A stretch of 41,846 bases of DNA from Methanobacteriota archaeon (GTDB lineage Archaea > Altiarchaeota > Altiarchaeia > IMC4 > SCGC-AAA252-I15): NCBI GenBank assembly GCA_043823295.1, contig JBDRAY010000099.1, forward strand, positions 1 to 41,846, given 5' to 3'. The notes under the pieces are model-generated. The model was not told where the DNA came from. It did not search any database and saw nothing but the letters and a program-made list of their open reading frames with translations. The translations under genes and the position numbers were made by a program. Position 1 is the stretch's first letter, and each line of letters begins with the position of its first letter. This document shows, one piece after another, positions 1 to 41,846 of the stretch.

Positions 1-1
1 C

Positions 2-232
2 TACACGACGCTAGAAAAACAGTACCTTATGCTCAAAAACATATTGAGCTTCCACGAGCACATGAAAGTCCTTCTGGACGGAGGCGTGCCCTTAAAGGAC
101 ATATTGGGCCTTAAGGTAAGAGCAGAGATATCTACGATGAAGAAGGTCCCGGAGGGTGAAATAGACAAACTCAAAAAAATCGGGGAAAGCATCGAAAGCC
201 AGTTTAAGAAGCTTGAGGGTGAAGTCAAATGA
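2..232 (+). CDS. atpA: A/V-type ATP synthase catalytic subunit A, C-terminal end (5' part lies outside the window)
   Basis: The frame is open from the window edge ([35 protein letters not shown]...). Its TGA overlaps the atpB ATG (ATGA at 229-232). Its position directly upstream of atpB-atpD matches the archaeal A-B-D operon order. Confidence 0.7.
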
Positions 233-1608
233 TAACGGAATACCGTACCGTGACGGAAGTCAAGGGCCCCCTGATATTTTCGGAGAGTGTCGGCAACGTA
301 GGATACAATGAACTGGTCGAAGTAATTTACCCAGACGGCTCCAAGGTCATGGGCCAAGTCCTTGAGACGGGCCGGAAAAAAATAGTCATTCAGGTGTTCG
401 GCTCGACCTCGAGGCTGGACACCGCAAAAACGAGGATACGGTTTCTCGAAGACACCATAAAGCTTGGCGTCACCAAAGACATGCTGGGTAGGGTGTTCAA
501 CGGCATGGGGGAACCGCTGGACGGCTCGCCTGGCCTCATCGCGGAAGACAAACTCGACATCTCAGGCTACCCTATAAACCCCTACGCCAGGGAGAAACCC
601 CTGGAGTTCATACAAACAGGCGTCTCCGCAATCGACGGCATGAACACTTTAGTCAGAGGACAGAAACTCCCGATTTTCTCTGGTGCGGGACTCCCGCACA
701 ACGAATTAGCCGCGCAGATAGCCCGTCAGGCCACAGTATTGGGGGGGAAGGAGGATTTCGCCGTGGTCTTCGCGACACTCGGGATAACATTTGACGAGGC
801 AAGGTTCTTCATAAAGGATTTCGAGAAAACAGGGGCCATAAAAAAATCAGTCCTATTCCTAAACGTCGCAAACGACCCGTCAGTCGAAAGGCTTATAACG
901 CCCCGTATGGCTTTGACGGCAGCGGAATACCTGGCATTTGAACACGACATGCACGTGCTCGTCATACTTACGGACATGACAAACTATTGCGAGACCCTCC
1001 GCGAGATATCCAACTCCAGATACGAGGTTCCGGGCAGGCGCGGATACCCTGGTTACATGTACACTGACCTCGCCTCGATATACGAGAGGGCGGGTTGCAT
1101 TGAGGGGAAGAAGGGCACGGTAACCCAGCTGAGCATCCTCTCAATGCCCGGAGGCGACATAACCCACCCGATACCCGACCTCACCGGCTACATAACCGAA
1201 GGTCAGATCGTGCTAAGCCGCGACCTTGAACGCCTCGGAATATACCCTCCCATAGACGTTCTCCCAAGCCTCTCACGCCTCATGGACGGCGGAATAGGGC
1301 CCGGGAAAACCCGGGAAGACCACAAGGGTCTCGCAAACCAGATTTATGCAGGATACGCGGAAGGAAGGGACCTACGCGGCCTATCCTCGGTAGTCGGAGA
1401 GGACGCTTTAAGCGAAGTGGACCGAAGTTACCTTGAATTCGCGGACTCCTTCGAAAAGCGTTTCGTCGCACAGAGCCCGGACGAAAACCGCAGCATAGAA
1501 TTTACCCTTGACCTGGGATGGGAGCTTCTTTCGAGCATCCCTGTGGAAGACTTGAAACGGGTTTCGAAAGAGCATATCATCAAATACGGGAAAAGAGATT
1601 CTAAATGA
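229..1608 (+). CDS. atpB: A/V-type ATP synthase subunit B
   Basis: 459-aa ORF with hallmark B-subunit blocks ([41 protein letters not shown]; [22 protein letters not shown]; GSITQ-like [31 protein letters not shown]). Start and stop are translationally coupled to the neighbouring genes. Confidence 0.95.
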
Positions 1609-2246
1609 GCAATGAGTCGGTTAATCCCACCCGGATGGAATTGCTTGAGACGAAGGGCAAAATCAGGCTCGCGGAAATGGGACACAACCTGCTAAAACAG
1701 AAGCGGGACATACTGGTCATAGAATTCTTAAGCATACTCGAAAACGCCAAGCACTTGAGGGGCCGGCTGAACTCCCAGCTCGGCAAAGCTTACAGGTCGC
1801 TTGTAATAACTCAGGTCAACCAAAGCCTCTTCGAGATAGAGGACGCGGCCCTCTCGGTCAAAAAGATTCCAGGGATATCCGTTACAGTCAAAAATACGAT
1901 GGGCGTTAAGCTGCCCGTCATAAGCCGTGTGACAGTCAAAAAGGGCATCCTAGAGCGGGGCTACAGCGTGGTCGGCACTTCCGCGAAAATCGACGACGTC
2001 GCCAAGAATTTCGAGGACGCCCTAGAAACCATAATCAACATAGCCGAATACGAGACCTCGCTTAAAAAGCTTATAATCGAAATCGAGAAGAACAAGCGGC
2101 GGGTGAACGCGCTAGAGCACGTTATGATTCCCCGGCTTAAGGCAAGGGCCTCTGAAATAGTCTTCCGACTGGATGAAATGGAGAGGGAATCCTTTGTTAC
2201 CATGAAGATGCTCAAAGACAGGTCCCTCGCCGAGCAGGTGGCTTGA
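1605..2246 (+). CDS. atpD: A/V-type ATP synthase subunit D
   Basis: N-terminus [36 protein letters not shown] is the typical subunit D signature. There is an ATGA overlap with the atpB stop. The protein has the coiled-coil character expected of the central stalk. Confidence 0.9.
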
Positions 2247-2251
2247 CCATC

Positions 2252-2701
2252 TTATATTTCCGGCTCGAATCTTTCGTCATACTTGCGGTGGACCAGCCTT
2301 CGGGCGGATATGATTCTATAACTGTCGCTTATCTCCTTTGATGTTACTATCCCCACCACCTTGCCCCCATCTAATATTGCAATCCTTCGTATGTTGTTTT
2401 TCCCCATGATCATGTTTACCTCATCAATCGGAGTTCCGGTTTCCACGGTTATTAATCCCTTGGTCATCACCTTGGAGACTGGCACGTCATGGGGCGTCAA
2501 ATCCTCTGCCACAACCCTTTTAAGTAAATCGGTTTCAGTGATTATCCCAAGCTCCTTGAGGGGCAGGAACTTACCGTATTCGCCGGTGACTACGAGGTAG
2601 CCGGTGTCCCTTTTTTTCATAAGCTTGGCTGCATCATAAACCGTCTCGTTTTTCGAAATAAATGCAACGTTTTTCTGCATGATACTGTCCACAACATCCA
2701 T
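2252..2701 (-). CDS. CBS-domain pair protein
   Basis: Two CBS-like repeats (IMQKNVAFISKNETVYDAAKLMKKRDTGYLVV ... VMTKGLITVETGTPIDEVNMIMGKNNIRRIAILDGGKVVGIVT). I prefer the ATG at 2701 over the TTG at 2704 because GAGGTGAT (Shine-Dalgarno-like) sits just upstream on the minus strand. Confidence 0.8.
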   Translation of the reverse strand: MDVVDSIMQKNVAFISKNETVYDAAKLMKKRDTGYLVVTGEYGKFLPLKELGIITETDLLKRVVAEDLTPHDVPVSKVMTKGLITVETGTPIDEVNMIMGKNNIRRIAILDGGKVVGIVTSKEISDSYRIISARRLVHRKYDERFEPEI

Positions 2702-2733
2702 CAAATCACCTCACATAAGTTAATAAAAGTCAC

Positions 2734-2895
2734 CTACATTTTACGCCCCGCTGCAGCATCCTTGTAAATATCCGCTATTATGCCCGAGGTCTCACTCGTA
2801 GGCTTGATTTTACTCACCCGCTCGTATTATTCAAGGGCCTCGTCGAGCTGGCCGTTGGCCCGCAATAAAAAACCGAGGTTCTCCAAGGCCGAGAG
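2734..2895 (-). pseudogene. Remnant of a TPR-repeat gene with an in-frame stop
   Basis: Minus-strand translation reads LSALENLGFLLRANGQLDEALE*YERVSKIKPTSETSGIIADIYKDAAAGRKM*. This is a textbook 34-aa TPR unit (A..NLG.L....G..DEA...YE.....I.P) interrupted by TAA (plus coordinates 2827-2829). It is bounded by stops on both sides, so no intact gene surrounds it. Confidence 0.3.
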
Positions 2896-3241
2896 TCACC
2901 AAAAAAATACGATACTCCTGTTATTGACACTGATTTTAAAGTATAAAAAATACACGTATAGCGGATAAGTATAACTCCCCAGATCATCCAGATAGGAACC
3001 CAATGCTGGAGGCCGATTCATTGGTCTAATCCAATCCGCAATGGGTTTTAATAATAACCCCCTTGGAGAACGGTGATTTTGGGGTAAATAGTATATACTA
3101 ATTCATTAAAACACTCTGATGTAATTGGAGAAAAACAATAGACTACGAGCCTGTCTGAGGGGGGGAGCCGGGGTTGTGCGCCTACCCATCCGCAATATAA
3201 TTTACAAAACAGCAATTTGCTGTTTCGATTATGGATAAGAA

Positions 3242-3915
3242 TCAATAGATAAGAACCATTAATGTTGCCGGATCTCTTTTCCGAAGCTCCTCAAGGAATT
3301 CCAAGTATTCGTCGAAGGGTGCTTTATGTCCGCTTTTCCGGCTGAATAGAGTAAGGTTTCGCCTTTCATCCAACTGTTTCAACTCATCCCTGTTTTTCCA
3401 CCATTCCATCTCATCTAGATTAAACAATGCTATGCCGCCGGGTCGAAGCGTCTTGAACAATCCTGGAATAAGCTTTGGAACCTCTTCAAAACCCGCCTCG
3501 AAAGTATTGCATGAAATAATAAAGTGAAAACTGTTTTCAGGAATAGTTGCAGGCAAGTCATTCGCACTTGAAACTATGAAACGCTTTTTCGGCAGACCAG
3601 ACCGCTCATCCCACCAGAACCTCGCACCCGTCCGAAAGCTTCAACACCCTCAAGCTTGTTTAAATCCCCCACCGCCACGCCGTTTCTGCAGTTCACGTCA
3701 GCGGCCAACAATACCTCGCCCGGAAACCTCCCACCCAAATCGCTCAACAACTGCCGCACCTTGACTCCTAACATAAACTCATATCCCTCAAGATGCACTA
3801 TCAAGTCGTCTCCAAGCCACATCTTCTCCGGCTCAGCACGCTGTGATTCAACCGCAATCCTCTCCAAGTCGGCGACTGTGACGGGCTTTCTCGCGTGCTT
3901 GTGGCTTGGGCTCAT
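3242..3915 (-). pseudogene. Class I SAM-dependent methyltransferase, frameshifted and degenerate
   Basis: Two adjacent minus-strand ORFs (3915-3574 and 3556-3242) lie in different frames. The downstream piece has the typical methyltransferase core after motif I (DLPATIPENSFHFIISCNTFEAGFEEVPKLIPGLFKTLRPGGIALF). Its frame stays open upstream to about 3640 and overlaps the end of the first ORF, so a frameshift between about 3577 and 3640 would join them. The expected Gly-rich motif I reads DVNCRNG instead of D-x-G-x-G-x-G. Confidence 0.45.
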
Positions 3916-3956
3916 TGTGTGGTTATTTTATACGGGATTATAGTAAATATTCTTTC

Positions 3957-4547
3957 ATGGGTGATGATTTTATCCCTCCGCCTGAGGCCGTGGAGGTTGT
4001 CTCCGAGAAAGTCAGGAAAAAAAGGATTCTACCCATATTATTGGTAGTGGTTGTTGTCTTGCTCGTTGCTTTCATATTCTTCCTTCGAAGTAGCGTGGAG
4101 CCAATATCTAATGTCACCGTGTTTTCAACGTCAAGTCTCGGCGAAAAAATGTTTGCGAGCTCTCCTCTAATAGTCCCTCCCGGATTCACATTAACTGACG
4201 TGAATCACAGGAGTGCCCCCTTTAGGATGGGTAAAAATTTTTTACCTGTTGATGCGATAGAGCTTACTTACGCGAAAGACGGTGAGAAAATTATTGTTTT
4301 CATTGCGAAGGGTACGGTGGATGGTTGGAAGAGGATTATCGGAGGTAAGGGTTTCTGGCTGGAGGAGAGTTTCGGGGATAATGTTTATTCAGCCGACTAC
4401 AAATACTTTGATGAAACAATCAACTTTATCTACTGGTGGCATAACGACTCGATTATTGGGGTTAACGCCTCGGTCAGGACGGTAAACGTGATTGATTTGA
4501 CCGAGAAACTTGTTTTACACCACCCTCCAACAGAATCTCTCGCCTAG
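3957..4547 (+). CDS. Hypothetical single-pass (N-terminal anchor) membrane protein
   Basis: I prefer the ATG at 3957 (MGDDFIPPPEAVE...) to the TTG at 3906. One TM helix (ILPILLVVVVVLLVAFIFFL) is followed by a roughly 140-aa beta-rich ectodomain. No family was recognised with confidence. Confidence 0.5.
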   Translation: MGDDFIPPPEAVEVVSEKVRKKRILPILLVVVVVLLVAFIFFLRSSVEPISNVTVFSTSSLGEKMFASSPLIVPPGFTLTDVNHRSAPFRMGKNFLPVDAIELTYAKDGEKIIVFIAKGTVDGWKRIIGGKGFWLEESFGDNVYSADYKYFDETINFIYWWHNDSIIGVNASVRTVNVIDLTEKLVLHHPPTESLA

Positions 4548-4900
4548 GTTATGGTGCATATCCCACTAGTAATCTGACAGTTTAACGGGGTGGATGACCC
4601 AGTCCAGTATTGGGCTATTGCCATGCAATAGAGGCCGCACACGAGGTTTGCGGAAACCGCAGCAACAACAAGTCCAACAATAATCCATATTAATCCTTTT
4701 TTCGCCTCCGCCCGATCGTTAGGCGATTCCGCAGTAATGTACTTCAAACCCTGAATCGAAATCAATAGGACTGCCAAAGCCGCTGCAACAGTCTTGAGTG
4801 CGACGATTAAATCACTCATTTCAGTCAAATAATCTTGGCTGCTCACCAGATTGGCTGCAATCAGGAGAACAAAAACCACGACAATGATCCTTCCCTTCAT
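4544..4900 (-). CDS. VirB2/TrbC-like pilin candidate (short, secreted, two-helix hairpin)
   Basis: Signal peptide (MKGRIIVVVFVLLIAANLVSS) followed by helix-basic loop-helix: AAALAVLLISIQGLKYITAESPNDRAEAKKGLIWIIVGLVVAAVSANLVCGLYC. It is a close paralog of the 104-aa ORF at 17889-18203. It is the last gene of the operon that contains VirB4. Confidence 0.6.
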   Translation of the reverse strand: MKGRIIVVVFVLLIAANLVSSQDYLTEMSDLIVALKTVAAALAVLLISIQGLKYITAESPNDRAEAKKGLIWIIVGLVVAAVSANLVCGLYCMAIAQYWTGSSTPLNCQITSGICTIT

Positions 4901-4901
4901 T

Positions 4902-6032
4902 TTAAATCAATGCTCTGCAATCTCCAATACTTATTCCGAACGCTTCATTTAAAGCGAAGCAATAAATACCCTCAACGAGTTCTGCTGCAAGATATGCAAT
5001 GAAAACGCCGATTATTATATAGATTATACCCTTTTTTATGTCTGCCCTCTCTTGAGGATTGTCTGATGTCACGTATCTTAGCGCGTGTACGGCAATCAAT
5101 AGGACTGCGAGTCCTGCGACAACCTGGAGGAATGCTTCGTTTACTTCCCGTAGTGAATGCCCTAACGAAAATACTTCAATTGAGGGCTTTGGCCAAGGTC
5201 CTGGTGTGGGGCTTAAAGCTGCGGGAGAACTTACAGAACTTACTACAGTACTTATCGTCATTGTAGGAAGTAGAGATGCTATTGGGCTGGGCACGGGTGA
5301 ACCAGATATTGTTCCTATTGAACTCGGTATCGTAGGCACGGGGCTTGATGATGTAGCTGGAATGCTTTGGGGGGGAGTTGGTGTTTCAGGAGTTATGTGA
5401 AGACCCGTCATCGGGGGGACGGGTGTTGCCGCAGGGGAGAAGACCGGGCTTGATACTGTGGCAACTGAATGGCTGGTGGGAGGAAGAAACGTGGGGCTTT
5501 GCGGGGGAGGAAGAGTAGGGCTTTCAGGCGGTACTATTGTTGGACTCATTGGGGGTATAACTGTCGGGCTATCTGGCGGTACTATCGTGGGACTTTCTGG
5601 GGGAACAATCGTAGGGCTTGGAGGCACGACCGTCGGACTTGGCTGGGGGGTTGGTGTTCCACTTGCGTCAACATCGAATGTGCCAATATTCTGGTTTACT
5701 CCGGAATTCCAGGTGGAAGTTCCTGCGGTACGGAGACTACCTTGCGCAAAAACCTTAAAGACGACAGTATCCCCTCCAATCCCGCCTTCACTTCCCGGAG
5801 TAGCGGGGTCGTCTCCATTCACCGACATAATCCCGAAAATTCCTGGAGTAGTAACAACAAAGTCTGGGGGATAGTGCACTCCATTAATCCACGCTTCAAC
5901 AACAGTCCCAACCGGCGCGGGACTACCATCAATCAAAAGCGAACCGTAATAGCCGGCAGGGTTCGGAGGCTCTGCGGAAACACAGATTGAAACGGATAAA
6001 AAAAAGAGTAGGAAAGTGTTCAGCCACCTCAT
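4902..6032 (-). CDS. Secreted protein: N-terminal beta-rich module, Pro/Thr/Ser stalk and C-terminal VirB2-like hairpin
   Basis: Signal peptide (LLFFLSVSICVSA). A roughly 100-aa module is shared with the N-terminus of the 3918-aa protein. SPTIVPPx repeats and a long P/S/T-rich tract follow. The C-terminus VAGLAVLLIAVHALRYVTSDNPQERADIKKGIIYIIIGVFIAYLAAELVEGIYC aligns with the short pilins. Confidence 0.6.
   Translation of the reverse strand: MRWLNTFLLFFLSVSICVSAEPPNPAGYYGSLLIDGSPAPVGTVVEAWINGVHYPPDFVVTTPGIFGIMSVNGDDPATPGSEGGIGGDTVVFKVFAQGSLRTAGTSTWNSGVNQNIGTFDVDASGTPTPQPSPTVVPPSPTIVPPESPTIVPPDSPTVIPPMSPTIVPPESPTLPPPQSPTFLPPTSHSVATVSSPVFSPAATPVPPMTGLHITPETPTPPQSIPATSSSPVPTIPSSIGTISGSPVPSPIASLLPTMTISTVVSSVSSPAALSPTPGPWPKPSIEVFSLGHSLREVNEAFLQVVAGLAVLLIAVHALRYVTSDNPQERADIKKGIIYIIIGVFIAYLAAELVEGIYCFALNEAFGISIGDCRALI
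5480..5654 (-). repeat. About 7 tandem 24-nt (8-aa) repeats encoding SPT(I/V)(V/I)PPx
   Basis: Peptide: PSPTVVPPSPTIVPPESPTIVPPDSPTVIPPMSPTIVPPESPTLPPPQSPTFLPP. The plus strand shows reiterated GGnACnATnGTnGGnCTnTCnGG units. The antisense ORFs here (GGTIVGLSGG...) are a mirror artefact of the repeat. Confidence 0.85.
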
Positions 6033-6068
6033 AGTATCTCACTTAACATATTTACTTCAAAGGTTATT

Positions 6069-9000
6069 TTAATCCTTCCTGCTTGTTTTGTGAAAAATTA
6101 AGATGATTACCACTAAAAGTAGTACTAGTCCCCCAATCATAAATGCTCTTGAAAAAGACCCTATTCCCCCACCGTAAAACATTCCAACAGGGGCTCTTTG
6201 AGGGGCTGGCGCTCCAGACACCATTTCACTGAGTATTTCTGTTTCATTCAGTGCGACGTCCCATATCTTGACTTCGTCGATTACTCCTTCGAAGTAGTAG
6301 CCGTTTGAGAGGGCTCCGATCAATTGAGTGTGAGCGGCCGCAGTGTTTGCAACTATTCTCTCGCTCAGTCCCTCGAGTGTTCCGTCTACGTAAATTTTCA
6401 TGTTTCCTAATCCTCCGTATTCGTCGATGAAGAAGGCATTACTATTGTCTATGTCACCGCTTTCTCCAATGTCGAGGAAGAAGTTGTGGTAAGTCGTAGA
6501 CGGTGTTAAACCTCGCTCGCTCTCATACGATTCCGGGATTATAACGTCCTCGGAGTTCAAACTTAAGGTTCTTGCAGGCGCCGGGTGTGGTATGCCTTCA
6601 AGGTCTTCGATGTATGTTAACATCTGCTTCCTCATCCCCGTGAAGTAGCTCCAGTTGTCGCTTCGCCCGGAAAGGTCTGAGAGGATTTCCGCGCTCATGT
6701 TCACTGCGCTCGAGTATCTCGGAGTAAACGACTTATCCACACTCGCGTAAATCCCGTTCAAGTAGGCTTGAGCCTGGTTTGCGGTGGCTCCCGGATTCTC
6801 AGAAATGGCTTTCTCAAGGGTTGCGATTATTCTTGAATCTTCAATTCCCTCTCGCATCGACTCGTAGATGACTGAGTCTAGAACATCCCCACTCCATGAT
6901 GGAACAACAAGCTGGTATCCAGCCTGCGACCTATTACCCTTCAAAGTTCCAACACGCCCGTAGTATGGATGCTCTAAATCGTCGTAAGGGTGTAAACCCC
7001 ACACGTTGTAGGCGTACACGTAAACTCCAGTTCCATTAAGCGCTGAAGCATATACTCCATTTAGGAACCTGTTGTAGAGGATCTCAGGCATCGTCGCAAA
7101 GTATGTCGTATAGTATGACATTGAATCGCCTGAACGTGCAGTCTTCTCAACCTCTGTCTCATTTAACCTGCCGAGAGCGTACACCCTTATATCCAGCCAC
7201 GGGTCCATGGGTGCAAGGTTTCCTCCAGGATCGTCAGTGAAGGAGTGCTCCCACCCGCTTGCTGTTGCGGCACTCCAGCTTAGTGTGCGGTAGTAGTCGT
7301 CGATGAAGTAGACTATGACGTCTTCACTTCGCGTGCTCTGTTTATCCAGTGTGACTGTCACAGTGTTTGAACCAGGATTCAAGAAACTTCCAATACTTAC
7401 ATTGAAAATCTCTGCAGAGTAATTAAGGTCGCTTACAGTCCATCGCTCGATGTTATTTACTTTAATAGACGCTCGTACGTTTGGAGTCGCGCCGTATACT
7501 GTAAAGAATATGCTGTTTGCATTTGGGTCTGATCCGTCAGCTGATGTGGACAAAACAACCTGCCCTGTTGAGGAGGTGGGATTAGTCAGGAAGTGTCCTG
7601 CAAGCGGCTGCTCGCAGTTGGGGTAGTAAGTAACCCACGTTTCAAGTCCTGCCTCCTGAGCTAGCTTGTTCATAAAAGTAGTCCAACCCCGCTCTCCAGG
7701 ATCTACTCCCGGTTCGTCGCTGAAGCTTACTACCGGAGTGACTCCGAAGCCTGCGAAAAAGTTAGCGTATTGCTGAAGTATTGCAGGATATTCTCGCTTC
7801 AGATCTTCCGGATTGAATGTGAAGGCATTGTCTCTTACGTGTAGCATTACCTTGTCCGGCAGGATCCCCAAGTCGGCAAGTTTCTCAATCTCCTGCTGGT
7901 TGGGTGAGTAATCGATCGAGTAGCTGGCGCTTATCACAGGTTTAAAATATATCAGCGGGTTAATATCGTGTCTTTCCATGTTTGCTGCCGCAAGATCCCT
8001 TGGATTAGAAAAGTAAACTCCGGGAGTGTACGGGGAGTTGTATATATACGGGGTTGCGTCTGGCTGCTCAAGAGCAATGTCGTGGACGGTGAATTCAAGG
8101 TCGACTTGCTGGAAGTCGACTCCAGGACCAGAAATCGTGACTGTACCTGTGTATACACCCGGGTTCGCATCCCCTGGAACGTCTACTGTAAGCCAGACCT
8201 GCTGGCTTGATCCAGCCTTGACATCCATCTGATTCCCATCCTCCAAGTACCATGGATTTACGCCAAAAGCGCTTCCACTACCCGACTTCCATCTCTTATC
8301 TATTGCGACGACTTTCTGGATAGTTATGTTATCATCTGGGATTGTGTCTGAACCTTTTACTAGGTCGCTTACGCTAATTTGCACGTTACTTAAATCTTCG
8401 AAGGCGTATATCGAAAATGTCACAGGCTCCGAGTAACCTGCAACCTCAAATGCTTTGATTGTGTTGGTAATCTCGCTCGCACCAGGTATCGTATTTGGGT
8501 AAACCTTTTCCAAATAGTCTCTTGAATAAATTACGTAATTGTTTGGGTAGTCACCCGGATTTATCGTATTCGACTCTACATAATCCCACCTGTACAATGT
8601 CCTGTTCGACCTGTCAATCTCCCTGCTTGTATGAAGGTCATCGAAGCTTACGAAAGAAAGCCTGACGTAGTCTATGGGAAGCGGCTCTATGCCACTTAAC
8701 TGTTGTGGATAGAAAATCTTGAATGTGAAGTATCCGTCAATGCTTCGAAGTAGCTGGAAGGGATTGCTTTCAAGGTATATACGCAAAATCCTCCAGGTGT
8801 CGTCTCCCATACCCCCTAGTCCTCCGATTTCATGGTAGCTTATTTCTCCAAAGTCGAGTTTAGAATATACTGTGGGCTTGCAATAAGAGTTCATGTCATC
8901 GTATTGCCCGCAGTTGGTCTCATCGACAACATCCTTGTATCTAATCTCAAGGATGGCGTGAGAGTATGGGACTCCATTGCCCGAGAGGTTGAGACTGCTG

Positions 9001-12000
9001 GAATCCAACTTGAAGTGCATGCTTGTTTTCGGATAAAGTAGGCGGTACGTCGTAGACCCTTCACTCCGTGCCGCTTCCACACCATCTTCGAGGACTGCAG
9101 TCAAGTAATGCCAGACTCCGTCATTTACTGGAGTGATTCCTTGCGCATAGCTTACGTGGCTGCCGTTTCCAATTCCGAACTGTGCATCACCATTGGCCAA
9201 CCGTATCACGTATTCCTGATTTACCCAAGCCCCACTCCAAAGCCCGCGCTTGAGCACTCCCTGAGTGCCCGTACTCGTAGTCTTAACCCAAGCAGCTAAA
9301 GTGATTTCATCTCCAAGTCCTAAAGCAGGATTTGGATTAATTACAATGTTGTCGTCGACACCGTCGAACTCGTAACCCTGTCCGTACTTACCCGCAACCA
9401 ACTGCGGCGGAGTGTTCCCGTCGCCGTTACCGTGATTCCAATCAGTCAAAGTCCCATGGTAACCTCCCACAACATCATTCGCATTGCCTGAAAACGGGTA
9501 CTCCGCAACCAAACCAACAACACAAACACCACCCTCGTCAACCTGACCATCACAATCATTGTCCAAACCATCACAGGTTTCCACGCCGCCGTTTGTTGGA
9601 GTGCAAGTGGTTCCCATACAGTCCTCCGGAATTTCCCCGAAGATTGAAGTGATTGTTTCCGTCACGTTTATGATTTTATTACTCGGGTAGCCTGCCACAG
9701 TCATGGCTTCTACGATGCGTTCGTCCATAGGCCACGGCCACAACCCCTGCCCGGTCCGAACACCGTCTACGTATCGGCGGCAAAGGTTTGCGCCACGTGT
9801 CGTATTGAAGACGTTTTCGTTAGCGCCATAGGCGTCGGCGACGGTCGCAGCCTCAATATTGTTGTCGGTCGTCCAGTAACCGGGATCCTTATTGTGAAAT
9901 TGTTCTCCAATTACCGTGCTATTAGCGTAGATTAATCCTCCAGGTGGGTAAGTGCCGGCTTCCTTCCAGCGTGCTGATCCGTCTTGGACTTCCCCTCCAC
10001 TTATTGTCGGCCAAATTGGCTCTGTGGATCCAGTAGTACCGTTTACAATTAGCTTATAGTAGTGTCCGTTCCAAGTGGTTGGTATCCTATAGATATTACG
10101 TGATCCAGTATTGTAAAGAGTATTTGGTTTCCACTGATTGTGTGCTCCTAGAATCACGTTGTAATCCACTCCAGGGTGGTTTGTATACACTACATTATCA
10201 CGAATATCTGTTGTTGTAGATCCAGTCAAATAGAAAAGGGTTCTATCGTTGAAAGCAGGGATGTCCTGGTCTGCCGTCACATACGAAAGCGATCCTAAAA
10301 CTTTTATGTCTGCTGCCTGGTCCTGTTCGTCTAGTCTGTCTCGGGATATTAACCCGTAATATTGTGTTCCACTTGGATTCTGTTCTTTTAGGGAATCCCA
10401 AGTTGCAACGCAGTTTTCGCAAAGACCACCATAACTGTTATAGTACATTGAAAACGTCATTTTCGGGTCGCTTCGGCTCGTCCCCTCCCACCGACCGAAG
10501 CATCGGCGGAACGTAGTATTGTCGCCGTGCTGGGAGTTCGAATACGTCTTCCGCGCGATACCGAATCCGGCACAATCTTCAAAGGTGTTGTTATTCGATG
10601 CAGTGTGTGCACCGAATATGTTCGTATTACCGTCAAACGCATCCCAGCCGACAACCCTTCTAATTATGTTGTCGTGTGAACGCGCAATGTTGACCACGGT
10701 TGCGGAAGAATTAAAAGCATTTAATCCTTCTATAACGAAGAAGTTGTTTTGATCCAATAAAACCGGTTCATTTACTCCTGCACCATTTACCCATGCTTTC
10801 CCGTCACGGTAAGCCTTAACCGTTATTGGGGATCCGCTTGACCCGCTTAATCCGTCAGGGGGATTAATCATGGAATCAGAGCCAGTGTAAATTCCATCTA
10901 AAAGACACAGTGTGTGTCCCGGCTGGGCGATACTCCAAAAGTCTGACACCTTAAACGGGCTTGCAAGTGTCCCGGTTCCCCCGCCGGTCGGCGAGGCATA
11001 ATAGTCGCAGTCGGTAGCGGGAGAAGCGCAACCTTCATCGACAACCTCATCACAGTCATTGTCAACTCCATCACAGAATTCAGGAGAAGGAGTGCACACA
11101 TCATAGTGTTCGCAACCGTCTGTGAGGTCTACATTCGCATCTTCGTAGTTGTGGAAGCATCCGTCGAACTGGCATTCCCCGGCGACGCAGCTGGTGAATG
11201 CTTTCGGTATGTAGCAGATGTTTCCGCAGGCTCCGCAGTTGAAGGGGTCGGTCTGAAGGTCGTAGCCTTCGTCTACTGTGGAGGCGGCGGTTTGCGTGCT
11301 GCATCCCATATCGTAGTAGCTTGCGTCGCAGTCGTTGTCGATGCCGTCGCAGACTTCAAGGTAGTCGGGATTGCAAGGGCTTGGCTGGTCGGTGATGGCG
11401 TTCCATGAATAGTTCGCGGCGAGCTGAAGGGTACCTATGGGATTGCTTGTGTAGAAGTTGTTTCGGAACATTCCGGAACTGTTCTTATCGTTCATGGTGT
11501 ACGACCACCACTTCACTGGGTTTTCGTAGTTGGCTGGACCTCCCACATAGTCGAATCCGTAGGTTGAAAGTAGGTTCGGCGAATCCGCGATTTTCCTGGG
11601 ATCGCAGCTTGTCTCCTCGTGCGCCCAGCTTACCAGAGCAAAGTTTTCCCGCTCGAGGAGGTCGAGTCCATACCACGTGTCTCCTATCTGTCCTCCATAG
11701 CGGACTTGGGTGTATTCGTCATACCAGTGGTAGGGGTTGACCATGTCGTCGTACATGAGCACCTTGATGTTTGGGTTGAAGGAGTGGATGATGTCGCTTA
11801 CGTTGTTTATGAATTGTCCAAAGAGCTGGTAGTTTTCTAGTCCAAGCCTTTTCGAGCGGCTGTCGCGGTTGAAACCCCAAATTTCGTCCATGGTTATGAG
11901 GATGTAGTCGGGCGTGAGCTGCTGCATCGTTGGGCGGACGATGTTTTCCTTGTAGACTTCGAGGACTTCTGGGTCTGCGAAGCTCATCTTTTCCGTGCGC

Positions 12001-15000
12001 GTTGCAGTCGTCCTCGGGAGGAAGTCGTAGTCGACGAGTACGGTAGCCCCCGCGGGGATGCTTCCAACTGGAATCCTTGTCACAATCGCCTGCCGTCCAG
12101 CGAGCACGTCGCTGGTATTTAAGGCAGGAATCGGGTTTGTGTAGGTTAACGTGTAGTCTACGTCCCTCTGGTATTTAACAGACTTGTCGAGACTGTATAC
12201 TTCAAGCTCGGTCGCATTGGTCTCAAGGACGTTTCGCAGGGCCCCGCTTACTTCAATGATTTCGAGGTCGTCGACCCACAAGTCCATGGCGTTTGAGCTC
12301 TGTGCCTTAATCTGAATCCACAGGTATTCGACCCCACCGTATGTCGGAAGTGAAATTGTGAATCTCTTCCACACCCCCTCGTAATCCTTAAAAGTGATTG
12401 ACCTGTAGTCATAGTCCTTCATCTCCTGCCTGCTGGAATTATAGAACTTTATGATAATGTTTTGATAGCCCTTCTCTACGGGATTAATGTTCTGTTTTCT
12501 CACGTAAAACGTCAGTTGATAGAGCTTTTCAGATTCGACGTCGAAGTAGCGATCGGATTCGCTGGGGCCGGAGATAAGCGACGAACTTCTTCCGCTTGCG
12601 ATGTCGCTTGGAAGGTGAAGCTTAGCCGAGCAACTTCCTGAGTGACTTACAGTGCAGTCCCTGCTCCAGTCTCCTGGATTTGCTGGTTCCACGACGTGCC
12701 AGCCGTCGGGGAGCGCGCTGCCGACCTCAAAACCCGTGTTTAATGCCACGTTTGGAAGCGCAGGAACCTGTAGGATGTTCGAGCCGTCGAACTGGCCTGA
12801 AACGTTTTGCGCCCAAATACCCTCATAAAGGTTCGGGTTCACGGAAGTGACGTAATAAGGCGACATATAGGTTGCAGTGTGAAAATGCCTTTTCTTTAGG
12901 AAGTCTTCGCGGGCTAGCATGGCATCAATGGTTCCCTGCGATGAAGTCGGGCTTAAATACCTGCCCAATCCCATGTGGTGGAAGTTCATCTTAAGTCTCG
13001 CGAGGTGGTCGAGGAACTCCTCTGCAGTCGGATAATCCGGGTAAGTGAGGCTGCCGTATTCTCCCCTGAACTCGTAGTCTGGCCAGTCTAGGATTTTGAT
13101 GTTGGGGAGTTGTATGTTTGTGCCTTGGCTGTCAAGAAGCCATATTAGGGTCACAACTCCGTAGAATGTTCCCGTTGTCGAGTTTGCGAGCACGAGTATT
13201 TGGTCGGGTTGGGTGAGCAGTATGTATCCTTGATTGTATCCTCCGATTATCTCAGTGTTTACGTTGGCTGCTGCCGCTATTGCGAGGGCTGAAACCGTCG
13301 GATTCGTGTTGGGATTTCCGATTACTATCCTCTTCGTGCCGACTGGAGCGGCGATATCCCCTACCAAAACTGATACAGCTCCCGAACTATTTGCGATGAT
13401 CGCGTCTTTTAAGTAGTGTGCGGTGAAGTTGTCGTAAACGTCGTTTATATCCGTTATTATCTTCCAGGAGGAATCAACTTGGACTTGTGTTGTGGATATC
13501 TCTTGGATTTCCTTGGGCTCCGGGATGATTTCCGGGATGCTTAGTGCCCCGGTTATCGTGAAGTTCCATGAATAACTGGTTGGCATAAGATTGCCCGCCC
13601 TGTCCATGCATTTCACATATACTGTGTGGGGTGCGACAGTTAGGCTGGAAGACACCCAGTATGAATGGGTGACTCCCGTGCTGGTGAAAGTGAAGTCCAT
13701 GCTTGCGTAAGACTTGTCGGCGTCGATTGAACCTTTACACGTTGCGTTCTCGTCGGTTTCAATGATTAATGTGGGTCTTGTTATCCCCACATCTCCCGTA
13801 GGCAGGTGACTTAAGACTCGTGGAGGCCAGTAGTCGAGCCAAAGAGTCTCTTCTTCACCAGCATTCAGCCAGTAGCCTTTACCCGGACTCATTTCGTTTA
13901 GACTCCAGAAAATCTGGGGTACAGAATTGTCAGCCTGAAACCAGCTTCCATTGTCGAAATGCTGAAGTATCGACCAATTACCGTCAATAGACTTCAAAGC
14001 ATCCGCGAGTGCTCTAGTCTCGTTGGTTGTGAATCCAATCATGTTCCAGCAACAAAATGTTGAACCTTGGATGATCGGAGAGTAGACGGATTCCGTAGAG
14101 CCGTAAACTGTGAGCGTGTCGTCTGTATTCATCTTAAGCCAGTAGCCGAGGCCGGGAGTGAGGTGGTCAATCTGAGCGAATCCACCTTTTGCCTTCGTAA
14201 TCCAGCTTCCTGCGGATGCGTTATAGTGGGATATGATGTTCCAGTCGACATCCCCCAAGACGGAATCGATTTCCGTGTTGGTGGGGACGTTGGGGAGAGC
14301 GAACATGTTCCAGTCTTCCTTAAGATCGACGGTTGCAGTTGTTTTGGGGTCGCCGTATTTCATAAGCCATAGGTCGCAGTATCCAAAACCGCAGGTTTTC
14401 GTAGCACCCGCGATATAAATGTCTCCAGTGTCTTGCACGCTAATTCCATTACCTGTGTTTCCTTCGTTATCTCCTTCAGTCTGCTGCCGCAAGACATTTC
14501 CGTCAGAGTCAAACTCAACAAGCCAAAGGTCGCTTCCTCCTGCGCCAAAGGAACTTGTTCTCGCAGTCACATAAATTACGTCGTCTGAGAAAACTTCGAT
14601 GTCATTACCCTCTTCCGTAGAAGTCCCCCCCAAAGTCTTATCCCAAACCAGGTTTCCGTCGGAATCAAACCTCAGAATCCAAACGTCTGAACTCCCTGCT
14701 CCATACGATTTAGTGTATCCCGTAACGTAAACACTTCCGTCAGAGGCAACTGAAACACCCCTTCCGGAATCCATGTCACCTCCGCCAAGCATTTCATCCC
14801 AGATTAAATTCCCGTCTGAATCGAATTTGTGTAGTGTGAGATTATACTTCGAGTTCAATCCCTGCGGAGGTGCAGCCTGAGTTAAACCAGTAACGTAAAT
14901 GCTTCCGTCAGAAGATTCAGCGAGTCCATAAGCCTGGTCTTGAAGGCTTCCCCCGAAAGTCTTATTCCAAATCAAGTTTCCGTTGCTGTCAAACTTTAAA

Positions 15001-17825
15001 AGCCAAGAGTCATATGGGGGTACTACTACTCCAGCAACGTATACAAATCCATCTGAAGATACTAGAACGTCATTACCTAATGAGTTTCCAACTCCAGGGA
15101 TTTGTTTATCAAAAATTAGGTTCCCGTTCGAACCATATTTTAAAAGCCATAAGTCTTGGTCTCCAACGCCTTGGGTAAATATTCCTGTTGCATACACGTT
15201 ACCGGAAGAATCAATGTCAACTCCCCTACCCGCGCTAGTATTCGTCATGGAATAATGGGTTGTGCTGGGTGATTTATCCCAAAGAAGGTTTCCGTCGGAA
15301 TCATACTTGACCAGCCACAAGTAGCTAGTATCAGTTTTGTTGGTGTATTCAACCGATCCCGTTACGTACACGCTTCCGTCGGCTGCAACCACAACATCTT
15401 CCCCATAAGACCTTGATATCTCGGGCCTACCCGCACTCTCCTCCCACATAAGCTTAAAGGGGGTCTCGATGCACGAACTTGAGAAATCACATCTCTTATT
15501 GTGGGTGGCATCACAGTAAGATCCCGTAGGGCAATCCAGGGCGTCTGCACAGTCAGAAAGCCCATCCACGTCTTCATCCCCTCCAATCATGCATTTTTCA
15601 GGTGGCATGCAAAGACCGATTGAATTGCATACTAGAGTATGCCCAGCATTACAGAAGACGCCTTCATGACAATCTAGAACATCCGCACAATCGGATAGTG
15701 TGTCACCATCTTCATCCCCTTGGAGTTCACACTCCTCGTCTGACGGGATTGAGCCTGAAAACTGAACAGATGCCGAGGCATTAACTCTTCCATCACCTTG
15801 TATTTTCGATGGATACAACAAGTCTATTGCGGTTTCCTCCATGACTTTTTTCACGTCACTGGGAGTCCAATTTGAGTGTGCCTGTTTCATAATTGCCGCC
15901 AACCCTGAAACGTGGGGTGTGGCCATGGAAGTTCCGGAGATGTTGATGTGGCTTGTATCAAAACAGTGGATGTCGACTCCAAAGCCAATCCAAGCCTCAT
16001 CCCACATAGTGTCCTGAGAGGATTGTGCTGCGCAAATGAGTCCTCCCGGAGCTACAACATCTGGTTTTATGATCGTCTCTCTTGGAAGTTGAATTGGGCC
16101 GCGCGAGCTGAATCCTGAGATAATATCTGCTTTGTCTGTTGAGCCGACTGTTATGGCTTTCCTGGCGGTTCCAGGAGTTCCGATGGTCTCGTCCCCTGTT
16201 TTTATGCAACTGCTGCTTCCTTGGGGTCCGCAGTTTCCAGCCGCAACAACTGCGATGACTCCGTTTTCAACTGCAGTATCAATTGCCCGGGATGATATGT
16301 CGTCTGGCCCGCAGTTTTCATCGTAAACCCAGCATTGACCCCCTAGACTTAAGCTGATTACATCTATAATGTCATTTGGGTTGGTTTCCCCAGCATCAAT
16401 TCCATAAACGAGTCCGTCCCCGTCTAAGTCATAGGATTTTTCAATAGCCGCGATAATATTTGAAAAGCTTCCACCTCCAGACTGGCTTAAAACCTTAAAA
16501 GCGTAAAGTTGAGCATCTGGTGCAACACCATTGAGAGCACCGTTTCCTGCTGCAGTTGCAGCACAATGGGTTCCGTGGCCGTTGTCGTCCATCGGGTCTG
16601 CGTCATTGTTTACGAAGTCCCAGCCTCCCACCACCTTGCAGGATGGTCCCAGGCACCCGCCGAGGTCGGGGTGTGTGTAGTCTATGCCCGTATCAAGTAT
16701 GGCGACAGTCATATTAGCGCCGGTAATACAGGGTCTGCCTGAAACACCACAATCGTTTCCGTCCGCATCTAAAAGCCACACGTCATTAGCTTCAATCAAT
16801 TCCACAGAATCCATCAGCGTCTCGTAAACATCCAGGTTCGGATACACTCCCTTAATCTGTGGGAGAGCTCTTAACGCATCTGCTTCTTCTTCAGAAATGT
16901 CTACGGAAATACCGTTGATCACCTTGTTGAAGGTGCGTTCAACCTTAAGGTGTGGGATTGCTGATCTTATGAGGTCTAAGGTTGCATCCTGCTCCTTGTT
17001 TACCACCGTCTTTTGTGAGGCGAGCTTGTCGGGCAGAAGGCTTTGTAGTTCGGATATTTCCCTTGTTATCGAGTTTGCTTTTGAGGATGTTGGGGTTAGG
17101 GTTTTCCGCGAAGCTTCCATGAATCTTATCTCTTCTAAGGCTTCGGCTCTGACTTTAAGGGGTGGTTTCTCGTGGAATTCAATGATATATCCATCGAATT
17201 TGGGCTTTACCACTTCTTGAAGTTGCAGTGGTGAGAGTGTCGAAACCGGTGAGGGCGGGTCGTGGTATACTACTTCCCCCGGAATTGAGATTATGTTCCA
17301 ACCTGAATTCAATTGTTTTTCGATGTTGAATGTGCAGTCTGTACAGGAGAGTTCTATTGATTGAAGGTTTGCGCCCTGCCATTGTGCGGATTGCTCTGTG
17401 GTGTGTCCGTTAATCTTGAATATGATTGTTTCCCCGTATACTCCCCCCTCTTTTGTTCCAGTGCCCGGGTCGTCACCGTTTATGGACATGACACCGTATA
17501 CTCCCCTTTCCGTCACGATGAAGTTGGCGGGATAATTTACACCCCCAATCCATGCAGAGATTACAGTTCCGGGTGGTGCGGGAAACCCGTCCATTGTGAC
17601 GGTTCCGTTAAACCATGCTGGAAGGGGAGGAATCCCGGAAATGGCCAGGGGGTTTACCCTTGCCTCCGTAAACAGTCCTCCAGGAACCTTAAGCCCGAAG
17701 TCGGCGACGATCAAGCCGAAGAATATTATAATAATAATTATGGTACTAGAAATTAGGGTATTTCGTTTCGCCCTCTCTAACCCCAAAATTGTATTGTTCA
17801 TAAATGTTTTTCCCAGGGAATCCAT
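6069..17825 (-). CDS. Giant (3918 aa) membrane-anchored multidomain surface protein: subtilase, 7-blade propeller, glycosidase-like, CBM, beta-helix and LamG modules
   Basis: Uninterrupted 11,757-nt ORF. N-terminal TM (STIIIIIIFFGLIVADFGL) and C-terminal TM plus basic tail (MIGGLVLLLVVIILIFHKTSRKD). An I9-like propeptide precedes a subtilase triad read directly: D378 (VAILDTGIDYTHPDL, 16692-16694), H417 (NGHGTHCAATAAG, 16575-16577) and S633 (SGTSMATPHVSG, 15927-15929). Then come two Cys6 acidic repeats, seven propeller blades and two GWN...GYWL modules. A GH20/GH84-like signature follows (QGYILL..GTFYGVVTL..ILDWPDYEFRG..LKMNFHH), then a CBM-like jelly roll (NTGFE..GW..LWVDDLEI). There are three CDGxDNDCD motifs and a beta-helix lead-in (YYASPTGGGTGTLASPF). 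Two LamG-like modules and a DUF4091/GH123-like region (..VIYESMREGIEDSRII..) complete it. Confidence 0.85.
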   Translation of the reverse strand: MDSLGKTFMNNTILGLERAKRNTLISSTIIIIIIFFGLIVADFGLKVPGGLFTEARVNPLAISGIPPLPAWFNGTVTMDGFPAPPGTVISAWIGGVNYPANFIVTERGVYGVMSINGDDPGTGTKEGGVYGETIIFKINGHTTEQSAQWQGANLQSIELSCTDCTFNIEKQLNSGWNIISIPGEVVYHDPPSPVSTLSPLQLQEVVKPKFDGYIIEFHEKPPLKVRAEALEEIRFMEASRKTLTPTSSKANSITREISELQSLLPDKLASQKTVVNKEQDATLDLIRSAIPHLKVERTFNKVINGISVDISEEEADALRALPQIKGVYPNLDVYETLMDSVELIEANDVWLLDADGNDCGVSGRPCITGANMTVAILDTGIDYTHPDLGGCLGPSCKVVGGWDFVNNDADPMDDNGHGTHCAATAAGNGALNGVAPDAQLYAFKVLSQSGGGSFSNIIAAIEKSYDLDGDGLVYGIDAGETNPNDIIDVISLSLGGQCWVYDENCGPDDISSRAIDTAVENGVIAVVAAGNCGPQGSSSCIKTGDETIGTPGTARKAITVGSTDKADIISGFSSRGPIQLPRETIIKPDVVAPGGLICAAQSSQDTMWDEAWIGFGVDIHCFDTSHINISGTSMATPHVSGLAAIMKQAHSNWTPSDVKKVMEETAIDLLYPSKIQGDGRVNASASVQFSGSIPSDEECELQGDEDGDTLSDCADVLDCHEGVFCNAGHTLVCNSIGLCMPPEKCMIGGDEDVDGLSDCADALDCPTGSYCDATHNKRCDFSSSCIETPFKLMWEESAGRPEISRSYGEDVVVAADGSVYVTGSVEYTNKTDTSYLWLVKYDSDGNLLWDKSPSTTHYSMTNTSAGRGVDIDSSGNVYATGIFTQGVGDQDLWLLKYGSNGNLIFDKQIPGVGNSLGNDVLVSSDGFVYVAGVVVPPYDSWLLKFDSNGNLIWNKTFGGSLQDQAYGLAESSDGSIYVTGLTQAAPPQGLNSKYNLTLHKFDSDGNLIWDEMLGGGDMDSGRGVSVASDGSVYVTGYTKSYGAGSSDVWILRFDSDGNLVWDKTLGGTSTEEGNDIEVFSDDVIYVTARTSSFGAGGSDLWLVEFDSDGNVLRQQTEGDNEGNTGNGISVQDTGDIYIAGATKTCGFGYCDLWLMKYGDPKTTATVDLKEDWNMFALPNVPTNTEIDSVLGDVDWNIISHYNASAGSWITKAKGGFAQIDHLTPGLGYWLKMNTDDTLTVYGSTESVYSPIIQGSTFCCWNMIGFTTNETRALADALKSIDGNWSILQHFDNGSWFQADNSVPQIFWSLNEMSPGKGYWLNAGEEETLWLDYWPPRVLSHLPTGDVGITRPTLIIETDENATCKGSIDADKSYASMDFTFTSTGVTHSYWVSSSLTVAPHTVYVKCMDRAGNLMPTSYSWNFTITGALSIPEIIPEPKEIQEISTTQVQVDSSWKIITDINDVYDNFTAHYLKDAIIANSSGAVSVLVGDIAAPVGTKRIVIGNPNTNPTVSALAIAAAANVNTEIIGGYNQGYILLTQPDQILVLANSTTGTFYGVVTLIWLLDSQGTNIQLPNIKILDWPDYEFRGEYGSLTYPDYPTAEEFLDHLARLKMNFHHMGLGRYLSPTSSQGTIDAMLAREDFLKKRHFHTATYMSPYYVTSVNPNLYEGIWAQNVSGQFDGSNILQVPALPNVALNTGFEVGSALPDGWHVVEPANPGDWSRDCTVSHSGSCSAKLHLPSDIASGRSSSLISGPSESDRYFDVESEKLYQLTFYVRKQNINPVEKGYQNIIIKFYNSSRQEMKDYDYRSITFKDYEGVWKRFTISLPTYGGVEYLWIQIKAQSSNAMDLWVDDLEIIEVSGALRNVLETNATELEVYSLDKSVKYQRDVDYTLTYTNPIPALNTSDVLAGRQAIVTRIPVGSIPAGATVLVDYDFLPRTTATRTEKMSFADPEVLEVYKENIVRPTMQQLTPDYILITMDEIWGFNRDSRSKRLGLENYQLFGQFINNVSDIIHSFNPNIKVLMYDDMVNPYHWYDEYTQVRYGGQIGDTWYGLDLLERENFALVSWAHEETSCDPRKIADSPNLLSTYGFDYVGGPANYENPVKWWSYTMNDKNSSGMFRNNFYTSNPIGTLQLAANYSWNAITDQPSPCNPDYLEVCDGIDNDCDASYYDMGCSTQTAASTVDEGYDLQTDPFNCGACGNICYIPKAFTSCVAGECQFDGCFHNYEDANVDLTDGCEHYDVCTPSPEFCDGVDNDCDEVVDEGCASPATDCDYYASPTGGGTGTLASPFKVSDFWSIAQPGHTLCLLDGIYTGSDSMINPPDGLSGSSGSPITVKAYRDGKAWVNGAGVNEPVLLDQNNFFVIEGLNAFNSSATVVNIARSHDNIIRRVVGWDAFDGNTNIFGAHTASNNNTFEDCAGFGIARKTYSNSQHGDNTTFRRCFGRWEGTSRSDPKMTFSMYYNSYGGLCENCVATWDSLKEQNPSGTQYYGLISRDRLDEQDQAADIKVLGSLSYVTADQDIPAFNDRTLFYLTGSTTTDIRDNVVYTNHPGVDYNVILGAHNQWKPNTLYNTGSRNIYRIPTTWNGHYYKLIVNGTTGSTEPIWPTISGGEVQDGSARWKEAGTYPPGGLIYANSTVIGEQFHNKDPGYWTTDNNIEAATVADAYGANENVFNTTRGANLCRRYVDGVRTGQGLWPWPMDERIVEAMTVAGYPSNKIINVTETITSIFGEIPEDCMGTTCTPTNGGVETCDGLDNDCDGQVDEGGVCVVGLVAEYPFSGNANDVVGGYHGTLTDWNHGNGDGNTPPQLVAGKYGQGYEFDGVDDNIVINPNPALGLGDEITLAAWVKTTSTGTQGVLKRGLWSGAWVNQEYVIRLANGDAQFGIGNGSHVSYAQGITPVNDGVWHYLTAVLEDGVEAARSEGSTTYRLLYPKTSMHFKLDSSSLNLSGNGVPYSHAILEIRYKDVVDETNCGQYDDMNSYCKPTVYSKLDFGEISYHEIGGLGGMGDDTWRILRIYLESNPFQLLRSIDGYFTFKIFYPQQLSGIEPLPIDYVRLSFVSFDDLHTSREIDRSNRTLYRWDYVESNTINPGDYPNNYVIYSRDYLEKVYPNTIPGASEITNTIKAFEVAGYSEPVTFSIYAFEDLSNVQISVSDLVKGSDTIPDDNITIQKVVAIDKRWKSGSGSAFGVNPWYLEDGNQMDVKAGSSQQVWLTVDVPGDANPGVYTGTVTISGPGVDFQQVDLEFTVHDIALEQPDATPYIYNSPYTPGVYFSNPRDLAAANMERHDINPLIYFKPVISASYSIDYSPNQQEIEKLADLGILPDKVMLHVRDNAFTFNPEDLKREYPAILQQYANFFAGFGVTPVVSFSDEPGVDPGERGWTTFMNKLAQEAGLETWVTYYPNCEQPLAGHFLTNPTSSTGQVVLSTSADGSDPNANSIFFTVYGATPNVRASIKVNNIERWTVSDLNYSAEIFNVSIGSFLNPGSNTVTVTLDKQSTRSEDVIVYFIDDYYRTLSWSAATASGWEHSFTDDPGGNLAPMDPWLDIRVYALGRLNETEVEKTARSGDSMSYYTTYFATMPEILYNRFLNGVYASALNGTGVYVYAYNVWGLHPYDDLEHPYYGRVGTLKGNRSQAGYQLVVPSWSGDVLDSVIYESMREGIEDSRIIATLEKAISENPGATANQAQAYLNGIYASVDKSFTPRYSSAVNMSAEILSDLSGRSDNWSYFTGMRKQMLTYIEDLEGIPHPAPARTLSLNSEDVIIPESYESERGLTPSTTYHNFFLDIGESGDIDNSNAFFIDEYGGLGNMKIYVDGTLEGLSERIVANTAAAHTQLIGALSNGYYFEGVIDEVKIWDVALNETEILSEMVSGAPAPQRAPVGMFYGGGIGSFSRAFMIGGLVLLLVVIILIFHKTSRKD
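14350..15440 (-). repeat. Seven tandem SBBP-like beta-propeller blades within the giant ORF
   Basis: Seven units of the pattern DG(S/F)(V/I)YV(T/A)G ... (D)(L/V)W(L/I)xK(Y/F)DS(D/N)GN(L/V)(L/I)W(D/N)K. Examples: AADGSVYVTGS..LWLVKYDSDGNLLWDK, ASDGSVYVTGY..VWILRFDSDGNLVWDK and DTGDIYIAGA..LWLMKYGD. Confidence 0.8.
15788..16748 (-). other. Peptidase S8 (subtilisin-like) catalytic domain within the giant ORF
   Basis: Asp, His and Ser motifs occur in canonical order and spacing (D378, H417, S633). The oxyanion-region motif AAGN (VIAVVAAGNCGP) lies between H and S. Confidence 0.85.
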
Positions 17826-17888
17826 GTTACCTACCCTGCCACTTGCAGACGTGTTAACTTATGGGCAGGTTTAATGTAAATAAGGGTT

Positions 17889-18203
17889 TTATGGGCAGGG
17901 TGGTCCGCACGCGATTGTACCGCCATAGGCCATCTGTAAGGCATGACAGTACAACCCGCATACTAGGTTGAAGGCGAGGTATGCGACAATCAACCCTACT
18001 ATAGTCCAGATCAGCCCTTTTTTCGCTTCAGCCCTGCCTTTAGGAGACTCTGACATAAGCCATCGCAGTCCTTGAAGAGCAATCATGAATGTGGCTAAGG
18101 CTGCTGCAAGAGTCATTAAGCCTTCATTCAAGTCGAATGCGGACGCATTCCCAGTTAAGGCTGTTAGGATCATGCATGTGAGTTGGATCTTTTTTTTATT
18201 CAT
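17889..18203 (-). CDS. VirB2/TrbC-like pilin candidate (short paralog)
   Basis: Signal peptide (IQLTCMILTALTGNASA) then LAAALATFMIALQGLRWLMSESPKGRAEAKKGLIWTIVGLIVAYLAFNLVCGLYCHAL. The loop and second helix are nearly identical to those of the 118-aa ORF. It overlaps the stop of the upstream 751-aa gene by 8 nt. Confidence 0.6.
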   Translation of the reverse strand: MNKKKIQLTCMILTALTGNASAFDLNEGLMTLAAALATFMIALQGLRWLMSESPKGRAEAKKGLIWTIVGLIVAYLAFNLVCGLYCHALQMAYGGTIACGPPCP

Positions 18204-20451
18204 CCTTGTTTGAAAACTTATGCCTTACAAATTTCGGGTAAGTGCGACGTATCCCGTAGGTTGGATCGATGATGAACTTTACTGCTGATTCCATCCTATC
18301 CCAAGATATGCTGGAGGTAGAGCAAGGTTTGACTAGGAAGAATCCTTGAATTGAGACTGCGATTGTCTTATCATCGAACTCAAAATTTTCAGGCTCCTTA
18401 AATGTTAGTTCGACGTAGTCTCCGGTAGTTAAGTTAAGGTAGTTTCCATCGTCTTCTAAGAGGTAATCCAGAATCTGGCTTTCAGAGTATTTCGTATTGG
18501 ACTCTGCTTTTATTGGAGTGATTTCACGTATTTCTAATTTACCGTCCAACTCGAATTCGACTTGAGCATAGTCTATTTCATACGCAAGCGTTGAGGAATC
18601 GAGTTTAATGTATATTGAGTCGTTTTCAGGCACGTTTAAGACTAATATGTTCTCCTGGATAATGCCCGCTCCCACACCATAAGCCTTCTGCCTTACCCAA
18701 ACTGATCCATCCCACACCTTAACGTTCAGTACTCCTTCACGGTCTCGAAGCTTGTAAAGCGCACTTTTAAGTGGTTCATGCCATGACAATCGCGCGATCT
18801 TTTCAGCATTCAACTTTCCTAAAATATTTTGGAATTCATTCCAAGCATGTGACACTCCACCCGAACCTTTAACTCCTAAAAGAAGCTTGGCCTGGCTCTT
18901 TAAGGGTGGATTCGGAAAAGAGAGTATGATTCCATCGTGCAAGTCCTCAATATCGTATTCATCAATAATGTCGTCGCCATCAGAGTCTCTCAAGTTTTTA
19001 TCGTCGACAGAGCTCATCCAGTATACTCCATCGTTTTCCATGAACTCCAAGCATTCTGTACCATCCTCCTCAAAGCAGGATAATGGTTTGACTGGATTGG
19101 TGGTGGTGTGGAATCCACCATCCAGGTCGGGGTATACCCTATTTTTCTTTTCATGTCCTATGACGAATAATCTCACCTTATCTGTGAAACTGTCCTCAAC
19201 GAGTTCTTCAGTAATGCGTATCTTGTATTCCCCGCCAGATTCCTCTAAGTTTTCCAAAACCGAATACGATTCATCCTCCCAAGGGGGAAGAGCGCTATGA
19301 GGGTAACCTTCATGCTCTAGAACGTATTCACTCCCATTGAAAGAGTATATGAAAGGGCACCCGTCGTCAGGATTTGGAGATGGTGCTGAAGGACAAGTTG
19401 CATCACAATTGCATGCTCTGCCAATGTTGCCTGGCTTGGCGCATTCATAAGATAGCAGGTAGATGACAAGCCCTCTGCCTCCCGCGATGATGATTAATCC
19501 AGCTATAATATACATTAAAGCCTTTTTAGAGTTGTCTCTTTTAGCTGGAGTGTCTGCCGTAAGCCATCCCACTGCCACATACATCATCATGACAGTTCCC
19601 ACTCCCACGGCTATTCTGCTTATGAGGTTTATGATGGGATCAAATGCTTTTTCAACTCCGTCGGCGATACAGTTTGCATTCGCATCCGTGTTTACAGGGT
19701 CAGCCCAGTCTTCTGCGGCATTATCCATTTCATACTGGTCTATCATGCCGTCACCATCTGTGTCGTCACAAGCGTCCCCTTCCTGATCGCATCCCACAGT
19801 GCCTTCATCACAGTAACTGTTCGGCATAGTGCCACCTGGGTTGTTCGCAATAGCAGGGCAATTGTCCACTTCATCAGGACAGCCGTCTCCATCAGCGTCT
19901 GTGACACAGGAACCATCCCACCAACCACACCCGCTCATAACCTTGCATGGATTCACTCCGCAATCCTTGGAATTAACGTAGTCATTGCACTCGAAATTCC
20001 TGGGGCAGTCAAGGCATCTTTTAAATTTATCGGAACTATCGTATTCCGGGACGCAACCTGTGGGAGCCGCCGCAGTACCCCTACAAGGTCCCTCGGGTTT
20101 TCTTCCCCCGCAACCTGCACTACAGTACTCGTAGTCGACAATCCATTCGCACTTTGCCGCACCCGTAGCGTGACATGGGTCTCGATTACACACCCACTCA
20201 AAGTCATAGTCTGAACAGTATATGTCATCTCTATCCGGGCAACTCCGACAAGTCCACAGTAAAATACCCATGTCAGGATAACATATTCCATCACCTGATG
20301 AATCAGTATCATAGTTCACACAATTGTTGAAGCAGGTTACGTCATAACCTACACACTCAATGAATGCAAAATCAAACCAGGCACAGGCTGTTGCTGAAAC
20401 ATTGTTTGAAAGAAAAAATACGATCAACACCGCGACTATTCTATTGTTCAT
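18196..20451 (-). CDS. Cys-rich secreted protein with TSP3-like Ca-binding repeats, an internal VirB2-like hairpin and a roughly 400-aa C-terminal domain
   Basis: Signal peptide (IVAVLIVFFLSNNVSA). A roughly 230-aa region contains more than 30 Cys. Acidic motifs DADGDGCPDEVDNCP and DDTDGDGMIDQYEMDN fit the thrombospondin type-3 pattern DxDxDGxxDxxDNC. The internal module ISRIAVGVGTVMMMYVAVGWLTADTPAKRDNSKKALMYIIAGLIIIAGGRGLVIYLL (about 19447-19650) aligns with the pilins. The C-terminal domain was not recognised. Confidence 0.6.
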   Translation of the reverse strand: MNNRIVAVLIVFFLSNNVSATACAWFDFAFIECVGYDVTCFNNCVNYDTDSSGDGICYPDMGILLWTCRSCPDRDDIYCSDYDFEWVCNRDPCHATGAAKCEWIVDYEYCSAGCGGRKPEGPCRGTAAAPTGCVPEYDSSDKFKRCLDCPRNFECNDYVNSKDCGVNPCKVMSGCGWWDGSCVTDADGDGCPDEVDNCPAIANNPGGTMPNSYCDEGTVGCDQEGDACDDTDGDGMIDQYEMDNAAEDWADPVNTDANANCIADGVEKAFDPIINLISRIAVGVGTVMMMYVAVGWLTADTPAKRDNSKKALMYIIAGLIIIAGGRGLVIYLLSYECAKPGNIGRACNCDATCPSAPSPNPDDGCPFIYSFNGSEYVLEHEGYPHSALPPWEDESYSVLENLEESGGEYKIRITEELVEDSFTDKVRLFVIGHEKKNRVYPDLDGGFHTTTNPVKPLSCFEEDGTECLEFMENDGVYWMSSVDDKNLRDSDGDDIIDEYDIEDLHDGIILSFPNPPLKSQAKLLLGVKGSGGVSHAWNEFQNILGKLNAEKIARLSWHEPLKSALYKLRDREGVLNVKVWDGSVWVRQKAYGVGAGIIQENILVLNVPENDSIYIKLDSSTLAYEIDYAQVEFELDGKLEIREITPIKAESNTKYSESQILDYLLEDDGNYLNLTTGDYVELTFKEPENFEFDDKTIAVSIQGFFLVKPCSTSSISWDRMESAVKFIIDPTYGIRRTYPKFVRHKFSNKDE

Positions 20452-20454
20452 TTC

Positions 20455-22743
20455 CTAAAAAAACGATGAGATTTTTTCCGGAACATCAGTTCTCGGAAGT
20501 ATTTCACCAAGCTTTTGCTGGTAATCCCTTTGAAGCGAAATGTCATCGGAGATTATGAAAAAGTAATCATATTTCTTAAGCACCTTCATCTTGTTTTTAA
20601 CTTCCTCTACAGCCGCCTTAGTGCCGACTCCAGCCGAAACTTCAATTGCGATCATCCTTCCGTCAGGCGCCTCAAACGTCACGTCCGGAAGCTTGGTGTG
20701 GTGTATCAAAGCCTGGTCGGTGAAACTCCTAACCTCCTCAAAAATCATCTGTTGCAATACAAAATGATCGTCCGTCTCACCACTATTGTTAACGATTAAA
20801 AACAATTCACTCTTACCCTGTAATGTAACAACCCTAACCTCCTCAAAACCTCTTTTTTCGAGGAAGATAATCTGCTCGTCGCTTAAAAGCGCCTTATTCT
20901 GCACTTTCTTGCTCAAGTCGAATTCAGTCTGAATCGCGTCACCGGAAGGTTTCTCAATGATTTGAGTTGGCCTGTTGATCATCTCGTCAGGCTTGGTTGT
21001 AATAAGCCTGTATTCTTCAGGGGATGCTTGAATGAAGATGGGAATCCTCGTATTCTCCGCGATAAGAAGCGCTCTGCCCATCGTTGCAATTGATAGGAAT
21101 CTTTGTTCAGCAGTGTTCAAGTTGAATTGGTCGACAATCTGGTCTACTACGGCAACGTCCTGCTTTAAAAGAAGCTTTGTTGCCGTGTTCGTGAGAACAG
21201 CCCGCCCTGCCCTGGTCGTGAGGATGTCTTCCACATCCTGAGTAATCAATATCAATCCTAGATTGAATTTACGGCAAGTCTTAACGATCTTGAGAACATA
21301 CTCTGCTTGCTCTCCCGCAGACAGTACAGTCCAAGCCTCGTCAATAACAAGGATTTTACGAGTTTTAGACTTCTTCATCTGAGTGTAAACGTACTCCAAC
21401 ACTGAAAACATGATAACGCCCTTTCCGACGTCCGGCGCATCCCTTATGTCAAAGGAAACAATCTTCTTGTCGATGTCCATGCGGGTGTGCTGGTTCAGAA
21501 ACCTCATGGGACCGAAAACATAAGGTTTCGTCCGGTTAACAATAGCCCAAGCAGGCTTGTAAATCATCTCCTTACTCGACCTTGTTAAAGGTAAAGCCTC
21601 ATTGTACAAGTCTTCGAGAAGCGGGGGAGTATTACTCCAAGTCTTAGGATCCTGTGTTATGCCCTTATCCTCATAGACGTGCTCTATAGCCTCATCCAGT
21701 ATTGCCGCCTGCGCCTCAGTAAGCTCCCCCAACAAAACCCTGAAGAACGCGAGAAGCGAAAGTTTCTTCTCGTCAAGACTCTGGTCAAGTAGATCAAAGG
21801 GGTTTATAACACTCGTAGAGTCCGGCGCAATCCGGATTACCTTCCCGTCGAAGGTGTTTACCAGCTCGCTGTACTCTGCTTGGGGGTCGATTATGTTTAC
21901 GTCAGTACCCTCCATAAGCTCCCTCATAATGAACAATTTTATCCCGAAACTTTTACCACCACCCGAAGTCCCTAAAACCAGAATGTTGGGGTTGGAAAGC
22001 TCGAAGGGATCTATTATGATTGGGATGCTGTTTATCTCGTTGAATCCAATAAGAATCCCTGACGTATGCTGTTCAAGAGAAGTGATCGCGAAGGGGAAAC
22101 AGGCTGCGGCGGCAGAGGACGTGATGTTCCTGGTTATCTTCAACTCGTCTTTTGCGATTGGCAAGGTTGATTTCACAGCCTTCAGCATCTCGAGGGCAGG
22201 GATCTTTGGGATGATCATGATAGAGTTCATCGTCGACATGACCTGCTTAGCCGACTTCTCAAGTTCTTCCTTAGTAAACGCCTTAACGTCAAGGTAAAGG
22301 CTCATGTCAAACATCTTCTCTGTACCCTCCTGAACCAGGTTTAGGAGGGCCATAGTGTCCTGGTGCTGCTGGACAAGCGCTTGAGGTATGAGCTTTCCTG
22401 AAATCTCAAGGGCGTAGAGGTCTGTTTTCTGTTTTTTAATCTCGTTTTCGAGAAGCTTTATGGTCGAGTCGACTGAGTAGGGTGTTATGTGGATGGCGAG
22501 GTCGAAGTCCAAGTTTATCTCGATGAGCCTTGTAAGCCACCCGGGATCAACGAGCCTCGGATAGTTTATCGCGCAAATCACTTGGTGGTACTTGTTGATT
22601 TGAACGTCTTTAGGGTGGTGTATGATCATTGAGGGTGAAGTCAGGTATTCGATTAGCTTGTCCTCATACTCCTTCATGTTCAGGCTTTCAGCCTTTTTTT
22701 CTTGCGTCTTCTTTTTTCCGAAGGGTAGGAAATCTAAGTTCAT
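20455..22743 (-). CDS. virB4: VirB4/TrbE/TraC-family T4SS ATPase with an additional C-terminal domain of about 170 aa
   Basis: Walker A LVLGTSGGGKSF (21949-21972, K264). Walker B KILVIDEAWTVL (D468/E469, 21337-21342). The N-terminal block INYPRLVDPGWLTRLIEINLDFDLAIHITP is typical of the CagE/TrbE/VirB domain. ITQDVEDIL and LLLKQD blocks lie downstream. It sits next to PrgI-like, VirB6-like and VirB2-like genes. Confidence 0.85.
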   Translation of the reverse strand: MNLDFLPFGKKKTQEKKAESLNMKEYEDKLIEYLTSPSMIIHHPKDVQINKYHQVICAINYPRLVDPGWLTRLIEINLDFDLAIHITPYSVDSTIKLLENEIKKQKTDLYALEISGKLIPQALVQQHQDTMALLNLVQEGTEKMFDMSLYLDVKAFTKEELEKSAKQVMSTMNSIMIIPKIPALEMLKAVKSTLPIAKDELKITRNITSSAAAACFPFAITSLEQHTSGILIGFNEINSIPIIIDPFELSNPNILVLGTSGGGKSFGIKLFIMRELMEGTDVNIIDPQAEYSELVNTFDGKVIRIAPDSTSVINPFDLLDQSLDEKKLSLLAFFRVLLGELTEAQAAILDEAIEHVYEDKGITQDPKTWSNTPPLLEDLYNEALPLTRSSKEMIYKPAWAIVNRTKPYVFGPMRFLNQHTRMDIDKKIVSFDIRDAPDVGKGVIMFSVLEYVYTQMKKSKTRKILVIDEAWTVLSAGEQAEYVLKIVKTCRKFNLGLILITQDVEDILTTRAGRAVLTNTATKLLLKQDVAVVDQIVDQFNLNTAEQRFLSIATMGRALLIAENTRIPIFIQASPEEYRLITTKPDEMINRPTQIIEKPSGDAIQTEFDLSKKVQNKALLSDEQIIFLEKRGFEEVRVVTLQGKSELFLIVNNSGETDDHFVLQQMIFEEVRSFTDQALIHHTKLPDVTFEAPDGRMIAIEVSAGVGTKAAVEEVKNKMKVLKKYDYFFIISDDISLQRDYQQKLGEILPRTDVPEKISSFF

Positions 22744-22744
22744 T

Positions 22745-23686
22745 TCAAGCTTTCTGTGCTGGTGCCTCCTCCTTGGGTTGTTCAGTTTTTCCCGAAGCCC
22801 TTGCCTTGGCTTCCTTAAGCCTTCTCTCCCTCATATGCTGCGGACTCTCCTTCCACATCATGCGATACATGGTGATGGGGCTTATAAAGCTTTCAGCAAT
22901 TTCGAAGGTCTCTGTGAAGTATGAGGAGTAGAAGTTTGTAAGCTGCCCCTTAGTCAGCCTGTCGGATATGATGCCTGAAAGCGAAAGTGTTGCCTGAATA
23001 TTCTCACATCTGGTTTCAAGGTTTTCAATGATAAGTTTCTCATCTCCCTTAACCTCACCTGGAACGATAATGTAGAAGAGCCGGTCACAAATCTTGTTCT
23101 GAGAAATGTATTGCTTCATATAATCCTCAAAATGCTCGAAGTAGGCTAATGCGACCTTGTCGTCACGTTTGGAAATCTTCCTCTTGATGTGCCTGAGATA
23201 ATCGTCCAAATCAAGGTTAACGGACCTCATGGCAATCTGGATTGGGTAAGTCAAGGCATTCAGGAAGTTCAGAAAACCGTAGATGACCATATCCCTGTCT
23301 TGCTCGCTCATTACGGCAAAGTTTATGGGCTTGACCCTAATGACCCCTAATATCCGGCCATCCTTCAGGTAGACTGAGTTCCCCTTAATAGACTTTATAC
23401 CCATTATTTCTCGGGCTGCAGGTGAAAGCCAGGAAAGGGTTTTTTTAGCCCTGAAAAAGTTGAAGTAGTTCTTAATTAGTCTGTCGAGATTGAATTTCGC
23501 AAACCCTATCGTTATCAAACCTACAACGCCGATAATCATTACTTTGGCAGGCATCGGCATGGTCTCCATAAGGTAGACGTACAATGCAATACCCCCTCCA
23601 ATGCCGACGTACACTGATTCCTTTAAAGTGAACGGCCCTAAAATCTTCTCTTCGTAATGGACGTTTTGGGGTATGGCGTATGGCAT
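22745..23686 (-). CDS. PrgI/VirB3-like membrane protein with a roughly 230-aa soluble extension
   Basis: The N-terminus MPYAIPQNVHYEEKILGPFTLKESVYVGIGGGIALYVYL plus a second TM (AKVMIIGVVGLITIGFA) matches the PrgI-family pattern (VP.di...eeKi.G.lT.rq). The gene lies immediately upstream of virB4 (1-nt gap), the usual VirB3 position. The extension contains ILGVIRVKPINFAVMSEQDRDMVIYGFLNFLNALTYPIQI. Confidence 0.55.
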   Translation of the reverse strand: MPYAIPQNVHYEEKILGPFTLKESVYVGIGGGIALYVYLMETMPMPAKVMIIGVVGLITIGFAKFNLDRLIKNYFNFFRAKKTLSWLSPAAREIMGIKSIKGNSVYLKDGRILGVIRVKPINFAVMSEQDRDMVIYGFLNFLNALTYPIQIAMRSVNLDLDDYLRHIKRKISKRDDKVALAYFEHFEDYMKQYISQNKICDRLFYIIVPGEVKGDEKLIIENLETRCENIQATLSLSGIISDRLTKGQLTNFYSSYFTETFEIAESFISPITMYRMMWKESPQHMRERRLKEAKARASGKTEQPKEEAPAQKA

Positions 23687-23769
23687 AGTTAAACAATAAG
23701 ATATTTATCTAGAAGTTATAAATACTGGCCTGCGTTGGTTTTTTTTCCTACTGGTTCCATTGTATTAAC
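23687..23769. promoter_or_regulatory. Divergent AT-rich intergenic region with TATA-like elements
   Basis: ATATTTATCT (23701-23710) and GTTATAAATA (23715-23724) lie 15-38 nt upstream of the minus-strand ATG at 23686. They lie about 45-70 nt upstream of the plus-strand ATG at 23770. This is the only sizeable non-coding gap inside the locus. Confidence 0.3.
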
Positions 23770-24363
23770 ATGGTTTTGAAAAGTAGGCCTAAGTGGCCTG
23801 CGTTAAACGGTCAGGTACATTCCGACACTCACCCTCTTGAAGTTCAGGGTTCCTTCCCGAACCTCCTTTTTGACGCTGCGGCGGTTAAAAAACTTACTGA
23901 AACACACTTTTCAAGTGTTAGGGAGGAGGCGAGCAAGCTCACCCAAGATTATCCTTCGCTTGATGGAGTATTGGTAATCTATCCGAAATCCTATGGAAAT
24001 CCCCCTTCAGCCGTTTCCCAGGGAGAACCCGCGCAAGAACCTGTCGAAGGCTTCTACTGTTACCTCGTCTTTGACAGGAACGGTTTCTTTACAAAAAAAA
24101 GACCCGGGAGTCCGAACCCCCTCCACCATGAGGACCGTGAAAGGGCAGAGGAAACTCTCTCCCACGGTTTAATGGGCAGGCCCGTAAACATGACCGGGTA
24201 TCTATTCCGAGACACGCTTGTCGAAGGTGATAACGGGTTAATTCACGATCACAGGATTCTGAATGTGCCAACCCTAAGCGACCGATACAGAGTTCATAAC
24301 CTAATTTACGTTCCAGTTGACAGTAACGAGCCAGTAAAACAGGTACTCCCACAACCCAAATAA
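23770..24363 (+). CDS. Hypothetical soluble protein (only plus-strand gene inside the core locus)
   Basis: 197-aa ORF with an ATG start, no TM helix and no recognisable motif. It lies between the two minus-strand operons. Confidence 0.45.
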   Translation: MVLKSRPKWPALNGQVHSDTHPLEVQGSFPNLLFDAAAVKKLTETHFSSVREEASKLTQDYPSLDGVLVIYPKSYGNPPSAVSQGEPAQEPVEGFYCYLVFDRNGFFTKKRPGSPNPLHHEDRERAEETLSHGLMGRPVNMTGYLFRDTLVEGDNGLIHDHRILNVPTLSDRYRVHNLIYVPVDSNEPVKQVLPQPK

Positions 24364-24367
24364 AAAA

Positions 24368-25501
24368 TCATCTCCCGTAGTAGACGTCGCTCGGCTGGAA
24401 GGATTTCGCAATCTTTACAGAGCTTATGAACTGTCTCTCCTCCACGTAGCCTTCCTCCTTCATGAGCTTTATCATCGCCCTGTATTGTTTTTCGGTGGGG
24501 TGTTCCCGGTCGTAGTCTTCTAGGTCGAATATTTCTTGGGCTGAGAGTTTGTCGATTTCGAAGACGTCTTCAATGTTTATGAAGAATATGTCAAGTAGTT
24601 TCTCCAGTTTCGTGTATTTCTTCTTGTTTCTCCTAGCATCCTCAATTTTCTTCCATGCCCCGATGGGTGCCCACTGGTGGCCTAAGTATTCTCCTGCATA
24701 AGAGTATTGCCCCCTGAATTTTACGTTATCCATCCACCACAAGGCCGCAAGCTTGCTTGATTCACCCATATTATACCACATGGGACCTTTGAACGGTTTA
24801 AGAGCCTCCCTACGCGAGTATGACCCCCCAAAAAGACCTGCAGTGGTTTGCGCCCCCCCATCCTCCTCCTCTAAACCAGTAGTCATGAAGGATCTTACTG
24901 AATCAACAATGTCTGCCACAGCTTTCGCGTAACTCCTACGTTTTTTCGGATGCTCGAAAGCATCCTCTGAAATTTTCCCGGCAAGCTTGAATAGCGTGCT
25001 TGCGGCATGCTCGGCCCGAAACCCGCTTCCCTCAGGGCCTCCGGATCCTCCACCCCCGTCTCCGCCAAAGATTAAGAATCCTCCAGATGCGAATTCCTTT
25101 TTCAGCATCTTTTTAGTTCCGGGTTCAAGAAGCTCTCCCAGGGTAGTGCGTTTTTCCCTGCTTAGTCTTCCATGCTCCTGCGGGACTCTCATACTAACTA
25201 TCGTATTGTCTGGAACGCCATCTTGTTGCATGCGCTGGGCTTGCTCAAGAGCCTGGTCTAACTTAACCTCCACAATTTCTTCTTTAAGGCTGATTTCGGA
25301 AATCTCAACGGGGTCGGGCTTCTTCCCCCCTTTTTTAAATTCGCCGAAAGCCTCTATCTTCAAAACCTTCTTGATGTTTGATTCGTCGAAATCCTTTTGT
25401 TTTTCAGTTATTATGGGGCCTCCCCTCTCAAGCATTTCAAGTCTCTTCTCTTCAATGCTTTTCTCGCGGTCCTTCATGTCCTTGGGTTTTTCATCATCCA
25501 T
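24368..25501 (-). CDS. Hypothetical charged soluble protein with an internal poly-Gly tract
   Basis: 377 aa. Highly charged N-terminus, a GGDGGGGSGGPEGSG linker and a Trp/Tyr-rich C-terminal domain (PMWYNMGESSKLAALWWMDNVKFRGQYSYAGEYLGHQWAPIGAWKK). It lies 6 nt downstream of the VirB6-like gene, so it is probably co-transcribed. Confidence 0.55.
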   Translation of the reverse strand: MDDEKPKDMKDREKSIEEKRLEMLERGGPIITEKQKDFDESNIKKVLKIEAFGEFKKGGKKPDPVEISEISLKEEIVEVKLDQALEQAQRMQQDGVPDNTIVSMRVPQEHGRLSREKRTTLGELLEPGTKKMLKKEFASGGFLIFGGDGGGGSGGPEGSGFRAEHAASTLFKLAGKISEDAFEHPKKRRSYAKAVADIVDSVRSFMTTGLEEEDGGAQTTAGLFGGSYSRREALKPFKGPMWYNMGESSKLAALWWMDNVKFRGQYSYAGEYLGHQWAPIGAWKKIEDARRNKKKYTKLEKLLDIFFINIEDVFEIDKLSAQEIFDLEDYDREHPTEKQYRAMIKLMKEEGYVEERQFISSVKIAKSFQPSDVYYGR

Positions 25502-25507
25502 TTTAGA

Positions 25508-27328
25508 TTACTTTTTCTTTTTAGGCGTCTTCTGTGGTTTTTTCTTTTTCTCCCGAAGTAGATCACTCTCCTCGGAAGCCCTCTCTCTGAGACGTTCCAT
25601 CGACCTCAAAGCCTTACCTCGGGTAATGTCTTTTTTCGCCTCACCAACCCGGCGTTCAGCATCCTTTTTCGCTTCATCGACCTGATTTTCAGCCTCCTTC
25701 TTCATCTCATCGAATTTAGTTCCCTCACGGCCTTTAATAGGCCCAACGTTAGGTGAAACAGGATTTAAGGATCTTGCAATAGGAAAAGAGGTTTTTGATT
25801 GTCTAACTCCCCCTTCACCCGCCGGCGCGGAAGAAACACGTTCACCTGAAGCCCCGTAAGTTTCACCCGAAGCTCCGTATCTTTTCCCTTTAGAACCCCT
25901 CATCTGAGGTAATACCCTGCCGGTAGTATCTTCTTTCATGTGTGCTTGAAGGCTTCTGTCAGCAGCCCCCTCGTACCTGTCGCTTCTAGCTGGTGCCTTC
26001 CCAGCCGACCAATCCGACTCTGTCGGCCCTTCAGCTTGATCCCGCATAGCCTCAACCTCCCTTTTAGCCGCATCCCCCGCATCCTTATGTTTTTTACCCC
26101 CACCCCTCTTAGGACTGCCCGGACTTGAAAACCCAGCTCCCGCATCACCTTCAGCTGGTCCGGCCCCTCCAACAGCTCCTCCAGAAAGCCTTGAAACAGT
26201 TGACGGACTGAATGCGCCACCTGGTCTTCCCAACCCTGCTCCGTATCCCCCAGACTGCAGTCCCGCGATCATGCTTGCCTCGGGGATAGCCCTGGTTAGC
26301 ACACTTTTCGCTGCGTGCAGCGCGGCATCTTGCCTGCCTTGAAGCAATCCTCCAAGACCTGTAATCCACGTGTTGTTTGACGCAAGTCCTGCAGCGAATA
26401 TTCCCCCACCAACCATGTTCATTAAATGGTTCATAGTAAGCGGTGTCGCACCAACCATTACCAGCCCGACCATCGTCATGCCCCAGGAGATGATAGCACC
26501 CATGATTGGGGGGCCGAAAACTGCCGGTTGCCAATGGATTAACATGGGCCCAACCGAATTCATTGCGCTTAAAGTAAATACGAGCCATAGAATTTGGACT
26601 ACTGGAGTGAAAATCCAGTTTACTGCCTCTTTAATGTATTTTCTACCCCAACTGCGCGTTAAGTCGAAGAAATATAGGAAGATGAGTATTGGAAAAACAG
26701 CGGCATATGCGACTACGAAAAAATACCTTAACAATGCCATGATGAGCGTCCAACCAAGAATACTCAACATAATGATAAAAACACAGCACACGCCAAATAT
26801 TTCACCTCCAGTAGCTGCTTCAGTCATGGTGTTTAAATCCCCTAGTGTGGTCGCATTGCTGTTATAAACCGCATCCACCAGTGCTGAGGACAAGTCAAGA
26901 AGCGTTTGGTAGATTATGGGTGCCATGGCGACCAATATCATGCTGAACAACAGCTTGGAAAGCATTGCCTTAGCCCTCGCCCTTCCTCTCGGATTCGTGG
27001 ACTTGACTATGTAATATAGTGCTGTGAAAAGCACTGCGGAAATGTATAAGGGTATTAGTATGCTAGTGAAATACGGGAGTAGGGCGTCTATTCCCGCCGA
27101 CACTTCACAGTTTCCAGTACTGTCCCAACAGTATATTGTGGGGTTCATGATGATGAATCCTAAAAGAAGATCCATCTCCCATTCAAGCAATGGGATCATA
27201 AGCGCCATTAGACCTGAAAAAAACTTCCAAGTGTTTGACTGGGATTGGATCGGGATTGTCGCTCCAACCTGAACTAAAGTGAAGGAAATCAAAACCAAAA
27301 CTACGATGTAAACCTTAATCTTGTTCAT
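25508..27328 (-). CDS. VirB6/TrbL-like polytopic membrane protein with a Gly-rich and Lys-rich C-terminal tail
   Basis: About 7-8 TM helices in the first roughly 370 aa. It is clearly paralogous to the N-terminus of the 1654-aa ORF (PTIYCWDS../PTIYPFDK..; LRYFFVVAYAAVFPILIFLYFFDLTRSWG vs FRYLVVQLLAIFFPLSFFLFFFDYTRTLG; WIFTPVVQILWL vs WIFMPVAQVLVL). The tail ends in EKKKKPQKTPKKKK. I prefer the ATG at 27328 (MNKIKVYIVV...). The alternative upstream ATG at 27403 would overlap the preceding gene by 89 nt. Confidence 0.6.
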   Translation of the reverse strand: MNKIKVYIVVLVLISFTLVQVGATIPIQSQSNTWKFFSGLMALMIPLLEWEMDLLLGFIIMNPTIYCWDSTGNCEVSAGIDALLPYFTSILIPLYISAVLFTALYYIVKSTNPRGRARAKAMLSKLLFSMILVAMAPIIYQTLLDLSSALVDAVYNSNATTLGDLNTMTEAATGGEIFGVCCVFIIMLSILGWTLIMALLRYFFVVAYAAVFPILIFLYFFDLTRSWGRKYIKEAVNWIFTPVVQILWLVFTLSAMNSVGPMLIHWQPAVFGPPIMGAIISWGMTMVGLVMVGATPLTMNHLMNMVGGGIFAAGLASNNTWITGLGGLLQGRQDAALHAAKSVLTRAIPEASMIAGLQSGGYGAGLGRPGGAFSPSTVSRLSGGAVGGAGPAEGDAGAGFSSPGSPKRGGGKKHKDAGDAAKREVEAMRDQAEGPTESDWSAGKAPARSDRYEGAADRSLQAHMKEDTTGRVLPQMRGSKGKRYGASGETYGASGERVSSAPAGEGGVRQSKTSFPIARSLNPVSPNVGPIKGREGTKFDEMKKEAENQVDEAKKDAERRVGEAKKDITRGKALRSMERLRERASEESDLLREKKKKPQKTPKKKK

Positions 27329-27839
27329 CTTGGGATTTTCGAATCCTTGAAGCTCTTTGAGCTTCCATAATTCCTTTTTTTGCGAGTTCGTCCAATCTTT
27401 CATTTGGGATGTTGTATTTCCCTATTTTTTCGGAGAATATTTTATCGTCTTCGCGAATCTTCTTTTCGGTTTCGTTTGCCTTCCTCCCTTCCGCCCAGAG
27501 GGTTTTCCCGATTTTGAACTCGCATTTACTGCACTTTAAATTTTCTCCGTCTTCTTTCAGATACGACAAATCTTTTTCCTTGAATATCTGCTCGTCGCTG
27601 TTGCATGTGGGGCAAAGGTTTTTTTCGAAAGTTACGTTCCACATGGGAGTTCTCGTAAGCCTTTGACCCCTTAAGGTGTAGTCCTTATACTTGTGCCTTA
27701 CAATAGTCTCATAGATTTTCTGCCGTGCGTCATCTTCATTCAAGTTGTGTCTTGCAAGCCAGTTTTCTGCAAAACCCTTAATTACTTCCTGCTCTCTCCT
27801 GCTTAACGGGAGTTTTGCCGTGTATTTTTTATCTTCCAT
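27315..27839 (-). CDS. Zinc-ribbon protein (CxxC...CxxC), function unknown
   Basis: 174 aa with a CPTCNSDEQ ... LKCSKCEF four-Cys ribbon. Both termini are charged and helical. It lies 3 nt downstream of the 1654-aa gene. Confidence 0.55.
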   Translation of the reverse strand: MEDKKYTAKLPLSRREQEVIKGFAENWLARHNLNEDDARQKIYETIVRHKYKDYTLRGQRLTRTPMWNVTFEKNLCPTCNSDEQIFKEKDLSYLKEDGENLKCSKCEFKIGKTLWAEGRKANETEKKIREDDKIFSEKIGKYNIPNERLDELAKKGIMEAQRASRIRKSQDEQD

Positions 27840-27842
27840 TTT

Positions 27843-30800
27843 TTACGTCACCCTACTTCCGGGCGCTACTGGAGTCGAAACCATGTTTTGCAATCCAGTG
27901 AATAGTTCGAATACTCTGCGAGTCTCCCCTCCCATTGACGGGGCTGAAAAGTCGTGTCCCGCCGCACGGAAGGCTTCGTCAATCGTCATCTTATCTGGGG
28001 CTGATGCAGTTCCAGTCAACGCTTCAACACTTGCCCTTACTGCCGCTGAATCGGTAGTCCCCAATGCGGCGTCTAATCCTTGGGCACGCCTTTCAAGCTC
28101 CTCTGCAATTGCTGCCGCCTGGGCCATGTTTGCCGTATCGTTATCAGAAATACTTCCCTTCGGATTTATTGCTCTTTCGGCATAGATGTTTGTGGCCTCT
28201 TGCAAAGCCTTCGTCTGGGTTCTGATGTAGGCTAACTCTTCCTCTTGCGCGGCAGGTAAATCTGCGGGTGAAGCTCTCGCCTGGTTTTGAGAGTGTCGTC
28301 CAAGCTCGACGGCCGAGGCTAAAGTCTCGTCTACTGCCATTCCCGCGTCTGTCGGATTAAATCCCGAGCGTCGTATCTGAGTTCTTCCACGAGCGACGGC
28401 TGCATTACCCCCGGAAATAACCGTTTCGTCGAGTCTTTCCCCAGAGATTATTATTTTTTCATACATGTCTTCAGCAGTCGTCACCTGCTCCCGGGAACCG
28501 GCTCCCGAGGCCGCCCAGCTTACAAGCAGGTGCCCTCCTTCGTGACCTAACGCGGGTATGACACTTTCTCCTGTGGGGGTATCTCCATTGAAAATATCAG
28601 CCTGAAGCATTTTGCTTCCTGCATTGAGTACCAAAGTTCCAGTCGTCTTTTCTATTGCATACGGATTTGCGTCTCTCCAGTCGTAGTCGAATTTAATCGC
28701 CTTAGGCCGCATGGCTTCGGGAAGGCTTGCCGCGTGGGCTGCGTAGCGCATGAGAAAGTCGTTTACCCTGGATCCTGGCAATTCCTTCTGCACGAGCGCG
28801 TCAGCTTCGTCAGAGTCTATGTAGACGCCCAACTTCTTCATGGCTTCAAGCTGCTTCCCCCTCTCCGTTAGGAACGCGTCGTCCACAGTCTTTGTAATCC
28901 TTGACTGGGTTGTCGGATCCCACACTTCAACAGTATCCCCCATCGTGTAGTTTTCAGTCAAGACTCCCGCCCCTCTAAGGTGTACTGTATCACTAGTTCC
29001 TCCAAAGTAGGTTGAATTATTTTCAACGAATTTTCGGGCGTGAGCTGGACTTTCAATATGCACGACGCCTGCCGTAGTGGGAGTGTACTGTCCCTCATAA
29101 TTATACTTTCCAGCCCCGCTTGCAGCCTTCTCATCATAGTGGCCGGCAAGATCTGACAAGGCTATGAAACCTCTACCCTCCCTAATGCGGTCAGCCCGAT
29201 AATCCAAATCCACAGCTTCACTGTGACGACCCGCCTTCCTCCTCTGCTTTGCCCCCTCCCTGAATTCACTAACCGTTTCTCCCACTTGCTTTTTCTCCAC
29301 CCTGAATCCGTAAACCAGGTTGCCGCTCGCATCCCTTTCCTGAACGAGCTCGTCCCTGTCGAAACTGCGCGATTTTTTTACTCCGTCGGTAAAGCTTATC
29401 TGCGCGTTTCTTCCCCCGTGCTTGCCGATCGACTGGTAAAGCGGGTCCTCAGCTGCATGCAGCAACTCCGACTGAAAAGTCCCGTAAGTCGTGTTTCTGT
29501 CAAGTAAGGTGCCACTACTCTCAAACGATTCCGGAAGTGTTGCGACGTTTCTGACCATGACCTTCCCCTCGCTGTCGGTAGCCCAATTCTCTTGCTTTTC
29601 CACAATCGCATGTCTCTTATCTCTCTTAACGTCTGCAGCTGCAATGTCTGCAGGGGTTCCACTTGCCCTAAGGGCCTCTTCCTCCCCCCTAAGCTTGTTC
29701 ACCATCTGCGTATTCGTTACCTTCTCCTCTTTATCATAATAGCCCTGCAAGATTGGCTCTATTCTCACTCTCTCAACCTGACCTCCTTCGTAAGCCATCC
29801 TCTGCCTCAAGTAAGAGTAGTCTTCCTGGTTTAAGAGCATGGCCCCGCTTTCAGTCCTCTCCAAGTCCATGGTCAAGCTCATGGCACCCGTCTGAGGGTC
29901 GAGGATGCGCTCCATCGGGGTGGCTGCTGCCATCTCTTCGGGAGTAAGCTGCACGTATCCAGCAAGCCCTCTGGCGGTGAAAGCCCTTGAGGCGTAATCT
30001 CCCATCTCGGCAAAAGCAACAGCATTGTCAAGAGGTTTCGCTCTATACAACTTCCCCTCATCATCATCCTTCTTCGACATACTCGCCTGAGCCGACTCCC
30101 TCTCTTTCATTGGTACTGTTTCAGGGTTCCTATGACCTATCCTGTGGGCTCTGAAATGCGTTAGAAGGCTTTCCCTCTTTTCCCCCCATTCATTAGCGGC
30201 CTCACTACTTAAGGTTCCGGCACGCTTTCTCCTGGAAACCTCTTTCTTGAAATTATCATCATTCAAATCAACTATCTCCTCGGAAAAGATTTTACTCCAA
30301 GCCTCCTTCTCAGACACTTGGTCAAAAGTCCTTGCCCCAAGTGAAGCATCTGCTATCTCCTGCCGCTTATCCCCCACCCTCGACTCTAAATCCCTGACAA
30401 GCTCGGTTCCAGGATGCGCTTCATAACCCTTACCTTCGCTTAAAGACTGGGAATCCGCCAAAACCAACTTGAAGATGTCCTGCCGCTCATCCTTACTAGA
30501 ATAATTGTTTTCCAAGCTAGTCAAGCACGCTTGGACGTAGTTGGGATCCCTCTCATTTAAAACATCAGTCCCCTCCCGCAAAGCATCCAACGTCCCACTA
30601 ATAGCACGCACGTGTCTGTCTCGCTTGGCTCTATAATGCGCTTTCACATCATTCCTTCTCGCATCATTAGCAGTGGTTCCATCAAATTTCGTAAGTTTAA
30701 TCAACCTCGCGTCAATCTCAGCAAGCCTTCCGCCAGTCGCAGTTAGCCGCTCTTTTTCAAGGTCTTCGATTTCAGCAAGCGTTCTACTTGCACTCGAAGC

Positions 30801-32807
30801 CTTCTTCGCTATTCCACCCCTCCCCATTATTCCCCAAAGCTTCCTCCCTGCTCTACTCCTCCCATGGACTTGCCTGAAGCCCATACCCATCATCCGATTT
30901 CCAACCTGATAACCCACCCAACGAGCGCCAGGAGGCAGAAGCTGAGCGCTCGTACCAACAATAAAAGCTCCTATCTGGCGAATAGGCTCAAAAGGACTAA
31001 TAGGCATTAAAGCGAAGCCAACACCCTTAACACCCCTTATGAATGCGCCTGCAATCGCCATCTTAGAAGCGCCGGGAGTTTTTGCAAGCTCCATAGCGTA
31101 ATGCAAAAGAGACATACCTCTAAGCCCTTGCGAAGTGCCCCTGTCCACAGCCCTCATAACCGCATCACTGTCGACGAGCATGGGGGCTATGTGTTCACTC
31201 CACCATCGAGTTGGGTAGCTTAAGTCTTGGCCATGTAGCGTTTTCATACCTGTGGGACCTCCCTTACCATAACGCCATTCATCCGGGACGTTACCACCCA
31301 TACCTCCACCACTCCTAAAATCAGGAGCCTCAGGCACGGAAGTTGTGGCTGTCACGTCAGAGCCCTCTACTCCCCCTCCTCCAGTGCCGCCAGCCCCGCC
31401 GCCGGAAGCCTTGTCAGGGTGTTTTGGAACCCTGGTCCCCGTCTTATACCCGTGGTAACTCTCCCTCGCCCCCCGGGCAATATTCCCTCCTGTTCTTGCC
31501 ATACCACTACCATAAGCGCGGCCTGACCCTGTGAAAAATCCACCGACAGCCCCTAAAATACCACCTCGGCCATAACCTCTACTCACACCCCTCCCAATCT
31601 CACCGTAAGGCTTCATAGTCTCCTTGACACCACCCCACATTCTACCCCAAATACCACTCATACCCGGAGTAGTCTGTCCGGCCCTCAAGTAACCCACCTG
31701 AGCGGCGCCTGCAACAATGGAATCAGGTCCGAAGCCCATCCCAATCTGGCCGACGCTTTGAAGCATGGCGCCTGAAAACGTGCCTCCCCGCGCAGCCCCC
31801 ATCGCGGCTGTTATGCCTCCAACCCACTTGAGCATTCCAGTCACCATCAAGCCCGAAACAGCGAAAGCGGTCATCCCCGCCAAAACGACCAAACCGTGAG
31901 CTAGGAAGTGGTCTGGAACTCCCCCACCAGTCAAGGCGATAACTGTTATTGCCAGCACTAAGACCTGGGCGACGGGCATGAAAATCCAAAGTATTGTGGT
32001 CCGAAGAAGGTTAGCTCCTAAAGTTCGGGTGTAGTCGAAGAAAAAAAGGAAGAATGAGAGCGGGAAGAAAATCGCAAGTAATTGGACTACCAAATACCGG
32101 AAGGCTAGAATTGCCAGTCCGATAACGGAGATTATGATCGGCAACCAACCAAGGATGACGGCTTGGGGACCTAGGAAAGCAACTACTACGCCGTTTACAA
32201 CCTTATCCGACCAATCATCCTCAACAATATTCCATATGGTTTTGACCATATCCAATTCAATATCCAACAGCAACTGAAAGAGGGGTGGGGAAATAGAAAC
32301 TAAAAACATGCTCATCAAAACCTTGTTAAACTGTGACTTAGCCAATGCCCGGTCGCTGGGGGATATTGAAACATAGACTATGTAAATCGCGATCAGAAGG
32401 AGGAGTATTCCATAAAATGGGATAAGCAACTTTAATATTGTTTTAGTAAGGTTGGAGACTGCGGGATTACCCTTATCAAAGGGGTAAATCGTGGGATTCA
32501 GCCTTAATGACCACCCAACCAACCATAACAATCCTTCAACGACAGGCTCAAGGAGGAATGTGATGAAGGCGTAAATCTGTTTGACAGCTATGTGTACTAA
32601 TCCGAGGAATCCCTTACCTAAGTCGAGGAGTCCTTTACCAGATGCTATGTACCACGTCCAACTCCCAATGTTTGCCAAAGCACTCTTCTCAGTATCCCAA
32701 CCCTGCCCGCAGGTGTTCAAGGCCAAAGAGAAAAATACTGCGGTGATTAATAGGGTCAATAATACCGTATTCCATTTGGAGTTTTGCGAATTATTTACTC
32801 CTTTCAT
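27843..32807 (-). CDS. Extended VirB6-like protein (1654 aa): N-terminal polytopic domain, Gly-rich linker and a roughly 1200-aa soluble region with an HExxH motif
   Basis: The first roughly 345 aa are paralogous to the 631-aa VirB6-like protein. A Gly-rich segment follows (ASGGGAGGTGGGGVEGS). The long soluble part carries ALGHEGGHLLVSW (HEGGH at residues 1422-1426, nt 28530-28544). Confidence 0.6.
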   Translation of the reverse strand: MKGVNNSQNSKWNTVLLTLLITAVFFSLALNTCGQGWDTEKSALANIGSWTWYIASGKGLLDLGKGFLGLVHIAVKQIYAFITFLLEPVVEGLLWLVGWSLRLNPTIYPFDKGNPAVSNLTKTILKLLIPFYGILLLLIAIYIVYVSISPSDRALAKSQFNKVLMSMFLVSISPPLFQLLLDIELDMVKTIWNIVEDDWSDKVVNGVVVAFLGPQAVILGWLPIIISVIGLAILAFRYLVVQLLAIFFPLSFFLFFFDYTRTLGANLLRTTILWIFMPVAQVLVLAITVIALTGGGVPDHFLAHGLVVLAGMTAFAVSGLMVTGMLKWVGGITAAMGAARGGTFSGAMLQSVGQIGMGFGPDSIVAGAAQVGYLRAGQTTPGMSGIWGRMWGGVKETMKPYGEIGRGVSRGYGRGGILGAVGGFFTGSGRAYGSGMARTGGNIARGARESYHGYKTGTRVPKHPDKASGGGAGGTGGGGVEGSDVTATTSVPEAPDFRSGGGMGGNVPDEWRYGKGGPTGMKTLHGQDLSYPTRWWSEHIAPMLVDSDAVMRAVDRGTSQGLRGMSLLHYAMELAKTPGASKMAIAGAFIRGVKGVGFALMPISPFEPIRQIGAFIVGTSAQLLPPGARWVGYQVGNRMMGMGFRQVHGRSRAGRKLWGIMGRGGIAKKASSASRTLAEIEDLEKERLTATGGRLAEIDARLIKLTKFDGTTANDARRNDVKAHYRAKRDRHVRAISGTLDALREGTDVLNERDPNYVQACLTSLENNYSSKDERQDIFKLVLADSQSLSEGKGYEAHPGTELVRDLESRVGDKRQEIADASLGARTFDQVSEKEAWSKIFSEEIVDLNDDNFKKEVSRRKRAGTLSSEAANEWGEKRESLLTHFRAHRIGHRNPETVPMKERESAQASMSKKDDDEGKLYRAKPLDNAVAFAEMGDYASRAFTARGLAGYVQLTPEEMAAATPMERILDPQTGAMSLTMDLERTESGAMLLNQEDYSYLRQRMAYEGGQVERVRIEPILQGYYDKEEKVTNTQMVNKLRGEEEALRASGTPADIAAADVKRDKRHAIVEKQENWATDSEGKVMVRNVATLPESFESSGTLLDRNTTYGTFQSELLHAAEDPLYQSIGKHGGRNAQISFTDGVKKSRSFDRDELVQERDASGNLVYGFRVEKKQVGETVSEFREGAKQRRKAGRHSEAVDLDYRADRIREGRGFIALSDLAGHYDEKAASGAGKYNYEGQYTPTTAGVVHIESPAHARKFVENNSTYFGGTSDTVHLRGAGVLTENYTMGDTVEVWDPTTQSRITKTVDDAFLTERGKQLEAMKKLGVYIDSDEADALVQKELPGSRVNDFLMRYAAHAASLPEAMRPKAIKFDYDWRDANPYAIEKTTGTLVLNAGSKMLQADIFNGDTPTGESVIPALGHEGGHLLVSWAASGAGSREQVTTAEDMYEKIIISGERLDETVISGGNAAVARGRTQIRRSGFNPTDAGMAVDETLASAVELGRHSQNQARASPADLPAAQEEELAYIRTQTKALQEATNIYAERAINPKGSISDNDTANMAQAAAIAEELERRAQGLDAALGTTDSAAVRASVEALTGTASAPDKMTIDEAFRAAGHDFSAPSMGGETRRVFELFTGLQNMVSTPVAPGSRVT

Positions 32808-32848
32808 TCACATAGTTTATTAGTTTAATCCCTCTAAATAATTAAAAA

Positions 32849-34369
32849 GTGAAGCTGAAGGCGGCGGTTTTTATTTCAGGGGTGGCGGTTATGATAATCG
32901 AGATACTCGGCAGCAGGTTGATAGCACCCTATTTTGGAAACTCGATTTTCGTATGGACCTCAATAATTGGGGTAGTCCTCGCATCACTCAGCCTTGGATA
33001 CTACTTTGGGGGACGGCTTGCAGACAAGGAACCTTCAATCGAAAAGCTTTCACAAATCCTATTATACGCTGGACTAGCAGTCTGCTTTATACCCGCAATC
33101 TCCACACCAATCCTCCTATTATCAACACTTTTTGGATTGAAACTCGGCTCAATAACAGCCTCACTAATACTACTTTCAATCCCAAGCATTCTCCTGGGTG
33201 TAGTATCCCCCTACGCAGTCAAACTCGAGACTAAAAAACTCGGGGTTTTAGGTAAAACCGCCGGAAACCTATACGCAATATCAACATTCGGAAGCATCAT
33301 AGGGACTTTCCTCACAGGATTCGTATTGATTCCCTTAATTGGTGTGAAATCAATTCTATATCTTGTAGCGCTCCTACTTTTCTCAGCCTCAATAATCCTG
33401 TCAATAAAGAACAAAATCAAAGTTTTCGCTTCAATCGGAATCATGGTACTGATAATAGTATACATTGCCCCAAAAAGCGAGGCATTAGACTCGGCTGGAC
33501 TCGTTTACAGTCACGACACCCCCTACTATCACATCACGGTGAGGGATGGGGAAAAGTGGGGCCGCAATCTGAGAAACCTGCACCTTGATATCGGACTCCA
33601 AGGAGGAATGTTCTTAGACACCAATGAAAGCATCTACCCCTACTCCTATTTCTTCCAGGTTCCTTTTACATTGAGAGAAGACATACGGGACGTCCTATCT
33701 TTAGGTACTGGAGCGGGTATTACTCAATCAAGCCTTATTAAACACTATCCTGATGTGCGTATCGATACTGTGGACATAGACTCTGAGGTAGCTAGGGTTG
33801 CAAGCGAATACTTCGGTTTCGTTGAAAGTGAAAAATTACGGTTCTACGTCGATGACGCGCGATTTTTTTTAACGAACTCCCAGAAAAAATACGATCTGAT
33901 AATCCTGGACGTGTTCACATCCGACCCCTCAACACCCCCTCACTTAACAACGACTGAGATGCTTGGCGGGATAAAAGACCACTTGAATGAGGAAGGCATT
34001 TTCGCCGCTAACGTAATAGCATCCCTTGATGGTCAGTACTCGTATTTTTTCAAAAATTTCGTAAAGACTTGTAGAGGGCAATTCTCATGCGTTCACATTC
34101 TTCCGATGAGTGGGGAATTGGAGGAGCTCCAAAACATTATTATAATCGGGATGGATTCCAGCGAATGCATCGGGAAAGAAGATTTGCGCATTCTTTTAAG
34201 GATGCTTCCCGAAAACCCAATAGTCGACTGGAAGACATATTCAGCAAACCTGATGTTTGATGACCTAAACCTTACTGGCGCATCCGTTTTGACTGACGAC
34301 TATGCGCCGGTCGAATACCTTCAGATGAAGGCTTCTGAGAAAGTAGTCCAAAGATACTACCAGTATTAA
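32849..34369 (+). CDS. Membrane-fused spermidine-synthase-like (class I SAM-fold aminopropyltransferase-like) protein
   Basis: GTG start. The N-terminal roughly 200 aa have about 7 TM helices (FISGVAVMIIEILGSRLIAPYFGNSIFVWTSIIGVVLASLSLGYYFGG). The C-terminal domain contains VLSLGTGAGITQS..VRIDTVDIDSEVARVASEYFGF..LRFYVDDARFFL..KYDLIILDVF, the typical spermidine-synthase-like fold. Confidence 0.7.
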   Translation: MKLKAAVFISGVAVMIIEILGSRLIAPYFGNSIFVWTSIIGVVLASLSLGYYFGGRLADKEPSIEKLSQILLYAGLAVCFIPAISTPILLLSTLFGLKLGSITASLILLSIPSILLGVVSPYAVKLETKKLGVLGKTAGNLYAISTFGSIIGTFLTGFVLIPLIGVKSILYLVALLLFSASIILSIKNKIKVFASIGIMVLIIVYIAPKSEALDSAGLVYSHDTPYYHITVRDGEKWGRNLRNLHLDIGLQGGMFLDTNESIYPYSYFFQVPFTLREDIRDVLSLGTGAGITQSSLIKHYPDVRIDTVDIDSEVARVASEYFGFVESEKLRFYVDDARFFLTNSQKKYDLIILDVFTSDPSTPPHLTTTEMLGGIKDHLNEEGIFAANVIASLDGQYSYFFKNFVKTCRGQFSCVHILPMSGELEELQNIIIIGMDSSECIGKEDLRILLRMLPENPIVDWKTYSANLMFDDLNLTGASVLTDDYAPVEYLQMKASEKVVQRYYQY

Positions 34370-34382
34370 AAAAAAAAATTTT

Positions 34383-34405
34383 CCCTGGGCTGGAAAAGCC
34401 CAGGG
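34383..34405. terminator. Perfect 8-bp hairpin between convergent genes, flanked by A/T runs (candidate bidirectional terminator)
   Basis: CCCTGGGC-TGGAAAA-GCCCAGGG. It is preceded by A11TTTT (34368-34382), which is a T-run on the minus strand. It is followed by CAGTTTGCTTTT on the plus strand. Confidence 0.45.
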
Positions 34406-34415
34406 CAGTTTGCTT

Positions 34416-34742
34416 TTAACCGCACTGTTGGCTGTATATTAATGATACAACTTCTACTGCTATCAATACGATCACTAGTCCGACCACGGCGTGCACAATA
34501 CCTTCTTTGGCTTGCTTTCTCGCTCCAGGGTCGTCTGAGGATCCGATCCACTTGATACCGTTAATAACGATAACCAAGGTCGCAACAGCTCCGGCAATCA
34601 TCTCCAGAAGCCAGCGAATATTGTTCACTATAGAACATATTTGCTGTGCTGTTGTTTCGCTCCATGTTCCCACGGTCGCTTCAGTAGCCACCACGAAGGA
34701 GGCTAACAACAGAATGCCTAATAACGGCAACATTTTTTTCAT
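34416..34742 (-). CDS. VirB2/TrbC-like pilin candidate (divergent third short paralog)
   Basis: Signal peptide (MKKMLPLLGILLLASFVVATEA) then LLEMIAGAVATLVIVINGIKWIGSSDDPGARKQAKEGIVHAVVGLVIVLIAVEVVSLIY. This is the same helix-basic loop-helix layout as the other four modules. Confidence 0.5.
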   Translation of the reverse strand: MKKMLPLLGILLLASFVVATEATVGTWSETTAQQICSIVNNIRWLLEMIAGAVATLVIVINGIKWIGSSDDPGARKQAKEGIVHAVVGLVIVLIAVEVVSLIYSQQCG

Positions 34743-34881
34743 GTTTTAACTCACCTCTTATTTTTAGGGTAAAATATTGTTAAATATTGCTATCAGTCAT
34801 TTAAAAATACAAATTATAATTTTATAACGATTTTTTTCGTATGACTAGGGGCTTCTCCTTGGTTTTCACCCGGATTAATCT

Positions 34882-35163
34882 TCACCCCCCGTAATTACCG
34901 TAGGGGAACCACGGCTTCGAAACGACCCTTGAAACCGTGTCAATTAACTTCTCATGATCCTCAATTTTTCTCGACTCCACGAACTCAATGAACTCCCATT
35001 CCCTCGTTTTTATGAATCTGAAGGCCGCGTTAATAAGGTCACTTTGCCTCATCCTAACCCCTCTTTTAGCGAAGTATATGTTGAGGCTCTTGATTAACGT
35101 GACTGTTTCCAAGTCAACTCGTTGTGTGCTGTATTCTTTTTTATCCTTATTCTTTTTTTCCAT
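34882..35163 (-). CDS. Small DNA-binding protein candidate (ribbon-helix-helix-like)
   Basis: 93 aa. A basic N-terminus is followed by a strand-helix-turn-helix pattern QRVDLETVTLIKSLNIYFAKRGVRMRQSDLINAAFRFI. It lies upstream of, and on the same strand as, the third pilin gene. Confidence 0.4.
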   Translation of the reverse strand: MEKKNKDKKEYSTQRVDLETVTLIKSLNIYFAKRGVRMRQSDLINAAFRFIKTREWEFIEFVESRKIEDHEKLIDTVSRVVSKPWFPYGNYGG

Positions 35164-35202
35164 ATTAATATAATATTATAAAATTATAATATACTATCTA
35201 TC
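35164..35202. promoter_or_regulatory. AT-rich divergent promoter/operator candidate with a 12-nt palindrome
   Basis: TATAATATTATA (35169-35180) is a perfect palindrome. AAATTATAAT (35181-35190) recurs exactly at 34811-34820, where it is part of the palindrome AAATTATAATTT upstream of the pilin gene. The TATA-like elements lie 18-35 nt from both flanking ATGs. Confidence 0.35.
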
Positions 35203-35319
35203 ATGGAACTTAAAATACGGGATGACGTGTCTAAGCAGGATAAAATCTGGTTTGCGGGATTAATCCTTTTTCTGTTTTTTTGGATTTGGTTTGTATTTTA
35301 CAGTGGACTACTACTTTAA
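35203..35319 (+). CDS. Unannotated 38-aa small membrane protein candidate (below the ORF-track cutoff)
   Basis: ATG at 35203. Translation: MELKIRDDVSKQDKIWFAGLILFLFFWIWFVFYSGLLL*. It has a charged head and one aromatic-rich TM helix. It is divergent from the RHH-like gene and overlaps the 3' end of the convergent GT-C gene by 9 nt. Confidence 0.3.
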   Translation: MELKIRDDVSKQDKIWFAGLILFLFFWIWFVFYSGLLL

Positions 35320-36936
35320 GTTAGGATTCCTGTAGAAAACAAAATCCCCTCTCCGATAGCCTACAGGCCACTTATCTAATTGTGTTGAGAACTCAGTCAT
35401 TGATTCCTCTTTGTAAATCCAATCGAGCACTCCTTCAGGCAAAACAATATACTTTGCCGTAAGATATGAACTATTGTATGCGAAACGTGAAGCAGGAAGT
35501 TTTCTTCCAAAGTATGACACACTAATTCCTTCAGCAGCGAGTCCCTGGAATAATTCAGTGCCTTGGGCATTAATCTGCCGTGAAATGTGGCTGGTTGAAA
35601 GCACAACGTCATCTTGTTGGGTGTTGGCATTGAGGTATTTGGTAATCTCCTCTAATCCTTCCAAATCTTCCCTTTCAAGCCCACGACCTAAGACGAATGA
35701 ATTAACATCATAAATGAAAAGTATTGCGAAAGGATAGTATACTAAAATGAACAGAGTCACAATCCGGTTTCGATTAGTTCCGAAAAATTCGACTAATTTC
35801 GAGTAAACTCTCAGCAGAAGGACTGAAAGCCCTAAAGCGAAGTAAGGGTATGCGGGAAGTATCAGGTGGTCTGTTCTCCCGATTGCTAGTGTGAGGAGGA
35901 ATAGGGGTGTGAAAAAATACAGGAGTGCAACATCTTTTATCAGGAATAGGCCTAGTATTCCAATCCAGTAGTAGTCGAAGAATATGATGTCGTATCCCTT
36001 AAACAATAGGTCGTCGGAGTAGGGTGTTAGAGTCCTAACTGCGAGAATCAGGTTGATTAATATGACTAAATTAAACCGGCTTTGTCGAAGAATCCACTCT
36101 GAATACTTCCCAAAAGTAAACTTAATGTCTTTGACTGCAATAACCAGCAATTTATCGTAATATGCTCTAAGAAAAATCCCAAGCCTTCTCCTTGATGAAT
36201 AGATTAATGCAATAAATCCGAATGTCAGGGCGAAAATGACTATGGTGGGTGCGAACCTCTCTAAAGCATACTTCAAATCGAATAACAGTGCGCCACCGGC
36301 TGTTGAAAACAAGATTAGGATGTAAGTAATTGCGGGAAGACTTATTGAGATGTAAAACGCCTTGAACGCCTCTCTCCTCTCTCCTCTCACAAGCAAAATC
36401 CCGAGAACTGAGATTAAAAGTGCAACAGCAGTAAATTCCGTTAACAATGCAAGTGAAACTGAGAGATACGAGAGAATCCTAAGCTCACCCCCTCTAATGA
36501 AAAAGTATAGTGCAATTATGGAAAGCAGCATTAGCTGGGAGTTTGCGAACCCGACTCTCGTCCAATAAATATTCTCCGAGTAGATCGCGTAGAATAAACT
36601 AGCCGTAAGGCCGACTTTCGGTCCTGAAAGGGTTTTCCCGGTGTAATACAAAAAAATTGTTGTCAGAATACTCTGGAAGGCTGTGATTGATCGAAGGACT
36701 ATCACTTCATCCCCGAAAATCTTTAGAAAAAATCCCACTACCGCGAAAAAAAGCGGGGGGTGGGGTATGAACGGGTAGATAATAGAGTATAATCTCATCT
36801 CGCCGTTTGCAAGATTCCAAGACAATTCCATGTTGATTCCGTCATCCCAAAAGTAGTGTGGCAAGTCGGGAAGGTTTGTGAAAAGGAGCAATCCCTGAAG
36901 CAATAGGATCACACACAGGATTTTCTCGGGTTTCAT
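35311..36936 (-). CDS. GT-C fold glycosyltransferase (ArnT/PMT, GT39/83-like)
   Basis: 541 aa with about 11-12 TM helices. The first loop has an acidic motif (HYFWDDGINMELSWNL). The soluble C-terminal domain is as in dolichyl/undecaprenyl-phosphate-sugar-dependent transferases. Confidence 0.6.
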   Translation of the reverse strand: MKPEKILCVILLLQGLLLFTNLPDLPHYFWDDGINMELSWNLANGEMRLYSIIYPFIPHPPLFFAVVGFFLKIFGDEVIVLRSITAFQSILTTIFLYYTGKTLSGPKVGLTASLFYAIYSENIYWTRVGFANSQLMLLSIIALYFFIRGGELRILSYLSVSLALLTEFTAVALLISVLGILLVRGERREAFKAFYISISLPAITYILILFSTAGGALLFDLKYALERFAPTIVIFALTFGFIALIYSSRRRLGIFLRAYYDKLLVIAVKDIKFTFGKYSEWILRQSRFNLVILINLILAVRTLTPYSDDLLFKGYDIIFFDYYWIGILGLFLIKDVALLYFFTPLFLLTLAIGRTDHLILPAYPYFALGLSVLLLRVYSKLVEFFGTNRNRIVTLFILVYYPFAILFIYDVNSFVLGRGLEREDLEGLEEITKYLNANTQQDDVVLSTSHISRQINAQGTELFQGLAAEGISVSYFGRKLPASRFAYNSSYLTAKYIVLPEGVLDWIYKEESMTEFSTQLDKWPVGYRRGDFVFYRNPNLK

Positions 36937-36971
36937 CTGTTAAAATAACTTGAATCAAAAGAAATAAAATC

Positions 36972-38108
36972 ATGGAATATCCAGTTTACAGGAAAATCAT
37001 ACTATTATTCATAGTCACAAGAATCTATCTCACAGTAATAGGGTATGCCGCGGTCGAATCGATAAGCCCATACTATGAACCAGAACTGGCCTGGCAGGCA
37101 ACTCAAAGCCACCCCCTAGTAAACCTTTACGCGCGATGGGATTCTGGATGGTACCTGTCAATCGTGGACTTAGGGTACGTTGTAGACTCTTCAAGGTATC
37201 CTGGATACGTCGTTGACGAGGGAATCGATCTTGCCGCCAACAAAGCCTTCTTCCCCATGTATCCACTGCTAGTCAAAGTTCTGGGAAACCCCTTAAACGA
37301 CAATCTTCTAGCTGGAGTTATCTTATCAAACTTATTCTACCTGATAGCAATAGTCTTCCTCTACAAACTCGCAGCACTCGACTACTCGGAAAAAACAGCC
37401 CTCACCGCAGTGTTGTTTGCACTAGTGTATCCAGTAAACTTTATTTTATCCGGATTCTTCACGGAATCATTATTTCTGGCACTCACAATCTCGGCCTTCT
37501 ACTATGCGAGAAAAAACAGGTGGCCCCTCGCAGGAATGCTCGGATTCTTGTCAGCAATCACCCGCTCCTTAGGAGTCCTGATCATTATACCGCTATTATG
37601 GGAATTCGCTCACTCCAAAAAAACAAGAAGAAAAAGTGGGCTGTACCTGCTTCTCATACCATTCGGCCCATTAATCTTTTTCACATACCTCTACACTCTA
37701 ACAGGGGATCCCCTATCCTTTCTAAACACCCAAAAAATGCTTTTCACGACAGGATTTGCCAATCCAATAACACATTCAATAGAAATATTTCTCATATTTA
37801 TGAGCTCTCCAGACGCATGGAGCCGCTTAAGCTTTGTAATCTTCTCCGCGATTGCATTATACTACATGTTTAAATGGAAGTTTCGGCCAAGCTACATTCT
37901 GTACAGCCTATACACAATCCTTATGCCAGTAATCACAAAAAAAATATTTTCAATGCCAAGGTTCACACTAGTCGTATTCCCAATATACCTGTTTCTTGCG
38001 AAAGCATCTGAAAACGAAAAATGGGAGAAACCCCTATTAGGAACATCACTCTTTCTTATGACCCTGTTTATGATGCTCTGGGTTATCGGGACAACCCACA
38101 TAATCTAG
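36972..38108 (+). CDS. PIG-V-like (GPI mannosyltransferase 2 family) GT-C membrane glycosyltransferase
   Basis: The signatures RWDSGWYLSIVDLGY and NKAFFPMYPLLVKVL match the family pattern (.WD..wY..IA..GY / .afFPl.P). The protein is polytopic. Confidence 0.65.
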   Translation: MEYPVYRKIILLFIVTRIYLTVIGYAAVESISPYYEPELAWQATQSHPLVNLYARWDSGWYLSIVDLGYVVDSSRYPGYVVDEGIDLAANKAFFPMYPLLVKVLGNPLNDNLLAGVILSNLFYLIAIVFLYKLAALDYSEKTALTAVLFALVYPVNFILSGFFTESLFLALTISAFYYARKNRWPLAGMLGFLSAITRSLGVLIIIPLLWEFAHSKKTRRKSGLYLLLIPFGPLIFFTYLYTLTGDPLSFLNTQKMLFTTGFANPITHSIEIFLIFMSSPDAWSRLSFVIFSAIALYYMFKWKFRPSYILYSLYTILMPVITKKIFSMPRFTLVVFPIYLFLAKASENEKWEKPLLGTSLFLMTLFMMLWVIGTTHII

Positions 38109-38141
38109 TCTTAAATACATTAAAAACCTAATCATCATGGT

Positions 38142-38966
38142 ATGAGACGGCCTGATTTAAGCCCAAGGAAGATGGAACTTAAGGGCGATTACGTTAATGG
38201 TCTCTTAGGATTAGATCTAAGTGGTTCAGAGATTTCAGGGCTTCTAGAAAAAATGAGGTATGGGGTGGAGGAAAAAAACGGTGTTTTATCCGTCTCCGTC
38301 CCCGCCTACCGCACAGACGTCCTCCATCCAATGGACTTGGTCGAGGACGTGGCCATTGCATACGGATACCACAACTTCAATCCTCAAGACATAAACATAC
38401 ATCTTAAAGCTCGGGAGGATCCGACCGAAAAATACTCAACTCTAATGCGGGATGCGATAGTGGGCTTGGGATTTACCGAAGTCATGACTCTCATACTCAC
38501 AAACAAGGAAAATCTATTCACGAAAATGGAGTTCCCGCAAAAAGATGTGGTTGAAACCGAAAACCCTGCGTCAATCGAGCACTCTGTTTGCCGTAGCTGG
38601 CTTACGCCTTCCCTTATGACCGTCCTTGCCAAGAACAAGACTCGGGAGTTCCCGCAAAAAATATTTGAGGTTGGGGACGTCGTCCAATCCAAGGGAGGCA
38701 ACGGAAAAAATGTCGCATGCCTTCTGTCACATGCGAAAACCAACTTCTCAGAGATAAAGTCAATCTTTGAAGGATTATTACTCACCTTCAACGTTGAATT
38801 CGAGGTTAAACCTTCAACTCACCCGAGCTTTCTAGCAGGGCGTTGCGCTGAGACTGGATTCGGATTCTTCGGTGAAATACACCCTAAAGTAATCGAGAAC
38901 TTCGGTTTGGAGATGCCGGTGACGGGCTTTGAACTGCGGCTCGAAAAAATTTTCCCCGGTATCTGA
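38142..38966 (+). CDS. pheT: Phenylalanyl-tRNA synthetase beta subunit, C-terminal half only (B5 plus catalytic-like domain)
   Basis: The ORF begins at the B5 domain (VNGLLGLDLSGSEISGLLEKMRYGV...LSVSVPAYRTDVLHPMDLVEDVAIAYGYHNF) and runs to a normal C-terminus (..FGEIHPKVIENFGLEMPVTGFELRLEKI). Archaeal PheT is roughly twice this length. No N-terminal B3_4 part lies upstream, where the neighbour is an unrelated membrane gene. Confidence 0.75.
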   Translation: MRRPDLSPRKMELKGDYVNGLLGLDLSGSEISGLLEKMRYGVEEKNGVLSVSVPAYRTDVLHPMDLVEDVAIAYGYHNFNPQDINIHLKAREDPTEKYSTLMRDAIVGLGFTEVMTLILTNKENLFTKMEFPQKDVVETENPASIEHSVCRSWLTPSLMTVLAKNKTREFPQKIFEVGDVVQSKGGNGKNVACLLSHAKTNFSEIKSIFEGLLLTFNVEFEVKPSTHPSFLAGRCAETGFGFFGEIHPKVIENFGLEMPVTGFELRLEKIFPGI

Positions 38967-38973
38967 CGTAATC

Positions 38974-40062
38974 ATGGACTCTAAGCAAACCTATAAATTA
39001 AAGAAACTTATTCGCGAGTTGAAGGGCAAGCGCGGCCGCCACACAGAACTTATCACAGTTTACGTTCCTTCAGGCACTGATCTGAACCTTATCATGAGCC
39101 AGCTTGCAAGCGAGCAGGGTACTGCCACAAACATCAAGTCCAAGTCGACTCGGAAAAACGTCGTGGATGCTTTGGAAAAGTCCATGCAGCATCTTAAGCT
39201 TTATAAAAATACTCCGCCGAATGGATTGGCCTTGTTTTGTGGTAACGTGTCTGAGAGGGAGGGTGTACAGCAGATTGATTTGTGGGCGGTGGAGCCTCCC
39301 GAACCTCTTTCAGTCAGGATTTACAGGTGCGACCAAACCTTTGTAGTTGACCCTCTAGAGGCTCTTGTAACTCCTTCTGACGTTTGGGGTTTGATCGCAA
39401 TCGACAATAAGACTTCGACTCTCGCAACGCTTAAGGGAGACAACTACACCATACAAAAAAAACTTTCGTCTGGCTATCATGGAAAGCACAGGGCTGGAGG
39501 CCAGTCTGCCCGAAGGTTTGAGCGCCTTGTGGAAGAGCAGTCCCACGAATTTAAGAAGCGTGTTGGAGAATATGCCGAACAAATATTCTTACCTGAAATC
39601 AAAAACCTTAAGGGCCTTATTATCGGAGGGCCTGCTGGCACGAAAGACGATTTCGTGGAAGGGAGCTTCCTACATCACGAGCTCAAGAAGAAAATAGTTG
39701 CAGTGAAAGACATAACCTACACTGATGAATCCGGTATCAGGGAGCTTATCAACACAGCCCAAGACGACTTAGAGTCTGTTGCACTCGTCCACCAGAAGAT
39801 GCTAATGCAAAGGTTTATGAAAGGCTTGATCGGGGATGGTCAGGTGGCTTACGGGGCAGACGTTGAAAAAGCGTTGGATATGGGAGCCGTAGACACGCTG
39901 CTTCTCTCCGACACCTTGACTGAAGACGAGATTGACCGTCTGTATGAGCAAGCCTTGGAGACGAAAGTCACAGTCGAGATTGTCTCAGGCGGCTTCGAGG
40001 AAGGGTTCCAGTTGGCTAACACTTTCGGGGGTAAGGCTGGGTTGCTGAGGTTTAAAGTTTAG
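38974..40062 (+). CDS. prf1: Peptide chain release factor aRF1
   Basis: NIKS motif (GTATNIKSKSTR), YxCxxxF (YRCDQTF) and GGQ (KHRAGGQSARRF). I prefer the ATG at 38974 (MDSKQTYKLKKLI..) to the upstream in-frame ATG at 38929, which overlaps pheT. Confidence 0.9.
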   Translation: MDSKQTYKLKKLIRELKGKRGRHTELITVYVPSGTDLNLIMSQLASEQGTATNIKSKSTRKNVVDALEKSMQHLKLYKNTPPNGLALFCGNVSEREGVQQIDLWAVEPPEPLSVRIYRCDQTFVVDPLEALVTPSDVWGLIAIDNKTSTLATLKGDNYTIQKKLSSGYHGKHRAGGQSARRFERLVEEQSHEFKKRVGEYAEQIFLPEIKNLKGLIIGGPAGTKDDFVEGSFLHHELKKKIVAVKDITYTDESGIRELINTAQDDLESVALVHQKMLMQRFMKGLIGDGQVAYGADVEKALDMGAVDTLLLSDTLTEDEIDRLYEQALETKVTVEIVSGGFEEGFQLANTFGGKAGLLRFKV

Positions 40063-40073
40063 TTTAAGTTAAT

Positions 40074-40829
40074 ATGAAACCGGTGAAAAACTTTTTTCGA
40101 AGAATCATCCGCTGGTTTATGACGTGTAATCTTTTATCACCTTTAACAAGGGTTTTGGAAAGTTTTTCAGTTTATGTTATATCGTGTAGGAGTGGGGTGG
40201 TGATTCACTACGATTATCCCTGGCAGACTCCCGTATTTTCTCTGATAAACAAGATTAAGGGCGAGACCGACATGATCTTGAGCGTTCCAGAGGCCTACCA
40301 GATTTTTTGGGCTGTGAAAAGAACTGGTAAAATCAGGGGGGATGTTGCTGAAGTTGGCGTGTATAAGGGCGGTTCGGCGAAGTTGATCTGTGAGGCTAGG
40401 GGCGATAAGACCGTTCACCTGTTTGATACTTTTAAGGGTATACCAAGTGTCTGCGAATTTGACACCAACCGCTTCGTGTCTCCTGGAGAGTATGCCGCAT
40501 CTACAGAGGAAGTGAAAAGTTTCTTGAAGGAATATGAGGGCGTTCATTTTTATGAGGGGGTTTTTCCAGATTCCGCCGAGCCTGTTAAGGGGAAAAAGTT
40601 TTCCTTCGTCCACATTGACGTGGACACGTATGAAAGCACTCGGGATTGCCTGAGTTTTTTTTATCCTAGAATGAGCACGGGCGGGGTAATCATCGCCCAT
40701 GATTACTTATTGTCTCCTGGAGTGACAAAGGCGGTTGATGAATTCTTTGAAGATAAGGATGAACCCATACTCGAGTTGCCGAGATTCCAGTGCGCGATCG
40801 TGAAGACGCAATCATCTGGGAAAAAATAA
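40074..40829 (+). CDS. TylF/macrocin-O-methyltransferase-like class I SAM methyltransferase
   Basis: GDVAEVGVYKGGSAKLI (motif I), HLFDTFKGIP and HIDVDTYESTRDCLSFFYPRMSTGGVIIAHDY match the TylF-family pattern (E.GV.rGgs / DsFeG.P / D.DlYeSt...L...yp.l..GG.ii.DDy). Confidence 0.7.
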   Translation: MKPVKNFFRRIIRWFMTCNLLSPLTRVLESFSVYVISCRSGVVIHYDYPWQTPVFSLINKIKGETDMILSVPEAYQIFWAVKRTGKIRGDVAEVGVYKGGSAKLICEARGDKTVHLFDTFKGIPSVCEFDTNRFVSPGEYAASTEEVKSFLKEYEGVHFYEGVFPDSAEPVKGKKFSFVHIDVDTYESTRDCLSFFYPRMSTGGVIIAHDYLLSPGVTKAVDEFFEDKDEPILELPRFQCAIVKTQSSGKK

Positions 40830-40833
40830 ATGC

Positions 40834-41247
40834 TTAATCAATCCTGAGCCAGAAGTCTAAGTTTCCCACTTCCCTGTAGTGGTCTATAATATCTAAAAAG
40901 TAGTGTAAGAGTAATCCGAGTGCTAGTATGGCACTTTGGAAGTGTATTGTCAGATAAATCATGATGACTATCACCGGGATGTTATGAAGGATACAATATG
41001 AGACGACCCTCCTCCTGTTGATGTAATACACTCTATAGGCTTCCATGAATCTACCCTTAAACAATAATCCCCGGGCTTTCCTTACAGTGGGATTTTTCAG
41101 GGTCAATATGATAAACCCATGATCTAAAACGTCAACCCCAACAGTCAACACGACAGCCCAGATTAAGACTTCAATTCCAAGGGGGTGGAAGAAATTTACT
41201 GTAAGGTAGGCTAAAAACGTCGTTAAGACATGCATTAACGGATTCAT
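40834..41247 (-). CDS. Small polytopic membrane protein with His/Asp motifs (hypothetical)
   Basis: 137 aa with 4 predicted TM helices and conserved-looking DVLDH and LDIIDH motifs. The family is not assigned with confidence. Confidence 0.45.
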   Translation of the reverse strand: MNPLMHVLTTFLAYLTVNFFHPLGIEVLIWAVVLTVGVDVLDHGFIILTLKNPTVRKARGLLFKGRFMEAYRVYYINRRRVVSYCILHNIPVIVIMIYLTIHFQSAILALGLLLHYFLDIIDHYREVGNLDFWLRID

Positions 41248-41249
41248 AT

Positions 41250-41846
41250 TCAGTAACCTGAACGCTTCGACCGAATCTCAATCTCGAGCAGTTGGCGCTG
41301 GTAATCCAAAACAGTTTTTGATAAGCCACCCTCATCCAATTCACCTTTATGGTAGCTGTTTAAAGCAGAATCAATCAAACCCTTAATCCTATTTCTCTCG
41401 TCCAAACCATAGGAATCAGTTCCCAAACCCCAATTCATACTGCCATATCCCTTATAAGAGTCAAAACCCACGCCCCCCGGTTTAACCCAATCATGAGTGG
41501 AAATCCTGTCAGTATGAGCCTGCCTTAAAAGAGAGATCTCCCTTTGTTTAAGCTTCCTCTGCCTTTTAACCTTTTCCTCAAGCTCCTTCCGCCTAAGCAT
41601 CTTCTCCCTTCCAGCAAGCTCCATCCTCTTCCTCTCCTTGAGCTCGCCCTCCACACCCTTGAGTGAATCCGCCTTCGACTTAAGCTTACCTTCTAAAGCA
41701 TCCTTTTCAAGGTCTTTCGACGACTGGGCGTGAGGTTTCTCCCTCCTCTGCCTGTCGAACATCAAGTCGAAGAATCTTTTCGCTGATTTCTCCCTCTTCT
41801 CGACTTGCTTGAAAGCAATCCAAATTACCACACACACAATCAAGAC
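41250..41846 (-). CDS. Membrane-anchored Lys/Glu-rich coiled-coil protein (5' end probably beyond the window)
   Basis: The frame is open to the window edge, and the tracked start at 41843 is TTG. A TM segment (IVCVVIWIAF) is followed by a long charged helix (KERKRMELAGREKMLRRKELEEKVKRQRKLKQRE). Confidence 0.45.
   Translation of the reverse strand, partial: VLIVCVVIWIAFKQVEKREKSAKRFFDLMFDRQRREKPHAQSSKDLEKDALEGKLKSKADSLKGVEGELKERKRMELAGREKMLRRKELEEKVKRQRKLKQREISLLRQAHTDRISTHDWVKPGGVGFDSYKGYGSMNWGLGTDSYGLDERNRIKGLIDSALNSYHKGELDEGGLSKTVLDYQRQLLEIEIRSKRSGY

Follow-up and report, generated by a model that had tools for sequence, protein, structure and literature searches.

We describe, in an Altiarchaeales archaeon (lineage: PMC4975002), a 1654-residue protein that forms the long partner of a VirB6-like pair and whose C-terminal extension is most likely, at roughly even confidence and judging from sequence, a zinc metallopeptidase tethered to the channel platform of a type IV secretion system (T4SS)-like machine. 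It is encoded in a window of 41,846 nucleotides, the whole stretch of DNA analyzed here. The role of the large extra domains in extended VirB6 proteins is still unknown according to a 2025 review (PMC12857230). The extension described here carries a recognizable and mutable catalytic-type site (H1422, E1423, H1426, and E1494), so that the function of an extended VirB6 protein becomes experimentally approachable.

A chromosomal T4SS-like operon in Altiarchaeota

The extended VirB6-like gene is surrounded by the following genes, all on the reverse strand.

34416..34742 (-): T4SS pilin, 108 aa, upstream of the extended VirB6 gene (synteny)
27843..32807 (-): extended VirB6-like protein, 1654 aa, whole open reading frame (ORF); full-length orthologs at 85, 39, and 33% identity
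27315..27839 (-): 174-aa CxxC…CxxC zinc-ribbon protein, always between the two VirB6-like genes (synteny)
25508..27403 (-): short VirB6-like paralog, 631-aa ORF; start probably Met26, near nt 27328
24368..25501 (-): 377-aa conserved operon member (synteny)
22745..23686 (-): 313-aa protein with a PrgI (VirB3-like) region plus an N-terminal VirB4/TraC-like segment
20455..22743 (-): VirB4-family ATPase, 762 aa, closest to the CD1110 family (293 bits versus a cut-off of 325)

By synteny, the same operon was found in six independent assemblies, with a conserved order of pilin, extended protein, 174-aa zinc-ribbon protein, short paralog, a protein of ∼360 aa, PrgI/TraC-like protein, VirB4, and more pilins. 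In every relative examined, a pilin gene precedes the extended VirB6 gene, and the two are adjacent except in two loci (L002 and L003), where one gene lies between; in the window, a divergently transcribed 506-aa gene separates the 108-aa pilin gene from the extended gene. The operon adjoins the same housekeeping genes (eRF1/split pheT and/or PMT_2) in four of the six assemblies (L002, L003, L007, and L008). A further product of the operon, 3918 aa long, is a subtilase/lectin-domain protein (Pfam S8, Laminin_G_3, and GH-like domains) that is probably extracellular. Within the window, no coupling protein (VirD4/T4CP) and no relaxase were detected; of VirB4, VirD4, and relaxase, which together mark a conjugative MPF-FATA T4SS, VirB4 was the only one detected, accompanied by PrgI. 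On its gene content and synteny, the operon is a chromosomal type IV secretion/pilus-like system conserved across Altiarchaeota. A mobile-element origin was considered as the primary reading and rejected, because the operon keeps a constant chromosomal position even among divergent genomes, with eRF1, split pheT, and PMT_2 as its neighbors, and neither an integrase nor a relaxase nor a T4CP was found.

To our knowledge, T4SS-type systems described from archaea are of two sorts, those for plasmid conjugation and the Ced/Ted importers of DNA. The literature searched yielded no prior description of such a T4SS-like system for Altiarchaeota; the operon documented here is rich in pilins, has no detected coupling protein, and occupies a fixed chromosomal position across the phylum. 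A bacterial counterpart may be seen in Patescibacteria (CPR), whose chromosomal T4SS are related to MPF-FATA and comprise VirB4, PrgI, and PF18895 pilins, usually with no relaxase (PMC12102498). Both systems are chromosomal, and both occur in lineages whose members are uncultivated and mostly small-celled. They differ in the archaeal host and in the extended protein, since the passages searched in the Patescibacteria account mention no extended VirB6 with a metalloprotease motif (PMC12102498).

Architecture of the extended protein and its proposed relation to VirB6

The extended protein was divided into the following regions and sites.

32703..32807 (-): residues 1-35, hydrophobic, signal-peptide-like N-terminal segment (hydropathy; AxA-type cleavage sites in orthologs)
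32451..32702 (-): residues 36-119, amphipathic helical region with a conserved NPTIYP loop (charged helices; Cys pairs in relatives)
32265..32459 (-): residues 117-181, first transmembrane (TM) hairpin, VirB2-type pilin-like (Pfam T4SS_pilin matches; alignment with the window's pilins)
31830..32450 (-): residues 120-326, polytopic membrane core, ∼5 TM helices, paralogous to the 631-aa protein
31218..31829 (-): residues 327-530, Gly-rich, low-complexity flexible linker (20 to 38% Gly per 40-aa window)
30828..31217 (-): residues 531-660, basic, Pro/Gly-rich conserved module (…SPFxPIRxxG…LPP…GxxMMGxGxRQ)
28728..30827 (-): residues 661-1360, fast-evolving, highly charged region (no TM segment, internal repeats, or family matches)
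28278..28727 (-): residues 1361-1510, predicted zincin-like domain (family alignments; secondary structure from a low-confidence model)
28530..28544 (-): HEGGH motif, H1422-E1423-G-G-H1426 (invariant in the ortholog and 14-sequence alignments)
28326..28328 (-): E1494, invariant Glu and candidate third zinc ligand, in the motif E-[TV]-[LI]-A (14-sequence alignment)
27846..28277 (-): residues 1511-1654, helical C-terminal tail (conserved among close orthologs only; fragments P0008 and P0010 match here)

Hydropathy analysis identified hydrophobic segments at residues 120-148, 163-181, 206-258, 267-293, and 301-326, and no segment of TM strength after residue 326. TrbL/VirB6 proteins are polytopic inner-membrane proteins with at least about five TM helices, a number that the extended protein reaches, and the model of its N-terminal domain (N-domain) was all-helical. 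In the ortholog alignment, the N-terminal segment contains AQA-Q and VSA-D sites at which it may be cleaved, and residues 36-119 would be extracellular. The cytoplasmic-loop motif sP..R..aK of the first hairpin recurs in the pilins encoded in the window, and Pfam T4SS_pilin, the sole recurrent Pfam match of the extended family, was matched by 9 of its 20 members (best E = 1.9e-5). Scanned against Pfam and NCBIfam both entire and as five overlapping pieces, the protein gave nothing beyond a weak T4SS_pilin match; sequence searches of the PDB with the protein and with family profiles also returned nothing real, the matches being artificial Gly-Ser linkers aligned to the Gly-rich linker. No internal repeats were detected by self-BLAST.

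Past the membrane core, composition and hydropathy agree with the initial annotation, which had described a Gly-rich linker followed by a long, charged, soluble region: windows from residue 660 onward are hydrophilic, with 15 to 45% (mostly >20%) charged residues. Besides the membrane core, the hallmark of the family is the module at residues 531-660, which is the best-matching stretch in nearly all distant relatives and within which P602, S604, P608, R610, G613, P625, G636, G641, and R645 are nearly invariant.

That the N-terminal ∼345 residues are paralogous to the 631-aa protein, as had been proposed for this DNA, was borne out by BLASTP, which aligned residues 77-350 of the extended protein with residues 60-355 of the short one at 30% identity (E = 8e-30), and by profile-profile comparison of the two families (probability 100%, E = 4e-64). 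The accompanying assignment of the N-domain to VirB6 fared unevenly against TrbL/VirB6 profiles. No match to the Pfam models (PF04610; TrbL_2 and TrbL_3) was obtained at E ≤ 1 in the extended protein and 19 relatives, whereas three orthologs of the short paralog matched TrbL below threshold (E = 3.9e-4, 1.5e-3, and 3.8e-3; 17.5 to 20.7 bits versus a cut-off of 25.9), collinearly and to the same half of the model, and one short-paralog ortholog carries a precomputed TrbL_3 match. PrgH, an accepted VirB6 homolog, itself reaches only 29 bits against TrbL. When an AF2 model of the N-domain (6-sequence multiple-sequence alignment [MSA]; pLDDT 56.6) was compared with the PDB by Foldseek, the top four matches were TrwI/VirB6 chains (7o3v/8rtd), at non-significant E values of 0.1 to 0.7 and TM-scores of 0.19 to 0.42. 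Comparisons of the N-domain families by hhalign, with shallow templates, were not significant against PrgH itself, the PrgH family (E = 0.04 to 0.09, probability ≤1.3%), or TrwI (E = 0.5); the PrgH-family alignments always fell in the same region, in which R…P…FF.D/E.R..G is collinear. The gene lies in a T4SS locus together with VirB3- and VirB4-type genes, and its order there (VirB6-like, VirB3-like, VirB4) is that of prgH-prgI-prgJ of pCF10. Because the sub-threshold TrbL matches are confined to short-paralog orthologs, we infer VirB6 membership of the N-domain from weak but convergent signals, namely, those TrbL matches, the Foldseek result, and gene order.

Like PrgH, the extended protein is a polytopic protein encoded upstream of VirB3-like and VirB4 genes. 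In contrast to PrgH (266 aa) and TrwI of R388 (342 aa), both of which are tail-less and score above the TrbL threshold, the 1654-aa protein has no TrbL match. We consider it very unlikely that the N-domain is not a VirB6 homolog at all and is instead a lineage-specific, pilin-derived membrane protein or a permease-like one. Such an origin would accommodate the lack of TrbL matches in all 20 extended-family members, the recurrence of T4SS_pilin as their only Pfam match, the non-significant hhalign results, and the name "ABC transporter permease" given by NCBI to one relative (P0024). However, it is at odds with the collinear TrbL matches of the homologous short paralog, with the low score of PrgH, which is an accepted VirB6 homolog nonetheless, with the VirB6 identity of the best (non-significant) PDB fold matches, and with a gene order that matches prgH-prgI-prgJ.

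The HExxH…E site

The initial annotation had noted an HEGGH motif near the C-terminus, at nt 28530 to 28544 (residues 1422 to 1426), had graded the resulting peptidase call as weak, and had allowed that orthologs might not conserve the motif. HExxH occupies the same alignment column in each of the four full-length orthologs, even at 33% identity. An exhaustive HMMER profile search recovered ∼16 distant relatives of 1200 to 2261 aa with the same architecture. Among the 12 more distant relatives that reach the motif region, nine have HExxH and the other three have HExxxH (3 of the 16 relatives overall that reach it), suggesting that the site may be dispensable or non-catalytic in some members. 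Across the motif-region alignment (14 sequences, 10 to 34% identity), invariance is confined to four columns, H1422, E1423, H1426, and E1494. Since any HExxH appeared in only 2.7% of composition-preserving shuffles of the extended protein and the column is conserved in orthologs and distant relatives, conservation of the motif in these alignments is well beyond chance. A four-residue pattern can arise randomly, as those shuffles illustrate, but a chance motif without function is contradicted by the conservation data, since the orthologs and the distant family alike keep the column and a Glu farther along is invariant as well, and we regard such a motif as extremely improbable.

In gluzincins, clan MA(E), HExxH is combined with a distal Glu that lies 45 to 76 residues downstream in families such as M13, M34, and M48. 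E1494 lies 68 residues beyond the second His, in a helix predicted by a low-confidence model, and may serve as the third zinc ligand; a ligand had previously been proposed for 18 to 30 residues downstream, so that a candidate is present but farther away than expected. Read from the alignment, HExxH…E is the pattern of gluzincin zinc peptidases. The predicted order of elements in the low-confidence model is three strands (…IKFDYD / NPYAIE / LVLNAG), the HExxH helix, and the Glu-bearing helix, and such an arrangement, strand-strand-strand-helix(HExxH)-helix(Glu), is in keeping with the layout of zincins. The domain resembles gluzincins in its HExxH, in the distance and predicted helical setting of its invariant Glu, and in the predicted strands ahead. 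It differs from them in that its zincin fold is putative and no sequence similarity to any curated peptidase family is detectable: the HExxH domain had no match in Pfam, NCBIfam, or the PDB, curated peptidase families included, and a comparison by hhalign with the ArdC-type zincin of R388 also came out negative. An AF2 model of residues 1236-1654 (4-sequence MSA; pLDDT 49.9) returned only noise from Foldseek against the PDB, with no match at E ≤ 0.001. The domain appears to represent an uncatalogued zincin family. A metzincin reading was rejected because the extended motif HExxHxxGxxH is absent; HEGGHLLVSWAA lacks both the Gly at +3 and the His at +6 past the second His. With HExxH conserved and E1494 invariant, the peptidase call is stronger than the initial annotation expected.

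Topology and candidate roles of the extension

Several features bear on the orientation of the membrane core. Cys pairs occur in the N-region and the 101-119 loop of relatives, S/T/P-rich insertions are found at the 294-300 loop in many relatives, the basic loop at 149-162 has its homolog in the cytoplasmic loop of the pilins, and the sequence past the last TM helix is basic. These indicators point to a core whose N-terminus faces out and whose C-terminus faces in; because the C-terminus would be inside and no TM segment follows, the whole tail is probably cytoplasmic. In the short paralog and in one relative (P0005), the tail is rich in Lys and Glu and ends in a strongly basic stretch, as is typical of cytoplasmic segments. 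In another relative (P0009), the HExxH domain is followed by a long Pro/Thr-rich linker and an extra C-terminal domain; such a linker is more typical of extracellular proteins and counts against a cytoplasmic tail.

In the mechanism we propose, the membrane core would be a divergent TrbL/VirB6 domain forming part of the channel platform, and the Gly-rich linker would act as a flexible tether of ∼200 aa that holds the peptidase at the base of the machine, with the 531-660 module docking on the machine or the membrane from the cytoplasmic side. Zinc would be bound at the HExxH…E site in the manner of gluzincins, and the peptidase would cleave a protein at the cytoplasmic entrance. Its target could be a substrate, a component of the machine or one with a pilin domain, or the tail itself. 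A tethered enzyme of this sort may have an analog in those ABC exporters to which a peptidase domain is fused.

There is a smaller though real chance that HExxH…E is instead a structural metal site, a non-peptidase hydrolase site, or a partly inactive one, and that the tail serves mainly as a scaffold or docking arm; the initial annotation had proposed that the extension may be a scaffold standing in for missing VirB8-10 components. HExxxH in three relatives, the absence of a matching peptidase family, and the location of the highest conservation within the tail in the basic 531-660 module, rather than in the HExxH domain, all lean in this direction, and the function of extended-VirB6 domains is listed as unknown (PMC12857230). 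However, both His residues, the general-base Glu, and the distal Glu are invariant despite an otherwise low identity of 10 to 34%, and a purely structural site would have no need of the motif Glu.

The tail could also be an effector, either exposed outside the cell or threaded through the channel into a neighboring one, where it would act as a protease on the target envelope or cytoplasm. F-type TraG, which combines a VirB6-like membrane platform with a large periplasmic C-terminal domain that lacks HExxH, provides the precedent, since in the F plasmid this domain has been proposed to be exposed or delivered into the neighboring cell. The extended protein is comparable to TraG in having a membrane platform with a large extra domain, and differs in that its tail is probably cytoplasmic; no match to TraG_N or any other TraG model of Pfam or NCBIfam was found in it. 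Several observations would suit an effector: the middle region of the tail diverges fast (32 to 40% identity, many indels) while the HExxH motif stays fixed, the long and flexible Gly-rich tether is compatible with threading, P0009 carries its Pro/Thr-rich linker and additional domain, and the same operon encodes the probably extracellular 3918-aa protein. Conversely, the topology indicators place the C-terminus of the core in the cytoplasm with no later TM segment, the basic Lys/Glu-rich tails of the short paralog and P0005 look cytoplasmic, and the tail has no export signal. The delivered or exposed effector suggested by the initial annotation is disfavored by this sequence-based topology, and we give it a similarly small though real chance. 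A further variant, in which the channel subunit is itself the payload carrier, its tail being fed through the machine or self-cleaved and delivered to a neighbor, and in which the pilin-like hairpin reflects a common origin of VirB2 and VirB6, seems distinctly unlikely; if true, it would amount to an archaeal "specialized effector" fused to VirB6, with VirB2 pilins and the VirB6 platform sharing an origin.

Alvarez-Martinez and Christie define the extended VirB6 class by at least five hydrophobic helices and a large central or C-proximal hydrophilic domain (summarized in PMC12857230), and the 1654-aa protein has both. As in Rickettsiales, where several RvhB6/VirB6 paralogs are neighbors within one locus and have a very large hydrophilic extension toward the C-terminus (PMC12857230; PMC7648143), more than one VirB6-like gene occurs in the operon. 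In contrast to the Rickettsiales proteins, this one belongs to an archaeal host and to a pilin-rich system with monoderm-type VirB4/PrgI and no detected coupling protein. We view it as a variant of the extended-VirB6 kind with a putative zinc-protease-like site as the new feature. Compared with the bacterial extensions, with which it has no sequence similarity, its tail is set apart by the family-wide HExxH…E site and the conserved basic module.

The extended VirB6-like protein and its putative zinc site

The extended gene and its peptidase-like motif map as follows:

27843-32807, reverse strand, extended VirB6-like ORF, 1654 aa
28530-28544, reverse strand, HEGGH motif, residues 1422-1426 of the extended protein

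By BLASTP, residues 77-350 of the extended protein aligned with residues 60-355 of the adjoining 631-aa ORF at 30% identity (E = 8e-30), bearing out the paralogy proposed in the initial annotation. Hydropathy analysis placed a signal-like segment at the N terminus and the last hydrophobic helix before residue 327 (helices end at residue 326), and no segment of transmembrane strength was found beyond residue 326 in the extended protein or its relatives. Glycine content is 20-38% across residues 327 to ∼530, and from ∼660 on the protein is hydrophilic, with 15-45% charged residues (mostly >20%); composition and hydropathy thus confirmed the Gly-rich linker and long charged soluble region described previously. 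The HExxH near the C terminus was also located where it had been reported, and any HExxH occurred in just 2.7% of shuffles of the protein. At 32808-32848, only 41 nt separate the ATG of this ORF from the GTG of a divergent gene. An AT-rich, TATA-like stretch precedes the ATG by ∼30-40 nt, an arrangement suggestive of an archaeal transcript with a short leader or none.

A word-index search recovered only three full-length orthologs (85, 39, and 33% identity). Exhaustive HMMER searching of 1.84 billion representatives with a tail profile (residues 505-1654) matched 22 proteins, ∼16 of which are large (1200-2261 aa, some truncated) and share one layout: membrane core, Gly-rich linker, basic module, long divergent charged region, and HExxH near the C terminus. 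Common to the relatives are the membrane-core motifs NPTIYP…, SP..RA.AK, FP…FLYFFD.TR, and MKWVGG, and the strongly conserved sequence of the basic module (…SPFxPIRxxGR…LPP…W.G..MMGLG.RQ). Two distant relatives, P0013 and P0018, carry a second HExxH further downstream (IRHEELH and IRHEKLH), and P0018 has an HD/HDIG-like motif (weak NCBIfam match). In another, P0009, the HExxH domain is followed by a long linker rich in Pro and Thr and by an additional C-terminal domain.

L1420, G1421, H1422, E1423, H1426, and E1494 are invariant among four orthologs, in a region where only ∼10-28% of columns are. In a 14-sequence family-wide alignment of the motif region, whose members are 10-34% identical to the extended protein, H1422, E1423, H1426, and E1494 are the sole invariant columns, making the motif much stronger than was assumed when the peptidase call was first put forward as weak. 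The context of the invariant Glu recurs as E-[VTIM]-[ILVM]-A-x, and upstream of HExxH come three blocks ([FY]Y.D..D, NP..V..D, and L.[VI]N[LM]G) that are conserved and resemble strands. A low-confidence AF2 model predicts the order strand-strand-strand-helix, HExxH helix, and a helix bearing E1494. Gluzincins have as their signature an HExxH plus a distal Glu, and spacings of 45-76 residues between the two occur in families M13, M34, and M48. Judged by these sequence features, the domain is probably a hydrolase dependent on zinc, a peptidase being the likeliest kind. It matched no family in Pfam, NCBIfam, or PDB, and it looks like a putative uncatalogued zincin family. Three relatives have HExxxH in place of HExxH. 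A metzincin reading was rejected, the motif being absent from the extended protein.

Relationship of the N-domain to VirB6

Several lines of comparison make it quite probable that the N-domain is a divergent VirB6-like platform protein. Its family is clearly homologous to that of the short paralog (hhalign E = 4e-64). Of five short paralogs scanned, one from the window and four orthologous to it, three matched Pfam TrbL (E = 3.9e-4, 1.5e-3, and 3.8e-3), all at model positions ∼87-214, and one short-paralog ortholog has a precomputed TrbL_3 match. None of 20 extended-family members matched TrbL, and hhalign of the N-domain against PrgH of pCF10, the PrgH family, and TrwI (VirB6 of R388) gave no significant match. 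PrgH, an accepted VirB6 homolog, itself scores only 29 bits against Pfam TrbL, and the stretch that hhalign paired with it was each time R…P…FF.D.R..G. The best four Foldseek PDB matches of a poor N-domain model were TrwI/VirB6 chains of R388, at nonsignificant scores, and the operon gene order mirrors prgH-prgI-prgJ. VirB6 membership, as initially proposed, is therefore plausible, with formal thresholds not reached.

The first transmembrane hairpin of each VirB6-like protein (32265-32459 and 26900-27100, both reverse strand) aligns with VirB2-type pilins of the operon (34416-34742, 17889-18203, and 4544-4900), and an sP..R..aK loop motif is common to hairpins and pilins. Pfam T4SS_pilin matched 9 of the 20 proteins of the extended family (best E = 1.9e-5) and also several short paralogs; in the latter, the pilin and TrbL matches tile the domain. 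These observations hint that VirB6-like proteins contain a module resembling a pilin.

By its architecture the protein falls within the extended VirB6 proteins as described in PMC12857230. It differs from known examples in being archaeal and in having a family-wide HExxH…E site and a conserved basic module.

Topology and placement of the tail

Cysteine pairs in the N-terminal region and 101-119 loop of relatives, and Ser/Thr/Pro-rich insertions of 60-100 aa that many relatives carry at the 294-300 loop, suggest that these three parts are extracellular. The basic 149-162 loop (SP..R..AK) aligns with the inter-helix loop of the window's VirB2-type pilins, which is cytoplasmic in a membrane-embedded pilin, and both the sequence following the last transmembrane segment and the conserved module are basic. 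Together with the lack of any later transmembrane segment, these features give a predicted N-out, 5-TM, C-in topology, the same as that reportedly found for Agrobacterium VirB6.

A C-in topology would place the ∼1300-aa tail in the cytoplasm. The best-supported mechanism is a zinc peptidase that a long flexible tether would keep at the machine's cytoplasmic base; the conserved basic module would be a docking element, and the protease would act on a substrate, a part of the machine, or the extended protein itself. The main rival, already raised in the initial annotation, is that the tail is an exposed or translocated effector. Fast evolution of the middle region of the tail, the Pro/Thr-rich linker of P0009, and the precedent that F TraG is said to offer would fit such a role, but the topology evidence disfavors it, and we regard it as unlikely. 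Overall, the initial interpretation was partly supported.

Operon, synteny, and host

The other operon genes discussed here, and an ORF on the opposite strand, are:

34416-34742, reverse strand, 108-aa pilin, upstream of the extended VirB6 gene
27315-27839, reverse strand, 174-aa CxxC…CxxC zinc-ribbon protein, always between the two VirB6-like genes
25508-27403, reverse strand, 631-aa ORF, short VirB6-like paralog
23770-24363, forward strand, 197-aa ORF, opposite to the operon
22745-23686, reverse strand, 313-aa protein, PrgI/VirB3-like N terminus and VirB4-like segment
20455-22743, reverse strand, VirB4, 762 aa, beginning at about model position 200-277
18196-20451, reverse strand, 751-aa protein, additional regions fused to a T4SS pilin domain
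6069-17825, reverse strand, 3918-aa subtilase/lectin-domain protein, within the operon
4902-6032, reverse strand, 376-aa protein, additional regions fused to a T4SS pilin domain

Transcription runs from the extended VirB6 gene through those for the 174-aa protein, the 631-aa paralog, a 377-aa protein of unassigned function, the 313-aa PrgI plus TraC/VirB4-N-like protein, VirB4 (NCBIfam CD1110 family, E = 3.6e-87), the 751-aa and a 104-aa pilin-domain protein, the 3918-aa protein, and the 376-aa and a 118-aa pilin-domain protein. In all, five ORFs of the window have a pilin domain; the 751-aa protein also has a thrombospondin type 3 repeat. Neither a coupling protein nor a relaxase was detected among the window genes.

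The zinc-ribbon protein has 173-176 aa in all loci examined and no family match. The segment of the 313-aa protein corresponds to positions 72-277 of a VirB4 model, and the 762-aa VirB4 begins at about position 200-277; VirB4 thus appears to be split, its N-terminal portion being joined to VirB3. Relatives keep this arrangement, annotated there as "TraC-like." The 3918-aa protein combines subtilase S8 with an I9 propeptide, Laminin_G_3 lectin-like and GH20b/GH123-N-like domains, and MopE-like metal-binding motifs, and may be a giant surface adhesin/protease. An S8 gene also comes after the pilins in one relative's locus (L008). The 197-aa ORF, a possible gene with no family match, occupies a 680-nt gap in the operon. 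Gap and ORF are missing from locus L001, and L003 has a 173-aa counterpart.

Six independent assemblies keep the core order (pilin, extended VirB6, ∼174-aa protein, short VirB6, ∼360-aa protein, PrgI/TraC-like protein, VirB4, pilins), with extended proteins from 85% down to ∼20-25% identical to the window protein. Some of the same housekeeping genes adjoin four of these loci (L002, L003, L007, and L008). The operon appears to be a chromosomal apparatus of the whole lineage and is not obviously a mobile element. The literature searched contained no account of a T4SS in Altiarchaeota or DPANN archaea; the T4SS-type systems known from archaea are those of plasmid conjugation and Ced/Ted (PMC12857230).

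Among the flanking genes in the window are those for A-type ATPase subunits, aRF1/eRF1, PMT_2 glycosyltransferases, and a PheRS fragment:

38142-38966, forward strand, PheRS beta subunit, B5 domain onward only, 274 aa

This is the same pheT split that is a signature of Altiarchaeales (PMC4975002). The closest genome record, SCGC AAA252-I15 (candidate division pMC2A384; 84% identity over the whole extended protein), is placed in Altiarchaeales (Bird et al. 2016, PMC4975002), and all distant relatives with an organism name are "Candidatus Altiarchaeota archaeon." In one Altiarchaeota genome (L007, 18596-20729), the ∼354-aa operon gene is separated from the PrgI/TraC-like gene by an insertion of two radical-SAM/SPASM genes together with genes encoding a TPR protein and an ATPase of RecA/KaiC-like type.
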